This document shows, piece by piece, positions 1 through 64,000 of a DNA stretch of 64,000 nucleotides (within the stretch, counting starts at the first letter, position 1; every line of letters begins with the position of its first letter). Under the pieces are notes generated by a model that did not search any database, had not been told where the DNA came from, and worked only from the letters and a program-made list of their open reading frames with translations. The translations under genes and the position numbers were made by a program. This DNA comes from an uncultured Thermoleophilia bacterium (GTDB lineage Bacteria > Actinomycetota > Thermoleophilia > UBA2241), in contig CAVPCT010000003.1 in NCBI GenBank assembly GCA_963702475.1, positions 32,001 through 96,000 on the forward strand, in the 5' to 3' direction.

Positions 1-2
1 AG

Positions 3-1079
3 ACGGAGCTCTCCGCGGGGCACGGTCTGTGCAGCGGCTGCGGAGCCTCGGTGATCGTCAACCAGGTCCTCTCGCAGGTGGACAGCCACTACGTGGTCTC
101 CGGGGCCACCGGCTGCCTCGAGGTGTCGACGACCCGCTACCCCTACACGGCCTGGAAGGGCAGCTACATCCACACGAACTTCGAGAACGCGGCCGCCACG
201 CTCAGCGGCGTGGAGACGGCGTTCCGCGCCCTGCGCCGCCGCGGCAGGCTCGAGGAGCAGGTCAAGTTCATCGCCTTCGGCGGCGACGGCGGCACCTACG
301 ACATCGGTCTGCAGGCGCTCTCCGGCGCCATGGAGCGCGGCCACCAGATGCTCTACGTCTGCTACGACAACGGCGCCTACATGAACACCGGCTTCCAGCG
401 CTCGTCCGCGACCCCGCACGGCGCCTGGACCACGACCAGCCCGGTCGGCGAAGAGATCCCGGGCAAGATCGGGCACTCGAAGAACCTCACCGAGATCATG
501 GTCGGCCACAGGCTCCCGTACGTGGCGCAGTCCTCGCCGCACGACCCCCAGGATCTCATCCACAAGGCCTCCAAAGCGCTGGCCATCGACGGCCCCACCT
601 TTCTCAACGTGCTCTCGCCGTGCCCGCGCGGCTGGCGCAGCGACAATGACGAAGGCATAGACCTCGCGCGGCTCGCCACCGAGGCCTGCTACTGGCCGCT
701 CTTCGAGGTCAACGACGGCCAGTACCGGCTCACCTACCGGCCCCGGCACAAGCGCCAGCTCGGCGAGTGGCTTGAGCGCCAGGGGAGGTTCTCCCACCTG
801 GCGCTGCCCGGCAACGAACACATGCTCGAGGAGCTGCAGGAGTGGGTCGACCGCGAGTGGGACCTGCTGCTGCGCAAGTGCGACGAGATCCCCGAGAGCA
901 GGTGGGACTCGGCCGCCAGCCGTCACAAGCCCGAGCCGTTCGTGATGCACCCCACGCACCCGCACCTGGAGTCGCTGGGCGAGCCGCTCACGGCGAGCAT
1001 GACGTACACCGCTCTCGACTGGGACGACCTGGACTGGGGCCGCCACTCAGGCATGAGCGACGGCGCGTTCGAGGATTAG
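3..1079 (+). CDS. porB: Pyruvate/2-oxoacid:ferredoxin oxidoreductase beta subunit (TPP-binding), 5'-truncated by the window edge
   Basis: Frame is open from the window edge: GHGLCSGCGA, ATGCLEV, FENAAA, GGDGGTYDIG...YDNGAYMNTG TPP motif, SPCPRGW. Confidence 0.9.
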   Translation, partial: TELSAGHGLCSGCGASVIVNQVLSQVDSHYVVSGATGCLEVSTTRYPYTAWKGSYIHTNFENAAATLSGVETAFRALRRRGRLEEQVKFIAFGGDGGTYDIGLQALSGAMERGHQMLYVCYDNGAYMNTGFQRSSATPHGAWTTTSPVGEEIPGKIGHSKNLTEIMVGHRLPYVAQSSPHDPQDLIHKASKALAIDGPTFLNVLSPCPRGWRSDNDEGIDLARLATEACYWPLFEVNDGQYRLTYRPRHKRQLGEWLERQGRFSHLALPGNEHMLEELQEWVDREWDLLLRKCDEIPESRWDSAASRHKPEPFVMHPTHPHLESLGEPLTASMTYTALDWDDLDWGRHSGMSDGAFED

Positions 1080-1221
1080 GCACCGGAGCGGCCGCAGGTA
1101 GCGCAGGCGGCTCAACGTGGCGTGCGCCGTGAGGTCCACCCCACGTCGACCGCTGCGGACCATGGCCGCGCCTGCAACGGCACCCGCTCCAGGCTGAGGG
1201 CCGATACCGAGGTGTGCGCCG

Positions 1222-1512
1222 CTACGGTACATCATCCTGCTCAACCTGACGGCCAAGGGACTCGCCGACCTCAAAGGGTCGCCCACCCGCGTGGATGCGG
1301 GCATCAAGGCTGTCGAGGCCGGTGGCGGCAAGATGCTGAGCTTCAGTGCGACGATGGGTCCCTACGACTACGTCGCGGTGTGCGAGGCCCCCAGTGACGA
1401 GGTGGTGACGGTCCTGTCGATGGCCCTTGGGGCGCAGGGCTACGTGACCAGGCAGACCCTGTGGGCCTTCTCGACGGAGGAGTTCGCCGGCCTCGTCAGC
1501 AAGCTGCCCTGA
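1222..1512 (+). CDS. GYD-domain small protein; start codon unresolved
   Basis: In-frame LRYIILLNLTAKG...TMGPYDYVAVCEAPSDE...TLWAFSTEEF matches the GYD family. No in-frame ATG/GTG follows the GAGGTG RBS at about 1209; the track start at 1291 truncates the domain. Confidence 0.7.
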   Translation, partial: LRYIILLNLTAKGLADLKGSPTRVDAGIKAVEAGGGKMLSFSATMGPYDYVAVCEAPSDEVVTVLSMALGAQGYVTRQTLWAFSTEEFAGLVSKLP

Positions 1513-1585
1513 CCCACGCACCTCCGAGCGGATGCCCGGGCGGCCGCCGGCGGGGACCTTCGGCCCCGGCGGCCGCTGCCCGTGG

Positions 1586-3130
1586 TCAGTCGCGTGGAGC
1601 GGAGCTCCAATCGGCGCGGATGACCGTGCCCCCCGTCGGGCCGGCGCCGACATGCAGGTGAATGCCGGCCTCTGCGGCACGCTCGCCCATGGTGCGGAGG
1701 CCGAGGCTGGCGGGTCCGGTCTGGGCGGGGTCGAATCCGCGACCGTCGTCCCCCACCGTGAGGTGGACCTCCGCCGGCTGCAGGTCCAGCTCGACCCAGG
1801 CGGACGACGCGTGCGCGTGCCGCACCACGTTGTTCAGTGCCTCCTGCGCGATGCGGTACATAGCCTCGTGGACCGCTGCCGGTGGCTGCGCATCGCCGTG
1901 CGCGCGCAGTGTCACCTCGACGCTGGCCCTGCTCTCGGCCGCCTCGACAAGCTGGGCGAGCAGCATCTGCAGCGGAGTCTCGCCGACCGGGTCCGAGCGG
2001 AGCTCGAGCAGCATGGTGCGCATCTGGGCCAGAGCCCCGCGAGTGAGCCGCCGCACCTGCTCGATCGTCGTCGCGGTCCGGGGGGGCAACGCATCCTTCT
2101 CCAGGGTCAATGACTCCGCCTTGAGGCTCGCGGCGAAGAGGGCCTGTGTCACTGAGTCGTGCAGGTCGCGCGCCAGGCGGTTGCGCTCGGCCATGGTCGC
2201 TGCCTCGGCTTCCTTCTGCCGCAGAGCGAGCTCCGCCTCCTTGCGCTCGCCGACGTCGCGGATCACCGCGAGCCTCCCGGCCGGGGAACCGTCCTCCTGG
2301 GTCAGCGCCGACACGGCCGCCTCCACAACGAGCCGGCGGCCGTCCCTGGTGATGTGGAGGTTCTCTCCGCGCCAGCGGCCGGTGCGCTGGAGCTCATCGT
2401 GCGTCAGCCGCTCCTGTGTCGGCGTCGTCCACTCACAGCGGTAGACCTCCTGAAGCCCGCGGCCCAGTGCGTCTTCACGCCGCACCCCGTACAGCCTGAC
2501 AGCCTGGTCGTTCATGTAGGTGACGCGCTCCTCGGCGTCGACGGCGATGATCGCGTCGCTGACCTCGGCGAGCATCCGCTCGGCGGACATGCTGGCCCGT
2601 TCGGCGGCGCGGGCTCTGTCCAGCGCCGCCATGAGCTCGTCGGCCTTCTGCTGCAGGGCCTGCTCGGCGTGAACGCGGGCGGTGATGTCGGCGTGCAGGT
2701 TCAGGTTGGCGACGTGTCGTCCCTCGTCGTCGAACAGTGGCGACGAGCTGAAGTGCGACCACACCGCCGCTCCATCTCTGCGCCGTAACTGGATCTCGCC
2801 GCGGAGGACGTGCCCCGCGTGCAGGGCTGCGCGGTTCTCTATCACCGTGGACTGCCAGTCGTCGAAGAGCAGCATCATGCCGTTCATGCCGATCAACTCG
2901 TCGACGGCGTAGCCGAGCATCTCCGCCATCTGCGGGTTCACGTAGGTGATGAAGCCGTCGGGGCGGCCGATGAGCACGCCCTCGGGCGTAGCCTCGATGA
3001 TCGCACGGAACCGGTGCTCGTTCTCGCGCAGGTCGGCCGGCCAGTCACCGGCGACGCCGTTCTCGTGGGTGGTGTCGGACAAGGGCGTTCCCAGTCGCAG
3101 TGCGCTCCGGCCCGATTGTAGAACGGACAC
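1586..3130 (-). CDS. Cytoplasmic PAS-PAS sensor histidine kinase (HisKA_3/NarX-type)
   Basis: Two PAS/PAC repeats, ERNRLARDLHDSVTQ H-box, EALNNVVRHA N-box, DDGRGF and SLGLRTM G-boxes. Confidence 0.88.
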   Translation of the reverse strand: MSVLQSGRSALRLGTPLSDTTHENGVAGDWPADLRENEHRFRAIIEATPEGVLIGRPDGFITYVNPQMAEMLGYAVDELIGMNGMMLLFDDWQSTVIENRAALHAGHVLRGEIQLRRRDGAAVWSHFSSSPLFDDEGRHVANLNLHADITARVHAEQALQQKADELMAALDRARAAERASMSAERMLAEVSDAIIAVDAEERVTYMNDQAVRLYGVRREDALGRGLQEVYRCEWTTPTQERLTHDELQRTGRWRGENLHITRDGRRLVVEAAVSALTQEDGSPAGRLAVIRDVGERKEAELALRQKEAEAATMAERNRLARDLHDSVTQALFAASLKAESLTLEKDALPPRTATTIEQVRRLTRGALAQMRTMLLELRSDPVGETPLQMLLAQLVEAAESRASVEVTLRAHGDAQPPAAVHEAMYRIAQEALNNVVRHAHASSAWVELDLQPAEVHLTVGDDGRGFDPAQTGPASLGLRTMGERAAEAGIHLHVGAGPTGGTVIRADWSSAPRD

Positions 3131-3208
3131 GGCCGAGTCCGACCGTTGCCGCCGACGGCACCGCCCGCCCCGAGGCGAGTGACCGACGCGACGACCCCGG
3201 AAGACCCG

Positions 3209-3928
3209 CTACCTTCGGCCGTCCCGGGCCGGAGCCGGGGCCGCAGGGCCGCCCCACTCGCGCTGCGTCTCGTGGCGACGGTCGCGCGGCTCAAACAGGT
3301 GGGCGAGCGAGACGGCGCCCGCGCCCAGGAGCGACGGGCCCGCGAGGAGGAGCGTCGCGTACATGCCGGCGTTCGCCTCGCCTCCGGCGGCTACGCGTGT
3401 CAGGACGACCACGACGTACGCGACAGTCACGGACGCGGCCACCAGTCGGCCGGCGTCGAGCCTCGTGTGCGCGCGGTCGCCGGGCAGGAGGTCGCGCGCA
3501 GCAGCAGCAGCGAGCCAGACGCTGAGGGCGAGCAGCGCCGCGGCGACGACCCCCGCGGCTATCGACCCGACGGTGGCCGTGGCATCATCTGACGTGAGGA
3601 AGAGGCCGGCGGCCCTGCCTGCCTGCATCGCGGCACCGGCGACCAGCAGGAGCATGAAGACGGCGCCGCCTCCCGCCACGTAGCCGAGCAGGGTCGCCGC
3701 CGTGCTGTCGCGGCCGGCGTGACGGCCGTGCAGCCGCCAGGCGAACAGGGGTCCGAGCGCGACGGCCGCCGCCATGCCGATCCCTGCAGCGATGTTGGAG
3801 GCGTGGGAGCCGGTCCCTGCCAGGACCGCCACTGCGAGCGCCGCGGCGAAAGCAGCGGCGGTGAACAGGCCGCCGTCTCCGGCGAGGACCGCCCGCGCCG
3901 TGCGTGTCCCGGACCCTGTCATGGCCAT
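3209..3928 (-). CDS. Hypothetical multi-pass membrane protein
   Basis: About 6 hydrophobic Ala/Leu/Val-rich segments; AGGGG RBS before the ATG. Confidence 0.6.
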   Translation of the reverse strand: MAMTGSGTRTARAVLAGDGGLFTAAAFAAALAVAVLAGTGSHASNIAAGIGMAAAVALGPLFAWRLHGRHAGRDSTAATLLGYVAGGGAVFMLLLVAGAAMQAGRAAGLFLTSDDATATVGSIAAGVVAAALLALSVWLAAAAARDLLPGDRAHTRLDAGRLVAASVTVAYVVVVLTRVAAGGEANAGMYATLLLAGPSLLGAGAVSLAHLFEPRDRRHETQREWGGPAAPAPARDGRR

Positions 3929-4146
3929 CCCCCTGTGACGGCGCCGCCGGAGCGCTGTGGCTCGTCCCTAGTATGCCCGCTGTCCGCCGCCGAGCCCGTT
4001 GTCCGCGGCGGGAGGGGCCTCGGTGGACCCGGCGAGTCGCCGGGGCGTGTGCACCGGTCCGGTGGTGCTACGCTCCTGCTGTACGGCGGCGGCGGCGCAC
4101 CTGTCACCAGCGGTGGCGCCGGAGCGAGCGCGCTCGAGGAGGGTCG

Positions 4147-5667
4147 ATGAACTGGGTCAGTCGCGTGGGGCGCTACGGCTACCTGCTGGCCGTGTTGGCG
4201 GTGGTCTTGTCCACCCTGATCTTCCTGCCCGGCCGCGACTTGTTCGCGAAGGGTCAGTGGTCGCTGCTGTACCTCCTCGTGATCCTGCTGGTCGCGAGTG
4301 CGGCGGGTGCAGGCCCTGCCGTCGTGGCCGCGCTGCTCTCGTTCCTGGCCTGGAACTTCTTCTTTCTGCCTCCCTACCACACGTTCGCCATCGAGGATGC
4401 CAAAGACTGGCTGTCGCTCGTCGCGTTCCTCGTGGTCGGCGTCATCGTCGGAGTCATGGCCGGCCGGATGCGAGAGCGGGAGGCGAGAGCGGTGGCGCGT
4501 GAGCTCGAGGCCGTGACGATCAACCGGGTGAGCACGGACCTCGTCTCGCAGACCTCCACCCCCGTGATGGCGCAGACCGTCGTCCGCGAGGTGGTCGAGC
4601 AGTTGGGCGCTCCGGCGGCGACCCTGTTCCTGGCCTCGGCCGGGGAGCTCGAGCCCTACTGCTCGTGGCCGCCGCACGTCGTCCCGCCCGCACGGACGGT
4701 CGAGCAGGCGGAGCGCACCTACGCGGCGGCCGCGCGGCGCGGCGCGGGAGGCGACGACCAGGGGGGCGCGGACGGTGCGGTGTGCCAGGACGGCGACGTG
4801 GCCGTTCCCCTGCGCAGCCCGAGTGGTGTGTCCGGCGCGCTCAGCGTGAGCGCGCGTCGTGACGGCAGGCCCTACGGCGCCGCCGAGCTCCGCCTGGCGA
4901 CCTCGCTGGCGAACCTTGTCTCCGCCTTTCTCGAGCGCCAGGACCTGCAGTCCAAAGCGACGCAGGCGGAAGCGGGGAGAGAGGCCGACCGGCTCAAGTC
5001 CAGCCTGCTCTCGTCCGTGTCCCACGAGCTCAAGACGCCGCTCGCCGCGCTGGCGGCCACCGTCAGCAACCTGCTGGAGAGCGACGTGGAGTGGGACGAA
5101 CAGAGCGTGCGCGAGGAGTTGCAGGCGATCGTCGCCGACGTGACCCGGCTGAACCACAGCGTCGGCGCCCTGCTCGACCTGTCTCGCCTCGAGACGCGCT
5201 CGTGGGAGCCGCGCCGCGAGCTCTACGATGTGAGCGACATCATCGCGGCCGGGATCGACACGCTGCCGCTGCACGAACGCGCACGGGTGAGGCTTGACGT
5301 GCCCGACGACGCCGAGCCGGTGCTCGCGGACTTCAGCCAGCTCACCAGGGTCCTGCAGAGCCTGCTGGAGAACGCGGTACTGTACGCGGGACCCGAGAGC
5401 CGCATCACGGTCGGGGCCCGCGCCACGCACCGTGTCCTGCGCCTGTGGGTGGAGGACGAAGGTCCCGGTATCGCGGCCGGCGAACACGAGGCCGTGTTCG
5501 AGAAGTTCTACCGGGGCCGCACTGCCGGTGCCGCGGTCCCCTCCGGCACCGGCCTTGGCCTCGCGATCGCCCGCGAGATCGTGCGTGCCCACGGCGGCAC
5601 GGTGCAGGTGGAGGACGTCACGCCGCACGGGGCGCGGTTCGTTGTCGCACTGCCCGTCGAGGAGTGA
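4147..5667 (+). CDS. kdpD: KdpD-type sensor kinase, C-terminal half only (DUF4118 4-TM + GAF + HisKA + HATPase)
   Basis: LYLLVILLVA...AWNFFFLPPYHTFAI TM domain; LLSSVSHELKTPL H-box; ENAVLY, DEGPGI, GTGLGL boxes; GAGGAGG RBS before ATG 4147. Confidence 0.88.
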   Translation: MNWVSRVGRYGYLLAVLAVVLSTLIFLPGRDLFAKGQWSLLYLLVILLVASAAGAGPAVVAALLSFLAWNFFFLPPYHTFAIEDAKDWLSLVAFLVVGVIVGVMAGRMREREARAVARELEAVTINRVSTDLVSQTSTPVMAQTVVREVVEQLGAPAATLFLASAGELEPYCSWPPHVVPPARTVEQAERTYAAAARRGAGGDDQGGADGAVCQDGDVAVPLRSPSGVSGALSVSARRDGRPYGAAELRLATSLANLVSAFLERQDLQSKATQAEAGREADRLKSSLLSSVSHELKTPLAALAATVSNLLESDVEWDEQSVREELQAIVADVTRLNHSVGALLDLSRLETRSWEPRRELYDVSDIIAAGIDTLPLHERARVRLDVPDDAEPVLADFSQLTRVLQSLLENAVLYAGPESRITVGARATHRVLRLWVEDEGPGIAAGEHEAVFEKFYRGRTAGAAVPSGTGLGLAIAREIVRAHGGTVQVEDVTPHGARFVVALPVEE

Positions 5668-6383
5668 TGAAGAGGGAAGACGCAGGCATACGGGAGCGAC
5701 CCACCCGCATCCTGGTCGTGGACGACGAGGAGCAGATCCGCCGCGCGCTCACGTCCATTCTGAAGACCCGCGGCTACTCGCTCGACCTGGTCGGCACGGG
5801 GCAGGACGCCCTGCTGCACGCCATCGACACGCCTCCCGACCTCGTGATCCTCGACCTGGGCCTGCCCGACATGAGCGGCATCGAGGTCTGCGGGGAGCTT
5901 CGCACCTGGATGAGCGCTCCCATCCTCATCCTGTCGGTGCACGCGGCGGAGACCGACAAGATCCGGGCGCTCGACGAAGGCGCCGACGACTACCTCACCA
6001 AGCCGTTCTCGGCCGGCGAGCTGCTGGCGCGGATCCGGGCGCTGCTGCGCCGGGCCGCAGACATCGCCTCGCCACCGCCGGTGATCGTCGTCGGCGACCT
6101 CACCGTGGACATCGCCCGCCGCCGCGTGACATCCGGCGGGCGGGAGGTCTCGCTCACCCCCACCGAGTTCGACATCCTCGCGTATCTCGCGCGCAACGCG
6201 GGCCTCGTCGTCACCCAGAAGATGATCCTGGAGCAGGTGTGGGGCCCCGAGTGGGCGGAGGATGCGCAGACGCTGCGCGTGCACGTGAGTCACCTGCGCA
6301 AGAAGCTCGAGACGACGCCGGGGGGACCGCGGTACATCATCACCGAGCCCGGGGTGGGCTTCCGGCTGGCGGAGGCCGGCTGA
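5667..6383 (+). CDS. kdpE: KdpE-like OmpR-family response regulator
   Basis: ILVVDDE, LDLGLPD, GADDYLTKPF, LTPTEFDIL, LRVHVSHLRKKLE...ITEPGVGFR; ATG overlaps the kinase TGA. Confidence 0.92.
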   Translation: MKREDAGIRERPTRILVVDDEEQIRRALTSILKTRGYSLDLVGTGQDALLHAIDTPPDLVILDLGLPDMSGIEVCGELRTWMSAPILILSVHAAETDKIRALDEGADDYLTKPFSAGELLARIRALLRRAADIASPPPVIVVGDLTVDIARRRVTSGGREVSLTPTEFDILAYLARNAGLVVTQKMILEQVWGPEWAEDAQTLRVHVSHLRKKLETTPGGPRYIITEPGVGFRLAEAG

Positions 6384-6441
6384 CGGTCGCGAAGTGCGCC
6401 GGGTCGCGCCGGCGGCGGACGCGGCGCTCAGGCCGGCGACC

Positions 6442-6506
6442 TTCACAGACTCTTTATCCCACGCGACCGGGCGTTCACGGCTCCTTAAGGCACCTCCGGG
6501 TACGGT
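6442..6506 (+). promoter_or_regulatory. Putative KdpE-dependent promoter of the kdpFABC unit
   Basis: TTCAC(6442), TTTAT(6453), TTCAC(6474), TTAAG(6485) repeats at 11/21/11 spacing, then TACGGT -10 at 6501. Confidence 0.6.
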
Positions 6507-6556
6507 CCGCAGTGAAAGGACCGCGCCGCTTCGGCGGCAAGAACGCGGAGGCAGCC

Positions 6557-6751
6557 ATGTTCCTCCTTGAAGAGATCCTCATCGAAGTCGCGATGATCGC
6601 CTCGGTGGTCGCGGGTATCGGATGCCTCGCCTACCTGCTCCAGGAGAGCTTCCGCGAGAGTGTCGGCCGGCGGCGCCGCGAACGCGAGCGGCGCGCCGCC
6701 CTGGCCGCGCTCGCCAGGCAGTCCTGGAAAGACCAGGGCCGGAACGTCTGA
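6557..6751 (+). CDS. 64-aa single-TM small protein leading the kdp operon
   Basis: GGAGG RBS + ATG; MFLLEEILIEVAMIASVVAGIGCLAYLL followed by an Arg-rich tail. Confidence 0.55.
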   Translation: MFLLEEILIEVAMIASVVAGIGCLAYLLQESFRESVGRRRRERERRAALAALARQSWKDQGRNV

Positions 6752-6773
6752 CGCGCCGCATCGGGCCGTCACC

Positions 6774-6857
6774 GTGGGCGACTTCGTCTTCATAGCGCTC
6801 GTGCTCGCCTTCTTCCTGCTGGCCGCGCTGTACGCCCGCGCCGCGCCGCGCCTCTGA
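6774..6857 (+). CDS. 27-aa hydrophobic kdp-associated peptide
   Basis: GTG start; MGDFVFIALVLAFFLLAALYARAAPRL resembles small peptides commonly found just upstream of kdpF. Confidence 0.6.
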   Translation: MGDFVFIALVLAFFLLAALYARAAPRL

Positions 6858-6867
6858 GGAGAGCGCC

Positions 6868-6957
6868 GTGAGCATCATCGACGGCGTGCTCCTCGTCATC
6901 GCCGGGTGCCTCGCCGGCTACGTCCTCTACGCCCTCCTGCGGCCGGAGAAGTTCTGA
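6868..6957 (+). CDS. kdpF: K+-transporting ATPase subunit F (29 aa)
   Basis: GAGGAG RBS, GTG, MSIIDGVLLVIAGCLAGYVLYALLRPEKF with the diagnostic YxxYALLRPEKF end, directly before kdpA. Confidence 0.9.
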   Translation: MSIIDGVLLVIAGCLAGYVLYALLRPEKF

Positions 6958-6963
6958 CCCGTC

Positions 6964-8688
6964 ATGGCGTGGGGGATCCTCCAGATCGTCGTCCTGATCG
7001 TGCTCGTGGTGCTCGTCACCAAGCCGCTGGGCACGTACATGGCACACGTCTATCGCGGGGAGCGGACCTTTCTCGACCCCGTGGCCCGCCCGGTCGAGCG
7101 CTTCATCTATCGTCTTACAGGCGTCGACGAGAAGCGCGAGATGGGCGTGTGGGGCTATGCGAGCGCATTCCTCGTCTTCAACCTCATCGTCCTTCTCTTC
7201 CTCTACGTCCTTCTCCGCACCCAGGCGTATCTGCCGCTGAACCCCGCGCACGTGCCCAACATGGACTCCTGGATGGCATTCAACACGGCCGTCAGCTTCG
7301 CCACGAACACCAACTGGCAGGTCTACGTCCCCGAGACGTCCGTGAGCTATCTGACCCAGATGCTCGGCCTCGCGCGCGAGAACTTCGTCTCAGCTGCGGT
7401 GGGCATGGCGGTGGCCGTCGCCTTCATCCGCGGTCTCACCCGGCACACCACCAAAGAGCTCGGCAACTTCTGGGTCGACCTCACGCGGAGCATCATCTGG
7501 ATCCTGCTGCCGATCTCCATCGTCGGCGGCCTGGTGCTGGTCTCCCAGGGTGTCGTGCAGAACCTCGACGCGCCGACGAAAGCCCTCACCGTCCAGGGCG
7601 TGACGCAGACCATCGCCCAGGGGCCGTTCGCCTCCCAGGAGATCATCAAGGAGCTGGGCACGAACGGAGGCGGATCCTACAACGCCAACTCGGCACACCC
7701 GTACGAGAACCCGACGCCGCTCACGAACCTCCTCGAGATGCTGGCGATCCTCGCCATCCCCGCCTCTTTGACCTACACGTTCGGACGTTTCGCGGGGAAC
7801 CAGCGGCAGGGCTGGGCCCTGTTCGTGGCCGCGGCGGTGATCCTGGTGATGAGCGTGTCGGTCATGTACTGGAGCGAGCAGAAGGGCAACCCGATCCTCG
7901 CCAGGCAGGGGGCCGACCAGGCGCTCACGGCGACACAGAACGGCGGCAACCAGGAGGGCAAGGAGGTCCGCTTCGGCATCGCCAACTCGGCGTTGTGGGC
8001 GTCGCTCACCACCGCCACCTCCACCGGCGCTGTGAACAGTTCCCACGACAGCCTGACCCCGCTCGCCGGTGGGATGGCCATGCTCAACATCGCTCTCGGC
8101 GAGGTGGTGTTCGGAGGGGTGGGCGTGGGCCTCATGGGCCTCCTCGTCATGGCCATCCTCGCGGTCTTCATCGCCGGCCTCATGGTCGGTCGCACGCCCG
8201 AGTACCTCGGCAAGAAGATCGAGGGCCGCGAGATGAAGCTCGCCGTGCTCGCGGTCCTGTACTTCAGCGTCTCGGCACTCGGGTTGTCGGCGCTCGCGGC
8301 CGTCCTCCCGGCCGGGAGTGACCCCATCCTCAATCAAGGACCGCACGGGCTGTCCGAGATGCTGTACGCGGCCTTCTCCCAGACCGGCAACAACGGCAGC
8401 GCCATGGCTGGGATCACGGTGAGCGGCAAGTTCTGGGCCACGCTCGGCGGCATCGCGATGCTGTGGGGGCGCCTGTTCTTCATCATCCCCTGTCTCGCTC
8501 TCGCCGGCTCGCTGGCCGTCAAGAAGAAGGTGCCGGAATCCAGCGGCACCTTCCCCACCACCGGCCCCATTTTCGTGGTGCTGCTCCTGGGTGTGATCCT
8601 CATCGTTGGGGCCCTCACCTACCTGCCGGCGCTGGTGCTTGGGCCGATCCTCGAGCAACTGCTGATGAACGCCGGCAAGGTGTTCTGA
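6964..8688 (+). CDS. kdpA: K+-transporting ATPase subunit A
   Basis: [49 protein letters not shown] motifs. Confidence 0.97.
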
Positions 8689-8698
8689 GTCCACGGAC

Positions 8699-10813
8699 AT
8701 GAGCACTGAGACCGAACCACAGACCGACCGGCAGCAGGTGGCGGGACGCCCGGCACACGACCCGGGCGGGACTCACGCAGGCCTCACCGCGAAGCCGCGG
8801 CGGGCCGGCATGCGCGAGCTCATCTGGCCCGCAGTCGCCCGCTCCTTCGTCAAGCTCGACCCGCGCGACGTCGCCCACAACCCCGTCATGTTCGTGGTCG
8901 AGGTGGGCAGCGTCATCACGACGATCGCCTTCATCAACGACCTGCTCCGCGGGGGGTCCATCTTCTTCGTGGGCTCCGTGTCGGCCTGGCTTTGGTTCAC
9001 CGTTCTGTTCGCCAACTTCGCCACGGCCATGGCGGAGGGGCGCGGCAAGGCGCAGGCGGAGGCGCTTCGCAAGACACGGACCGAGACCTTGGCCAACCTG
9101 CGGGTGGACGGCAGGATCACCCAGGTACCCAGCGCCCGGCTGCGCAAGGGCGACGTTGTGATCGTGAGCGCCGGTGAGGTCATTCCCGGCGACGGCGAGG
9201 TCATCGAGGGCATCGCCTCCGTGGATGAGTCGGCCATCACCGGGGAGTCGGCACCCGTCATCCGCGAGAGCGGGGGCGACCGTAGCGCCGTCACCGGCGG
9301 CACGCGCGTGCTGTCGGACCGTATCGTGGTGGAGATCACCTCGGACCCCGGAGAGACCTTCCTCGACCGCATGATCGCTCTGGTCGAGGGCGCCGAACGC
9401 CAGAAGACGCCCAACGAGATAGCCCTCAACATCCTTCTGGCGGGGCTCACGATCATCTTCATCATCGTGGTGGTCACTCTGCAGCCGTACGCCATCTACA
9501 GCGGCGCCCCCGTGACCGCCACCGTCCTGATCGCCCTGCTCGTGTGCCTCATCCCGACCACCATCGGCGGGCTGCTGTCGGCCATCGGCATCGCCGGCAT
9601 GGACCGTCTGGTGCGCCACAACGTGCTGGCCATGTCGGGGCGTGCCGTGGAGGCCGCCGGCGACGTGGACACACTGCTGCTCGACAAGACTGGCACGATA
9701 ACCCTCGGCAACCGTCAGGCGGTCGCCTTCATCCCCGTGCCGGGCGTGACCGAGCAGGAGCTCGCCGACGCGGCACAGCTGGCGTCGCTGGCCGACGAGA
9801 CGCCGGAGGGCCGCTCCGTCGTGGTGCTGGCCAAGGACTTCGGCATCCGCGCCCGTCACATCGATCCCGAGAGCGCCAGCTTCGTGGAGTTCACGGCGCA
9901 GACCCGCATGAGCGGCATCGACCTCGACGGCCACTCGATCCGCAAGGGAGCCGGCGACGCTGTGGTCTCCTGGGTCCGCAGCCGGGGCGGCGAGGTGCCT
10001 CCGGAGCTCGAGGTCGCGATGCGGGATGTCTCCAACGAGGGGGGCACGCCGCTCGCCGTGGCCCGCGACGACCGGGCCCTCGGGGTCATCCAGCTCAAGG
10101 ACATCGTCAAGGGCGGCATGCGCGAGCGCTTCGACCAGCTGCGCGCCATGGGTATCCGGACCGTGATGATCACCGGGGACAACCCCCTGACGGCCGCGGT
10201 CATCGCCGAGGAGGCCGGCGTGGACGACTTCCTCGCCGAGGCCACACCCGAGGCCAAGATGGAGCTGATCAAGCGCGAGCAGCAGCAGGGCAAGCTGGTG
10301 GCGATGACGGGCGACGGCACCAACGACGCCCCCGCGCTGGCCCAGGCCGATGTGGGCGTCGCCATGAACACCGGCACGGTGGCCGCCAAGGAGGCCGGCA
10401 ACATGGTGGACCTGGACTCCAATCCCACCAAGCTCATCGAGATCGTGGAGATCGGCAAGCAGTTGCTGATCACGCGAGGGGCCCTCACGACGTTCAGCAC
10501 CGCCAACGACGTGGCCAAGTACTTCGCCATCATCCCGGCGATGTTCATGGTCGCCTTTCCCGAGCTGGCGACGCTCAACGTGATGGGACTGCACTCGCCG
10601 AACAGCGCCGTGCTTTCGGCGGTCATCTTCAACGCCGTTATCATCGTCCTGCTGATCCCGCTGGCCCTCCGCGGCGTGAAGTTCCGGCCCGTCGGGGCCG
10701 CCGCCCTGCTGCGCCACAACCTGCTCGTCTACGGGCTCGGCGGCGTCGTCGTCCCGTTCGTCGGCATCAAGCTCATCGACCTCATCCTGGTCGCTCTGGG
10801 ACTCGCGTCGTAG
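8699..10813 (+). CDS. kdpB: K+-transporting ATPase subunit B
   Basis: [54 protein letters not shown]. Confidence 0.97.
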
Positions 10814-10823
10814 GAGAAGTACA

Positions 10824-11420
10824 GTGCGCAGCACACTCGGCATCGCTGTCCGGATGGTCATCGTCACCGCGGTGCTCCTCGGCCTGATCTACCCGCTCGC
10901 CATGACCGGCGCCGCCCAGGTGCTCTTCCCTTCGAAGGCCGACGGGAGCTTGGTGGAGGTCGACGGCAGGGTCGTCGGCTCCTCGCTCATCGCCCAGGCC
11001 TTCAGCTCGCCGGAGTACTTCCAACCCCGTCCGTCCGCCGCGGGCGAAGGCTACGATGGTATGTACTCCTCGTTCTCCAACCTCGGCCCCACGAGTAAGG
11101 TGTTGCGTGACAGGGTACGAGCGGACGTGGCCTCCCAGATCGAGGCCAATCCCGCTCTGGAGTTCGGGGAGGTGCCGATCGATATGGTGACGGCGTCGGC
11201 GAGCGGTCTCGACCCGGACATCAGCGTGGCCAACGCCCGAGCCCAGGCCGCGCGCGTCGCGGAGGCGCGGGGTCTGCCCCTGCCGCGCGTGCTCGCGCTC
11301 GTCGACGAGCAGACCACCGGGCGGCAGCTCGGCTTCCTTGGCGAGCCGCGCGTGAACGTGCTCGAGCTGAACCTGGCGCTCGACCGGCTCGAGGAATCGT
11401 CCACCGCGACCCGCTTATGA
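10824..11420 (+). CDS. kdpC: K+-transporting ATPase subunit C
   Basis: N-terminal TM, YFQPRPSA, SNLGPTS, TASASGLDPDIS, GEPRVNVLELNLALD. Confidence 0.96.
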   Translation: MRSTLGIAVRMVIVTAVLLGLIYPLAMTGAAQVLFPSKADGSLVEVDGRVVGSSLIAQAFSSPEYFQPRPSAAGEGYDGMYSSFSNLGPTSKVLRDRVRADVASQIEANPALEFGEVPIDMVTASASGLDPDISVANARAQAARVAEARGLPLPRVLALVDEQTTGRQLGFLGEPRVNVLELNLALDRLEESSTATRL

Positions 11421-12568
11421 GTGGCGGCCTCGAGGCTGCCGCGGAGGCGGCGGAGGTCTTCTCGCTCCGCACGCTGCGCAAGCGCGGCCGTCTGAAGGTC
11501 TTCCTGGGCTACGCCCCCGGCGTCGGCAAGACCTACATGATGCTCAATGAGGCGCACCGCCGTTGTTCGCGCGGCGAAGACGTGGTGATCGGTTTCGTCG
11601 AGACACACGGCCGCAGCGAGACGGCTGAGGCGGCCGAGGGCCTCGAGCAGGTGCCGCTCAAAGAGCTCGGGTATCGCGGCAAGACGTTCCTCGAGCTCGA
11701 CACGGCCGCGGTCATCGCGAGGGCGCCCACCGTGGCGCTCGTCGACGAGCTGGCCCACACCAACACGCCCGGAACCAAGCACCTCAAGCGCTGGCAGAGC
11801 GTCGAGGAGATCCTCGCCGCCGGCATCGACGTGCTGACCACCGTGAACGTGCAGCACGTCGAGAGCCTGAACGACACCGTGCGCCAGATCACGGGTGTGC
11901 ACGTCCAGGAGACCGTGCCCGACTTCGTGCTGGACCGCGCCGACGAGATCGTGCTCGTGGACCTCACGACGAGCGCCCTCCTGAACCGGCTCAAACGTGG
12001 CGCGGTCTACGACCTGAACACGGTCCCTGGTGCGCTCGCCAACTTCTTCAAACAGGAGAACCTGGTGGCGCTCCGCGAACTGGCTCTCCGCAAGGCTGCG
12101 GAAGAGGTCGACGAGAGCCTGGAGCGGTTCATCGCCGGGCGGCGCACCGACGAAGTGTGGGCGACGGAAGAACGCGTGGTCGTCTGCGTGCAGCCGAGTG
12201 AGGTTGCAGCGAAGCTGATCCGCCGCGGGCACCGCCTTGCGCACCGCTTTCGGGGCACGTTCTGGGTGGTGTATGTGCACAGGGGTTCTCAGTCGCCGGC
12301 GACGAAACGGGAGATCAAGCGCCTCTTCGATCTCGCGCACGAGCTCGGCGGCCACACAGAGGAACTGACCGGTGAGTCCGCGGCCGACGAGATCCTGGAG
12401 TTCGTGCGCAACAAGCGTGCCACCTTCCTCGTGCTGGGCCAGTCCAAGCGGAGTCGCACGACCGAGGTGCTGAGAGGCTCCTCGCTCGTCCAGCGCTTGA
12501 TGAGGTGTGATCTCCCTGCCGACATCCTCGTCGTCGCCGATCCCAGCAAGGCGGAGCCGGGGAGTTAA
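11417..12568 (+). CDS. kdpD: Stand-alone KdpD N-terminal sensor (KdpD domain + Usp domain)
   Basis: RGRLKVFLGYAPGVGKTYMML, ETHGR, LVDELAHTN, NVQHVESLND, LRELALR, then a Usp-like domain; no TM or kinase part; ATGA overlap with kdpC. Confidence 0.92.
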   Translation: MSGGLEAAAEAAEVFSLRTLRKRGRLKVFLGYAPGVGKTYMMLNEAHRRCSRGEDVVIGFVETHGRSETAEAAEGLEQVPLKELGYRGKTFLELDTAAVIARAPTVALVDELAHTNTPGTKHLKRWQSVEEILAAGIDVLTTVNVQHVESLNDTVRQITGVHVQETVPDFVLDRADEIVLVDLTTSALLNRLKRGAVYDLNTVPGALANFFKQENLVALRELALRKAAEEVDESLERFIAGRRTDEVWATEERVVVCVQPSEVAAKLIRRGHRLAHRFRGTFWVVYVHRGSQSPATKREIKRLFDLAHELGGHTEELTGESAADEILEFVRNKRATFLVLGQSKRSRTTEVLRGSSLVQRLMRCDLPADILVVADPSKAEPGS

Positions 12569-12629
12569 CGGGTTCTTCACGCCCGCGGTCGCCCGATTAA
12601 CACCCAGCACACGCGGCGCGGACTACCCT
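12565..12629 (+). promoter_or_regulatory. Second putative KdpE-type promoter upstream of the P2-type ATPase
   Basis: TTAAC(12565), TTCAC(12576), TTAAC(12597), degenerate CACAC(12608), TACCCT -10 at 12624; same offsets as the kdpF promoter. Confidence 0.55.
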
Positions 12630-12688
12630 CCTTCGTGTGTGAGCCGTTTCCGCCTGCGCTCTCAGGCGGCGTCAGATGGAGGCGATGC

Positions 12689-15600
12689 GTGGCTCTCCTC
12701 GACCACGGCTCGTCCCGACACGGGACCAGCCGACCCGCAGTCCTTGAGCTCCCGCCCGAGGTGGACGATCCAGTCGCGGTCACGCTCGTCCGCTCCATGG
12801 GCGGCGACGGCAGCGGGCCGGCCGGCGCGGGGCCTGACCGCCCGGCCGGCCCCGCGCCGGCGGTCGAGCTCTGGCAGCTCCCCGACGACGAGGTGTTCGA
12901 GCATCTCGGCTCCTCCCGGGCGGGTCTGACCGAAGACGAGGCCTTCAGACGCCTGCAGCAGAACGGCCGCAACGTGCTGCCGGCCCACGTCAGCCGGCCG
13001 ATCATCTACAAGTTCATCGACCAGTTCACGTCGCTGTTCGCGATCATGCTCGAGGTGGCGGCGGCCCTCGTCTTCGTCGCCGCCCTGCTCTCCACGGGCC
13101 AGAGTCGTCAGGACAACATCAACGTCACCATCGCCATCCTCGGCGTCGTCCTCCTGAACGGCGTCATCGGCTTCTTTCAGGAGTACCGCGCCGAGAAGGC
13201 CACGGAGGCGTTGCAGAAGCTGGTACCGGCCAACGCCAAGGCGGTGCGCGACGGCGAGGTGACTCTGGTCGCCGCGGCCGAGCTGGTCCCCGGCGACGTC
13301 ATCGTCCTCGAAGAGGGCGACAGCATCAGCGCAGACGCGCGCGTGGTGCGCCAGTACGAGCTCGCCACAAACAACATCGCGCTCACGGGCGAGTCGGACC
13401 CGGTGCGCAAGACAGCGGATGCGATCCTCGAGGAGGAGCTCGCCGTCATCAACATGCCGAACCTGGTGTTCATGGGCACCAGTGTCGCTTCCGGCACGGG
13501 CCGTGCCGTGGTGTCCAGCACCGGCCTGGAGACAGAGTTCGGGCGTATTTTCGCGCTCACCGCCGGAGTCGAGGATGAGCGGTCGCCGCTGCTCAGGGAG
13601 ATCGACCGTATGGCGCGGACCGTCTCCTTCATCGCCGTCGGCTGTGGCGTCCTGCTGTTCGTGCTGGCGCTTCTCGTCTTCAGCTTCGGCGTGGTCCCGG
13701 CCCTGCTGTTCGCGCTCGGGGTGATGGTGGCACTCGTGCCGGAGGGCCTGCCGGCGACCATGTCGGTCGCCCTCTCCATCGGCGTGCAGCGCATGGCCAA
13801 GGTGAAAGCGCTCATCAAGAAGCTGGCCAGCGTCGAGACGCTCGGCTGCACGAACGTCATCTGCACCGACAAGACCGGTACCCTCACGAAGGCCGAGATG
13901 ACGGTCAAAGGGCTGTACATCGACGGCCGGGCGGTCGAGGTGACCGGCGCCGGGTACCAACCCGTCGGCGGGTTCGTGCTCGACGGTATGGAGCTTCGCC
14001 GCGAGGATGCGAAGCGGCGGCTCGAGCCCATGATGCGCGCCATGACGTTCTGCAACGACGCCAAGGTGCTGGCGCCGTTGGAGGACCAGGGCTGGCGCGT
14101 GATCGGCGACCCTACGGAGGGCAGCCTCCTGGTCGCGGCGCAGAAGGCCGACTTCGACCTGCAGACCGAGCTCATCGAGCGTCCCAAGGTCTACGAGCTG
14201 CCGTTCGAGTCGCTGCGCAAGCGCATGTCCGTCGTCCACGTGGAGGGCGACGGCCAGAAGGCCTACGTGAAGGGCGCGCCGTCCGAGACCATCTCGCGCT
14301 GCACCCACATGCGCCTCGACGGCGACGTGGTGGCCATGACCCCGGTGCTGCGCGAGCGCATCTTCGCCCAGAACGACGAGATGTCGCGCCAGGCTCTCCG
14401 CGTGCTGGCCGTGTGCGAGCGCGACCTGCCCAGCGAACTGGTCGAGTACACGACGGACACCGTCGAGACCGACCTCACCTTCCTCGGTCTCGTCGGCATG
14501 ATCGACCCGCCGCGGCCGGAGGTGACCGAGGCGGTCGAGCACGCCCTGACGGCCGGCATCCGCATCATCATGGTCACGGGAGACTACGGCCTGACGGCCG
14601 AGGCCATCGCCCGCCGCATCGGCATCGTGCGCGGCGAGCGCCACGTGCGCGTCATCACCGGCGTGGACCTGGAGGGGATGACCTCCGACGACCTCAAGGC
14701 GGAGCTCGAGAAGCCGCAGGATCTGATCTTCGCGAGGGTGGCTCCGGAGCACAAGATGCAGGTGGTCAGTGCGCTGAAGGAGCAGGGTCAGATCGTGGCC
14801 GTCACAGGCGACGGCGTGAACGACGCGCCGGCCCTCAAGAAGGCCGACATCGGCGTGGCCATGGGCCTCACCGGCACCGACGTGGCGCGTGAGGCGGCCA
14901 CGATGATCCTGCTGGACGACAGCTTCGCCAGCATCATCAAGGCCGTGGAGCAAGGCCGCGGCGTGTACGCGAACGTCAAGAAGATGGTGACCTACGTCTT
15001 CTCGCACAACATGGCCGAGCTCTTCCCGTTCGTGTTCGCCGCCCTTGGCGGTGTCGGGCTCGTGCCGCTCGGCGCGCTGCAGGTGCTCGCCATCGACCTG
15101 GGCTCGGACGTGCTGCCGGGGCTCGCGCTCGGCACCGAGCACCCCGAGCCCGGCGTCATGGATCAGCCGCCGCGCTCGCGCGGCGAGCGCCTCATGAGCC
15201 GCTCCACGCTTGGCCGCGTGGTCTTCATCGGCGCCATCCAGTCGGCGTTCGCAGTTGCCGGGTTCCTCTACGTCCTGCTGTCGAACGGCTGGACCTGGGG
15301 CGATGCCAGCTGGATGGACCCGTCCAGCCCCTACTATGCCTTCTACCGCGAGGCCATCACCATGACCCAGGCAGCCATCGTGGCCGGCCAGTTCGCCAAC
15401 GGGTTCGGCTGCCGCACCGAGCGCGAGTCCCTGTTCAAGGTCGGCCTCTTCACCAACAAGTTCCTGCTACTCAGCGAGATCGCCGGCGTCGGCATCATGT
15501 GCGCCATCTCGTACGTGCCGTTCCTGCAGGGTATCTTCAAGACCGGCCCGCTCACCCTGGCGGACTGGGGGTTCCTCGCCGTCGCGGCGGTCGTCTTGTT

Positions 15601-15697
15601 CTTCGCCGAGGAGGCGAGAAAATGGTTCCTGCGGCGCAGAGACTCAAGAAGGGCGCTGCCGGCCGCCAACGTCACCGGGAGGGAGTCAGCGGCATGA
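12689..15697 (+). CDS. Cation-transporting P-type ATPase, Na+/K+-ATPase-like (P2C-type prokaryotic homolog)
   Basis: TGES, VPEGL, DKTGTLT, KGAP, DPPR, TGDGVND; M5 SHNMAELFPF, M6 IDLGSDVLP, M8 GQFANGFGCRT. GTG 12689 follows GGAGG (track start 12635). Confidence 0.88.
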   Translation: MALLDHGSSRHGTSRPAVLELPPEVDDPVAVTLVRSMGGDGSGPAGAGPDRPAGPAPAVELWQLPDDEVFEHLGSSRAGLTEDEAFRRLQQNGRNVLPAHVSRPIIYKFIDQFTSLFAIMLEVAAALVFVAALLSTGQSRQDNINVTIAILGVVLLNGVIGFFQEYRAEKATEALQKLVPANAKAVRDGEVTLVAAAELVPGDVIVLEEGDSISADARVVRQYELATNNIALTGESDPVRKTADAILEEELAVINMPNLVFMGTSVASGTGRAVVSSTGLETEFGRIFALTAGVEDERSPLLREIDRMARTVSFIAVGCGVLLFVLALLVFSFGVVPALLFALGVMVALVPEGLPATMSVALSIGVQRMAKVKALIKKLASVETLGCTNVICTDKTGTLTKAEMTVKGLYIDGRAVEVTGAGYQPVGGFVLDGMELRREDAKRRLEPMMRAMTFCNDAKVLAPLEDQGWRVIGDPTEGSLLVAAQKADFDLQTELIERPKVYELPFESLRKRMSVVHVEGDGQKAYVKGAPSETISRCTHMRLDGDVVAMTPVLRERIFAQNDEMSRQALRVLAVCERDLPSELVEYTTDTVETDLTFLGLVGMIDPPRPEVTEAVEHALTAGIRIIMVTGDYGLTAEAIARRIGIVRGERHVRVITGVDLEGMTSDDLKAELEKPQDLIFARVAPEHKMQVVSALKEQGQIVAVTGDGVNDAPALKKADIGVAMGLTGTDVAREAATMILLDDSFASIIKAVEQGRGVYANVKKMVTYVFSHNMAELFPFVFAALGGVGLVPLGALQVLAIDLGSDVLPGLALGTEHPEPGVMDQPPRSRGERLMSRSTLGRVVFIGAIQSAFAVAGFLYVLLSNGWTWGDASWMDPSSPYYAFYREAITMTQAAIVAGQFANGFGCRTERESLFKVGLFTNKFLLLSEIAGVGIMCAISYVPFLQGIFKTGPLTLADWGFLAVAAVVLFFAEEARKWFLRRRDSRRALPAANVTGRESAA

Positions 15698-16347
15698 AGG
15701 TGATCATCGTCGGGTGCGGAAGGGTGGGCGCCCACACCGCCGCCGAGCTCGCCCGGGAAGGGCACGACGTGGTCGTGATCGATAAGGACCCCACGTCCTT
15801 CCGCCTGCTCCCCAACGGCTTCAAAGGACGCACGATCGAGGGGTACGCCTTCGAGCGCTCCGTCCTCGAGGCTGCCGGCATCGCCGAGGCCGACGCCCTG
15901 GTGGCCGCCACGTCCGGCGACAACACCAACGCGGTGACGGCGCGCGTGGCCAAGGAGGTCTACCGCGTGCCGGACGTCATCAGCCGCATCTACGACCCGC
16001 AGCGCGCCGAGATCTACCGCCGCTACGGCGTCCAGACCTTCGCGCCCACGGCCTGGAGCTCGGGCAAGATCATCGAGCTCATCACCAGTGCCGACCTGGA
16101 GCGGGAGCAGTCGTTCGGCAACGGCGAGATCCAGATGCTGGCGGCGTGGGTGCCCGAGCACCTGGTTGGCAAACCGGTCAACGATCTGCGCATTCCCGGG
16201 GAGATCCGCGTGGCCCTCATCGTGCGCATGGGACGCGGCCTCCTCCCGGTCTCCGGCACCACGTTCGAGAAGGACGACCAGGTGCACGTGCTGGTGCACG
16301 CGGCGGCCGTCGACAGGTTCCAGAGGATGATGGGGTGGAAGCGATGA
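15694..16347 (+). CDS. trkA: TrkA/CeoB-like RCK_N + RCK_C potassium regulatory protein
   Basis: MKVIIVGCGRVG Rossmann motif, AATSGDNTN, ISRIYDPQRAEIYRRYG; ATGA overlap with the ATPase. Confidence 0.88.
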   Translation: MKVIIVGCGRVGAHTAAELAREGHDVVVIDKDPTSFRLLPNGFKGRTIEGYAFERSVLEAAGIAEADALVAATSGDNTNAVTARVAKEVYRVPDVISRIYDPQRAEIYRRYGVQTFAPTAWSSGKIIELITSADLEREQSFGNGEIQMLAAWVPEHLVGKPVNDLRIPGEIRVALIVRMGRGLLPVSGTTFEKDDQVHVLVHAAAVDRFQRMMGWKR

Positions 16348-17006
16348 AAGTCGTCGTCGCCGGCGCCGGGACGCTCGGCCGGCGCGTCACGCGCTACGTG
16401 AGCAGAGAGCACACCGTGACGCTCATCGAGCAGGACCCGCAGCGTTACCGGGCCATGACCGAGGAGTTCGACGGCTGGGCCGAGGTCACCGTGTTGCAGG
16501 GTGACGCGGACGAGCCCAGTGTGCTGCTGGAGGCAGGCGTCGACCGCGCCGACGTCTTCGTCGCGGCCACCGGCGACGACGAGGACAACCTCGTCGCCTG
16601 CCTGCTGGCCAAGAACGAGTACAGGGTGAAGAAGGTCATCGCCGCCGTGCGCAACCCGCGCAACCGCTGGCTGTACAACCGCAGTTGGGGCGTGGACGTG
16701 GCCCTGGATTCGGCGCAGATCGTGGCCCGGCTCATCGAGGAGGAGGCCACGCTCACCGACCTGGTCACGCTGCTGGACCTGCGGGAGGGCGAGGTCACGA
16801 TCACGTCCATCACGGCGACTCCGGACGGGGTGCTGGTCGGCAAGACGTTCGAGGAGCTCCACGTGCCGCCGAGCTGCCATCCCGTTGCCGTGATCAGGGA
16901 CAACGACATCGTCATGCCGGGACCGGATGTGCGCATCAGGGCCGGCGACATGCTGCTCGTCATCGCCGGTCCCGGCGGGGAGTGCCACATCGCCGAGCTC
17001 AGGTAG
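16344..17006 (+). CDS. trkA: TrkA/CeoC-like RCK potassium regulatory protein
   Basis: MKVVVAGAGTLG, AATGDDEDNLV, VRNPRNRWLYNRSWGVD, C-terminal RCK_C; ATGA overlap. Confidence 0.88.
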   Translation: MKVVVAGAGTLGRRVTRYVSREHTVTLIEQDPQRYRAMTEEFDGWAEVTVLQGDADEPSVLLEAGVDRADVFVAATGDDEDNLVACLLAKNEYRVKKVIAAVRNPRNRWLYNRSWGVDVALDSAQIVARLIEEEATLTDLVTLLDLREGEVTITSITATPDGVLVGKTFEELHVPPSCHPVAVIRDNDIVMPGPDVRIRAGDMLLVIAGPGGECHIAELR

Positions 17007-17065
17007 GCACGCGAGGCCTCGCGGGGAGTGCGGCGCATCCGGTCCTCGCCCGACGTGTGTCCTGC

Positions 17066-17111
17066 GAAGTGAAGGGCGGCGGGTCCCGACGGACCCGCCG
17101 CCCTTCACTTC
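17066..17111. terminator. Perfect 21-bp hairpin between convergent genes (bidirectional terminator)
   Basis: GAAGTGAAGGGCGGCGGGTCC-CGAC-GGACCCGCCGCCCTTCACTTC. Confidence 0.75.
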
Positions 17112-17128
17112 TCCCGCTGCGGCCGGGC

Positions 17129-17377
17129 TCAGTAGTAGATGACCTCGTAGCTCGCGCCATTCGGGCCGCCCGCGCCGTCACCCGACCCGTGCGGGTCCAT
17201 CCACGGGTGGGCCTGCAGGTACGGACAGGTGGAGCTGGACCCCTGTGAGGGGGCGGGGCTCGACTGGCCGTCCGGCTCGGGCAAGCTGCCGGCTGCGGCG
17301 AGCGCCATCGGCACGAGCCACACAGCGATGATGAGGAGCAGGACGGCGAGGACGCCGAGCAGATACCTGGTGCGCAT
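17129..17377 (-). CDS. 82-aa exported/membrane-anchored hypothetical protein
   Basis: AAAGGGG RBS; signal-like MRTRYLLGVLAVLLLIIAVWLVPMALA, Ser/Pro linker, TCPY motif. Confidence 0.55.
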   Translation of the reverse strand: MRTRYLLGVLAVLLLIIAVWLVPMALAAAGSLPEPDGQSSPAPSQGSSSTCPYLQAHPWMDPHGSGDGAGGPNGASYEVIYY

Positions 17378-17509
17378 GACAGGTCCCCTTTCGTAAAGAG
17401 GAGTGATTCGCCCCGGTTCTACCCACGCATCCAGTGGCTCACGCACGGTTGCGCCGCTGGGCTCACGCGCGTCATCGTGCGCGGGCCTGACCGCGGACCG
17501 CACTTCGGG

Positions 17510-18370
17510 CTACCCGGCCAGCCAGTCCTCGAGCGCCGGCACCCGCGCCATCGTCTCGTCGTAGCCTTGCCGGTAGAGCGCCTCGAGTCGGGTGAGGTCG
17601 CGCTCCATGCGGCCAACGACGAGCGGGCGGACGGGCCGGAGGACGAAGGCCGAACCGGCCCGTTTCAGCGACTCGACGAGGTCGAGCGACGCGTTGTACC
17701 GGATGTGCCGCCGCCGCATGGCGGCATAGATGGCCGGGTAGCGGGCCAACAGGACCCGGCCCACTATCCGGAAGCCCTGCGGCGACTTGCGATACCCCGC
17801 GTTCTGCGTGAGCACGACGACGTTGCGTGAGTTGCCGTCGCGGATCGCCCTCAAGATAGGGATCGAGTCGCTCACACCGCCGTCAAGGCAGGGTCGCCCC
17901 TCCACCTCGACCGGGGGCGACAGCACGGGGAGGCTGCAAGTGGCGCGGAGCACCGTGCGCATGAACCAGCGCGGGTCGCGGCCGTGCTGCTCGTGGTAGC
18001 TTGCCTCCCCCGTCCCGCAGTCGGTCACGCCGGCGACCAACGTCCGTGGCGTCGTGCGGAAGGCCTCGTAGTCGAACGGCGCGAGCTCGTCCGGCAGCGT
18101 CCGGAACAGGAAGCGCATGCCGAACCAGCTGCGCTCGCGCAGCACGTTTCCCCAGCCCGCGTACCGGGGGTCGGCGACCTGGTCGACGAACACACGGTGG
18201 TTGCGCTCACGCTGGCCGGCGACGTAGTTGGACCCGGCGTTCGCCCCGGCCGAGACGCCGATCACGTAGCTGAGGTCGATGCCAGCGTCCATGAAGGCGT
18301 CCAGCACGCCGCCTGTATAGGTGGTGCGCATGCCGCCGCCCTCGAGGACCAGTCCGACGCTCGCCGTCAT
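17510..18370 (-). CDS. Patatin-like phospholipase (YjjU/DUF6363 type)
   Basis: LVLEGGGMR, GVSAG nucleophile motif, DGGVSDSIP. Confidence 0.9.
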   Translation of the reverse strand: MTASVGLVLEGGGMRTTYTGGVLDAFMDAGIDLSYVIGVSAGANAGSNYVAGQRERNHRVFVDQVADPRYAGWGNVLRERSWFGMRFLFRTLPDELAPFDYEAFRTTPRTLVAGVTDCGTGEASYHEQHGRDPRWFMRTVLRATCSLPVLSPPVEVEGRPCLDGGVSDSIPILRAIRDGNSRNVVVLTQNAGYRKSPQGFRIVGRVLLARYPAIYAAMRRRHIRYNASLDLVESLKRAGSAFVLRPVRPLVVGRMERDLTRLEALYRQGYDETMARVPALEDWLAG

Positions 18371-18528
18371 GCCTCGACAGTACCAGATGACAGACCGCCG
18401 GCGGGCCCCGGGACCGGCACGCCTACCCACTCTCGCGCCGGCCGAGCAACGGCGCCTCGGCGGCGGGCGCGGACTACCATGACCGTGTCGGCCGGCGCGC
18501 GGCGTCGGGGGCGATGCGAGGAGGGGAC

Positions 18529-18651
18529 ATGGAGGACCTGTGGCTTGCACTCTACTGGACGGGGCCGATCGGCGTCGGCGCGTTCCTCGCCGGGCTCGGC
18601 GTCCTGTTCTGGGGCATCGGTCAGGTGCAGAGCAAGGGCAAGAAGCAGTAG
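18529..18651 (+). CDS. 40-aa single-TM small protein (below the ORF-track cutoff)
   Basis: GAGGAGGGG RBS, ATG, MEDLWLALYWTGPIGVGAFLAGLGVLFWGIGQVQSKGKKQ-TAG, GC3-rich codons. Confidence 0.55.
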   Translation: MEDLWLALYWTGPIGVGAFLAGLGVLFWGIGQVQSKGKKQ

Positions 18652-18704
18652 CTGCCCCCTGCTGATCCCGGCCGGCGGCCGCAGGCGTGGCCGGCCGGGC
18701 GACC

Positions 18705-19631
18705 TCATCCTGCCGCCAGCTGCCAGACCAGCACGGCGGCGATGACGAGAGGCGTGGAGACTGCGACAAGCAGGCGCGCCAGCTCGCGGTCGAGGTCGAA
18801 GACGGCCGAGACGACGAGCGTGTTGAACGCCACCGGCATGGCCGCGAGCAGCAGGAACACGCCGGGAATGGGCACGCCTGTGATCCAGCCGAGGGCCAGC
18901 AGCACCGCGGGCAGCAGCCCGCAACGCAGGACTATGGTCACCGCGGCTCGCCACAGCTCGCCGCGATCGTGGGCAAGCGGCTCCAGCGAGACGGCGAGGC
19001 CGATCTGCAGGAATCCGACGAGGCCGAACAGCAGTCCGACGAACGGCCCGATGGGCGACACGTACGGGGTCAGGTCCACACCCGCGATGCGCAGCGCCAC
19101 CGCGGCCGCGCCGGCGACCACCGGCGGGTTCAACAGCCAGCTGCGCACCAGCTTGCGCAATCCAGGCGCGCGCATGCCTTTGGAGTTCGGGCCGGCGTAG
19201 TGCCGGCCGAGCCCGAGCATCACGCCGTCCGTCGGGATCAGGTACTGGAACTCCGCGTAGATGACGGCCAGCGCCAGGCCCTGACCGCCGAAGGCGAGCG
19301 TGGTGAGCGGGAACCCGAGCGTGCCGCAGTTGCCCATGGCCGTGGCGAACGCCATGACGCCGGCCTCGCGCGAGCCGCGGCCGAACAGCCGGCCCCACAG
19401 CATGCCGATGCCCAGGCTGATCCACGTGGCGGCGACCAGGCAGCCGAAGGCCGCCACCAGCTCGAGCTCGACCGTGACCGTGGTGTACGCGTAGACGACC
19501 ACCAACGGCGACATCACCCACAGCGCGAGCATGAAGATGACGTGCGACGCGCCGTGCGGGTCCTTCAGCCGGCGTTGCATGGTGACCCCGACCGAGAAGC
19601 TGAGCACCCAGCCGAGGACGGAGATCAGCAC
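18705..19631 (-). CDS. AEC (auxin efflux carrier) family transporter
   Basis: About 10 TM; GNCGTLGFPL, NPPVVAG, AAMPVAFN motifs. Confidence 0.82.
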   Translation of the reverse strand: MLISVLGWVLSFSVGVTMQRRLKDPHGASHVIFMLALWVMSPLVVVYAYTTVTVELELVAAFGCLVAATWISLGIGMLWGRLFGRGSREAGVMAFATAMGNCGTLGFPLTTLAFGGQGLALAVIYAEFQYLIPTDGVMLGLGRHYAGPNSKGMRAPGLRKLVRSWLLNPPVVAGAAAVALRIAGVDLTPYVSPIGPFVGLLFGLVGFLQIGLAVSLEPLAHDRGELWRAAVTIVLRCGLLPAVLLALGWITGVPIPGVFLLLAAMPVAFNTLVVSAVFDLDRELARLLVAVSTPLVIAAVLVWQLAAG

Positions 19632-19859
19632 GGGGCGCCTTCGGGACGGGCGCGCGCCGGCGCTGCGAGTGTGTCGTGGTGCCGCATCGGGTCTCTAGTG
19701 TGTCACACGGCCGTCACACGGGGGCCAGCCTACGGAAGGCCCACGGACGCACAGGTGGTTCTCAGGGATACCTCAGGCTCCCCCAAGGCGGGACGAGCAT
19801 GTTGTGCGGTGACACGGCGGTGACGGGCGTCCCGCCGCGACGAGACGAGGTGACCGGAG

Positions 19860-20048
19860 ATGAAGAAGCACGTGTTCGCGCAGGTGAGGCCGCTCGACGT
19901 CGCCGAGGTGTGGTCCGCCGTCCATGCGGACGGGTGGGACGACGGCGAGGAACCGTCCCCGTTCGGCGTGCGCTGGATGTGCAAGCTGGACGACTGGTAC
20001 CTGACCCCGCCGGTGGGCTTCATCCCGCTCACGCGGGTCGTGCACTGA
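19860..20048 (+). CDS. 62-aa hypothetical protein
   Basis: GAGGTG/GGAG RBS, GC3-rich codons, followed directly by a strong hairpin. Confidence 0.5.
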   Translation: MKKHVFAQVRPLDVAEVWSAVHADGWDDGEEPSPFGVRWMCKLDDWYLTPPVGFIPLTRVVH

Positions 20049-20054
20049 GAATGC

Positions 20055-20099
20055 GGACGGGCGGGGGCGGCTCGAAAGGCGGGCCGCCCCCGCCCGTCC
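20055..20099 (+). terminator. GC-rich hairpin terminator
   Basis: GGACGGGCGGGGGCGGC...GCCGCCCCCGCCCGTCC inverted repeat. Confidence 0.6.
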
Positions 20100-20198
20100 T
20101 GCGTACGCCGCCCCGTCCACGGTCCTTCGGGAAGACAGGGCGGACCTCCGGCGTCTTGCTGGGTGGACGAAATCCACGCAGCGATCGGAGGAGACACC

Positions 20199-20618
20199 AT
20201 GAGACTCCGTGGACATACAGGCAGGGCACCGGCCATCGCGCTCGGGCTGATCGTCGCCATCGCGCTCATCGGCTGTGGAGGCGCCGCCTCCGGCAACGGC
20301 GATGGTGCCGCGAGCACGCCGACCTCGGCGGGCGCTCGGGGAGCCACCGTCACGATCAAGGACTACGCCTTCGATTCCCCGACCCTGACGGTCAAGGCCG
20401 GGACCACGGTGACCTGGACCAACCGCGACGCCGTCATGCACACCGTCACAGCCGCCGACTCGCTGAGCACGGATGCCGCACCGACCGGGCTCTTCGACGC
20501 CCAGCTCGGGCAGGGACAGAGCTTCAGCTTCACCTTCGCCGAGCCGGGCACGTACTACTATCTGTGCACACCTCACAGGTCCATGGCGACCATGCACGCG
20601 ACGATCATCGTGCAGTAA
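20199..20618 (+). CDS. Cupredoxin (plastocyanin/amicyanin-like) lipoprotein
   Basis: GGAGGAG RBS; LIGC lipobox; VTWTN...HTVT...YLCTPHRSMATM type-1 Cu ligands (H, C, H, M). Confidence 0.85.
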   Translation: MRLRGHTGRAPAIALGLIVAIALIGCGGAASGNGDGAASTPTSAGARGATVTIKDYAFDSPTLTVKAGTTVTWTNRDAVMHTVTAADSLSTDAAPTGLFDAQLGQGQSFSFTFAEPGTYYYLCTPHRSMATMHATIIVQ

Positions 20619-20636
20619 CGAGGGCGAGACGGAGTC

Positions 20637-21416
20637 ATGGCGAGCATCATCGATACGCTGGACGAGCGGCAGATGACCGACCTCATGGCGTACGCCGAGG
20701 GCACACTGCCGGAGGGAAGGCGCGCCGAGGTGGAGGCCTGGGTCGCAGGCTCCCTCGAGCTCCAGGAGCTGGTGAGGCGGCAGCGGCGGTCGCTGGCCGC
20801 CACGCGGGGGCTCGCGGGCGAGGCCGCGCCGACGTCGCTGTACGCGGCCGTCGAAGGCGGATCTGCCGGCGCGGCGAGGCCGCGCCGGCGGCGGCTGACA
20901 CTCGCGCTCTCCGCCGCCGGCGTGCTTGCCGTCGTCCTCATCGCGGCGGTGCTCCTCACCGTGGGGACCGCGCCGGGCGGGCCGACCGTGGCCGACGCGG
21001 CCCAGCTGGCGACTCAGCCGGCCACGGCGGCCGCGCCGCCGTCGGTGCCGGGCAGCGATCGGCTGAACGTCTCGGTCGGGGGTCTGGCGTTCCCCGACCT
21101 CTCGGAGCGATACGGCTGGCGCGCCGTCGGCACCCGGCGGGACACGATCGCCGGGCGTGAAGCCGCGGTCGTCTACTACGCCGGCGGCGCGGAGCAGGTG
21201 GGGTACGCGATCGTCGACAGCCCCGTCCTTGCGCGCCCCGACGGCGCCGTCGCGACGGTGCGTGACGGAGTGGAGTACCTGTCGCTGGTCGCGGCCGGGT
21301 ATCCGGTGGTCGCCTGGCGGCGCGACGGGCACACGTGCGTGCTGGTCGGCGACGTCGCGCCCGAGCGGCTCCTCATGCTGGCGCGGTGGAGCAACGGCGC
21401 CGGCGCGAGCTACTGA
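20637..21416 (+). CDS. Putative membrane anti-sigma factor
   Basis: N-terminal LMAYAEGTLPEGRRAEVEAWV anti-sigma-like helix (no HxxxCxxC), one TM, extracytoplasmic domain ending AWRRDGHTCVLVG; adjacent to an ECF sigma. Confidence 0.65.
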   Translation: MASIIDTLDERQMTDLMAYAEGTLPEGRRAEVEAWVAGSLELQELVRRQRRSLAATRGLAGEAAPTSLYAAVEGGSAGAARPRRRRLTLALSAAGVLAVVLIAAVLLTVGTAPGGPTVADAAQLATQPATAAAPPSVPGSDRLNVSVGGLAFPDLSERYGWRAVGTRRDTIAGREAAVVYYAGGAEQVGYAIVDSPVLARPDGAVATVRDGVEYLSLVAAGYPVVAWRRDGHTCVLVGDVAPERLLMLARWSNGAGASY

Positions 21417-21420
21417 CCGG

Positions 21421-21936
21421 TCAAGCCCGTCTTGCGGTCTCGGGTGCGCTGAGGCGCAGCGCCAGTCTGTCGCGCGCCCGAAAGAGCCTGCTCGTCAGCG
21501 TGCCCTCGGGCACACCGAGCAGGCGGGCGGCCTCCTTGTACGAGAGCCCGGCGACGTCCACGGCGACGACGGCGTCTCGGTAGTCGGCGGGCAGCTCGGC
21601 GATGGCCGTGTGGACCTCCGCGCCGGCGACGATCTCGGCCGGGTCGGCGATCTCCGGCCGGCCGGCGTCGACATCCTCGAGCAGATCCACGGTGGCCGGT
21701 CGCCTCGCCGCGGTCCGCCGCCTGTCGGCAAGGGTGTTGCGCAGCGCCCGCAACAGGTAACCGAGGTCGTCGCGGACCAGACGGGGACGCGCCAGCACGC
21801 GCACCAGGGTGTCCTGGACGAGGTCTTCCGCCTCGTCGCGGGAACCCGTCCACGCGCGCGCCGCGCGGAACAGCGCTGGGAGGTGGTCCTTCACGTGGTC
21901 GCGGTCGAGCCGGTGTGGACTGGTCATCTGCGTCAT
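21421..21936 (-). CDS. ECF RNA polymerase sigma factor
   Basis: EAEDLVQDTLVR sigma2; GLSYKEAARLLGVPEGTLTSRLFRAR sigma4. Confidence 0.9.
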   Translation of the reverse strand: MTQMTSPHRLDRDHVKDHLPALFRAARAWTGSRDEAEDLVQDTLVRVLARPRLVRDDLGYLLRALRNTLADRRRTAARRPATVDLLEDVDAGRPEIADPAEIVAGAEVHTAIAELPADYRDAVVAVDVAGLSYKEAARLLGVPEGTLTSRLFRARDRLALRLSAPETARRA

Positions 21937-22081
21937 CTCTGCCGGTGGTCACAGGCTGGACTTCCACCGGCGACGGGCGCGGAAACGCGCGAGGCTGTGC
22001 GGCGACGTTGGGACCGGCCGCGGCAGCCTGCCGGGCCGCGAGGTCGCAGGAGCCTGCCGGCCGCTGCGGTATGCTGTCGCC

Positions 22082-23084
22082 GTGGTTCGGACTCTCGGAG
22101 AGGTCGCCGCCAGCGGGCGCTTTCAGACGCTCCGCACCGCGGCGTTTGGACTGTTCGCCGCCGGCGACCACGCCGGCGCTCTGCCGTATGCCCTTGCGGC
22201 CGCCGAGCTGTTCCCCGGCAAGGGAGAGGTACCCTTCTGGCTCGCCTGCATCCACAGCAGGCTGGGCGAGCCGGAGGTCGCCGTGGCGGTGCTGCGCGCC
22301 GGTCTCGGCCGCGGCCTGTACTGGCCGCAGGACTGGCTCCTCGACGACGACGACCTCGAGCCGCTTCGCGGCCGCGCCGACTTCGCGGCGGTGGTGCGGG
22401 ATGCGGCGACAGGTCGAGGCGCGGGCGCCGCGAGGCGGACCGCTCGCGCCGGTCGTGCTCCCCGCGTCCTTCGCCGGCGACGAGCGTCGCCCGCCGCGCG
22501 CCGTGGTCCTGGTGCTGCACGGCTGGGGCCAGGACGCGGACGAGTTCGCGCTGCACTGGGCAGCGGCGGCCGCCGCCGGCTTCGCGGTCGTGGCGCTCCG
22601 CTCGAGCCAAGAGCCCTGCCCGGGGTTCTGCGTGTGGGACGACCGCGGGCGGGCGCTGGACGACGTGACGGCTCAGTTGGCCGCCGCCCGCCCGACCTTG
22701 GGCGGCGGGACCGCCGGCGACGGGGCGTCTGCGCCGCCGCTCGTGATGGCCGGCTTCTCGCAGGGTGGCGGGGTCGCCGTCGATCTGGCGATCGACGGCC
22801 TGCCTGCCCCGCCCCAAGGCGTCCTGGCGCTCGCCGCAGGTCTCGACGATCTCGCGGAGCCGCCTGTGGCGGCTCGGCTCAGTGCGGCGGGCGCTCGCGG
22901 TCTCCGGGCCCGCCTGCTCGCGGGCGAGGGCGACGATGCGCTCGACGACGTCCGGCGGCTCGCGCGTGTGCTGGAGCAGGCTGGGACCGGCGGCGTTCTC
23001 ACGGTGCTGCCGGACCTCGGGCACGAGATGCCGGAACCGCCGGGCGGACTGCTGGCTCGGGAGCTCGGCGGATTGCTGGGGTGA
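22082..23084 (+). pseudogene. TPR-like N-terminus + alpha/beta-hydrolase (carboxylesterase), frameshift near 22400
   Basis: Frame of ORF 21809 gives FWLACIHSRLGEPE...DDDLEPLRGRADF (TPR-like). Frame of ORF 21915 continues with VLHGWG, GFSQGG, LGHEMP. Junction at gtgcgggatgcgg. Confidence 0.65.
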
Positions 23085-23146
23085 GGAGTCAGAGGCCGTG
23101 ACCCCGGCCGCGGCGGCCTCCCGCCAGCACGGCGCCGAGCCCGTCG

Positions 23147-23479
23147 TCAGGCGACCGCCCCGCTGGAGCCCACCCGCCGCGATGGACGGCACAGCGGGCA
23201 GGCGCAGTGCTCACTGTGATGCCAACCGTACTCGATCCCGACGCCGCTCTCGAGGATGGAGTGCGGCAGGGCGCGCAGCGACCCCTTGCCCTTCTTCGCG
23301 TCGGACAGGTCGTAGAGCTCGCCGTCCAGGTAGACAAGCTGTTCGCCGTGATCGAAGAAGTACGCGGGGAGGCCCGCCTCGAGGACCTCTTCGAGGAGCA
23401 GCCGCCTGGGGGAGCAATGGGACACGCCGAACCTATCCGGCCGGCACGGCAGTACGTCCCTCAGCTCGGTGATGGTCAT
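23147..23479 (-). CDS. 110-aa hypothetical protein with C-terminal His/Cys cluster
   Basis: GAGGGG RBS, ATG at 23479; GWHHSEHCACPLC motif. Confidence 0.55.
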   Translation of the reverse strand: MTITELRDVLPCRPDRFGVSHCSPRRLLLEEVLEAGLPAYFFDHGEQLVYLDGELYDLSDAKKGKGSLRALPHSILESGVGIEYGWHHSEHCACPLCRPSRRVGSSGAVA

Positions 23480-23502
23480 CTCTGTCCCCTCGCCATCTCG
23501 CT

Positions 23503-24228
23503 GTGATCTCCGCATCTGCCTCTAGTGTCGACGACGCTGCGAGAACCTCACCGGAACATCCGTCTATGCGGGCGGGAGCGGGCGTGCGGGTGCAGTCTGG
23601 CGCGCAGCTGCTATTCTGGTTGACCGCACACTTAACGCCGACGGCCCGGAGACCCCCACTGAACGATCCCGTTGCCACGCGTCCCCGGTGGGACAAGCTG
23701 ACGCCGCGCCTCGGCCCGCGCGTGCAGCTGTACGCGGCGGCTGTCGTCTGGCTGGTGGGCACGGGCTTCCTGCTCGTGCGTGGGGTCCTCTTCGTCGAGG
23801 TGCCCGGCCCGGGGGTGCACATCAGTAACTGGATCCTGCCGGTGGCGCTCGTCGCGGTCGTCCTGGGCGTGCTCAAGGCGCGGTTCGTGCTCATCCGCTA
23901 CGCGAACAGGGCCGTCCGCCGTGTCGAGGCCCGAGGGCATGCCTGCTTCTTCGGTTTCTTCTCGGTGAAGTCATGGCTGTTCGTGCTCGTGATGATGGGT
24001 GGAGGCATCCTGCTGCGCCACTCGCCGCTCATCGACTCGTGGTGGGGACGGGTCACGCTGTCCATCATCTACATCGCCGTCGGCACGTCGCTGGCCATCG
24101 CGGACCGCATCTTCTGGCTTGGGGCGATCCGGTACGGCCGCAGGGCCGTCGCGGAGGAGCGCGAGCCCGTCGTCGACGTCTGTGAGGAGGCCGCGCCCGA
24201 GCCGCGTCCCGTCGGCCGGCTCGGCTGA
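23503..24228 (+). CDS. Hypothetical 4-TM membrane protein (true start probably around 23660)
   Basis: AAVVWLVGTGFLL, CFFGFFSVKSWLFVLVMMGGGILLRHS, IYIAVGTSL hydrophobic pattern. Confidence 0.65.
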   Translation: MISASASSVDDAARTSPEHPSMRAGAGVRVQSGAQLLFWLTAHLTPTARRPPLNDPVATRPRWDKLTPRLGPRVQLYAAAVVWLVGTGFLLVRGVLFVEVPGPGVHISNWILPVALVAVVLGVLKARFVLIRYANRAVRRVEARGHACFFGFFSVKSWLFVLVMMGGGILLRHSPLIDSWWGRVTLSIIYIAVGTSLAIADRIFWLGAIRYGRRAVAEEREPVVDVCEEAAPEPRPVGRLG

Positions 24229-24422
24229 CGCCGGGCTCGGCGCGACCGGCGTTTCAGGGCTGGCGCGGTCCGTGCGTGGGTGCGCAGGGCCACGCTCGCT
24301 GCGGAGCGGCCGGCGGGTGTGCACGCCATCGGCGTCCCGGTGGCTGGTTTGAGGGCAGGGACCGGGAGTCAGAATCAGGCCAAGCCCCCAGGTCGGGGGA
24401 CACGCACCGTGAGGAGGGCGAC

Positions 24423-24803
24423 ATGCCATCCGCACTGAACTGGTTCCAGATCCCCGCCGCCGACGGCACCCGCGCCAGGGCGTTCTACGAGACCGTCTGC
24501 GGCGTCGAGCTGACGGAGTTGCCGGGAGGCCCGGACATGCAGATGTGGGCGTTTCCCACCGACTGGCGGCAAGGCGAGATCGGCGGGGCGATCGTGTGCG
24601 GCGAGGGAGCTGTGCCCAGCGCCACGGGGACGATGGTGTTCCTGAACGGCGACCCGGACCTGCAGGCCGTGCTGGACAGGGTCGAGCCCGCCGGCGGCAG
24701 GATCCTGATGTCCAAGACCCTGATCGACATGGAGGACGCGGGCTACTTCGCGATCATCGCCGACACCGAGGGCAACACGGTAGGGCTGCACTCGCGCGGG
24801 TGA
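24423..24803 (+). CDS. VOC/glyoxalase family protein
   Basis: NWFQIPAAD...ARAFYE, GGAIV, DTEGNTVGLHS; GAGGAGG RBS. Confidence 0.88.
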   Translation: MPSALNWFQIPAADGTRARAFYETVCGVELTELPGGPDMQMWAFPTDWRQGEIGGAIVCGEGAVPSATGTMVFLNGDPDLQAVLDRVEPAGGRILMSKTLIDMEDAGYFAIIADTEGNTVGLHSRG

Positions 24804-24943
24804 CCGACTCGCATGGCGCGGCGGACGGGTGCCGATCGGACCGCCGCGCGGAAGTGCCGGCGCCCGCCGGGCAGGGCACAGCCCGCCGGCGGGCGCGGCG
24901 CGGACGGGGCCGCGCGTTCGGCGCCGGCGCGGTCCCTCGCCGG

Positions 24944-25459
24944 TCAGCCGAGCCAGACCAGCCGCGCCTCGGGCTCGCCGCCGCGGATGTCGACCCAGGC
25001 CATGCTGGGGCGAGGGTCCCACGGCAGCGGCGCGCTCGCCGTGCCCGGGTTCAGCCAGAGCACGGGGAGGCCGCCGGGGCGCGCGTCTCCGCGGTAGCGG
25101 ATCTCCGCGCGGTGGCTGTGTCCGTAGATCAACAGCCTGATCTCTTCACGCGCCGGCGCGGGGTGGGCCTCTCTGAGGTCGCGGCGCTTGTGCGCCACGA
25201 CGAAGCGCACGCCGGCGAGCTCGCCGGCGGCCTCCAAGGGCAGCTCCGCGACCTCGCCGGTACGGTCGCGGTTGCCGCGCACGGCGAGCACCGGCGCCAC
25301 GCCGCCGAGCGCGGCCAGCACCTCCATGGAGCCGACGTCGCCGGCGTGCACGATGAGGTCCGCGCCGGCGCAGGCGTTCAGCACGGCGGCCGGCAGCTTG
25401 CCGTGCGTGTCGGAGACGACGGCGATGCGGGCGTCGGGTGGGCGGGCCGCCGGCGTCAT
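24944..25459 (-). CDS. YfcE-like metallophosphoesterase
   Basis: SDTHG, HAGDVG, VRGNRD, GHSH, LNPG motifs. Confidence 0.88.
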   Translation of the reverse strand: MTPAARPPDARIAVVSDTHGKLPAAVLNACAGADLIVHAGDVGSMEVLAALGGVAPVLAVRGNRDRTGEVAELPLEAAGELAGVRFVVAHKRRDLREAHPAPAREEIRLLIYGHSHRAEIRYRGDARPGGLPVLWLNPGTASAPLPWDPRPSMAWVDIRGGEPEARLVWLG

Positions 25460-26028
25460 TCCCCGGTCCTCGCCGGCACGGCGACAACGCGCGGCGCGTG
25501 GCCGGTGACGGCGAAGAGCCGTTCGAGGCCCTCGCGCCCGATGACCAGGGTGCTCGTGTTGACGAGCGGGTGACACTGCAGGGCGTCCTCTCGCCACAGG
25601 TCCTGGTCCACAACGACCTCCACGGCCCCCTCCGCGTCGTTCACGACTCCCAGCAGGGTGACTGACCCGGCCTCGAGCCCGAGGTACCTCTCGAGACGAG
25701 CGCCGGAGGCGAAGCGCAGGCCGCCGGCGCCGAGCAGCGCGCCCAGCGCCTTGAGGTCCACGCGGGTCTCGGGGCGAACGCTCACGAGGAAGTGCCGGCG
25801 CCCCTTGGCGTCGCGCACGAAGAGGTTCTTGGTCTCGGCGCCGGGCAGGTGGGGCGACTCCCGGCGCGCCTCCTCGCACGTGTAGACGGGCGGGTGGTCG
25901 GCGCGCACGTACCCGATGCCGTGGGCGTCGAGGAGCGCCAGCAGGCGGTCGCGCGCCTGTGCGGGTGATCCTCCAGGCGATCCGTCGGGACCTGGGTCCG
26001 GCGCTCGCTCGTTCGCGTCCGTCTCCAC
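25456..26028 (-). CDS. YbaK/ProX (PrdX) aminoacyl-tRNA deacylase
   Basis: HPPVYTCEE, KNLFVRD, LGLEAGSVT, HPLVNTST; start approximate. Confidence 0.88.
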   Translation of the reverse strand: METDANERAPDPGPDGSPGGSPAQARDRLLALLDAHGIGYVRADHPPVYTCEEARRESPHLPGAETKNLFVRDAKGRRHFLVSVRPETRVDLKALGALLGAGGLRFASGARLERYLGLEAGSVTLLGVVNDAEGAVEVVVDQDLWREDALQCHPLVNTSTLVIGREGLERLFAVTGHAPRVVAVPARTGE

Positions 26029-26292
26029 GGCTCCAGATTCTATCCGGCGGTGCCGCGCGAACGCTCGGCCCCACACGGCGGACCGCGGACTTGGTGCCTG
26101 TCCGGGCCCGTGCGGCTTCGCCGGGCAGCGCGGGCATGTCGAGGGCGATCGCCTCGAGGAACCGCGACTCATGTCGGGAGTCGGGCGAGGCGTTGCCGGC
26201 CGGTGCGTGCCGTCGGCTCACTGGTGCCGTCCGGCCGTGCGTGGTAGAAACCGCGCGAAGATCCTGGGGCACGAGCACAGCCGGAGGGAGCC

Positions 26293-26967
26293 ATGCGCAC
26301 GCCCGTTCGTCGTACGTCCGCGCTCGCCGCGGCAGTGGTCGTCGTCGCCCTGGTCGGTCTCGGGGCGGGCGCCTGTGGCGGCTCCGCCGAGGGTGTCAGC
26401 GCCACCTCTGCCGCGACCGCCTCGCCGGGTGGCCCGTCGCCGATACCGTCGGGCCTCACCGAGACGTACGCCAGCGAGACCTACGGCTTCGGCTTTCAGT
26501 ACCCGTCCGGCTTCACGGTGACCGTCCAGCCCGAGTTCGTGCAGAGCGACATCGCCGTGTTCAGCCTCGCGCTGCTGCCCACGAGCGAGACCACGGACGC
26601 GTTCGGCTTCGACGGCGGCAACAGCGTGCGATTGGTCGTGCTCGTGAGCGAGAAGACCCCGAGCTGGCAGGACGTCGACAGCGACCGCGTCGCCCAGGCG
26701 ATGACCGCCGGAATGCAGGACTACCTCGCGTCGCTGGACGGGCTGGACTCCACCGGGGCGGAGCCGACCGACATCGACGGCTTCGCCGGCGCCCAGGCGG
26801 CGTATTCCTACGACACCGAGTCCGGCCGCGAGGACACGTGGACTCTCACACTGGTGGAGCCAGACGGCGACTACCGGCTGGAGGTCCAGGCCACGTCGCC
26901 GGCAGACGTGGCCGATCTGCTCGAGCCGGTCTGGACGGAGGTCATCAACTCGTTCACGACGCTGTGA
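26293..26967 (+). CDS. Lipoprotein, possibly PsbP-like fold
   Basis: AGAC lipobox; YGFGFQYPSGF N-terminal strand and EVINSFTTL end. Confidence 0.6.
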   Translation: MRTPVRRTSALAAAVVVVALVGLGAGACGGSAEGVSATSAATASPGGPSPIPSGLTETYASETYGFGFQYPSGFTVTVQPEFVQSDIAVFSLALLPTSETTDAFGFDGGNSVRLVVLVSEKTPSWQDVDSDRVAQAMTAGMQDYLASLDGLDSTGAEPTDIDGFAGAQAAYSYDTESGREDTWTLTLVEPDGDYRLEVQATSPADVADLLEPVWTEVINSFTTL

Positions 26968-27006
26968 GGCGGGCCGGGCGGGCGATGCGCCCGCCCGGCC
27001 CGCCTC
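26966..27006 (+). terminator. Perfect 19-bp hairpin terminator
   Basis: GAGGCGGGCCGGGCGGGCG-ATG-CGCCCGCCCGGCCCGCCTC immediately after the stop codon. Confidence 0.7.
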
Positions 27007-27176
27007 CTTCCCGCAGCGGCGCGGCGAGGCGCCGGGTTGCATCGCCTCCGAAGTCCGTCATCCTGAAAGGGCCTACTGCTCAAGCAGGGCGGCCGGAGAC
27101 ACGAGGTCGCTCGCCGGACCGAGGGAGCGGGCCGCCGCCGTAGAACCAGAAGCGGCAGGTCCCCCACCGGAGTCAC

Positions 27177-29579
27177 ATGACGAGAACCTTCAGCTGTGTC
27201 GTGCTCGCCCTCGCGGCGCTCGCGGCCGCCGTCCTGGCGGCGCCGGCGGCGCGCGCCGGGGACGCGGAGCGCACGCCGCCCGTGGCGATCCACACCGTGT
27301 CACTCGGCGACGGGCTGCGCTTGGGCCCGGCGGCCGGCGGGCGTGCCGCCGCCGCGGCCGAGCCTCTCGCGACCGTCGACACCGGCGCCCGCTTCACGAT
27401 GCTCGGCGTCAGGTGCGCCGTCCCGTCCGCCCCCGGCTCCGTGACCGTGCAGCTGCGCACCAGTCTCGACGGCCGGACCTGGGGCGAGTGGCTGAGCGCC
27501 TCGCTCGAGGTCGTGCAGGAGGGGGGCGAGGCGCCGCGAGCCTTCACGGAGGCCATGTGGACCGGCGCGGCGCGCCACGTGCAGGTGCGCGCGGCGGGGG
27601 CCGCAGGCGCGCCCGCCGCGCTCAAGAACGTCAGGCTCGTCACACTCGATCCGGCGCTCGACGCGTCGGTGCTGCCCACGGTCGGTGCGGCCCTTACAGA
27701 GCGGTCCCTCGCGCCGTCCGCCGGCGTCCGTGCGGCAGCGCGCATCACCGGCTCCCGCCCGGCGATCGTCACGCGCAAGCAGTGGGGCGCCGACGAGTCG
27801 TGGCGGGGCTCCAAGCCGGAGTACGCCAAGGTCAAGATGGTCTTCGTGCACCACACCGACAGCCGCAACGAGTACGCGCAGAACGAGGCTTCGGCCATCA
27901 TGCGCGCCATCTATGCCTACCACACGAAGTCGCTCGGCTGGAGCGACATCGGCTACAACTTCCTCGTCGACCGCTTCGGCACCATCTACGAGGGTCACTA
28001 CGGCGGCATGACGCGCGGCGTCGTGGGCGCCCAGGTGCTGGGCTTCAACACCGGCAGCGTCGGCATCTCGGTCATCGGCGACTTCGCCGGCGACGCGATC
28101 CCCGCGGAGGCGCTCGCCTCCCTCGAGAAGCTCATCGCGTGGAAGCTGAAGCTCCACCACCTCAAGCCTGGCCGCACCGCCCGCATCCGTTGCAGCTACG
28201 GGCAGAAGTTCCGCACCGGGCAGATGGTCACGTTCCCCGTGGTCGCGGGCCACCGCGACGCGAACTTCACGGAGTGCCCGGGCAACGTCTTCTATCCGCT
28301 GCTGCCGACTGTGCGTCTGGAGGCGGCCGGCAGGCCGCAGCCGCCGATCGTGACGCTGGCGAGGGGCGCGCCGTCGCACTTCAGCCCCAACGACGACGGC
28401 GCCCAGGACGCAGCCGGCCTCAGCTTCTGGCTGACCAAGCCCGCGAACTGGAGCATCGAGCTGCGTGATGCCAAGGGCGAGCGCGTCGGCAGCTTCAGCG
28501 GAGAGGGCGCCTCCGGGCAGGTCACCTGGCCGGGCCTGGACGATCAGGGCAGGCCCCGGCCTGACGGCACCTACAGTGCGGTCGTCACGGCGACCAACGA
28601 TCTCGGGAACGCCGCGGCGACGACCGTCAAGCTCGTGCTCGACACCGTGGCGCCGCAGCTGGAGTCCGCCGGCGCGGAGTACGACTGGTTCAGCCCGAAC
28701 GGCGACGGCTGGGCCGAGACTGCCAAGGTCACGTACAGGGCCGCCGAGCGGGCCGCGACGCGCGTGTCCATCGTGGACGGCGCCGGCAAGGTGGAGCGCC
28801 GGCTCACCGAATGGCGCGACGCCAGCGCCGCTGAACAGTCGGCCACCTGGAATGGCCAGGTCACGGCCGGCGACGCGCAGACGCCGGCGCCGGACGGCGA
28901 GTACGCCTTCCTGGTCGAGTGCCGCGACGCCGCCGGCAACGTCTCGAGGAAGAAGGCGCCTGTCTTGGTGGACCGCACCGTGGGCCATCTGACGGCCGCG
29001 CCCGACACCGTCTCCCCCAACGGGGACGGCGTGAACGACTCCGCGACGCTCGCCTTCACGCTGACCCGCCCGGCGACCGTCAAGGTCACCGTCAAGGTGG
29101 CCGGCAAGGGCGTGCGTAGCTACGTGCTCGGGCAGCTTCCCGCCGCCGCCGGCTCCGTCGTCTGGGACGGTCTCACCGCGGACGGCGCTCCCGTGGCGAG
29201 CGGGCGCCTGACCTTCACCGTCTCGGCTACGTCGGCACTGGGCGGGAGCTCGGCGTCGGGCAAGCTCGCAGCCGACCTCGAGCGGCCGGTCCTCACGCCG
29301 GGCGCGGCCGCCCAGACCGTCAAGCTCGGCAAGAGCGCCAAGCTCACATGCACGGCGCAGGACGCCTTCAGCGAGGAGGTCCAGCTCGGGTACGTGGTCA
29401 CCGACGCGGCCGGCCTGGTGGTCGCCTCCGGCACGAAGGGCTGGGTCGCGGTGGGGACGGCGGCCACGGTGACGTGGAAGCCGCCGCTCGCCGGCCTCTA
29501 CAGCGTCACGTGGACAGGCGCCGATCGCGGCGGGAACCGGGAGCTGGCGCCCGCCGCCACGCTGCTCACGGTGCAGTAG
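27177..29579 (+). CDS. Secreted N-acetylmuramoyl-L-alanine amidase (PGRP/Amidase_2) with C-terminal FlgD/Ig-like repeats
   Basis: Signal peptide; WGADES, VHHTD, GWSDIGYNFLVD, GHRDANFTECPG Zn ligands; three SPN(D/G)DG Ig-like repeats. Confidence 0.88.
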   Translation: MTRTFSCVVLALAALAAAVLAAPAARAGDAERTPPVAIHTVSLGDGLRLGPAAGGRAAAAAEPLATVDTGARFTMLGVRCAVPSAPGSVTVQLRTSLDGRTWGEWLSASLEVVQEGGEAPRAFTEAMWTGAARHVQVRAAGAAGAPAALKNVRLVTLDPALDASVLPTVGAALTERSLAPSAGVRAAARITGSRPAIVTRKQWGADESWRGSKPEYAKVKMVFVHHTDSRNEYAQNEASAIMRAIYAYHTKSLGWSDIGYNFLVDRFGTIYEGHYGGMTRGVVGAQVLGFNTGSVGISVIGDFAGDAIPAEALASLEKLIAWKLKLHHLKPGRTARIRCSYGQKFRTGQMVTFPVVAGHRDANFTECPGNVFYPLLPTVRLEAAGRPQPPIVTLARGAPSHFSPNDDGAQDAAGLSFWLTKPANWSIELRDAKGERVGSFSGEGASGQVTWPGLDDQGRPRPDGTYSAVVTATNDLGNAAATTVKLVLDTVAPQLESAGAEYDWFSPNGDGWAETAKVTYRAAERAATRVSIVDGAGKVERRLTEWRDASAAEQSATWNGQVTAGDAQTPAPDGEYAFLVECRDAAGNVSRKKAPVLVDRTVGHLTAAPDTVSPNGDGVNDSATLAFTLTRPATVKVTVKVAGKGVRSYVLGQLPAAAGSVVWDGLTADGAPVASGRLTFTVSATSALGGSSASGKLAADLERPVLTPGAAAQTVKLGKSAKLTCTAQDAFSEEVQLGYVVTDAAGLVVASGTKGWVAVGTAATVTWKPPLAGLYSVTWTGADRGGNRELAPAATLLTVQ

Positions 29580-31107
29580 GCGGTACTGCTTCGTCGCCGC
29601 CGCGAGGCGTGCTGGCGGCAGCGGCTTCGACGGACGCGACGTCGTCGGGCGCGGGCTCCTTTGTCGTCGCGATCTCCAGCACGACCTGGGTGTGCCCCGG
29701 TCGCGTGGCGAGCAGCACGCGTTCGGACAGCTGGAGCATGATGGTGAAGCCCATGCCCAGGCTCGCGGCGGTCGAGAACCCGCGGACCAGGGTGGCCCGG
29801 GGGAGGGTGTGGAAGTCGATGCCCGGCCCGTCGTCGCCGATCGCCACCTGCAGCAGGCCGTCCTTGGCAAACACCTGGTAGGTGCCCGCGCCGGCGTGCT
29901 TGAGGGCGTTGTCGAGCGCCTCGCTCACCGGCGTGATGAGGCTGCTGCGGTCCACGCGCCCGGGGTAGCGCGCCTCGGCAGCTTCGAGCACCTTCTGCCG
30001 GGCCTGCGCCGTCTGCGAGGCGGAGGTGAGAGCGGCGCGCTGAGTGAGCGGCTCGCCCAGCTCGGCCGGCAGCAGCTCGTCGGTGAGCAGGATGAGCTTG
30101 CCGCCGGTGACCGCGTCGAGCACGTCGACGTAGGCCCGGCGGATCTCCTCCTCCTGGTGGCGCAGGGCCTGCTCGGCGCGGCGCACCTCGGTCGTGTCCA
30201 CCGCGGAGAGCGCCCACATGTCGTGCCCAGTCCGATAAGCCGTCAGGAACTCGTAGGCGTCTTCGGCCTCAACGTGCAGCTCGCGGCGCGTCACCGTCCC
30301 GGTGGCCACCGCGCCGACGACCAGAGAGAAGTAGGCGTCCAGGCGCTCGTCGTCCCCGAAGCCCTGGCTCATGCGGCGGCCCACGAGCGCGTCCCGTCCG
30401 CCGTCCCAGCGGGTCGCCAGCGTGGGGTTCACGTCGACGATCTCCAGATCCGGGCCGTAGTCGTCGCCCTGCAGGACGCGGAAGACGGCGAGGTCCTCGG
30501 TGGCGTTGTCGAACAGCCGGCGGTAGCGGCGCTCGCTCTCGCGGAGTTCCTCCTGCTCGCGCTGTCGCAGCAGGGCCGTCATGCCCATCTCGCCGAGCAG
30601 GCCGACGAAGTCGGCGAGGAAGGCGATGGACTTCCTGAGGCGCGCGTGCGAGAGCACGGGCACGCGCGCGAACGCCTCCATGTACGCAGCCTCGTCGAAG
30701 CCCAGGCGGCGGGCACGCCCGGCGAACACCGTTGGGTCCACCTCGTCGTCGTCGAAGAAGAACTGGCCGGTGAAGATGTTGGCCACGTGGTTCCCCCCAA
30801 TCACCAGGGGGAACGCCACGTCCCAGAGCCCGTTGGCGCACCGGTAGGCGAAGTGGTCCGTACCCTCGAGTCCCTCTACAAGGCGCTGGTTGATGCGCAG
30901 GTCGCTCTCCAGACAGCCCGCGAGGGTGACGTGGTGGAGCCTGTGGAACTTCGTGCAGATGTCCTGCCAGCCGGAGGCGATGAGGACGTTGCCCTGCGTG
31001 TCGAGGACGGCGAGCGAGATGTCGAACGCCGCCGAGAGACTCTCGCAGATGCGCTGCACGCGCTCCAGATCGATGAGACTGGCAAGTGTCTGCGGCTCCA
31101 CAGTCAC
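29566..31107 (-). CDS. PocR sensory domain + PAS-like + RsbW/RsbT-like HATPase protein
   Basis: SGWQDICTKFHR...CLESD...YRCANGLWD...GQFF PocR motif; DAVTGGKL, EALDNALKHAG, DDGPGI, SLGMGF; no HisKA H-box. Confidence 0.78.
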   Translation of the reverse strand: MTVEPQTLASLIDLERVQRICESLSAAFDISLAVLDTQGNVLIASGWQDICTKFHRLHHVTLAGCLESDLRINQRLVEGLEGTDHFAYRCANGLWDVAFPLVIGGNHVANIFTGQFFFDDDEVDPTVFAGRARRLGFDEAAYMEAFARVPVLSHARLRKSIAFLADFVGLLGEMGMTALLRQREQEELRESERRYRRLFDNATEDLAVFRVLQGDDYGPDLEIVDVNPTLATRWDGGRDALVGRRMSQGFGDDERLDAYFSLVVGAVATGTVTRRELHVEAEDAYEFLTAYRTGHDMWALSAVDTTEVRRAEQALRHQEEEIRRAYVDVLDAVTGGKLILLTDELLPAELGEPLTQRAALTSASQTAQARQKVLEAAEARYPGRVDRSSLITPVSEALDNALKHAGAGTYQVFAKDGLLQVAIGDDGPGIDFHTLPRATLVRGFSTAASLGMGFTIMLQLSERVLLATRPGHTQVVLEIATTKEPAPDDVASVEAAAASTPRGGDEAVPPTAP

Positions 31108-31250
31108 ACTCCGCCCCTTCCGCTCGGGCGCCGCCGGCGTGCGGCCGCGGCGCTGCCCCCATGCTCCCTTCGATACCCCCGGTCCGGCGCTCCGGAACAC
31201 CCGTTCCCGACGATCTCCGGACGGAAACGCTTGACCGCCACCCGCCCGAG

Positions 31251-32666
31251 TCACTCCGCTGCCGGCGACCGCGGGGCGGCGAAGGCGCGCGAAAGCTGAC
31301 GGAAGCGGTCGGCGGTCTCGGTGTCCACGGGGTGCGGTGAGTAGCGGGCAAGCTCGTACAGGCCGGCAAGTTCGACAACCGGCGATCCTGAGGCTCCGAG
31401 GCCGGCCGAAGGCGCGCCGCCGCCGGACCCGGCGGGCTCGTCCACTCGGCGCGGGGGCCCGTGCTGCAGGTCTGCGACCTGCAGCAGATACGAGCGCACC
31501 GTGGTCCCCACGGGCCGCGGGTGGCCGACGCGGGAGAGGCGGCGTTCCAGTCCCTCGTACTCGCGCCGCACCAGCTGGGCCGGAGTCGCCGGCGGGTTCC
31601 GGCGCGGCACAAGGCGGGCCAGCCGCCGCCGCACCCCGGCGACTGCGCCGGCGCTCACGTCACGCAGTGTCAGCACGGCCTCGCGCTCCTCCTCCACCTC
31701 GACGGGGGTCGAACCCCTGACGCGTCTGAGGGCGAAAGCCACGATGAGCAACGGTGCCGCCGCGGCGACCACCGCCACGGCGATGGTGAGTGCCGCGCGG
31801 GTCCAGGCGTACGCGCCGCCGCGCGGCGCTTTGGGCAGCGCCTGCAGGTGAGGGTCGTCACCTTGCGGTGGGTCCACCCTGGGCAGGTCGTGCAGGTGGA
31901 GCGACCCGAGCACCCACGAGAGCGCGCGCACGAGGCCGGCGCCGGCCCAACCGAGGACGAAGCCCAGCAACCCCAGAAGGTACTGAAGGACCTCGCCGGC
32001 CACGGCCAGGATCCACAGCAGGACGTCCACACGCAGGACGAGACTGAGGAGGGCGCCCGCGGCGACGACGCCTAGGACGACGCCGAGTACCGCCAGCAGC
32101 CAGTGCCAGGTCGTCGCCCTGTCCTCGTGCGCCGTGAGGGAGAGGGACTGCGCACGCGCCGCTGCCACCGAGAGGGCCCCGGCGACCAGCGACGCGACCA
32201 CGGCTCCGCCTGCCCAGCCGGCGTGGGACCCTGCCAAGGCCGCGACCGCAAGCACGCAGCAGAGGAGCGCGAACGCCCGGACCGCCCGGCGAACAGCGTT
32301 GTCGGCCGAGATCCGCTCCCTTCCAAGCGAGATGCCGAGGTAGACGAGAAGGGCGGCGAAAGCGAGGGCACCGAGCGCGGCGACGACCGGGAGGTCGCCC
32401 TCCCACCCGCGTCCCGCGGCGAAGAACGCTGCGGCGATGACCAGCGTGAGCCCGGCCGCCGCAGCCCGTTCCCGGCGGCCGGGCTCACGCTGGGCGCCGC
32501 TGTGCGCGGCGAGCACGGCACCGATGAAGGTGCCGCCGGCGGCGCCGGCGATCCAGGCGGCACCGCTGCCCCCCGTGACGAGAGCGGCCAGGGAACCCGC
32601 CCAGGCGCCTTCTGTGACGGCTCCCAGCCCAGCCGGCGACAGCTCAGAGAGCCAGCGGGAGCGCAC
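31251..32666 (-). CDS. DUF4129-containing membrane protein
   Basis: Many TM segments; VRREYEGLE...GHPRPVGTT...LYELARYSPHP; last gene of the MoxR-DUF58 operon. Confidence 0.72.
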   Translation of the reverse strand: MRSRWLSELSPAGLGAVTEGAWAGSLAALVTGGSGAAWIAGAAGGTFIGAVLAAHSGAQREPGRRERAAAAGLTLVIAAAFFAAGRGWEGDLPVVAALGALAFAALLVYLGISLGRERISADNAVRRAVRAFALLCCVLAVAALAGSHAGWAGGAVVASLVAGALSVAAARAQSLSLTAHEDRATTWHWLLAVLGVVLGVVAAGALLSLVLRVDVLLWILAVAGEVLQYLLGLLGFVLGWAGAGLVRALSWVLGSLHLHDLPRVDPPQGDDPHLQALPKAPRGGAYAWTRAALTIAVAVVAAAAPLLIVAFALRRVRGSTPVEVEEEREAVLTLRDVSAGAVAGVRRRLARLVPRRNPPATPAQLVRREYEGLERRLSRVGHPRPVGTTVRSYLLQVADLQHGPPRRVDEPAGSGGGAPSAGLGASGSPVVELAGLYELARYSPHPVDTETADRFRQLSRAFAAPRSPAAE

Positions 32667-33852
32667 GGCAGGTCCTCCAGTCGAAGTCGGGCGGCACGAC
32701 GGCGTCCACGAACGGCAGCTCCGCCGCGGACGGTCGCCCGACGAACACCACGGTGGTGGGGCGCCGGGTCCGCAGGCGAGTGAGCTCGGCTCTGCAGCGC
32801 GGCCGCAACGCCGGGACCACGAGCACGCAGTCGGCCGTTCCTCTCTCGTCGTCCGCCTCCGCCGCCAGCACCGGCGCGAAGTCGTCGGGCGGCAGCACGA
32901 TCACGCGGGCCAGGGTCTCCAGCACTTCGTCCAGAGCGCCCTCCCGGGCCTCCACGTCGACCGCTTGCCAGTCTCCCGCGACGCGGGCGTTCGAGGCCAG
33001 GCCCACGGCGTGATCGCCGTCGGAGAACGCCGCGGCCAGTGACGCCGCGGTCACGCAGAGCAGCTCGACGCGTTCCGGGTCCACGCCCTGCCAGGCCCGC
33101 TCGTACACCGCCGTGTCCAGGAGCAGCCGGACGGCCGCGAGCGAGGTCGGCTCGAACTCGTTGGTGTGCAGGTGCCCGGTGCGCGCCGTGGCGCGCCAGT
33201 TGACGTGGCGCAGCGGGTCTCCCGGAAGGTACGGCCTGGTCCCGTGAGGGTCGGCCGGGTCGCGCGCCAGCGAGCGAGCGGCCGCGGACTCGACGAGCGG
33301 CCGCCCGGTCAGCAGCTCCAGACCGGGCACCTCCAGGACCTTGGGAAGCACAAGCAGCCGGCTGCGCTCCTCCTCCTCCCGTACGACGCCGGCGATCCCG
33401 AACGGGTCGCCGGCCTCAAGCGTCGCCGGACCGAACCAGTGGACGCCGCGCTGCGTGCAGTCGACGTGGTAGTGGCGGCGCACGCGCTCGTACCAGCGGA
33501 GCGAGAGCGTCTGCGTGAGCCGCTGGCAGTCCGCCCAGCGCACCGGCTCCAGCGTGAACCCGTGGGGCTCGAGCCCGAGCGGCCAGTCGTCGCGCAGGCG
33601 GAGCCAGACCAGCGGCAGGAGCTTGCCGTTGGTGAGCGAGATTGTGACGGTGACACGGCCACCCCATCCGACCACGCTTCGGTCGGGAGTGCGCGCAAAG
33701 GTGAAGGCCCGGAACACACGGCGTCGCGTGATCAGCACCAGTGCGGCGAGCAACGCGACGGCCAGGGTGGCGAAGACGAGCGCCCCGGAACGCAGGGCTG
33801 TGGCTGCGACCAGCCCGGCGAGCGTCGCCCAGAGAACAGTCCTCAGACGCAC
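32644..33852 (-). CDS. DUF58 family protein
   Basis: RGVHWFGP, DPFG, RPYLPGDPLRHVNWRATAR. Confidence 0.88.
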   Translation of the reverse strand: MRLRTVLWATLAGLVAATALRSGALVFATLAVALLAALVLITRRRVFRAFTFARTPDRSVVGWGGRVTVTISLTNGKLLPLVWLRLRDDWPLGLEPHGFTLEPVRWADCQRLTQTLSLRWYERVRRHYHVDCTQRGVHWFGPATLEAGDPFGIAGVVREEEERSRLLVLPKVLEVPGLELLTGRPLVESAAARSLARDPADPHGTRPYLPGDPLRHVNWRATARTGHLHTNEFEPTSLAAVRLLLDTAVYERAWQGVDPERVELLCVTAASLAAAFSDGDHAVGLASNARVAGDWQAVDVEAREGALDEVLETLARVIVLPPDDFAPVLAAEADDERGTADCVLVVPALRPRCRAELTRLRTRRPTTVVFVGRPSAAELPFVDAVVPPDFDWRTCRALPLAL

Positions 33853-33864
33853 CCTGTCTCCCGG

Positions 33865-34842
33865 TCAGTCGCGAGGTGCCGCGGCCGACGCCTCGGCGGG
33901 CACGGGAACGCCGGTGGTGAGCCCGGCGAGCACATCGTCCGGGTCGCGACGCTCCACGGCGGCGTCGCGGGACAGGATGAGCCGGTGTGCCAGGACGGGG
34001 ACGGCGAGGCGCTGGACGTCGTCGGGGGTCACGAAGTCGCGCCCGTCGAGCGCGGCCCATGCCTGAGCCGCGTGGAGCAGGGCGAGGGAGGCCCGTGGGC
34101 TGGCGCCGAGCCGCAGGAGTGGCGTCTCGCGCGTCGCACGTGCGAGGGCGACCACGTAGCCCGTGACGTCGTCGGCCACGTGGACCTCGCGGACGGCGGC
34201 GCGCGCCGCCGATATGCCGTTCGCGGCGCCCGCTGCGCGTACGTCAGCGAGCGGATCGGCCGCCCGGAAGCGGGCGAGCATCGCCGTCTCCTCCTCACGG
34301 CTTGGGTAGCCCATGCGCAGCCGCAGGAGGAACCGGTCCAGTTGAGCCTCAGGCAGCGGGAAGGTGCCCTTGAGCTCGACGGGGTTCTGCGTGGCGAGGA
34401 CGAGGAACGGGTCGGGCAGGGGGTGCGTGCGTCCGTCCACGGTCACGCCCCGCTCCTCCATCGCCTCGAGGAACGCCGACTGGGTGCGCGGGGTGGCGCG
34501 GTTCACCTCGTCGGCGAGGACGACGTTGGCGAAGACCGGACCAGGGCGGAAGGCGAAGTCTCCGGCACGCTGGTCGAACACCAGGGAGCCGGTCACGTCG
34601 GCCGGCAGCAGGTCGGCCGTACACTGCAGTCGCGCGAAGCTCAGTCCGAGGGCCGCCGCGAACGCGCGCACGAGCAGTGTCTTGGCCACGCCCGGCACGT
34701 CGTCGATGAGCACGTGTCCCCCCGCGAGCAGCGCGGTCATGACCAAGCGCGTCTGGTCGGCCTTGCCGACGATGACGCTCCCGACCTGCTCGCCGACCGC
34801 CCTGCCGAGCTCGGCGGTCGCCGCGATCCCGTTCTGCGCCAT
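33865..34842 (-). CDS. moxR: MoxR family AAA+ ATPase
   Basis: DVPGVAKT, LLPADVTG, DEVNRATPRTQSAFLEAM, ATQNP, GTFPLPEAQLDRF, GASPR. Confidence 0.93.
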   Translation of the reverse strand: MAQNGIAATAELGRAVGEQVGSVIVGKADQTRLVMTALLAGGHVLIDDVPGVAKTLLVRAFAAALGLSFARLQCTADLLPADVTGSLVFDQRAGDFAFRPGPVFANVVLADEVNRATPRTQSAFLEAMEERGVTVDGRTHPLPDPFLVLATQNPVELKGTFPLPEAQLDRFLLRLRMGYPSREEETAMLARFRAADPLADVRAAGAANGISAARAAVREVHVADDVTGYVVALARATRETPLLRLGASPRASLALLHAAQAWAALDGRDFVTPDDVQRLAVPVLAHRLILSRDAAVERRDPDDVLAGLTTGVPVPAEASAAAPRD

Positions 34843-34982
34843 GGCCCCTCCGCATGGGTCGCGTGTCGGGTAGTAGCCTACTCCTGTGCGGGGTTTTCAT
34901 CCGCGCTTGCTGGGGACACAATCCCCGCAGTGAGCTCGGCCCGCCGCCCGCGAGGTTGCGGGCAGGTGGAAGGAGGGGTCAG

Positions 34983-36533
34983 ATGGCTGCTGCGGGTGGG
35001 TCGAAGAAGAACGGCGGCAGGACCGGGACGGCCGCGGCGAAGACACGCGGGAAGGCCGCGACCAAGGCGCCGGCGCCGTCCTTCACGTCACGGGCGCGCC
35101 GCTCTGAGCTGCCGAGCGCCGGGCAGATGCGCAAGCACACGCGCGAGGAACGGCTGCTCATCGGCCGCGCCGCGCGCCAGCGCACGCCGCGCGAGGCGCA
35201 CGGCGACTGGGCGCCGGCGGCAGACCGGCCGGACCCCATCGCCCTGCTCGAGGAGCAGGGCGAGACGCGCGTGCCTGAGCTGGTCCCCATCCGCCACGGG
35301 CGCATGGCGGTCTCGCCGTTCGCCTTCTACCGCGGCGGCGCGCTCATCATGGCGGCCGACCTCGCGTCCACACCAGACTCGGGCATCGTGGCGCAGCTCT
35401 GCGGCGACGCGCACCTCTCCAACTTCGGCGTGTTCGCGTCGCCCGAGCGTCGCATGCTCTTCGACATCAACGACTTCGACGAGACGCTGCCGGGCCCGTG
35501 GGAGTGGGACGTCAAGCGGCTCGCGGCCAGCTTCGAGGTGGCCGGTCGCGAGCTCGGCTTCGCCGTGGGCGACCGGCGGGGCGCTGTTCTGGCTGCGGTG
35601 GCCGAGTACCGGCGGGCCATGCGCGAGGCCGCCGACATGGGTGTGCTGGAGGCCTGGTACTCGCATCTCACCGCCGACGACGTGATGGCCATGGTGGACG
35701 AGGAGGTGCGCGGCGGACGCCTCACCCCGAAGGAGGGGGTCCGCGCCCACAAGGTCGTGGAGAAGGCCCGGTCCCGAGTGCACCGGCGTTCTTTCGAACG
35801 GCTCGTCCACGTGGTGGACGGCGAGCTGCGCATCGCCCCCGACCCCCCGCTGATCGTGCCCATCGACGACCTCGTGGCGCCGGAGGCCAGGCGTGAGGAG
35901 ACCGAGGACTGGATGCTGCTTCTCGTCGATGCGTATCGGGCGTCGCTTTCCGACGCGCGCCACCCGCTCGAGGAGTTCCGCTACCTGGACACGGCCCGCA
36001 AGGTGGTGGGCGTGGGCAGCGTGGGCACCCGCTGCTACATCGACCTCTTCATCGGCCGCGACATGGGCAATCCTCTGTTCCTGCAGACCAAGGAGGCCCC
36101 GCCGTCCGTCCTGGAGCGGTTTCTCGGGGCCAGCGAGTTCAGCAACAGCGGCCGTCGCGTTGTGGCCGGGCAGCGCCTGATGCAGGCGGCCAGCGACATC
36201 TTCCTGGGCTGGCTGCGCTACAAGGACCAGGACGGCGAGACGCGCGACTACTACGTGCGCCAGCTGCACGACTGGAAAGGCGCCGTGGAGATCGAGAACA
36301 TGCGTCTGGGTGGCGCCATGCTGTACGCAAGGCTCTGCGGCTCGACCCTGGCCCGCGCCCACGCGCGGGCCTGTGACCGCGTCGCCGTGGCCTCGTACCT
36401 AGGTAAGGGCGACACCTTCGACCAGGCCGTGGCCGACTTCGCGCGCGAGTACGCCGACCAGAACGAGCGCGACTACGAGAGGTTCATGAAGGCCATCGCC
36501 TCCGGGCGGCTCGAGGCCGAGCCCGGCCGCTGA
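34983..36533 (+). CDS. DUF2252 family (kinase-like) protein
   Basis: RHGRMAVSPFAFYRG, CGDAHLSNFG, FDINDFDE, WEWDVKRL, KVVGVGSVG, YYVRQLHDWK. Confidence 0.9.
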   Translation: MAAAGGSKKNGGRTGTAAAKTRGKAATKAPAPSFTSRARRSELPSAGQMRKHTREERLLIGRAARQRTPREAHGDWAPAADRPDPIALLEEQGETRVPELVPIRHGRMAVSPFAFYRGGALIMAADLASTPDSGIVAQLCGDAHLSNFGVFASPERRMLFDINDFDETLPGPWEWDVKRLAASFEVAGRELGFAVGDRRGAVLAAVAEYRRAMREAADMGVLEAWYSHLTADDVMAMVDEEVRGGRLTPKEGVRAHKVVEKARSRVHRRSFERLVHVVDGELRIAPDPPLIVPIDDLVAPEARREETEDWMLLLVDAYRASLSDARHPLEEFRYLDTARKVVGVGSVGTRCYIDLFIGRDMGNPLFLQTKEAPPSVLERFLGASEFSNSGRRVVAGQRLMQAASDIFLGWLRYKDQDGETRDYYVRQLHDWKGAVEIENMRLGGAMLYARLCGSTLARAHARACDRVAVASYLGKGDTFDQAVADFAREYADQNERDYERFMKAIASGRLEAEPGR

Positions 36534-36580
36534 GGCGGCGAGGGCGGGGCGGCGCTTCCGGCCGCCCCGCCCTCGCCGCC
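36534..36580. terminator. 20-bp hairpin between convergent genes
   Basis: GGCGGCGAGGGCGGGGCGGC...GCCGCCCCGCCCTCGCCGCC. Confidence 0.7.
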
Positions 36581-36597
36581 GGCCGTCCGTCAGGCCG

Positions 36598-38436
36598 TCA
36601 GGCCTCTTCCACGCGCCGCGGCCGCTTCACCAGCCACACGATGATGGCGATCACCGTGACGGCGGCGATGCCGAGCACGATCCAGATCCAGTTCGAGCCT
36701 CCGGCGCCGGACGTGGTCGTGGTCTCGGCCACCTTGGGCTGCAGGTCCTGGTACGTGGTGCGGGTGAGGTTGAAGAAGGGCGCTCCGTCGCCGGGCGGGA
36801 CCAGCGCGTAGCCCGTCCATTCGGCGGTGTTGTACGCCTCCAGATTGATGTTGTACCACATGATGATGTACGGGCTGTCGCGGTACAGGATGTCCTGCAT
36901 CCGGTGCACGATCTCGGCGCGCGCCGTGGGATCCGACGGGTCTTCGGGGTTCACGGCCGCCAGCTGGTCCTTGTAGAGCTGGTCGTAGTCCGGGTTCGAG
37001 TAGTTGCTGTCGCCCCAGTTGAGGATCTGCGTGGTGGTGAACGTCGACAGCATGAAGCCCGGGTCGATGTCGCCGCGCCAGTTCCACATGAAGATGTCGT
37101 CGTCGCCGTTGTCGTAGGCCTGGTCGCTGAAGGCGCCCTCGTCCATGATCTCGAGGTCGAGCTTGATGCCCACGTCCGCGGCGTAGGAGACGATCTTCTT
37201 CGCGGCGGCCTGGTCTTCGGGGTACTCGTTGAAGGCCGCGTAGCGGAACTCGAGCTTCTCGCCCTTGACGTTCTCGCGCACGCCGTCACCGTCGGCATCG
37301 GCGTAGCCCGCTGCTTCGAGGATCTGCTTGGCCTTCTCGGGGTCGTAGGTGTACTGCTGGTCCTCGGGCACCTCGTAGTGCCAGATGCCCTGCACGGGGG
37401 AGATGAGCGACGTGCCGGGGATGGCGAGCCCGCTCATCGCGGTGGAGACGATGGACTCCTTGTCGATCGCGTAGTTGAGCGCCTGGCGGATGGCGACGTC
37501 TTTGAGCAGCGGGTTGCCCTTGGACTTGGGGTCGTCCCACACGTTGAAGCCCAGCTCGTGGAAGCCGATGGCCGGCGACTTGCTCACGGCGGTGCCGGGC
37601 TCCTGCTTGAGCACGTCGTAGTAAGAGGCCGGGAACCCCATGATCGCGTCGAGCACCCCGGCCTTGTAGTCCTCCACCATGGAGTCGGCGTTCTGCGAGA
37701 ACACGTACCAGAACTCGTCCACCTTGGGCGGGCCGCCCAGCTCCTCCGGGTAGTCGGGGTTGGGGAGCAGCTGGATCCACTTGTCCTTCTTGATGTCGCC
37801 GAGGCGGAAGGGGCCCGAGCCGACGAGCGGCAGGCCGGTGACCGTCTCCATGTCCTTGTCGGGCACCTTGCTCCAGATGTGCTCGGGCAGGATGGGAATG
37901 TACAGTCCCAGCATGCCGGCGTTGGGCTTGTCGCAGGTGATGACGAGCGTGGTGTCGTCGGGCGCCTCCACCTTCTGCACGCCGTCCAAGTACTGGATGT
38001 AGGCCCACTGCTCCGTGTCCAGGATCCAGTTGTACGTGAAGGCGGCGTCGCCGGCGGTCATGGGCACGCCGTCGCTCCACTTCATGTCGGCGCGGGTGGT
38101 GAAGGTCCAGACCTTCGCGTCGGGCGAGACGGTCCACGAACTGGCGAAGTCCGGTGTGACCTTGTAGTCCTGGTCGTACCAGGTGAGGAAGTCGTAGCAG
38201 AGCCGAAAGGCGTCCCAGGTGGAACCGCTCCAGTTCGCGAACGGGTTGAAGCCGTCGTACACCTCGGTGGTGCCGAGGCGGTAGATGACCTTGCCGGCGT
38301 CGAGCGAGGCCGAGGAGTCGGGCTCCGGAGAGGTGTACGGCATCGGCGACGCGGACTCCCCGAGCGCGGCGAGTGGCGCCGCCAGCAGCGCCAGGAGCGC
38401 GGCGGCCAGGATGACGAGGACGACGGTGCGCTTCAT
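36598..38436 (-). CDS. ABC transporter peptide/nickel-binding protein (SBP family 5) with C-terminal TM anchor
   Basis: Signal peptide; KWSDGVPMTAGD, VGSGPF, IRQALNYAIDK, YDPEKAKQILEAAG; C-terminal WIVLGIAAVTVIAIIVWLVKR. Confidence 0.88.
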   Translation of the reverse strand: MKRTVVLVILAAALLALLAAPLAALGESASPMPYTSPEPDSSASLDAGKVIYRLGTTEVYDGFNPFANWSGSTWDAFRLCYDFLTWYDQDYKVTPDFASSWTVSPDAKVWTFTTRADMKWSDGVPMTAGDAAFTYNWILDTEQWAYIQYLDGVQKVEAPDDTTLVITCDKPNAGMLGLYIPILPEHIWSKVPDKDMETVTGLPLVGSGPFRLGDIKKDKWIQLLPNPDYPEELGGPPKVDEFWYVFSQNADSMVEDYKAGVLDAIMGFPASYYDVLKQEPGTAVSKSPAIGFHELGFNVWDDPKSKGNPLLKDVAIRQALNYAIDKESIVSTAMSGLAIPGTSLISPVQGIWHYEVPEDQQYTYDPEKAKQILEAAGYADADGDGVRENVKGEKLEFRYAAFNEYPEDQAAAKKIVSYAADVGIKLDLEIMDEGAFSDQAYDNGDDDIFMWNWRGDIDPGFMLSTFTTTQILNWGDSNYSNPDYDQLYKDQLAAVNPEDPSDPTARAEIVHRMQDILYRDSPYIIMWYNINLEAYNTAEWTGYALVPPGDGAPFFNLTRTTYQDLQPKVAETTTTSGAGGSNWIWIVLGIAAVTVIAIIVWLVKRPRRVEEA

Positions 38437-38858
38437 GCGATCAGCTCCCCCTCTGCGTGCCCGGCCGGCGCCGCTGCTGCACGTGCGTGCCGGGCCTCTC
38501 GGTCCGCGGCCGGACTCGTGCCCCCGCCGGTCGCCTTCCCCATGGCACTAGGGTACGGTTGCGACGCGCGGGGCTCAAGCCGCCGGGGCCGGGCCAGCAG
38601 AAGCTGGCCCGGCCCCGGCGGGCGCCGCGATCGCTGCCGGTACCGGCGGAGCGCCGCCCGGCCTCACGTCACTGCGGTTCCGGCACGTAGTCATTCACGA
38701 AGCGCACGCTTATGGTGTGCGGCCCTGTGGAGCGCTCCCCGAGGGGGCGCGGCGCATCAGGGGGTTCGCACTATGAGGATAGGGGAAAGCCATGCTCATG
38801 GCGTTGACGCTGCGGGTCCGCACGGCGGACGGCGTCTCGCCGCAGGAGAGGTGGAGCG

Positions 38859-39159
38859 ATGGAACTCATCATCCAGCACACGGTGCGCGACTTCGACGCC
38901 TGGAAGCCGGCCTTCGACGAGCACGAGCCGACCCGGGCGAAGTACGGCTGTCTCGGTCACACGATCTTCCGCGGCGGTCGAGGCCGGCAACGACGTGACG
39001 GTGATCACCTCGTGGGAGTCCCGGGAGCGGGCCGAGGAGTTCACCCGCGACCCGTCGTTGCAGGAGACCATGCAGCACGGGGGGGTCGTCTCGGAGCCTC
39101 GCGTCCAGTGGGTAGAGTCAGTGGAGACCGTGTCGTACCCGGCACGCCGGGCGGCGTAG
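38859..39159 (+). pseudogene. Small ABM/cyclase-like ferredoxin-fold protein, frameshift near 38972
   Basis: MELIIQHTVRDFDAWKPAFDEH...HTIFR continues in another frame as VEAGNDVTVITSWESRERAEEF...MQHGGVVSEP. Confidence 0.65.
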
Positions 39160-39173
39160 ACGGGCGCAGATTT

Positions 39174-39220
39174 GGACGAACGCCGCGGGCGGCCAACACG
39201 GCGGCCCGCGGCGTTCGTCC
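39174..39220 (+). terminator. 17-bp hairpin terminator
   Basis: GGACGAACGCCGCGGGC...GCCCGCGGCGTTCGTCC just after the stop at 39159. Confidence 0.6.
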
Positions 39221-39425
39221 GCCTGAGGGCGGCGGTCGCTCGTGGGCAGCCGTGACGGCTCCCCGCCGGGAGGCGGCGAGGCCGGCGTCGACGCCGCTCC
39301 CTCACATCCCTGCCGGCCGCCGCCCTGCGCAACGCCGTTCGACCGCGCTCCGCGGGGGAAGAGACCCGGTAGACGGCACTCCGGCAGCGTGCCGTGGCCG
39401 GCAATGACCGGGGAGAGGGGAGACC

Positions 39426-39923
39426 ATGATCAAGGCACTGAACGTCACCATCATCGTCCTGTGCGGCATCGTCGGGGCCTGGGTGGGCTACTGGATCGGG
39501 TACGCGGCGGGCTGGAGCGAGAACGCCGTATGGCCGTCGACGATCGGCGGAGGCACCGGCGCCATCATCACGTCGATCGTCGTGTCGGTGGCGTTCGTGG
39601 CCGCCTCCGCTCTCGCCATCGCCCTGGTCCCCCAGCGCGGCGTCCGCGACGTCCTGGAACACGGCGTGCCTGCGGAGGCCACCGTGCTGCGCGTGGCGGA
39701 GACCGGCGCCGTGAGGTGGGCGCGCGAGGGCAGCCGTCACCAGGTGGTGTGCGACCTTGAGGTGTGTCCGCGGGACCGCCCTGCGTACCGGGCGCGGACG
39801 ACCCAGTTCGTCGGCCCGGTCGTGGAAGGCGTCCTGCGCCCGGGCGCCACGATCGTGGTGACGTACGACCCGGACCATCCGTCGCACGTCGCCATAGATG
39901 AGCCATTCTCCCGCGCGGCGTGA
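39426..39923 (+). CDS. 2-TM membrane protein with DUF3592-like C-terminal domain
   Basis: Two TM helices, then GVPAEATVL...PGATIVVTYDPDHPSHVAI. Confidence 0.6.
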   Translation: MIKALNVTIIVLCGIVGAWVGYWIGYAAGWSENAVWPSTIGGGTGAIITSIVVSVAFVAASALAIALVPQRGVRDVLEHGVPAEATVLRVAETGAVRWAREGSRHQVVCDLEVCPRDRPAYRARTTQFVGPVVEGVLRPGATIVVTYDPDHPSHVAIDEPFSRAA

Positions 39924-39962
39924 GGCGGGCGGCGCACCTCACCTGGGCCGCTCGTCCGTGGT

Positions 39963-41979
39963 TCAATCGGCGCCTCCTCCACCTCCTCCGCCTCCACCTC
40001 CGCCGCCGCCGGAGAAGCCGCTTGAGGAGCCGGATGAGCCGCCGGACGAACCGCCGCCGGACGACGGCGGCGAGGCGGCGATCACGGCGGCGCTCAGACC
40101 CTGGGAGAACGAGGACACGGCGCCGACGGCGTCCCCGAAGGTGGCCGCGCCCGCCGGCGACGCGAACCAGAAGACGTCCTGGAGCCCTCCGTCCTCCAGG
40201 ACCTCCGGCACGCTCAGGCGCATCTGCGCCAGGACCTTGCGGGCGATGCCGAACACCACGGCGCACACGAGGTACTGCTCCCACAGGACGACGGACTCGG
40301 GTGGCTTCTCGTGCAGGCGGCCGAAGTCGCGCAGGTAGCGGCGGAGCGCCCGGAGCCGCGCGTACAGCTCGGCCGCGTCCCGCGAGCGGCGCCGCATCAC
40401 CCCCGAGAAGAAGGCGAGCACGACGAGGAGCGCCGCCGGCACGAGCAGCCAGGGGTCTGCCCAGGCCGCCATGGCGAACGTCACGGCCGCTGCCGCGAGG
40501 GCTGCGGCGGCGGCCTGCGCTACGTGCCTGCCGCCGCCTCTCTCGCAGGAACCCCAGCTTCTCGGCGCGTCTCTCCACGCCGCCGCGCCAGCGCTCCACG
40601 CCGGAGCGGAACTTCGCCGGGCGGCGCTTCGCCCAGGCCTGCAGCTCGGAGAGCGTGAGCGAGTCCTCCTCGGCGATGTCGCCGAACAGCAGGTCGATGA
40701 GCGGCGCCGTGAGCTCGTCCACGCGTGTCGACGTTGTCGACCTTGAGCGTCAGGCGCAGGTCCGGGCCGGCGCGCCCGGGACGCGGCGCGCGCGCGCCGC
40801 GTCCCGGGCGCGCGTCGCTCGGGGGCGATGCTCACCACCCGCCTGACGGCCAGGTCGAGCAGCGTCGCGGTCAGGTCGGCGTCGGTGACGCGGCGCCCCA
40901 TGCGCCAGAGCACGTCTGCGAGGGCCGGTGGCAGGTCAGCGGGTGGATTGCGGAGGTAGCGCTGCGGAAGCGCGGCCGGTACTCGCGGCCGTTGAGCACG
41001 AACACGACGAGCCACACGACCAGGGCGGCCACAGCTGCGGCGGCCGCGACCGGGCGGGCGATCCGCCTGTCGCGCTCCTGCTCGTGCGATCTGGGCACGG
41101 GCCGCGGCACGCTGCCCGTTCGCCTGCGCCGCGAGGACTCGCTCGGTCCTGAGGACGCTCTCCGTCACCTCGATGGGGATCTCCTCGGCTTCGGAGAGGC
41201 AGGTCCGCGGGGAAGAGCTCGCGGACTTCCACGAACGTCCGCTGGCGGCAGATCGTCGACCGCCAGCGCGACGGAGCCGTCCTGCCGAATCGTCAGCACC
41301 CCGTTCAGCGGGCCGTGGCCCCAGGCGCGTACGCCGGCGCGCGTCGCGCCGTCCGGCAGGGCGACGACGGCGCGCACCTCGCCGATAGGCACTTCCCAGC
41401 CGCGGCCGACGAGCTGCCACTCGAGCTCTCCGGCGTCCGCCCAGCGTTCGGCCGCCCGGCGGCATTCCAGCGAAAGGTGAAGTGGGCGGCCGTGTCGTCA
41501 AGGCCGGCGAACGCCTCGATACGCGTCGACCGGACCGATGAAGTCCGCGAACGCGTCGGTGACGCGGTAGTAGCCGGCCGGCCGCTCCTCCGGGGCGATG
41601 GAGGTCCACGGCGACGGGGTGGGGTCGGCGCCGGCCGGCGTCTCCCGCGGCGGTCCGGCCGCCGGCGTCCAGGCCGACGGCAGCCGCTTGAGCGGGCGGC
41701 CATCAGGCCCCGTCACGCCCAGGACCGAGATCTCGTGGCCGCTCCACGGGATGTCGCGGAACACGCGCGTGTAGTGGCCGTGGAAGGTGTAGCTGAAGCG
41801 CTCCTCGCTCGAGAGGGTCCCGTCACTGAGGACGGTGTCCCTGATACGCAGCGCATCGATGGAGTACGACTTGCGCTGCGACGGCACGATCCAGGCGAAC
41901 ACCGCGACGAGGACCGGGTGGCCACGAGGGCGACGACGACTGTCCACCCCACGCACCCGATCCTCGCCTTGCCGTCCAC
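39963..41979 (-). pseudogene. DUF2207 family membrane protein broken by many frameshifts
   Basis: Recognisable pieces spread across all three minus frames: KSYSID, ELEWQLVGRGWEVPI, AWGHGPLNG, FVEVRELFP, ATLLDLAVR, LWEQYLVCAVVFG, terminal SGGGGGGGGGGGGAD. Confidence 0.75.
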
Positions 41980-42060
41980 CGCGCCTCCGCTCCGACGAGC
42001 CCTGCCGCGGGCGGCGGGCCGGCCCGCCTGACTGCTCCGCTCCGGCGGGCAGGCAGTACT

Positions 42061-43308
42061 CTAGGCCGTCTGGCCCCCGGGCGGGAAGGCGAAGACAGCC
42101 TTGACCGCCCCGTTCCTGCCCTTCTGCTTGGCGGTGAGCAGAGCGTCACGGTAGTCGTCGAGGGCAAAACGGTGCGTGACCAGCTGTGGCAGCCGCAGGC
42201 GGCCACTCTCCAGCAGGCCGAAGAAGTGCTCGAAGGCGTGCGCTCTCCGCCCCTCGAACTCCTCGACGCCGAAGGCGTTGGACCCGACCAGCTCGATCTC
42301 CTTGAAGTACTGCGGCGTCCACTCGAACCTCTTCGGCTTGCTGACGCCGGTGATGACGATGCGCGCCCGTGGGCGCGCGACGCGCAGGCCGGCCTCGAGA
42401 GTCGCGGCGGAGCCGATGCTGTCGTAGACGACGTCGACGCCGCCGTGCAGCCACAGCGGCCCGAAACGCGGCTTGATGGGCCGCTCGCCGGTGATGCTCG
42501 CCACCTCACGCACGAGGTCCTCAGTGGTGCCCGAAGGTACCACCCAGCGCGCGCCCAGGGCGCGCGCCATCTCGCGCTGGTAGGGGTAGCGGGCCACGGC
42601 CACGATAGCGGTCCCGGGGTAGGCCGCGCGCAGGAAGCCGATGGCCAGCAGACCAAGGGCCCCGCAGCCGTACACCAGCGCGATGCCGCCGTCGGGCGGC
42701 GGGGCCTTGAGCACGGCGTGCATGCTCACCGAGAAGGGGTCGGCCACGACGGCCGTCTCGAAGTCCACGCCGTCGGGGATGCGGAACAGCTGCGACTCGT
42801 GTGCGGGGAGCAACGGGGCGAAGCCGCCGCCGGCGTCGCGGCAGTTGCCGGTGTGCATGGCCGGCGAGAGGCGGCCGTCGGCGAAGTGCTCGCAGAGGAA
42901 GTAGTGCCCGTCACGGCAGGCCGGGCACGGCTGGTCGATGCCTCGCGGCGCGCACGACAGCCACGGGTTGAGCGCCACCCTGTCGCCGGGCCGCACGCGC
43001 GTCACGGCCGGCCCCACCTTCTCCACCATCCCCACAGCCTCGTGGCCGGGGATGAACGGGAAGGAGATATAGCCGCTGAGGGGGTTGTCCATCTCCGCGT
43101 CGATGAAGATGAGCTTGGTGTCGCTGCCGCAGATGCCGCACAGCGCCGTGCGCACCACCGTCCAGTCGTCGAAGCAGACGACGGGCTCGGGGACCTCTTT
43201 GAGCTGGGTCGGTGCCGTCGGGCCGAGAAACGCTTTGGTGCTGACCCTGCCGGCGGCCATGGCCGACACGATGCGCGGCAGGTCGTAGTCGAAGACGACT
43301 GCCTTCAT
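42061..43308 (-). CDS. Zinc-dependent (MDR) alcohol/polyol dehydrogenase; in frame with the upstream SDR
   Basis: CGICGSD, PGHEAVG, structural-Zn C..CPAC..C, GCGALG Rossmann motif. Confidence 0.88.
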   Translation of the reverse strand: MKAVVFDYDLPRIVSAMAAGRVSTKAFLGPTAPTQLKEVPEPVVCFDDWTVVRTALCGICGSDTKLIFIDAEMDNPLSGYISFPFIPGHEAVGMVEKVGPAVTRVRPGDRVALNPWLSCAPRGIDQPCPACRDGHYFLCEHFADGRLSPAMHTGNCRDAGGGFAPLLPAHESQLFRIPDGVDFETAVVADPFSVSMHAVLKAPPPDGGIALVYGCGALGLLAIGFLRAAYPGTAIVAVARYPYQREMARALGARWVVPSGTTEDLVREVASITGERPIKPRFGPLWLHGGVDVVYDSIGSAATLEAGLRVARPRARIVITGVSKPKRFEWTPQYFKEIELVGSNAFGVEEFEGRRAHAFEHFFGLLESGRLRLPQLVTHRFALDDYRDALLTAKQKGRNGAVKAVFAFPPGGQTA

Positions 43309-44378
43309 GGTGCGGCCTGGCTCCGCGGCCGCCGGCGACGGGGCCGCCGCCGCTCCCGCGCTCCTCTTTGCCCGTCGCCCCTCCGGGCGCAGCGGGACGT
43401 ACCCGTGGGACTCGTACCACGCGATCGCCTTGGCCAGCGCCTCGCGCGCCGGCGCCGGCGCGTACCCGAGCTGGCGCATCGCCTTCGCCGAAGAGAAGGT
43501 CTCGCGGTGTGTGGAGAGACGGGCGCTGGTCGGCGTGGCGACCGGCGTATGGGAGCGGTCGAGCCGCGCCCAGGCGACGTCGGCGTACCCCCAGCCGACG
43601 GCGACGGCGTGTGGGATGCGCCGCGTGGGCGCCGGCACGCCGGAGAGCTCGGCAAGCAGCTCGAGCAGCTGCCGCAAGGTCATGCTGTCGCCGCCCAGGA
43701 TGTACCGCTCGCCGACGATGCCCTTGCGTGCGGCGAGCAGGTGGCCGGCGGCCACGTCGTCTACGTCGACGACCGTCAGCGTCGTGTCGACGTAGGCCGG
43801 CATGCGCCCGTTCAGGAAGTCGACGATCATGCGGCCGGTCGGCGTCGGCTTGTAGTCGCCGACGCCGACCGGCGCCGCCGGGTTCACGATGACGATCGGC
43901 GCGCCCTCCCCGGCGAGGCGGCGCGCCTCTTCCTCGGCGAGGTACTTGGAGCGCTTGTAGTCGCCGAGCATGTCGGCGAACGACACCGGCGTCTCCTCGT
44001 CGCCGGCCGATCCGTCCGCGGGCTGTCCCAGGGTCGCGATGGAGCTGGTGTGGACGATGCGCGCGGCTCCGGCCCTCCAGGCCGCGCGCAGCGCGTTGCG
44101 CGTGCCGTCCACATTGGTCGCGACGAACTCCTCCCAGTCGTGTCCCCAGAACGTGTACAGCGCGGCCACGTGGTAGACCTCGTCGCAGCCGTGGCAGCCG
44201 CGCTCGAGGGCCTCCGCGTCGCCAAGATCCCCGGTGACGATCTCCACGGGCAGGCCGTCGAGCAGGCGGGTGTCGCCGCCGCGCCGTACGAGGACCCGCA
44301 CCTCCGCCCCTCGGCGAGCAGGCGCCGGACCACGGCGCTGCCGACGAAGCCGTTGCCGCCTGTCACGAACGCACGCAT
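43309..44378 (-). CDS. HpnA-like NAD-dependent epimerase/reductase (extended SDR), one G missing near 44308
   Basis: MRAFVTGGNGFVG in one frame, then HVAALY, HTSS, YKRSK catalytic motif and VNPAAPVGVGDYKPTPTGRMI in the next; break in a G run (gagggg cgg). Confidence 0.8.
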
Positions 44379-45625
44379 GGGTCCTCCTCGCCGTCGATCT
44401 CCTCGAGCACGGCGGCCACGAAGTCGGCCGCGCGGGCCATGAACGCACCGCTCACGGTGTCCGGCGTGTCGTCGGGGCGGTGCCAGTGTGGCAGCGACCC
44501 TTCCCGCGGGTCATATCCGGCCAGGCACAGAGCCCGGTAGCCGAGCCGTCGCAGCCCGGTCACCTCGTCCTCCAGCGGCAGCTCGGCCGGCTCCGTGGCG
44601 AGCCCGGGGCGCCGGGCGGCGGCGCGCACGACCGTCGCGAGCAGCGCGGGTTCGGGGCGCACGTGGTCGCAGAGCCCCTCGCGTGTGAGGTAGGTGAGGC
44701 GGCCGCTGCCGAGGCCCTCGAGGCCGATGAAGTCGGCCGCACGCATGGCGGCCGGCTCCTGCGCCAGCAGGGCGACGAGGCCGGCATGGTCGGTCTCCTC
44801 GGCGCCGGTGAACGCCAGGACGACCTCGGTCCGCTCCAGCGGGCGCGCCGCCAGGCGGCGCGCGACCTCGAGCGCGACGGCGACGCTCGCGGCGTTGTCG
44901 TGAGCGCCGGGCGAGTAGGGCGCGCGCCAGTCCCGCAGGAGGGTGATGAGCATCCCTACGGCGTACGCCGCGGGCACGAGCGAGGTGTACCACAGCACGC
45001 CCGGGCGGCTCTTGCGCGTCGTTCGGGACGCGAGCCCTGTGGCGGCGCCGGCCGCGTACAGCGCGCCCGGCGCCGCCAGCATGGCCACTGTGAGCCAGGT
45101 GAGCCGTTCGAGCTGCCGGACTGCGCCCGCGCGCCACGCGAGGCGTGAGCGGTTGGTGTCGAGGTGGGCGAGCAGCACGACCCGGCCGACCGGGACGCCC
45201 GACGGCGCGAGCGTTGCGACCACGTTGCCGCTGCTCACCTTCGGCAGCAGCGGCCCCAGCGGGCTGCGCGACAGGCGGATCGCCCGCCACAGGAGCGGTG
45301 CGGACGGCAGGGCGAGGCCGGCGGCCGCCAGGCGACCTGCCCGGCCGAACGGGTACGCGGCGACGGCCAGGAGCGACAGCGCCACGCTGGCCAGCGGGAA
45401 CACGTTCTGGTCGCGGACGGCGCGGAAGGTCGTACGGGCGGCGGGCAGGCCGAGCGCGGCCAGGCGGGCGGCCACGTAGTCGCCGGCCGCCCGCTCCGCG
45501 CTGGTCCCCGTGCCCCGCGGCCCGATGCGCCCGGCGAGCTCCTCCACGTCGGCGAGCATCGACGCGGCGGGTGCGAGCTCCGCCTTGCCCGCCGTGCGTC
45601 GTACTGCGACGGCGGCAGCTCTCAC
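44363..45625 (-). CDS. Membrane-embedded M28 family metallo-amidohydrolase/peptidase
   Basis: LAHLDT, GAHDNAASVA, TGAEE, HWHRPDDT Zn-site motifs with TM insertions; GTGA overlap with the aminotransferase stop. Confidence 0.82.
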   Translation of the reverse strand: MRAAAVAVRRTAGKAELAPAASMLADVEELAGRIGPRGTGTSAERAAGDYVAARLAALGLPAARTTFRAVRDQNVFPLASVALSLLAVAAYPFGRAGRLAAAGLALPSAPLLWRAIRLSRSPLGPLLPKVSSGNVVATLAPSGVPVGRVVLLAHLDTNRSRLAWRAGAVRQLERLTWLTVAMLAAPGALYAAGAATGLASRTTRKSRPGVLWYTSLVPAAYAVGMLITLLRDWRAPYSPGAHDNAASVAVALEVARRLAARPLERTEVVLAFTGAEETDHAGLVALLAQEPAAMRAADFIGLEGLGSGRLTYLTREGLCDHVRPEPALLATVVRAAARRPGLATEPAELPLEDEVTGLRRLGYRALCLAGYDPREGSLPHWHRPDDTPDTVSGAFMARAADFVAAVLEEIDGEEDPCVRS

Positions 45626-47046
45626 TGCGACAAAGCCTGTCTGATGAGGTGCCCGCTCTGCCGCCACACCCTGCCGCGCACGCTCTCGGCCTCGGTCATC
45701 ACGGCGTCGAAGGCGGCGGCGACGGCCGTCACCTCCTCGTCGCCGATGACCAGCGGCGGCAGCAGCTTGATGATGTTCACGTCGGGGCCGCCGACCTGGG
45801 TGAGGATGTGGTGGTCACGCATCAGCGACATCACCACGAGCTGCGCGAACAGCCCCTTCTGAGCCGCCTCCGCCGCCGTCCAGGCGGCCTTGAGCGTCAG
45901 CGCCCTGGGAGGCCGGAACTCGACGCCGATCATCAGGCCCCTGCCGCGCACGTCGGCGATCATCTCGTGGCGGTCCTTGAGACGGGCGAGCTCCGCGAGC
46001 AGGCGCTCGCCCGTCTCCGCCGCCCGTTCCACCAGCCGCTCCCGGTCCAGCACGGCCAGGCTGGCCAGCCCGGCCGCCATGGCCAGCTCGTTCTCCCCGA
46101 AGGTGGTCGTGTGCACCTGGCAGCGGTCGAGCCGTCCGTACACCTTGTCGTACAGGCTCCGGCGCATCAGCAGTGCGCCGACCGGTATGAACCCCCCGCC
46201 CAGCGACTTGGCGAGCGTCACCATGTCGGGTTCCAGCCCCCAGTGCTCCAGTGAGAGAAAGCGCCCGGTGCGGCCCATGCCGGCCTGGACCTCGTCGCAG
46301 ACGAACACCGTCCCCGCCTCGCGGCAGAGGCGCTGGGCCTCCGGCAGGTAGCCGTCCGGCGGCACGTACACGCCCTTGCCCTGGATGGGTTCGACCACCA
46401 GCGCAGCCACGTCGCCCTTGCGCAGTTCCCACTCCAGAACGTCGGTGTCTCCCATCGGCACGCAGTCGAAGCCGGGCATGAGCGGTCCGAAGCCCTTGCG
46501 GAACTGCTCGCCGCCGTTGCACGACAGGGTGCCGAGCATCACTCCGTGAAACGCGTGCTGCAGGTACAGCACACGCGGTCGCCCGGTCGCCCCGCGCGCG
46601 AACTTGAGCGCCGTGTCCACCACGTCCGAGCCGTCGTTGCCGAAGAAGGCGATGTCGAGGCCGGTCGGCATCTTCGCCGCAAGTTCCTCAGCCAGCAGCC
46701 CGGCCAGAAGCGGGCAGTCCATCTCGACCATGTTGGGACGCTGCAGGGAGAGCGCCTCCTCGAGGGCAGCACGGACCACGGGGTGGTCCCGCCCGAGGTT
46801 GTACACGCTGTACCCGGCGATGAGGTCCAGGTACCGGTCGCCCGCTCGGTCCCAGAGATAGGCGCCTTCGCCGCGGACCCAGACCCTGTCGAAGCCGATG
46901 ATGGGCAGGACGCGCGCCAGAAGGGGGTTCACGTGGCGCGCGTACAGGTCGTACTGGTCGGCCTGGCGTCGTGCGATGGTGTCGGCCAGGGAGAACGTGA
47001 CGCCTCGTTCGCCCATGGGGATGCCCACGGTCCGCTCGCTATCCAT
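45622..47046 (-). CDS. Class III PLP aminotransferase, HpnO-like
   Basis: GGGAGGG RBS; ARHVNP...GFDRVWVRGEG, FHG, EPIQGKG, DEVQAGMGRTG, AKSLGGG, GLFAQLVVMSLMRDHHILTQV. Confidence 0.88.
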   Translation of the reverse strand: MDSERTVGIPMGERGVTFSLADTIARRQADQYDLYARHVNPLLARVLPIIGFDRVWVRGEGAYLWDRAGDRYLDLIAGYSVYNLGRDHPVVRAALEEALSLQRPNMVEMDCPLLAGLLAEELAAKMPTGLDIAFFGNDGSDVVDTALKFARGATGRPRVLYLQHAFHGVMLGTLSCNGGEQFRKGFGPLMPGFDCVPMGDTDVLEWELRKGDVAALVVEPIQGKGVYVPPDGYLPEAQRLCREAGTVFVCDEVQAGMGRTGRFLSLEHWGLEPDMVTLAKSLGGGFIPVGALLMRRSLYDKVYGRLDRCQVHTTTFGENELAMAAGLASLAVLDRERLVERAAETGERLLAELARLKDRHEMIADVRGRGLMIGVEFRPPRALTLKAAWTAAEAAQKGLFAQLVVMSLMRDHHILTQVGGPDVNIIKLLPPLVIGDEEVTAVAAAFDAVMTEAESVRGRVWRQSGHLIRQALSQ

Positions 47047-47084
47047 CGACCCTCCCTGCCGCATCGCCGCGCCGGTGGTCCGGC

Positions 47085-50000
47085 CTACGCCATCATGCGC
47101 CCTATCTCGCGCAGCGTCTCGAGCATGTCGGCGGGCAGCGCGGGCGCCTCTCTGCCGGCCACGTGACAGCTCCAGATGAGGTGCGACACGCGCTCGATGA
47201 CCTCGGCGGCGTTGGCCGCCTGCCGCAGGCTCGTGGCGGCCACCACCAGGCCGTGGTTCTGCAGCAGGACGGCGCTGCCGTCTCCCAGGGCGTCGCGGGC
47301 CGCCAGGGCGAGCGCCTCGCTGCCGGGCATGATGAACGGCACCCGCGGGATGTCGCCGAAGAAGGCCGCCTCGGTGGTCACCGGAGCGAACGGGATCCCG
47401 GCCATGCCGAGGATCGTCGCGTAGGCGGCGTGGGCATGCACGACGGCCTCGATCTCGGGGCGCGCCTGGTAGATCACGCAGTGCAGCAGCCGTTCGCTGG
47501 ACGGGGCCGGCGCCTCGGGGTCGGCGGCGTTGCCGTCGAGGTCCACGCGGACCATCATATCCGGCGTCAGCCGTCCTTTGAAGAGCTGGCTCGGCGTGAT
47601 CCAGAGTCTCGGCTGTGCCCGGGATACGGGCGCTCACGTTGCCGCCGGTCGCGGTCAGGAGTTCGGCGGCGAAGAGCTCCTCGGCGGTGCGCGTTACCTC
47701 CTCGCATACTGCCGCGGAGACCGCGTCGAGGCCAGGCTTCGCGCGCGCGGCGCCGGTGACGGCGACCCCGGCGAAGGCGTCGGCCGGCGCGGCCGGCACG
47801 GGCGTGGAGAGGTCGGCGCCCGTCGCCGGATCGGCGCCGCGCGCGGTGCCTGCGGCGAAGTCGATGCCGCCGACCTCCCGCCGTGCGGCGCCGTACAGCC
47901 GCACGAAGTCCTTCTGCACGCGCTGCATGCCCATGGCGGCGCGCACGTCGCCGCTGAACGACAGACGCCCCGTCATGGCCGCCTTGTTGCCGTTGAGGCG
48001 GCCGTCCAGGATGGCGTCGAGCACCTCGCCCCTGGCCTTCAGCCGGACCTTCGCCGGCTCCGGCGGCGGGCCCATGCCGGAGACGACCCGGCCGTCCCCG
48101 AAGCCGATGTGGAAGTGCAGGTCGAAGTCGCTGACCGTGTACTGCGAGACGACCGACTTTTTCGCGGCGAAGGCGAGGAGCGCCTCGTCGGTCGCGGCCC
48201 GCGTGACGAACAGGCTCAGGACGCGCTCCATCTGGGCGGCCGCGCCGGCGGCCGGCGCCGCCGTCGCGGCGAAGTCGGCCGGCCGCACGGCTGCGGCCGC
48301 GACGGGCGCTCGCACCGCCTCTCCGGACCGTCCGCAGCTTGGCTCTTCAGCCGGCCGCGCCCGCCCGAGGTCCGTCACGTCCGGGGCGGCGCCGGCCACG
48401 AGGGCCGCCACGGTGGCCGCGTCGGGCGCCTGACGCGGCACGTCCCAGGAGAACCCGGAGAGCGTCTCCGGGTTCAGAACGTTCAGGGGAGCCCGGCCGG
48501 CGGCCATGCGGCGCAGATCTGCCGCGACCGTGCGCCCCTGGTGGCCGCCGACCTCCACCGTGTTGCCGCCGACGTGGGGCGTGGCGATGACGTTCGAAAA
48601 GGCCAGGAGCGGATCGTCGGCGGCCGGCGGCTCCACCGGGAACACGTCGAACGCGGCCCCACCCAGCCGTCCTTCGCGGAGCGCCGTCAGCACTGCCGTC
48701 TGATCCACCAGACCGGCCCGGGCCGTGTTCACGAGCAGCGCGCCGGTCTTCATGAACGCGAGCCGGGACGTGTCCATCAGCCCGCGCGTGTCGTCGGTGA
48801 GCGGCGCGTGCAGGCTCACGATGTCGGCCGCTGCCAGCAGCTCGTCCAGAGGAGCCGGAGCCGCGTCAGCGAGCCTGATCTGTGCCTCGTCAACGAACGG
48901 GTCGTGGACGAGCACGCGAGCGCCGAAGGGCGCGAGGCGCCGCGCCACGGCGCGGCCCACGGCGCCGAAGCCCACGAGCCCGACCGTCCGCTCCCACAAC
49001 TCGTGTCCCAGCAGTGCCTCGTGGGCCTGCCCCATGCGGCCCATGTCGCCGGCCTCGCCGCCGGGCGTGCGCAGGAACGCATCCGCGGCCACGAGGCGGC
49101 GCGAGAGCGCCAGCATGAAGGCGACGGTGAGGTCGGCGACGGCCTCGGCGTTGCGTCCGGGCGCGTACAGGACTGGGATGCCCAGCGCCGTGCAGGCCGC
49201 CAGATCCACGTTGACGGCCCGGCCGCGGCACGACGCGACCACACGCAGGCCCGGCAAGCGGACCAGGGCCTCCGCGTCGGCGATATCCACCTCGGTGATG
49301 AAGACGTCCACGCCCTCGAGGGCCTCGACGAGGTCGTCGCCCGTGAGCAGGCGGAGCTGCTCGCGGTAGCCGGCGTGAGTGACCTCGCCGAGGGCGCGCA
49401 GCTCTGCCAGGGCGATGTCGTCGAGGTCGGCGGTGGCGAGGATGCGCAGTGACCGGCGCCTCGGCGCGACGAGCGGCCGGGCGGCGGCGTCCGCTCCGGC
49501 CGCCGCCGCGCTCTCCGGCGGCGCGACACTCGGCTCAGCTTCGCCGGCCGCCTCGGCCCTCTCCATCAGGTCGCGCAGGGCGATGCCGGCGGCCGCGCGC
49601 GTCGCCGGGACGCTGGCCCCCTGCAGACGCAGCCACTCCTCGTACAGCTCGCCGTACTTCCGCGATGACGCGGCGTCCGGAGACAGCCGCTCGGTCCTCG
49701 CCATGCGCTCCGCGCCGGCGGCCGTGCCGGCGAACACGCCGGCGCCGACGCCGGCGCAGACGGCGGCCCCCAGGGCGCTCGCCTCCGCAACCAGGGACAC
49801 GTCCACGGGCGCTCCCAGCACGTCGCAGACGATCCGGCTCCACAGGCGGGAGCGGGACATGCCTCCGGTGAGGGTGACCGGCTCGCAGGCGGCCGGAGCC
49901 GGCGCGGCGCCGGGGACGGCGAGCAGTCTCTCCGCGTTCGCGCGCACCGCGAACGCCATCCCTTCGAGCACGGCGCGGGCGAGGTCCGCGCGGCCTGCCG

Positions 50001-51144
50001 CCGCGGCGCCCTGGCCGTCGCTCCCGGCTCCGGGGCCGCCGGGCGGCGCCGAGAGGTGGCTCAGCGACAGCGTACCGATGGGCAGCGCCAGCATGTCGCG
50101 GCCGTCCATCAGCTGGGCGCCGAGAGACGAGGTGGCGCCGCGCGCCCCAGGCGGTGCGGTGGAGGCCTCCGCGAGCAGCCGGGCGACTGGGTCCGGCGCG
50201 CCGGCGCAGAGCACACCGGCGAACCACGACAGGGCGTCGCCCATGGCCCCGGCGTTGCTCTCGAGCACGCCGAGACCCGGCGCCACGTGTCGCCCGGCCC
50301 ACACCCGCGCGGTCGGGTCCACCCGGGGCGGCGCCGTCACCAGCTGAACCGGCGTGGTGCTGCCGGCCACGACCCCGACGGCGCCGGCCCGCGTTACGCC
50401 TGCGCCCAGGAGGCCGCACTGCGTGTCCGCGCCACCTACGGCCACCGGCGTGCCGGCGCGCAGGCCGAGCGCGGCCGCGGCCCGCGCCGTGAGTCCTCCG
50501 AGCGGCGAGCCGGACGGGCGTACCGGCGGCAGCAGGTGCGCGGGGAGGCCCAGCCACTCCGTGAGGTCCCGGGCCCAATCGCCGGCGACCACGTCGTACA
50601 GCAGGGTCTCCGCCGCCTGGGACGGGTCGGTGGCCGCCTCGCCGGTCAGGCGGAGTGCCAGCCAGTCGCTGAGGCTGAACGCCCACGCGGCCCGCTCCAT
50701 GAGGTCCGGCCGCTCGGTGGCCAGCCACTGCAGCCGGGCCGCGAGGAAGATGGGACCCGGCCAGTGGCCCGTCCGTGCCGCCAGGGTGTCACCGTGCTCG
50801 TCGGCCAGCAGAACGCCCTGCTCCGCGGCGCGCGCATCGTGGTTCGGGACCGCGTACAGGACGTCGCCGGCGCGGTCGGTGAGCACAGCGCTGAACCTCA
50901 TGCCGGTGACCGCAAGGCCGGCGATGTCGCCGGCGTGGGCGCCGGCCCTGGTCAGCACCTCCGCGACCACCTCCGCCACCAGGCGCCAGCACAGGGCCGT
51001 GTCGAGTTCGAATGCGAAGAGGCCGTCGGCAGGCGAGGGGCGCCATGACCGCGTCGCGGTGTCCAGGCCCCCGGCGTGCAGGTCGGCGAGCAGGCAGCGG
51101 ACGCTGCTGCCCCCGCAGTCCACGCCCAGCAAGAATCGACCCAT
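47085..51144 (-). CDS. Four-domain fusion: FGGY (LsrK/YoaC-like) kinase + D-2-hydroxyacid dehydrogenase + SCP2 lipid-binding domain + class II (FucA-like) aldolase; frameshift near 47607
   Basis: LGVDCGGSSVR, NHDARA, DPSQA, GGADTQ (FGGY, about 49600-51144); CRGRAVNVD, PGRNAEAVA, GFGAVG, NTARAG, TPHVGG (dehydrogenase, about 48470-49450); LNGNKAAMTGRLSFSGD (SCP2, about 47880-48230); GGNVSAR / LWITPS, PSSE, HAH, NHG (aldolase, 47085-47710). Confidence 0.82.
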
Positions 51145-51349
51145 GAGCCCCCCGGGCAGCCGTACGGGCAGAAGAGAGGACCAGACCACTATAGTCCGGC
51201 CCACGTGACGCGGGCCAGTGTCCGGACGCCTCTGTGCACGTCTGTCCTGCGGTGCTTCCGGTGCGTTCCGACGATGCGCATCGCGCCCACTCCCTGTAGC
51301 ATGGATTCGCCGGGGCTGGACCCGGCGCCGCACACCGGAGGCCGTCGGG

Positions 51350-52738
51350 ATGTCACTCCAGACGCGCACGCAGACGGGCCGCGCCGACGTGAGCCCTGAG
51401 GCGTCGCCGGCGCGACTCCCCGGCATGGACGCGTTCGCGGCCATGCCGCCGGACGCGCGCGGCCCACTGCTCGAGGGCGGCGTGCTCGACGCCCACCGCC
51501 TGCACTACGTCCGCAACGTCGCGTACCGCCGCGCGGTGCACGCGCGCGGCGTCGGTGAGACGACGTGCGCCGAGGCCCTCCACCTGCTGCTGCGGCCAGC
51601 ATCCCTCACCTTCAAGGGGTACGTCGACGCCGTCGGTCCGTTCCCGCAGGAGGCTCCGCGTGGCTTCCTCTCGTGGCTCGACGACCAGCTGTCCGTCCCG
51701 CTTCCGGTCGCCCGCGCCCGCGGACTGCGGCGCCGGTACCTGACCATGGAAGGCCTGCTCGCCGCCGTCGAGCGCCTGTGCGCCGGCGTCGGGCTCGAGA
51801 TGCTCACCTCGAGCGGTACGTCGGGGATCGCCAGCGTGGTGCCCCGAGATGCCGCCAGCACCGATCTCGCCGTGCGGTCGTTCTTCGCCGGCATCCGCCG
51901 CTCCTGGGGTGTCGCGCGCGGGTCGGCGATGGTCTTCGTGATGCCCGAGCGGACCAGGGTGGCCATGGCCCGCTCGGCGCGCATCGGCATCAGGCAGCTC
52001 GACTGGGCGAGCGACACGCCCGTGTTCTACACGATGCCGTTCGCGGCGACGCCGGACCTGATCCGCCTGCGCGGCGGCCGGAGCTTCTATCCCGGGCTTC
52101 GCGGTCTCGCCGAGCGGAGGATCCTGCACCCGGCCCTCGTCCGGGCCGACGCCCGGTTCGTGGCCGGCCGCTTCGTCGCGGAGACGCGGGTGCGCCTGCG
52201 CGAGCTCTGCGACGCCGGGCGGCCGCTCATGCTGCTTGGGGGCGCGGCGCAGCTCCACGCCGTGGCGCAGGCGGGGCCTCTGCGGCTGCCGCCCGGCAGC
52301 CGGGTGGCGACCGGCGGCGGCAGCAAGGAGCGGTATCCGGTCTCCCCGGCCGGCATCCGCGACGTGCTCGAGGCCGCCTTTCCGGGCACGCCCGTGGCCG
52401 ACGTGTACGGGATGGCGGAGGCGGACTGGGCGGCGTTCGAGTGCTCCGCCGGCAACCACCACCTCCCTCCCTGGATCTATGCTGTCGTCACGGACGACGC
52501 CGACCGCATCGTCGCCGGCCCGCGGGCTACGGGCATGCTGGCCTTCTACGATCCCGTCGCGGGGGGTGAGGTGTTGCCCCCCTTTTTCCAGACGGCCGAC
52601 CGCGTCACGCTGATCAACGGCGGCTCGGCCTACGAGCCCGGCCTGCGGTGCGCCTGCGGCGACGACTCCGCCTACATCGAGGGGGGCGTGTGGAGGGCGG
52701 ACCTGATGGGAGAGGCCGGCTGCGCGGCCCAGCTGTGA
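51350..52738 (+). CDS. LuxE-like acyl-protein synthetase (fatty-acid activating)
   Basis: TSSGTSG, TGGGSK, DVYGMAE, HLPPWI, GMLAFYDP, C-terminal AGCA Cys; GGAGG RBS. Confidence 0.78.
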   Translation: MSLQTRTQTGRADVSPEASPARLPGMDAFAAMPPDARGPLLEGGVLDAHRLHYVRNVAYRRAVHARGVGETTCAEALHLLLRPASLTFKGYVDAVGPFPQEAPRGFLSWLDDQLSVPLPVARARGLRRRYLTMEGLLAAVERLCAGVGLEMLTSSGTSGIASVVPRDAASTDLAVRSFFAGIRRSWGVARGSAMVFVMPERTRVAMARSARIGIRQLDWASDTPVFYTMPFAATPDLIRLRGGRSFYPGLRGLAERRILHPALVRADARFVAGRFVAETRVRLRELCDAGRPLMLLGGAAQLHAVAQAGPLRLPPGSRVATGGGSKERYPVSPAGIRDVLEAAFPGTPVADVYGMAEADWAAFECSAGNHHLPPWIYAVVTDDADRIVAGPRATGMLAFYDPVAGGEVLPPFFQTADRVTLINGGSAYEPGLRCACGDDSAYIEGGVWRADLMGEAGCAAQL

Positions 52739-52751
52739 GGGAAGGGAACCG

Positions 52752-54386
52752 GTGAACGAAGCGGTCCACGACGGCTTCTGGCTTCCACAGGGGATCCGCG
52801 ACCGGGTGGTCAGGGATGCGGACTGGGTGACCGTGCGCCTGAGCGGGGGCTCCCTTCGGGAGGAAGCGCAGGGCCACAGTGCGGCGACCGGCGACGCCGG
52901 CGCCGGCGGAGCACCGGCCGCGGCGGCTTGCGCCAACCCAGGCATCGCCGTCCGCTGGCCGCGTCTCTCCGCCTCCGGCTGGAGCGACCTCCTGGCCGCC
53001 CTCCGCGCGGCGCGCCGCGTCGGCGGGGACGAGGCGGCGGAGCGGTGGCAGGCGGCCCTGCGGCAGGTGATGTCCCGCCTGACCGCCGACCTGCCCGAAC
53101 GTCTGCCGCTGCTGTCCGCGGCCACGGGGTACGCACCCGAGATGCTCGTCGCGTCCCTGACGGGCGGCGATCTCGTCGACCCGGGCTCTCTGCGTCCGGC
53201 CCTGGACTTCCGCCCGGGATGGGGCGCTGCGTCGGCCTGGGTGCGGCACCCGTCGCTCGGCGGCCGCGTGCGCTTCTTCCCGCACGGCCTCCTCGGACGG
53301 GTGTGGACGGCTGCCGGCGGGGATGCGCCCCTCTTCCGGCCTGCTCCGCGTACCGGTCTCGCCGTGTGCTTCGCGGCCGGCAACGTGCCAGGGACCGCAC
53401 TCGTGCTGGCCCTCATGGGCAGCCTCGCGAACCACGCGGACGCGGCCGGCGCCCTGGCGCCGGCCGTGCTCGTGCGCAACAGCCGCCACGAGCCGCTGTT
53501 CACCCCCTGGGTCCTCACCGCCGTGGAGCGCGTGGACCCGGAGCTCGTCGCCGCCGTCGCGGTGACGGTGTGGGACTACGAAGACCTCACCCTGCAAGGG
53601 CGGCTCTTGCGCTCGGCCGGACTTCTGCTGGCGGCCGCCGACGACGGCACCATCGCCTCGCTCGACGCGCTGCGCGAGCGCGAAGCTCCCCGGCTGCGCT
53701 TCCACCGTCATGGACACAAGTTCAGCTTCGCGGTGCTCGGCAGGGACTGGGCGACGCACCCGGAGGCGCCTCGCCTGGCGGCCCTCGACTCCTGCTTCTG
53801 GGACCAGAACGGCTGCCTCTCCGCACGCGTGCACTTCGTCGAGGGCGACGCGCCGGCGTACGCGGAGGCGCTCGCCGTCGAGATGCGGGCGCTGGCCGCG
53901 GAACTGCCCCGCGGCGCGACGCCCGCACGCTTGACCCACCGGGCCTTCGACGGCTTCGCGGCCCTGGCCGGCGACGGCGCGGTGCGGCTTTGCTCCTCCT
54001 ACGACGACCAGTTCGCCGTCGCCCTCGACGGCCGCGCCTGGCGGCCCGAGTCGCTGCGCCGCGCTGTGAACGCCTGCCAGGGCCGCGTCGTCGTCGTGCG
54101 GCCGGTGCGCGACATAATGGACGTCCCGGTGCTGTTGGGGGCCTTGCCGCCGGGCAACCTGCAATCGCTGTGCGTTCTCGCTGCGAAGGACCGCGTCGAA
54201 CCACTGGCGGCGGCGGCCGGGGCCCGTGGCGTCACGGCGGTGCGTGCCATCGGACGCGGCGCCTTTCCGCAGCTCGCCTGGTCGTGGGACGGCTTGCTGC
54301 CGGCGGACGTCTGCTGCGTGCGTCCCGGCGGCCGCTTCACCTCGATCGAGCCCGACCTCCTCGGACCCGTTGAGGAGCGCTCGTGA
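52752..54386 (+). CDS. LuxC-like acyl-CoA/acyl-protein reductase (aldehyde-forming)
   Basis: FAAGNVPG, HGHKFSFAV, FWDQNGCLS catalytic Cys motif, WDG near the C-terminus; 13 nt after the luxE-like gene. Confidence 0.8.
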   Translation: MNEAVHDGFWLPQGIRDRVVRDADWVTVRLSGGSLREEAQGHSAATGDAGAGGAPAAAACANPGIAVRWPRLSASGWSDLLAALRAARRVGGDEAAERWQAALRQVMSRLTADLPERLPLLSAATGYAPEMLVASLTGGDLVDPGSLRPALDFRPGWGAASAWVRHPSLGGRVRFFPHGLLGRVWTAAGGDAPLFRPAPRTGLAVCFAAGNVPGTALVLALMGSLANHADAAGALAPAVLVRNSRHEPLFTPWVLTAVERVDPELVAAVAVTVWDYEDLTLQGRLLRSAGLLLAAADDGTIASLDALREREAPRLRFHRHGHKFSFAVLGRDWATHPEAPRLAALDSCFWDQNGCLSARVHFVEGDAPAYAEALAVEMRALAAELPRGATPARLTHRAFDGFAALAGDGAVRLCSSYDDQFAVALDGRAWRPESLRRAVNACQGRVVVVRPVRDIMDVPVLLGALPPGNLQSLCVLAAKDRVEPLAAAAGARGVTAVRAIGRGAFPQLAWSWDGLLPADVCCVRPGGRFTSIEPDLLGPVEERS

Positions 54387-54578
54387 GTGTCAAGGGCTGC
54401 CTGAGGACCGCTGACTGGGTGCTCCCATGCGGGCGCCCCCAACGTTTTGCCGCAGGTGGTAGCGGGTACGTCCGGGGCCTTACGTGCGCGGTGGTGGGCG
54501 GCGTCACGAGCCGTCGGCAAAGCCGTCACCGTCGGCACACGACTCCTGAAGGTGCTCTCGAACAGTGAGGAAGGAGGA

Positions 54579-55112
54579 ATGACGATGTCGAGACCTGTGC
54601 ATGCGAGCCACGCCGGAGTCCTTGCGGTCGTCATCGTGCTCGCCCTGGGAGCGGTGGGCGCAGCGTGCGGCGGGGAGGAGGAGAGCAGCAGCCCTGCACC
54701 CAGCAGCACCTCTGTGCCGTCCGCGAGCCCGAGCCCGGGCGAGTCGGCGCTGTCGGGCGACGAGGCGGAGATCGCGGCCAACTGGGAGGCCTTCTTCGAC
54801 GGGACCACGCCGGCCGACCGCAAAGTAGAGCTCGTGCAGAACGGCACGCAGTTCGCGGACGTGATCGGGGCGCGGGCGGACTCGCCCTTGTCGCAGTCGA
54901 CGACGGCGAAGGTGTCGGCGGTGACCATCACATCCGACACCGAGGCGGACGTGACGTACTCCATCCTCATGGGCGGTCAGGTCGTGCTTCCCGACCAGAC
55001 CGGACAGGCCATCCGGGAGAACGGCCTGTGGAAGGTCGGAGCCGAGAGCTTCCAGGCGCTTCTCGCGCTCGAGGGAGCGTCCGGCGCCCCCTCACCTGGC
55101 GCGTCGCCCTGA
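54579..55112 (+). CDS. Lipoprotein, possibly MTB12/Cfp2-like low-molecular-weight antigen family
   Basis: AAGGAGG RBS; GAAC lipobox, Ser/Pro linker, FFDGTTPADRKVELVQNG, GLWKVG. Confidence 0.6.
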   Translation: MTMSRPVHASHAGVLAVVIVLALGAVGAACGGEEESSSPAPSSTSVPSASPSPGESALSGDEAEIAANWEAFFDGTTPADRKVELVQNGTQFADVIGARADSPLSQSTTAKVSAVTITSDTEADVTYSILMGGQVVLPDQTGQAIRENGLWKVGAESFQALLALEGASGAPSPGASP

Positions 55113-55175
55113 GCGTACGACCGGACGACGCACGGTCCAGCTCCAGCGCATCGCGCGACCGGCTGATGGAGATAG

Positions 55176-56789
55176 ATGGCTGCGCATGAGGGTCTGATCC
55201 AGACCTACGGGGGGGTGCGAGGGCGCGCCCTCATGGTCGTGTGCGGGGTCCTGTTCCTCACCTTCCTGGACACGACCATCGTCAGCGTCGCACTCGCCGA
55301 CATGCAGACGACGCTGCACGCCGGCGTTCAGTCCCTGCAGTGGGTGGTCAACGCTTACGCCCTGGTCTTCGCAGGGCTCATGCTCGGCATGGGCACCGTG
55401 GGCGACCGGTTCGGGCGCAAGAGGGTGATGCTGGCCGGAGTGGGCGTCTTCACCCTGGGCTCGGTGCTCGGCGCGGTCGCGCCGAACGTGGAGCTCGTCA
55501 TCGCCTCGCGCGCGATCATGGGCGTGGGGGCGGCGGCGTGCGAGCCGGGTACCCTGTCGATCATCCGCCACCTCTATCCCGAGTCCGGCCCACGCGCCCG
55601 GGCGCTCGGGGCGTGGGCGGCCGTCTCCGGTCTGGCGCTCGCCCTCGGCCCGGTGATCGGGGGCGTCCTCGTGAGCCTCGGGGGCTGGCGCTACGTGTTC
55701 TGGTTCAACGTCGCCGCAGGGGCGGCAGCGCTTGTGGCCGCGTTCCTGGCGGTGCCGGAGAGCGCCGACCCGCAGAAAGCGAAGTTCGACGTCGCCGGCT
55801 TCGTCCTGGGGCCGCTGGCCGTGGGCGCCGCGATCTTCGCCGTCATCCTCGGCGAGACCCGCGGCTACTTCTCCACGGGCATCCTGGGGCTCTTCGGCCT
55901 CAGCGTCGTCCTGTTCGCTGCGTTCGTCCTCGTCGAACTGCGGAGCCCGGCGCCGACGCTCGACCTGGACTACTTCCGCAAGCCAGGGTTCTCGGGAGCG
56001 ATGGTCGTCGCATTCGCCGCGTACTTCGGCATCTTCTCCATCTTCTTCTTCACGGCGCTGTACCTGCAGGTCGTCACAGGCTACTCCGGCTACCGCGTGG
56101 CCCTGCTGTTCCTGCCCATGGCGGTCGCCATGATCCTGTCGTCGGTGTTCGCGGGGAGGTGGGTCGGGCGCGCCGGACCGCGCGTGCCCATGACGATCGG
56201 CTGTGTCGCCGCTGGGGCAGGCATCCTGCTCACCGAGCTCGCGCTGCTGGGCGAGCCGTCGTTCGCCGGGCTGGCCCTCTCGCTCACGCTCGCCGGCCTG
56301 GGCTTCGGGCTGGCCGTCGTCCCCGTGACCTCTGTGGCGCTGAGCGAGGTCCCGGCCGAACACTCGGGCATGGCTGCATCGGCGACGAGCACCAGTCGGG
56401 AGATGGGCTCGGTGGTCGGGGTCGCCGTCCTCGGGGCCATCGTCAACGGGTATCTCGTGGTCGACCTGGCCGCACGCCTCACGGCGCTGGGCGTGCCCCC
56501 GGCGTTCCAGAAGATCGTCAGCGACGCGATCCTGACGGGGCGGATGCCGAGCAGCAGCAGCGCCGCTGAAGCCGAGGCCGCATACGGGCCGCTGGTCATC
56601 AAGGTCATGGACGCGGCGTACGGCGCGTTCCACACGGGGCTCAACGTGTCGCTCACTGTGTCCGGCGTCGCCATCCTGGCATCCGGTCTTGTCGCGTGGT
56701 TCGCCGTGGGGCGCGCTCCCTCGTCAGTCACGGAACCGTTCGACGACGCCGACGGCGACTCCAGTGAGGCCGAGACCGCCGGGGCTTGA
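55176..56789 (+). CDS. MFS drug:H+ antiporter (DHA2, EmrB/QacA family)
   Basis: LDTTIVSVAL, WVVNAY, GDRFGRKR motif A, GPVIGG, WRYVFWFNV; about 14 TM. Confidence 0.92.
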   Translation: MAAHEGLIQTYGGVRGRALMVVCGVLFLTFLDTTIVSVALADMQTTLHAGVQSLQWVVNAYALVFAGLMLGMGTVGDRFGRKRVMLAGVGVFTLGSVLGAVAPNVELVIASRAIMGVGAAACEPGTLSIIRHLYPESGPRARALGAWAAVSGLALALGPVIGGVLVSLGGWRYVFWFNVAAGAAALVAAFLAVPESADPQKAKFDVAGFVLGPLAVGAAIFAVILGETRGYFSTGILGLFGLSVVLFAAFVLVELRSPAPTLDLDYFRKPGFSGAMVVAFAAYFGIFSIFFFTALYLQVVTGYSGYRVALLFLPMAVAMILSSVFAGRWVGRAGPRVPMTIGCVAAGAGILLTELALLGEPSFAGLALSLTLAGLGFGLAVVPVTSVALSEVPAEHSGMAASATSTSREMGSVVGVAVLGAIVNGYLVVDLAARLTALGVPPAFQKIVSDAILTGRMPSSSSAAEAEAAYGPLVIKVMDAAYGAFHTGLNVSLTVSGVAILASGLVAWFAVGRAPSSVTEPFDDADGDSSEAETAGA

Positions 56790-56908
56790 GGAGGGGCGCG
56801 GGCAGGCTGTCGGGAGTTGCTGCGTGCGGACCTCCGACAGACCCGGTGACGTGTCGTTGCCGCGGCGACGGTCGCGCACGCCGAAGGACGGAGCGACCGG
56901 CCCGGCAG

Positions 56909-57931
56909 TCAGCGGGCCGGCCTCCTCGCGAGAGACCATGCCACGAGGAGGCCGGCGACCACCAGCGACGCGCCCACGATGAGCACGCTCCAGCCCCAGC
57001 TCCGCAAGGATCGCGTCACCGTGTCGAAGACCGCGGCGGACGCGGCGTGCGGGATGTGCGCGGTGTCCGTGTGGTCGAGGTACGAGCCGCGGACCACGGC
57101 CAGAGCAGCCTCCAGCGCGGCCATGGCGATCACGAGGCCGGCCCCTGTGAGCACGGCGGCACGCAGGCGGTCGCGCGAGACGGCCACACAGCCCGCGAGC
57201 GCCAGCACGGCGAGGGCCACGAGCGCGAGCCACAGGCGGTCGAGCGTGACGATCAGCCGGCCGAGGCGCTGGACCTGCTGCAGGTCGAGCAGCCTCACGT
57301 CGCCCGACCTCAGGGCCTCCGGCAGCGGGTCTGGCATGGGTACGCCGGCGTCACGGAGCTTGTCCGTGACCGTGGCCGTCACGCCGGCGAGGTCCAGGAA
57401 CAGCGGGTCCGTCGTCTCGTCGTCGTCCCCGGTCTTCTCCACCGCGTCGACCAGCAGCGGGTGCGCGGCGCGGTTCGCCTTCTCCCAGACGCTCGCAAAG
57501 GCGGGACTCCCCAGAGCCTGCACGGTGAACTCCCGGGTGAGCTCCTCTACCGGCAGGGCGCCTACCAGGCCCTCTGTGAGCGCTCCGAGCTCCTCGGGGA
57601 GCGGCGAGGACGAGCTTCCCGCCTCTTCGAGAGCGGAGCCGATACGTTCGGAGAGCGCCTCAGCGACTGCGTCCTGCACGGCCGGGTCCGATGCCAGAGG
57701 GGCGACCGCGGCGACGTAGCCCTCGGTGTCCATGATGCTGGTGTGCACGTAGGCGGCGCACAGCGCGAGCGGAGCGGCGGCGCAGCCGACGACCAGGAGG
57801 ACGAGCGCCAGCGGCCCGCGCCAGGCCGCGGCCGCGACCCGCCGATGACCCTCGGCGGCCGGAGGCGTCGCCCAAGGCGGCGCGGGTGGCACCGTTGAGC
57901 CTTCGCCTCCCGTCCAGGGATCCGCACCCAC
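56909..57931 (-). CDS. Hypothetical membrane protein (actinobacterial integral-membrane type)
   Basis: GGAGGAG RBS; N-terminal TM, YVAAVAPLASDPAVQ...FASVWEKANRAAH, three C-terminal TM. Confidence 0.65.
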   Translation of the reverse strand: MGADPWTGGEGSTVPPAPPWATPPAAEGHRRVAAAAWRGPLALVLLVVGCAAAPLALCAAYVHTSIMDTEGYVAAVAPLASDPAVQDAVAEALSERIGSALEEAGSSSSPLPEELGALTEGLVGALPVEELTREFTVQALGSPAFASVWEKANRAAHPLLVDAVEKTGDDDETTDPLFLDLAGVTATVTDKLRDAGVPMPDPLPEALRSGDVRLLDLQQVQRLGRLIVTLDRLWLALVALAVLALAGCVAVSRDRLRAAVLTGAGLVIAMAALEAALAVVRGSYLDHTDTAHIPHAASAAVFDTVTRSLRSWGWSVLIVGASLVVAGLLVAWSLARRPAR

Positions 57932-58003
57932 AACTCCTCCTGTCGAGGCGTTCGCCGGGCGATATAGTAGCTACGATACGCCATCCGCGCCGGGGGTAGG
58001 GCG

Positions 58004-60784
58004 ATGTTCGGGTCGTTCACCATCGAGAGTCTGGACAGGACCGAGGAGTTCCCGCTGGCACAGGCACGGGTCGAGATCGGACGCGGTCCGGACAACGATC
58101 TCACGCTCCCGTTCCCCACGGTCTCCACCCGCCACGCGCGGGTACTCTGCGACTCGTCGGCGTGCCGCATCCTCGATCTGGGGAGCGCCAACGGGACCGC
58201 TGTCAACGGCGAGGAGCTGCCGGTCAGGGAGGAACGCCGTCTGCGGGACGGCGACGACGTGCGTATCGGCCCGTTCACGCTCGTGTTCCACACCGCTCCG
58301 GCGGAGGGCCGCGCCGCGCCGGCCGCGCGGCCGGGCCACACCGTGGTGCTCCCACCCACGCGGCCGCCGCGGCTCAGGGTGACCACTCCCGAGGGCTCGC
58401 AGGAGCTCCCGCTCCCGGCCGGCACGCTGACCCTCGGCCGGGACCCCGCTTGCGACATCGTGGCGTCCGCCGAGGCCGTGTCGCGGCGCCACGCCTCCCT
58501 GGAGCGCCGCGGCGACAAGTTGCTGGTGAGGGACCTGGGCAGCACCAACGGCATCAGCGTCGACGGCGTGCTGGTGCCCGAGAAGCTCCTCGGCGACGGT
58601 GGGCAGGTCGCCATCGGCAAGAGCGTCACGCTCACCTTCCTCGCGGCTGAGGACGTCGCGGCCGAGGCGCCGGGCTATGCGGGCTGGGCGGCCGGCGCCG
58701 AGCCTCAGGCGCAGGTCTACGACATCGGGGAAGGCCAATCGCTGCAGCTCGGCCGCGGCGCCGAGACCGTCGTGCACCTCGCCCACCCGCAGGTCTCCCA
58801 GCTGCACGCGGAGGTGAGCCGGCAGCAGGGACAGGTCGTCATCCGCGACAAGGGGAGCAGCGCCGGTACGTTCGTCAACGGGCAGCAGGTCGTCGAGCGG
58901 GTGCTGCACGAGGGTGACGTGGTGCGCATCGGTCCAAACCAGCTCGTCATCCGCGACGGTCGCCTGCAGCTGATGAGCGAGGAGGGCCGGCTCCGCCTGG
59001 ACGCCTTCCACCTCGGCAAGACCGTCGGTAAGGAGAAGAAGAAGATCCTCCGCGACATCTCGCTGTCCATCAGGCCTCAGGAGTTCGTCGCCGTGGTGGG
59101 GGGCAGCGGCGCCGGCAAGTCCACCCTGGTCACGGCGCTCTGCGGTTTCAAGCCCGCCACGGAGGGCGCCGTGCTGCTCAACGGCGCCGACCTGTACCGC
59201 AACTTCGACGCGTACCGCAACGAGATGGGCTACGTGCCGCAGGACGACATCATCCATCTCGACCTCTCGGTCCGCAAAGCGCTCGACTACGCCGCCCGCC
59301 TGCGCCTGCCGGCCGACACCACCGAGGCCGAACGGCGGCAGCGCGTGGCCGACGTGATCGACGAGCTCGACCTCAAGAGCGCCGCCGACACCACCATCCG
59401 CTCACTCAGCGGGGGGCAGCGCAAGCGCGCCTCCATCGGCGTTGAGCTGCTCACGCGGCCGAGCCTCTTCTTTCTGGACGAGGCCACGTCGGGTCTGGAC
59501 CCGGCCACCGAGAGCCAGATGATGAAGCTCCTGCGCAAGCTGGCCGACCAGGGGCGCACCATCATCCTCATCACGCACGCCACCAAGAACGTGATGGTGT
59601 GCGACAAGGTCTGCTTCCTGGCGCGCGGCGGCTACCTGGCCTTCTTCGGCCCGCCGGAGGATGCGCTCGCCTACTTCGGCGTCAAGGACTTCGACGAGAT
59701 CTACGAGCGCATCGAGGCGGGCGCCACGCCCGAGGAGTGGGCGGCGCGGTACCTGCGCTCCCGGGAGTGCCAGGACAACGTCGTCACGCCGCTCACCGAG
59801 GTGGCCAAGGCGTGGACGCAGCCCGGCGGCGCGACCGGCGGCGGGGACGGGCGCGGGACCGCCGCGCCACTCGCCGCCGCCCCCGGCGCCAAGGTGCGCG
59901 CGACCTCCGGCTGGGACCAGTTCCTCATCCTCTCCAGCCGGTACCTGCGCATCGTCATGAGCGACAAGAAGACGCTGATCCTCCTGCTCGCGATCTCGCC
60001 GGTGCTCTGCATGATCGACTTCATCACGTGGAAGAACGACCTCTTCGACCCGGTCACGGGCAGCGCGAGCAAGGCCGTCACGATGCTGTTCATGGCGTGC
60101 ATCATCGGCGTGCTCGTAGGGACGATCACGTCGGTGCGGGAGATCGTCAAGGAGGACGCGATCTACAGGCGCGAGCGCATGGTGTGCGTCAAGGTGTTCC
60201 CCTACGTCATGTCCAAGATCGCCGTGGGCTCCATCTTCGCCCTCTACAGCGCTGTGGTCCTGTGGGGGTTCAAGATGCTCGCCGTCGACTTCAGTCATCT
60301 GAGCCTGACCGGGTATCTCAGCCTGCTGTTCACCTTCGTGCTGGTGACGTTCGCGGGTCTCATGTGGGGCCTGCTCGTCTCCGCCGTGGCTCCGACCGAA
60401 GACAGAGCCATGCTGCTCGTCATCCTCGTCCTGGTCCCGCAGTTCATGTTCGCCGGGGGCATGCTCCCGATGGCCGACCTCGGTTTCTTCGGCAAGGCCA
60501 TGGGCGCGGTCACGTCCACGCGCTGGGGGCTCGGCGCACTGGCCACGATCGCCGAGGTCAAGACCGGAGCCGGCGAGGCGGCGGACATGTCCGACGTGTC
60601 GATGCCCGGACTCCAGGGCCTGGGCTCTGTGGGTGAGAAGGTGGCGCTGGTCAGAAGCCTGGACACGCAGTACGGCGCCATCTTCAACGTCAACGTCGGC
60701 TTCTACTGGCTGATGTCGCTGGTCCTGATCCTGGGCCTGGTCGGCATCATCTTCGTGCTCCAGAAACGAAAAGACACGCTGTGA
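58004..60784 (+). CDS. Triple-FHA + ABC ATPase + ABC-2 permease fusion (Rv1747-like exporter)
   Basis: Three GR...S..H...(N/A)G FHA domains; GGSGAGKST, LSGGQRKR, LDEATSGLD, ITH; six-TM C-terminus with REIVKE...RER. Confidence 0.92.
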   Translation: MFGSFTIESLDRTEEFPLAQARVEIGRGPDNDLTLPFPTVSTRHARVLCDSSACRILDLGSANGTAVNGEELPVREERRLRDGDDVRIGPFTLVFHTAPAEGRAAPAARPGHTVVLPPTRPPRLRVTTPEGSQELPLPAGTLTLGRDPACDIVASAEAVSRRHASLERRGDKLLVRDLGSTNGISVDGVLVPEKLLGDGGQVAIGKSVTLTFLAAEDVAAEAPGYAGWAAGAEPQAQVYDIGEGQSLQLGRGAETVVHLAHPQVSQLHAEVSRQQGQVVIRDKGSSAGTFVNGQQVVERVLHEGDVVRIGPNQLVIRDGRLQLMSEEGRLRLDAFHLGKTVGKEKKKILRDISLSIRPQEFVAVVGGSGAGKSTLVTALCGFKPATEGAVLLNGADLYRNFDAYRNEMGYVPQDDIIHLDLSVRKALDYAARLRLPADTTEAERRQRVADVIDELDLKSAADTTIRSLSGGQRKRASIGVELLTRPSLFFLDEATSGLDPATESQMMKLLRKLADQGRTIILITHATKNVMVCDKVCFLARGGYLAFFGPPEDALAYFGVKDFDEIYERIEAGATPEEWAARYLRSRECQDNVVTPLTEVAKAWTQPGGATGGGDGRGTAAPLAAAPGAKVRATSGWDQFLILSSRYLRIVMSDKKTLILLLAISPVLCMIDFITWKNDLFDPVTGSASKAVTMLFMACIIGVLVGTITSVREIVKEDAIYRRERMVCVKVFPYVMSKIAVGSIFALYSAVVLWGFKMLAVDFSHLSLTGYLSLLFTFVLVTFAGLMWGLLVSAVAPTEDRAMLLVILVLVPQFMFAGGMLPMADLGFFGKAMGAVTSTRWGLGALATIAEVKTGAGEAADMSDVSMPGLQGLGSVGEKVALVRSLDTQYGAIFNVNVGFYWLMSLVLILGLVGIIFVLQKRKDTL

Positions 60785-60920
60785 CAGAAGACGTGTGAGA
60801 GGCGGCGCGGCGGTGACGGCGGGGCGCCGCGCCTTGCCATTCACCGCCGCTGCGAGACAATGGGCCGGCCGTTGAAGGGTCGCGTCGTCCGCGGCGGGAG
60901 CGACCCGGGAGGGACGTGGG

Positions 60921-63335
60921 GTGGAACGAGCCGAAGAGCTTGTCGGGCGGTCGCTGGGGCGCTACAGGATCACGGCCCTCGTGGGCAAGGGCGGCATGGC
61001 GACGGTGTACAAGGCCACGCACCCGGGTCTCGGCCAGACCGTGGCCATCAAAGTGCTGCATCCGCACATGGCCACCGATCCGGACATGCTGGGCCGCTTC
61101 CACAACGAGGCACAGGCGGTGGCCAACCTCCGCCATCCCAACATCGTGCGCGTTCTCGACTTCGACGTACAGGGCGACCAGTACTTCATGGTCATGGAGT
61201 TCGTCGACGGGCCGACCCTCGCGACGCAGCTCAGCGGGTTCGCCTCGCAGGGGCGGAACATGCCGGCCGGCGAGGTCGCGCGCATCCTCGAGCCGCTGTG
61301 CTCCGCCGTGGACTACGCCCACGGGCAAGGCATGATCCACCGTGACATCAAGCCGTCGAACGTGCTCCTCACCCCGCAGGGGGAGCCCGTGCTCACCGAC
61401 TACGGTATCGCCAAGATGGTGGGCGTCACGCAGCACACGGCCACCGGCACGGTGATGGGCTCCGCCTACTACATGTCGCCGGAGCAGGCGCAGGGGAGCG
61501 GCATCGACGGCCGCACCGATATCTACTCGCTCGGTGTGATGCTCTTCGAGATGCTCGCCGGGCGCGTTCCGTACGAAGGCGACACGCTGGCGACAGTGCT
61601 GGTCAAGCACATCACCGCGCCGGTGCCCCCGGTGTGCACCTACAACAGCCAGCTCCCGCCGCTGCTGGACAACGTGATGGACGTCGCGCTGGCCAAGGAT
61701 CCCGCCCAGCGCTTCCAGACCGGGGCGGCTCTGGCGGTCGCGTTGCGGCAGGGGCTCGCGGCGCCGGCGGCAGCGGCCGGTACGACGACCTTTGAGCGGG
61801 GCGCGGCGGCGGGCGGCGCCACCACCGTGGAGCCCGCCCGGGGCGCCGCCGGCCAGACCGCCGCGGAGGCGCTGGCGGCGCGCACAGCGACGCGCGACGT
61901 GTACATCAGCTACGCGCCGCAAGACAAGGCCGCCGCCGAGGCGGTCTGTGCCCGGCTCGAGGCCGAAGAAGTCACGTGCTGGATCGCGCCGCGCGACGTG
62001 CTGCCGGGCCGCACCTTCGCGCAGTCGCTGAGCAGCGCCATCCACGCGGCACGCGTGTTCGTGCTCGTGTTCTCGGCGGCCACCAACGAGTCGCAGCAGG
62101 TCGAACGGGAGCTTCACATGGCCGACGTGTCGCGGCTGCCGGTGGTGCCCCTGCGGGTGCAGGACGTGCAGCCGCACGAGTCGATCGAGTACTACCTGGC
62201 CGGGCGGGCCTGGGTCGAGGCGTCCGGCCCGCCGCTCGACGCCCACCTGGGCCGGCTCGTGGAGAACGTGTCGCTTCTGCTGCTCCAGGCGCCGCCCCGG
62301 CAGCCAGGCTCTGCCGCCGTCGTGACCACGTTCGAGCCGGCCCCGAGCGCCCGCGCCGTGACCGGCGCGGAGCCTCCGCCGGCCGCCGAAGAGCCGGCGC
62401 TGCCTCCGGCGCAGTCCGCGGCTGCGCCTGCTCCGGCGGCGACCGTCGCTCAGCCGGCGCCGCCGGCCGTCGCCCCCGCGGTGCCCGTGACAGTCTCCTC
62501 GGCTGCTGCCGTCGAGCCCACGCCGCCGGCCGCGGAATCCGCGCCGGCCGCTGAACCGGAGCTGTCGCCCGCGGCCGAGACGACCGGTGAGCCTGCGGCG
62601 GTCGAACCCGCACCGCCCGCGGTCGAACCCGCACCGCCCCTCATCGTGCCGCCGGCCGCTGAGGCCGCCGTGTACGCCGAGACCACCGTCGAGCCAGGCC
62701 CCGCGTCGGCCGCGCCCGCGGGCGCCGCAGTCGGCGCCGCCGTCGGTGTGGCGGCCGCGGCAGGCGCCGTCACCGAGGAGGCAGGAGCTCCGGCTGTTGA
62801 AGTGGCTGTGACCGTCGCCGCCGTAAAGCCTGCACCGCCCGCCGCCGAGGATCTTGCCGGACCGGCCGCAGAAGCAGCTGCTTCTGCTGTCACGGAGCCG
62901 GCGGCGAAAGCGCACGAGCAAGAGCTCGCGCCTGCCAGCCCGGCCCCCACCACCGTCGAGCCGCCATCAACGGGCGCCGCTGCGACCACCGTCGAGCCGC
63001 GTCCTCCGGCCGGCGCCGCTGCGACCACCGTCGAGCCGCCATCAACGGGCGCCGCTGCGACCACCGTCGAGCCGCGTCCTCCGGCCGGCGCCGCTGCGAC
63101 CACTCTCGAGCCGCCGCCCGGCGCCGCGGCTGCGACCGCCTACGAGGCGCCGGCCGCGGCCGGCGCGCCGGCGGCGGTCGTGCAACCTGCTCCGGGTGTG
63201 CCCTCGCAGCCGGGGGCCGGTCCCGAGGCGCCCGGCCTGCCGACCAGGTTCCAGACGCGTGCCGTTGCAGCAGCAGCCGCCGTGGGCGTGGCCTGGGTGG
63301 TCATCCTGTTCGTGCTCGAGAAGTACGTGCTGTAG
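60921..63335 (+). CDS. Hanks-type Ser/Thr kinase + TIR domain + Pro/Ala/Thr repeats + C-terminal TM
   Basis: GKGGMATVY, VAIK, HRDIKPSN, DYG, YMSPEQ; TIR DVYISY...CWIAPRDV...FVLVFS...VERELHMA (about 61896-62285); terminal VGVAWVVILFVL. Confidence 0.9.
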   Translation: MERAEELVGRSLGRYRITALVGKGGMATVYKATHPGLGQTVAIKVLHPHMATDPDMLGRFHNEAQAVANLRHPNIVRVLDFDVQGDQYFMVMEFVDGPTLATQLSGFASQGRNMPAGEVARILEPLCSAVDYAHGQGMIHRDIKPSNVLLTPQGEPVLTDYGIAKMVGVTQHTATGTVMGSAYYMSPEQAQGSGIDGRTDIYSLGVMLFEMLAGRVPYEGDTLATVLVKHITAPVPPVCTYNSQLPPLLDNVMDVALAKDPAQRFQTGAALAVALRQGLAAPAAAAGTTTFERGAAAGGATTVEPARGAAGQTAAEALAARTATRDVYISYAPQDKAAAEAVCARLEAEEVTCWIAPRDVLPGRTFAQSLSSAIHAARVFVLVFSAATNESQQVERELHMADVSRLPVVPLRVQDVQPHESIEYYLAGRAWVEASGPPLDAHLGRLVENVSLLLLQAPPRQPGSAAVVTTFEPAPSARAVTGAEPPPAAEEPALPPAQSAAAPAPAATVAQPAPPAVAPAVPVTVSSAAAVEPTPPAAESAPAAEPELSPAAETTGEPAAVEPAPPAVEPAPPLIVPPAAEAAVYAETTVEPGPASAAPAGAAVGAAVGVAAAAGAVTEEAGAPAVEVAVTVAAVKPAPPAAEDLAGPAAEAAASAVTEPAAKAHEQELAPASPAPTTVEPPSTGAAATTVEPRPPAGAAATTVEPPSTGAAATTVEPRPPAGAAATTLEPPPGAAAATAYEAPAAAGAPAAVVQPAPGVPSQPGAGPEAPGLPTRFQTRAVAAAAAVGVAWVVILFVLEKYVL
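62598..62639 (+). repeat. 21-bp tandem duplication (AVEPAPP x2)
   Basis: GCGGTCGAACCCGCACCGCCC repeated twice. Confidence 0.85.
62949..63115 (+). repeat. 75-bp (36+39) perfect tandem repeat x2 plus a partial copy, inside the kinase gene
   Basis: Units 62949-63023 and 63024-63098 are identical, each encoding TTVEPPSTGAAATTVEPRPPAGAAA. Confidence 0.9.
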
Positions 63336-63413
63336 GCGGCAGCACCCGGGCGTTCGGGGGCGGTCCGACCGGCCCTTCGGCCGTTCTACTTCGGCCGTCG
63401 ACAGGTTCGCGCG

Positions 63414-64000
63414 TCAGGCCGTCCGCGCCCCGCCGCGTCCCAGCGACGGCGCCGCCAGCGTGAGCGCCACGATCACCACGTCGACCGCGAGCGCAGCGAG
63501 CACGTACGTTGAGCCGTCGAGCGTGCCGAAGTACGAGAGTGCGAACACGGCCGCGGTGGCCACGCCGACCACCGCGCCGACACCGGCGAGAGGCACGGCG
63601 AGCGGGCCGCGCGGACGTGTGGCCGCGGCCCGCAGCACGGCGAACGTCTGTACGGCGAACAACACGCCGCCACCGATGAGCACGAGCCAGGAGAGCCAGT
63701 CGTCGCTCGCGCCGCCGTCGATCCCGCCGCCTCCGCCGTCCGCCATGTCGCGGACGGTGTCCAGGTTGGCCGCCGCCGCCGCGGCCACACCCGGCGCTTC
63801 AGAGGTCTTGAGGCCGGCAAGCTTGTCTTCGGCCGCGGCAGTGTCGCCCTCTTCGGCCGCGACCAGCGCCAGGCCCATCTCCGCGTAGTCGTTCTGCTGC
63901 ACGTCTCTGGATCTCGTGAAGTCGGCCTTGGCCGCCGCCGCGTCGCCCCGCTCCAGTTCGTTCATCCCGCGCTGGTAGTGGGCCGCCGCGAGGTTCGCCG
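63414..64000 (-). CDS. TPR-containing membrane protein, 5' end outside the window
   Basis: YQRGMNELERGDAAAAKADF...YAEMGLALVAAEEGD TPR-like helices, then three TM segments. Confidence 0.6.
   Translation of the reverse strand, partial: ANLAAAHYQRGMNELERGDAAAAKADFTRSRDVQQNDYAEMGLALVAAEEGDTAAAEDKLAGLKTSEAPGVAAAAAANLDTVRDMADGGGGGIDGGASDDWLSWLVLIGGGVLFAVQTFAVLRAAATRPRGPLAVPLAGVGAVVGVATAAVFALSYFGTLDGSTYVLAALAVDVVIVALTLAAPSLGRGGARTA

What the first reader, a model, noticed from the sequence alone, without database searches (positions are those of the whole stretch)
42061..54386. Candidate new lipid pathway: LuxE/LuxC fatty-aldehyde module facing a kinase-dehydrogenase-SCP2-aldolase fusion, aminotransferase, M28 hydrolase and two reductases
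Seen: two divergent, tightly coupled operons share a 205-bp gap. Plus strand: luxE-like and luxC-like with no luxAB or luxD. Minus strand: the four-domain fusion, HpnO-like aminotransferase, membrane M28, HpnA-like SDR and Zn-ADH. There is no sugar transporter, no squalene-hopene cyclase and no serine palmitoyltransferase in the window. Established: LuxE+LuxC convert fatty acid to aldehyde; FucA-type aldolases reversibly join DHAP to an aldehyde; FGGY kinases phosphorylate polyols/ketoses; SCP2 binds acyl chains or sterols; class III aminotransferases aminate carbonyls. Inference: fatty aldehyde + DHAP gives a 1-phospho-2-oxo-3,4-diol, and transamination gives a 2-amino-1,3,4-triol, i.e. a phytosphingosine-like base made without SPT, with SDR/ADH yielding alkyl-polyols and M28 handling the N-acyl bond. 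Alternatives: the reverse catabolic route (de-acylate, deaminate, phosphorylate, retro-aldol) for ceramides or bacteriohopanepolyol side chains, or synthesis of long-chain alkylamines or diols.
Basis: partly seen in the sequence, partly recalled or inferred. Interest (0 to 1): 0.9.

Follow-up and report, generated by a model that had tools for sequence, protein, structure and literature searches.

The report
Candidate hopanoid side-chain breakdown genes
A conserved gene set in a sediment and soil actinobacterium that makes no hopanoids itself looks built to strip the amino-sugar-like tail off hopanoid-type lipids, yielding a glycolytic intermediate and a lipid aldehyde, a breakdown route not yet described.

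Summary
Three corrections apply.
- The four-domain gene is broken in this assembly by one extra base at 47607.
- SDR and Zn-ADH are one ORF, with one base missing after 44306.
- Independent short-read contigs lack both defects.

The kinase-dehydrogenase-SCP2-aldolase protein is widespread: 566 hits. This scan has noted it before on other DNA.

New here is a conserved core of aminotransferase, membrane M28, SDR, kinase, dehydrogenase, SCP2 and aldolase. It recurs in Thermoleophilia and Anaerolineae, fused or unfused. In Anaerolineae it carries a GntR regulator and an aldehyde:ferredoxin oxidoreductase.

The aminotransferase's best match in 4 of 4 hopanoid-producing genomes is the gene beside HpnH, 472-510 bits against 200 or less for paralogs. 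The SDR passes NCBI's HpnA cut-off. Yet no carrier examined has squalene-hopene cyclase.

I read this as catabolism of (amino)bacteriohopanepolyol-type lipids to DHAP plus a lipid aldehyde (confidence 0.4).

LuxE/LuxC is a genuine two-protein carboxylate reductase. It belongs to its own module and usually occurs without the fusion. One of its listed alternatives is.

The parts
47085..51144 (-). Four-domain gene: FGGY (LsrK-like) kinase, D-2-hydroxyacid (PHGDH-like) dehydrogenase, SCP2, FucA/DrdA-type class II aldolase. Frame broken in this assembly at 47607.
   Evidence: Pfam. Frames. In-frame homologues P0003 and P0117. PDB matches. Start codon.
47607..47607 (.). One extra base, which shifts the frame inside the aldolase domain.
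   Evidence: The base is left out in the one Logan contig that covers it (X2).
45622..47046 (-). HpnO-type class III (omega) aminotransferase.
   Evidence: Pfam. NCBIfam PigE C-terminal half 417 bits. PDB 4PPM 306 bits. Best hit in 4 of 4 SHC+/HpnH+ genomes lies next to HpnH.
44363..45559 (-). M28 metallopeptidase/amidase with hydrophobic, membrane-like inserts between its metal-binding motifs.
   Evidence: Pfam. Sequence and hydropathy. Only PDB match is YwaD aminopeptidase, E 1e-6. 51-64% identical orthologues in the same operon elsewhere.
42061..44378 (-). HpnA-family extended SDR fused to a Zn-dependent polyol-type alcohol dehydrogenase. The start overlaps the M28 stop.
44307..44310 (.). 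C-run one base short in the assembly. It puts the SDR Rossmann start in another frame.
   Evidence: An extra C after 44306 appears in contigs of 4 of 4 runs.
51145..51349 (.). 205-bp divergent intergenic region.
51350..52738 (+). LuxE-like acyl-protein synthetase with the conserved C-terminal ..EAGCAAQL motif.
   Evidence: Pfam LuxE 22 bits, below its cut-off. PDB 7XC6 LuxE, E 1e-5. C-terminal Cys motif.
52752..54386 (+). LuxC-like acyl reductase with an invariant Cys in WDQNGCLS.
   Evidence: Pfam LuxC 91 bits. Alignment A2.
54447..55112 (+). WKL-family lipoprotein-like ORF with a signal-anchor-like stretch.
   Evidence: NCBIfam 43.6 bits, below cut-off. Sequence.
55176..56789 (+). DHA2-family MFS efflux permease.
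58004..60784 (+). Triple-FHA ABC-2 transporter. It is the commonest conserved neighbour of the LuxE/LuxC pair, in 18 of 55 loci.
60876..63335 (+). Ser/Thr protein kinase with a TIR domain. Ser/Thr kinases neighbour LuxE/LuxC in 13 of 55 loci.

Best explanation
The minus-strand operon encodes a catabolic 'tail-clipping' route for an amino or N-acyl polyol lipid taken from the environment. The most likely substrates are C35 bacteriohopanepolyols.

The steps are inferred from family chemistry. None has been assayed.
1. The membrane-embedded M28 amidase removes an N-acyl group.
2. The HpnO-type aminotransferase runs HpnO backwards, turning the terminal C35 amine into the aldehyde (ribosylhopane).
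3. The HpnA-type SDR, here fused to a Zn-ADH, reduces that aldehyde to the tetrol.
4. The FGGY kinase phosphorylates the terminal CH2OH.
5. The PHGDH-like dehydrogenase oxidises the neighbouring CHOH to a ketone.
6. The FucA/DrdA-type aldolase releases DHAP and leaves a lipid aldehyde (C32 hopanal from bacteriohopanetetrol). SCP2 holds the greasy part throughout.

This amounts to a lipid-linked version of the 5-deoxyribose 'DHAP shunt'.

LuxE/LuxC is a two-protein carboxylate reductase belonging to its own conserved module with an FHA-ABC exporter and Ser/Thr kinases. It sits at the acid/aldehyde node that an aldehyde:ferredoxin oxidoreductase occupies in the anaerobes' operons. I put the chance that it is truly coupled to this operon at about one in three.

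Without naming the substrate (clipping DHAP off some amino-polyol lipid), I hold the general scheme at about 0.6.
For: Shown by tools:
1. The core is conserved across two phyla and across fused and unfused forms.
- AT, M28 and SDR lie next to the fusion in L028, L002 and L007. L012 has AT and SDR-ADH, but its M28 was not hit.
- Of 10 genomes with close M28 orthologues among 301 of one class, all 5 with long enough contigs carry AT, SDR, kinase, DH, SCP2 and aldolase.
- In G080 and G317 these are separate genes in a different order.
2. The context looks catabolic. A GntR/UTRA regulator heads the operon in L007, L185 and L189. AOR lies inside or beside it in L002, L007, L184 and L185. MFS_2/MFS_1 transporters follow in L007.
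3. The aminotransferase is HpnO-type. In 4 of 4 SHC+ genomes of one genus its best match has 51-53% identity and 472-510 bits. That gene lies 89 bp to 3.5 kb after HpnH (about 537 bits). The next paralogs score 200 bits or less.
4. The SDR is HpnA-family. Scores are 382-385 bits in the window, 431 in L007 and 446 in L185, against a cut-off of 367.65. SHC-adjacent HpnA genes in five genomes are 42-47% identical to it.
5. Carriers are not producers.
- No SHC, and no HpnH above cut-off, in the own genome.
- SHC in 0 of 16 fusion-holding and 0 of 10 core-holding genomes, against 11 of 301 in the sample overall.
6. The aldolase's nearest solved relatives are FucA (4C24/4C25, 107 bits) and DrdA (6BTD, 99.6 bits). 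AraD scores 44 bits. The PSSE, HAH and NHG motifs align.
7. Neighbours of the fusion elsewhere include acyl-CoA ligases, acyl-CoA dehydrogenases, ALDH, AOR, P450, TetR and DUF1329/BNR/RND genes.

From papers (passages read):
- HpnO converts ribosylhopane to aminotriol. HpnA's function and the ribosylhopane-to-BHT enzyme are unknown (PMC12583986).
- DrdK, DrdI and DrdA convert 5-deoxyribose to DHAP plus acetaldehyde (PMC6079011).
Against: - No step is shown biochemically, and no hopanoid has been tested.
- No neighbour family accompanies the fusion in more than 7 of 60 loci.
- Some loci have SorC sugar-type regulators and sugar-type MFS genes, which fits a soluble substrate.
- The RND-like neighbours are not HpnN.
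- SCP2 can be merely structural (recalled from other proteins).
- The M28 role rests on family and hydropathy only.
- LuxE/LuxC works only from acid to aldehyde, which a simple catabolic scheme does not need. Yet it is kept divergent from the operon in three Thermoleophilia and convergent with the fusion in L135.
- The yield of three carbons and one nitrogen per large lipid is small.
- HpnA and HpnO likeness would equally fit a soluble ribose-derived amino-alditol.
Confidence: 0.4

Rival explanations
1. LuxE/LuxC make a fatty aldehyde and the aldolase joins it to DHAP. The ketone is then transaminated or reduced to give a phytosphingosine-like or amino-tetrol lipid made without SPT, which is exported.
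For: - LuxE/LuxC can only run from acid to aldehyde (PMC9157457, passages).
- The pair is divergent from the operon in the window, L110 and L111, and convergent with the fusion alone in L135.
- The aldol reaction is reversible and favours synthesis (PMC6079011 passage).
- An efflux MFS, a lipoprotein and an FHA-ABC exporter lie downstream.
- In anaerobes AOR, which is reversible, holds the same place.
Against: - 52 of 55 LuxC loci lack the fusion.
- 0 of 16 fusion genomes have LuxC in the class sample. G061 and G062 have the operon without LuxC.
- The kinase and the M28 have no role in synthesis.
- GntR regulators and uptake-type transporters accompany the operon.
- The aminotransferase's relatives use terminal aldehydes, not 2-ketones.
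Confidence: 0.1
2. Catabolism of ceramide or phytosphingosine. M28 acts as a ceramidase, the aminotransferase makes the 2-ketone, the kinase phosphorylates C1, and the aldolase gives DHAP plus a long-chain aldehyde.
For: - The chemistry fits an N-acyl 2-amino-1,3,4-triol.
- A membrane M28 is present, as are SCP2 and aldehyde-oxidising neighbours.
- A Zn-ADH of the threonine-dehydrogenase type is present.
Against: - This scheme leaves the conserved dehydrogenase domain and the HpnA-type SDR without a task.
- The nearest relatives of both the aminotransferase and the SDR lie in hopanoid clusters.
- Most fusions occur without any aminotransferase.
- My search for such a pathway in print found nothing relevant.
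Confidence: 0.12
3. Catabolism of a soluble amino-alditol, polyol or sugar acid, with SCP2 acting structurally. The scheme would resemble the fucose, 5-deoxyribose or tetronate (dehydrogenase-kinase-decarboxylase) routes.
For: - SorC sugar-binding regulators and sugar-type MFS genes sit beside the fusion in Bellilinea-type loci.
- MFS_2 is present in L007.
- NCBIfam scores for AraD-like, OtnC-like and FucA-like models are similar.
- A dehydrogenase-kinase-decarboxylase precedent exists (PMC12994016, abstract read).
Against: - SCP2 is kept in 117 of the 120 best homologues. It persists as a separate 129-aa gene when the domains are unfused.
- The M28 has membrane-like inserts.
- Lipid-type neighbours occur elsewhere.
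- The aldolase domain carries the FucA/DrdA motifs and scores far above AraD or NovR.
Confidence: 0.15
4. Two unrelated modules lie side by side. LuxE/LuxC serve an envelope-lipid or fatty-amine/alcohol pathway, and the operon does something else.
For: - LuxE/LuxC have their own conserved partners: FHA-ABC in 18, Ser/Thr kinases in 13, a 4HBT thioesterase in 9 and a B12 radical-SAM enzyme in 9 of 55 loci. The first two are present in the window.
- A precedent exists for acid to aldehyde to amine, TabE/TabA (bioRxiv 10.1101/2025.08.11.669332, abstract read).
Against: The juxtaposition recurs in two different arrangements at 41-71% identity. AOR occupies an equivalent place inside the anaerobes' operons.
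Confidence: 0.3

Closest known systems
5-deoxyribose disposal / DHAP shunt (DrdK-DrdI-DrdA), and the L-fucose and L-rhamnose routes (FucK/RhaB + FucA/RhaD)
   Same: - Phosphorylate a terminal carbon, create the 2-ketone, then a class II aldolase releases DHAP plus an aldehyde.
- DrdA (6BTD) and FucA are the nearest solved relatives of the aldolase domain (PMC6079011).
- The hopanoid side chain is itself a 5-substituted 5-deoxyribose unit.
   Different: - The ketone would be made here by a PHGDH-like dehydrogenase acting on a polyol phosphate, not by an isomerase.
- The kinase is LsrK-like FGGY, not MtnK-like.
- All parts are fused with an SCP2 domain.
- A deacylase, aminotransferase and SDR form a front end.
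- The presumed substrate is a lipid.
Hopanoid side-chain biosynthesis (HpnH, HpnG, HpnO, HpnA)
   Same: - The aminotransferase is the positional-orthologue type of HpnO.
- The SDR passes the HpnA model.
   Different: - No SHC or HpnH in the carriers examined.
- The genes sit with a kinase, aldolase, amidase and, in Anaerolineae, a regulator.
- The direction is presumed to be the reverse.
LuxCDE fatty-acid reductase of luminous bacteria
   Same: - Adjacent LuxE-like and LuxC-like genes.
- A C-terminal Cys motif in LuxE in place of an ANL C-terminal subdomain.
- A catalytic-type Cys in LuxC (PMC9157457).
   Different: - Very remote: LuxE 22 bits in Pfam, and no PDB hit for LuxC.
- No LuxD or LuxAB.
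- About 90-170 residues longer.
- The substrate is unknown.
- The partners are FHA-ABC and Ser/Thr kinases.
Tetronate / sugar-acid routes (Ltn3D-3OtnK-3OtnC; LtnD-OtnI-OtnK-OtnC)
   Same: A dehydrogenase, a kinase and a class II aldolase-fold enzyme ending in a triose or ketose phosphate (PMC12994016, abstract).
   Different: - Those kinases and dehydrogenases belong to other families.
- The last enzyme there is a decarboxylase.
- They have no SCP2 and no aminotransferase or amidase.
PigE / TabA-type lipid aldehyde transaminases
   Same: PigE's aminotransferase half is the best named NCBIfam and PDB match.
   Different: Below the PigE cut-off (417 against 850 bits). There is no reductase half, and the context is different.

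Membership tests
HpnA (TIGR03466, hopanoid-associated SDR) | Score above NCBI's curated cut-off (367.65 bits) over the full length | tested here: met
   Window 382-385 bits over profile positions 22-327, with positions 1-26 in another frame because of the missing base. L007 scores 431 and L185 446 over the full length.
HpnA (TIGR03466, hopanoid-associated SDR) | Sits in a hopanoid (shc/hpnH) cluster of a hopanoid producer | tested here: not met
   No SHC, and no HpnH above cut-off, in the own genome. SHC in 0 of 10 core-holding genomes. True SHC-adjacent HpnA genes are only 42-47% identical.
HpnO (aminobacteriohopanetriol aminotransferase) | Closest relative in hopanoid producers is the aminotransferase of the hpn cluster, well above paralogs | tested here: met
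   In 4 of 4 genomes: 51-53% identity and 472-510 bits beside HpnH, with the next paralog at 200 bits or less. No curated HpnO model exists (PMC12324291 passage).
HpnO (aminobacteriohopanetriol aminotransferase) | Acts on ribosylhopane / aminotriol | not testable with these tools
   Needs an enzyme assay.
LuxE (acyl-protein synthetase) | Adenylating fold without the ANL C-terminal subdomain, ending in a short motif with a conserved Cys | tested here: met
   The tail ..EAGCAAQL in the window. A Cys lies in the last 12 residues of 50 of 55 ORFs in the family cluster, and nearly all of these show the E[AS]GC motif. The exceptions are fragments. The feature is taken from PMC9157457.
LuxE (acyl-protein synthetase) | Pfam PF04443 above the gathering score | tested here: not met
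   22.3 bits against 24.9. The only PDB hit is LuxE 7XC6, E 1e-5.
LuxC (acyl reductase) | PF05893 above cut-off, with a conserved catalytic Cys | tested here: met
   91 bits against 21. Cys355 is invariant in 18 sequences. The NCBIfam LuxC equivalog scores only 26 bits against 750, so this is not an orthologue.
lux operon | luxA/B luciferase and luxD present | tested here: not met
   No PF00296 or PF02273 match in the genome.
DHAP-dependent class II aldolase (FucA/DrdA type) | Metal-binding His triad and catalytic Glu; nearest relatives are aldolases rather than AraD or decarboxylases | tested here: met
   PSSE, HAH and NHG align with 4C24/4C25. FucA scores 107, DrdA 99.6, AraD 44 and NovR 45 bits. 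The residue roles are recalled from the FucA literature.
FGGY carbohydrate kinase | FGGY_N and FGGY_C domains | tested here: met
   137.8 and 52.2 bits. Best PDB match is LsrK 5YA0. It falls below every equivalog cut-off.
D-isomer 2-hydroxyacid dehydrogenase | Catalytic and NAD-binding domains | tested here: met
   180.8 and 53.3 bits. Nearest are PHGDH 1YGY/3DDN and McyI. The catalytic triad was not checked.
DHAP shunt (DrdK-DrdI-DrdA) | MtnK-type kinase and MtnA-type isomerase | tested here: not met
   The kinase is FGGY and a dehydrogenase stands in place of the isomerase. The cluster works like the shunt but is not a member of it.

The most novel reading that the evidence does not exclude
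In Thermoleophilia the LuxE/LuxC-coupled version runs the aldolase in the synthetic direction.
1. A fatty (or hopanoic) acid is reduced to the aldehyde.
2. The aldehyde is extended with DHAP.
3. The product is reduced and finally aminated by the HpnO-type enzyme.

The result would be a hopanoid-free mimic of aminobacteriohopanetriol, a 1-amino-2,3,4-triol lipid. It would be exported by the FHA-ABC transporter under Ser/Thr kinase control. This would be a new class of membrane lipid and a new way to build a polyol head group.
Probability: 0.1. Interest if true: 0.9.

Novelty: new variant of a known kind. Interest (0 to 1): 0.75.

Why it matters
Bacteriohopanepolyols are among the most abundant lipids in soils and sediments. 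Their shortened products, the C32 hopanoic acids and hopanols, are standard geochemical markers. My searches found no described enzyme route for removing the side chain.

If the reading holds, it would:
- give the first such pathway;
- predict the bond cut (C32-C33) and the product (C32 aldehyde or acid);
- name the likely agents (Anaerolineae, Thermoleophilia, Myxococcota and others);
- suggest the long-missing function of HpnA, namely interconversion of ribosylhopane and tetrol.

It would also assign a function to a widespread 1300-residue fusion protein with hundreds of homologues. The hypothesis is directly testable with four or five recombinant enzymes.

Tried and rejected
- **Pseudogene reading of the frame breaks.** Dropped after the contigs.
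- **Programmed frameshift.** Not pursued. The relatives P0001, P0002 and G020 break at different places.
- **A conserved neighbour that would name the substrate.** All-against-all clustering at 60 loci gave nothing present in more than 7 loci. A Pfam census of 112 immediate neighbours gave a top family in only 6.
- **Mycobacterium loci.** They hold no AT, M28 or LuxC, only ALDH-like and distant SDR genes.
- **A single-protein scan for LuxC relatives.** It found only 2 loci. An alignment was needed.
- **HpnN test of the RND-like neighbours.** Negative.
- **PDB search with LuxC.** No hit.
- **First residue-name search in PMC9157457.** It found nothing and was redone.
- **Literature.**
  - FGGY + SCP2 + class II aldolase: nothing relevant.
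  - Phytosphingosine catabolism: nothing relevant.
  - Hopanoid + catabolism + aldolase: nothing relevant.
- **Not done.**
  - Loci L178, L180 and L181 (short contigs) were fetched but not analysed.
  - The ORFs of L210 and L208 were listed but not annotated.
  - No structure prediction, complex prediction or Atlas search was run.
  - SPT was not searched.
- **Habitat labels.** Not used as evidence.

Full report
**What is in the window**

The window is 68-76% G+C, so long spurious ORFs abound. A third-position G+C plot, Pfam and NCBIfam give the following map.

Minus strand:
- A gene from ATG 51144 encodes FGGY_N/FGGY_C, 2-Hacid_dh, SCP2 and, after a frame change, Aldolase_II. It ends at 47085.
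- A class III aminotransferase lies at 47046-45622.
- An M28 peptidase lies at 45559-44363.
- One ORF joins an extended SDR to a Zn-ADH, at 44378-42061.

Plus strand:
- A LuxE-like gene (ATG 51350-52738) and a LuxC-like gene (52752-54386).
- A lipoprotein-like ORF and a DHA2 MFS.
- Further on, a triple-FHA ABC transporter and a Ser/Thr kinase with a TIR domain.

The 205-bp divergent gap is exact. The genome has 4.3 Mb in 9 contigs and is 93.8% complete with 6.5% contamination.

**Two frame breaks, both probably not biological**

The aldolase domain changes frame between ..GGNVSARIPGTAE and LWITPSQ... Homologues P0003 (1344 aa) and P0117 (Mycobacterium kansasii, 1286 aa) read straight through.

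The first 26 positions of the HpnA profile lie in a different frame from the rest of the SDR. The cause is a C-run one base short.

I laid Logan contigs of four runs from three studies on the stretch.
- All four carry an extra C after 44306.
- The only contig covering 47607 (X2, depth 3.7) lacks that base.

Each change restores the frame exactly as predicted. One of the runs may be the window's own sample. The contigs are 90-99% alike, so a strain difference cannot be excluded.

Close relatives also have the aldolase in another frame or cut off, each at a different place. These are P0001 (84% identical), P0002 (71%) and genome G020.

**The fusion is widespread and is its own unit**

A database search gave 566 proteins with E of 1e-3 or better. 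Of the 120 best, 117 carry all four domain types.

Two genome scans gave 60 and 44 loci, 32 of the latter new. They come from:
- Anaerolineae, including Bellilinea caldifistulae;
- Myxococcota and other Deltaproteobacteria-type MAGs;
- Thermoleophilia and Spirochaetales;
- the M. kansasii complex and M. simiae.

In the window's own genus the fusion was found in 2 of 37 genomes, counting G000. It was found in 0 of 24 other genomes of the class, with a stricter first look than usual.

No neighbour is general. By sequence clustering the commonest real neighbours occur in at most 7 of 60 loci. They are:
- SDR, SorC regulator and acyl-CoA dehydrogenase;
- AMP-ligase and aldehyde:ferredoxin oxidoreductase;
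- DUF1329, BNR and an RND-like protein.

A Pfam census of 112 immediate neighbours at 61 loci was led by BNR/Sortilin (6), MarR_2 (6), AMP-binding (5), LolA-like (5), SorC sugar-bind (4), Aldedh (4), TetR (4) and P450 (3). Earlier agents of this scan noted the same fusion on other DNA.

**A conserved core around it**

The window's aminotransferase, M28 and SDR recur next to the fusion in several places.
- In Thermoleophilia L028 all are present, with ADH, LuxE and LuxC.
- In L012 all are present except M28, which was not hit.
- In Anaerolineae L002 and L007, AT is 67%, M28 56-57% and SDR 61% identical.

In a sample of 301 genomes of the class of L007's genome, close M28 orthologues (62% identity or more, or 76% over a fragment) occur in 10. 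Five of these lie on contigs long enough to judge, and all five hold AT, SDR, kinase, dehydrogenase, SCP2 and aldolase.
- The domains are fused in G061, G238 and G261.
- They are separate genes in another order in G080 and G317.
- G080 reads GntR, SCP2, DH, kinase, aldolase, AOR, AT, M28, an unidentified gene, SDR.

Two more genomes (G196, G088) show AT-M28-SDR on 4-5 kb contigs. Three were not analysed.

A GntR/UTRA regulator heads the operon in L007, L185 and L189. AOR lies inside or beside it in L002, L007, L184 and L185. MFS_2 and MFS_1 transporters follow in L007. This is the look of a catabolic operon.

**Two hopanoid links, in non-producers**

The SDR passes NCBI's HpnA model, whose cut-off is 367.65 bits. 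The window scores 382-385, L007 431 and L185 446.

In a 201-genome sample of the phylum, HpnA-profile hits directly beside squalene-hopene cyclase occur in five genomes (G511, G420, G042, G052, G047). They are 42-47% identical to the window's SDR. The SHC count of 18 of 201 includes one unpublished genome, G448.

No curated HpnO model exists (PMC12324291, passage), so I tested by position. Four genomes of one genus carry both SHC and HpnH (HpnH about 537 bits).
- In each, the best match to the window's aminotransferase has 51-53% identity and 472-510 bits.
- That gene lies 89 bp to 3.5 kb downstream of HpnH.
- The next paralogs reach 200 bits at most.

The carriers nevertheless lack the cyclase.
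- None was found in the own genome, nor HpnH above its cut-off.
- None was found in the 16 fusion-holding or the 10 core-holding genomes of the class sample, in which 11 of 301 have it.

From the literature (PMC12583986, passages):
- HpnO makes aminobacteriohopanetriol from ribosylhopane.
- The enzyme turning ribosylhopane into the tetrol is unknown.
- HpnA has no assigned function.

**Mechanism proposed**

The aldolase domain's nearest solved relatives are FucA (107 bits) and DrdA (6BTD, 99.6 bits), with PSSE, HAH and NHG aligned. AraD scores 44 bits. DrdA cleaves 5-deoxyribulose 1-phosphate to DHAP and acetaldehyde (PMC6079011, passages).

The C35 hopanoid side chain is a 5-substituted 5-deoxyribose unit. 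The scheme is inferred, not shown:
1. M28 deacylates.
2. The HpnO-type enzyme turns the amine into the aldehyde.
3. The HpnA-type SDR (with ADH) turns the aldehyde into the tetrol.
4. The kinase phosphorylates C35.
5. The PHGDH-like dehydrogenase (nearest 1YGY and McyI) oxidises C34.
6. The aldolase cuts C32-C33, giving DHAP and a C32 aldehyde.
7. AOR or an ALDH oxidises that aldehyde.

SCP2 would carry the polycyclic part between the active sites. That would explain both the fusion and the stand-alone SCP2 gene in the unfused forms.

**LuxE/LuxC**

The pair has the defining traits of a two-protein carboxylate reductase.
- Cys355 is invariant in LuxC.
- LuxE ends in a conserved E[AS]GC motif. 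50 of 55 ORFs have a Cys in the last 12 residues, and the exceptions are fragments.
- This motif matches the role of Cys364 in LuxE (PMC9157457, passages).
- There is no LuxD and no luciferase.

But the pair is a module of its own.
- LuxE stands directly before LuxC in 51 of 55 loci.
- Its conserved partners are FHA-ABC (18 loci), Ser/Thr kinases (13), a 4HBT thioesterase (9) and a B12 radical-SAM enzyme (9).
- The fusion is adjacent in only L110, L111 and L135. L112 has a free dehydrogenase after LuxC. L113 has distant M28-like and aldolase-like genes.
- In the class sample 16 genomes hold the fusion, 9 hold LuxC, and none holds both. Three of the 16 rest on aldolase-only fragments at 73-90% identity.
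- G061 and G062 have the operon but no LuxC.
- Some MAGs do hold both on separate contigs, judging by the record names.

LuxE/LuxC might feed a carboxyl-bearing substrate into the aldehyde node. It might serve an export pathway. It might drive synthesis, which is the novel case. I cannot decide between these.

**Novelty**

Searches for the fusion, for hopanoid breakdown enzymes and for sphingoid catabolism of this kind found no description. The logic is that of known DHAP-releasing routes applied to a lipid. I therefore class it as a new variant of a known kind, of high interest because it is testable and bears on a long-standing geochemical question.

Noticed in passing
window 60876-63335 (+): A Ser/Thr protein kinase carrying a TIR domain (Pkinase 162 bits, TIR_2 70 bits), directly after a triple-FHA ABC-2 transporter (58004-60784). 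A TIR domain on a kinase is unusual and might signal through NAD cleavage.
   Followed up: no
window 44307-44310 and 47607: Two single-base assembly defects within 3.3 kb, one in a homopolymer and one not. Gene calls elsewhere in this 9-contig genome may suffer likewise. Relatives P0001, P0002 and G020 show breaks in the same gene at other places.
   Followed up: partly
class sample of G061: M28 peptidases with hydrophobic inserts like the window's are common. 88 of 301 genomes have a match at E of 1e-30 or better, most at 31-40% identity and outside this operon. In G201 and L113 such a paralog directly follows LuxE-LuxC.
   Followed up: partly
L210 (G526:C7) 7612-10259: A pair of an aminotransferase (48% identical to the window's) and an HpnA-like SDR (38%), with no kinase, aldolase, M28 or SHC nearby. 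It may be a cut-down version of the front end.
   Followed up: no
L078-L080 (Mycobacterium ostraviense, M. innocens, M. persicum): In the M. kansasii complex the fusion is followed by a 573-aa ALDH-like gene and, in M. ostraviense (L078, the one locus annotated), flanked by two extended SDRs. Those SDRs' best NCBIfam match is HpnA, but far below cut-off (130-153 bits).
   Followed up: partly
window 32644-36533: MoxR-type AAA ATPase plus DUF58, then a DUF2252 protein. These are unrelated to the finding.
   Followed up: no
window 41498-41956 (-): A 152-aa ORF with coding-type G+C3 lies directly downstream of the SDR-ADH gene. It has no NCBIfam match (Pfam was not run) and may be the last gene of the operon.
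   Followed up: partly
L189 (G238:C55) 3839-4750: An alpha/beta hydrolase is inserted between M28 and SDR in one Anaerolineae version of the operon. It could be an esterase or lactonase for another substrate variant.
   Followed up: no
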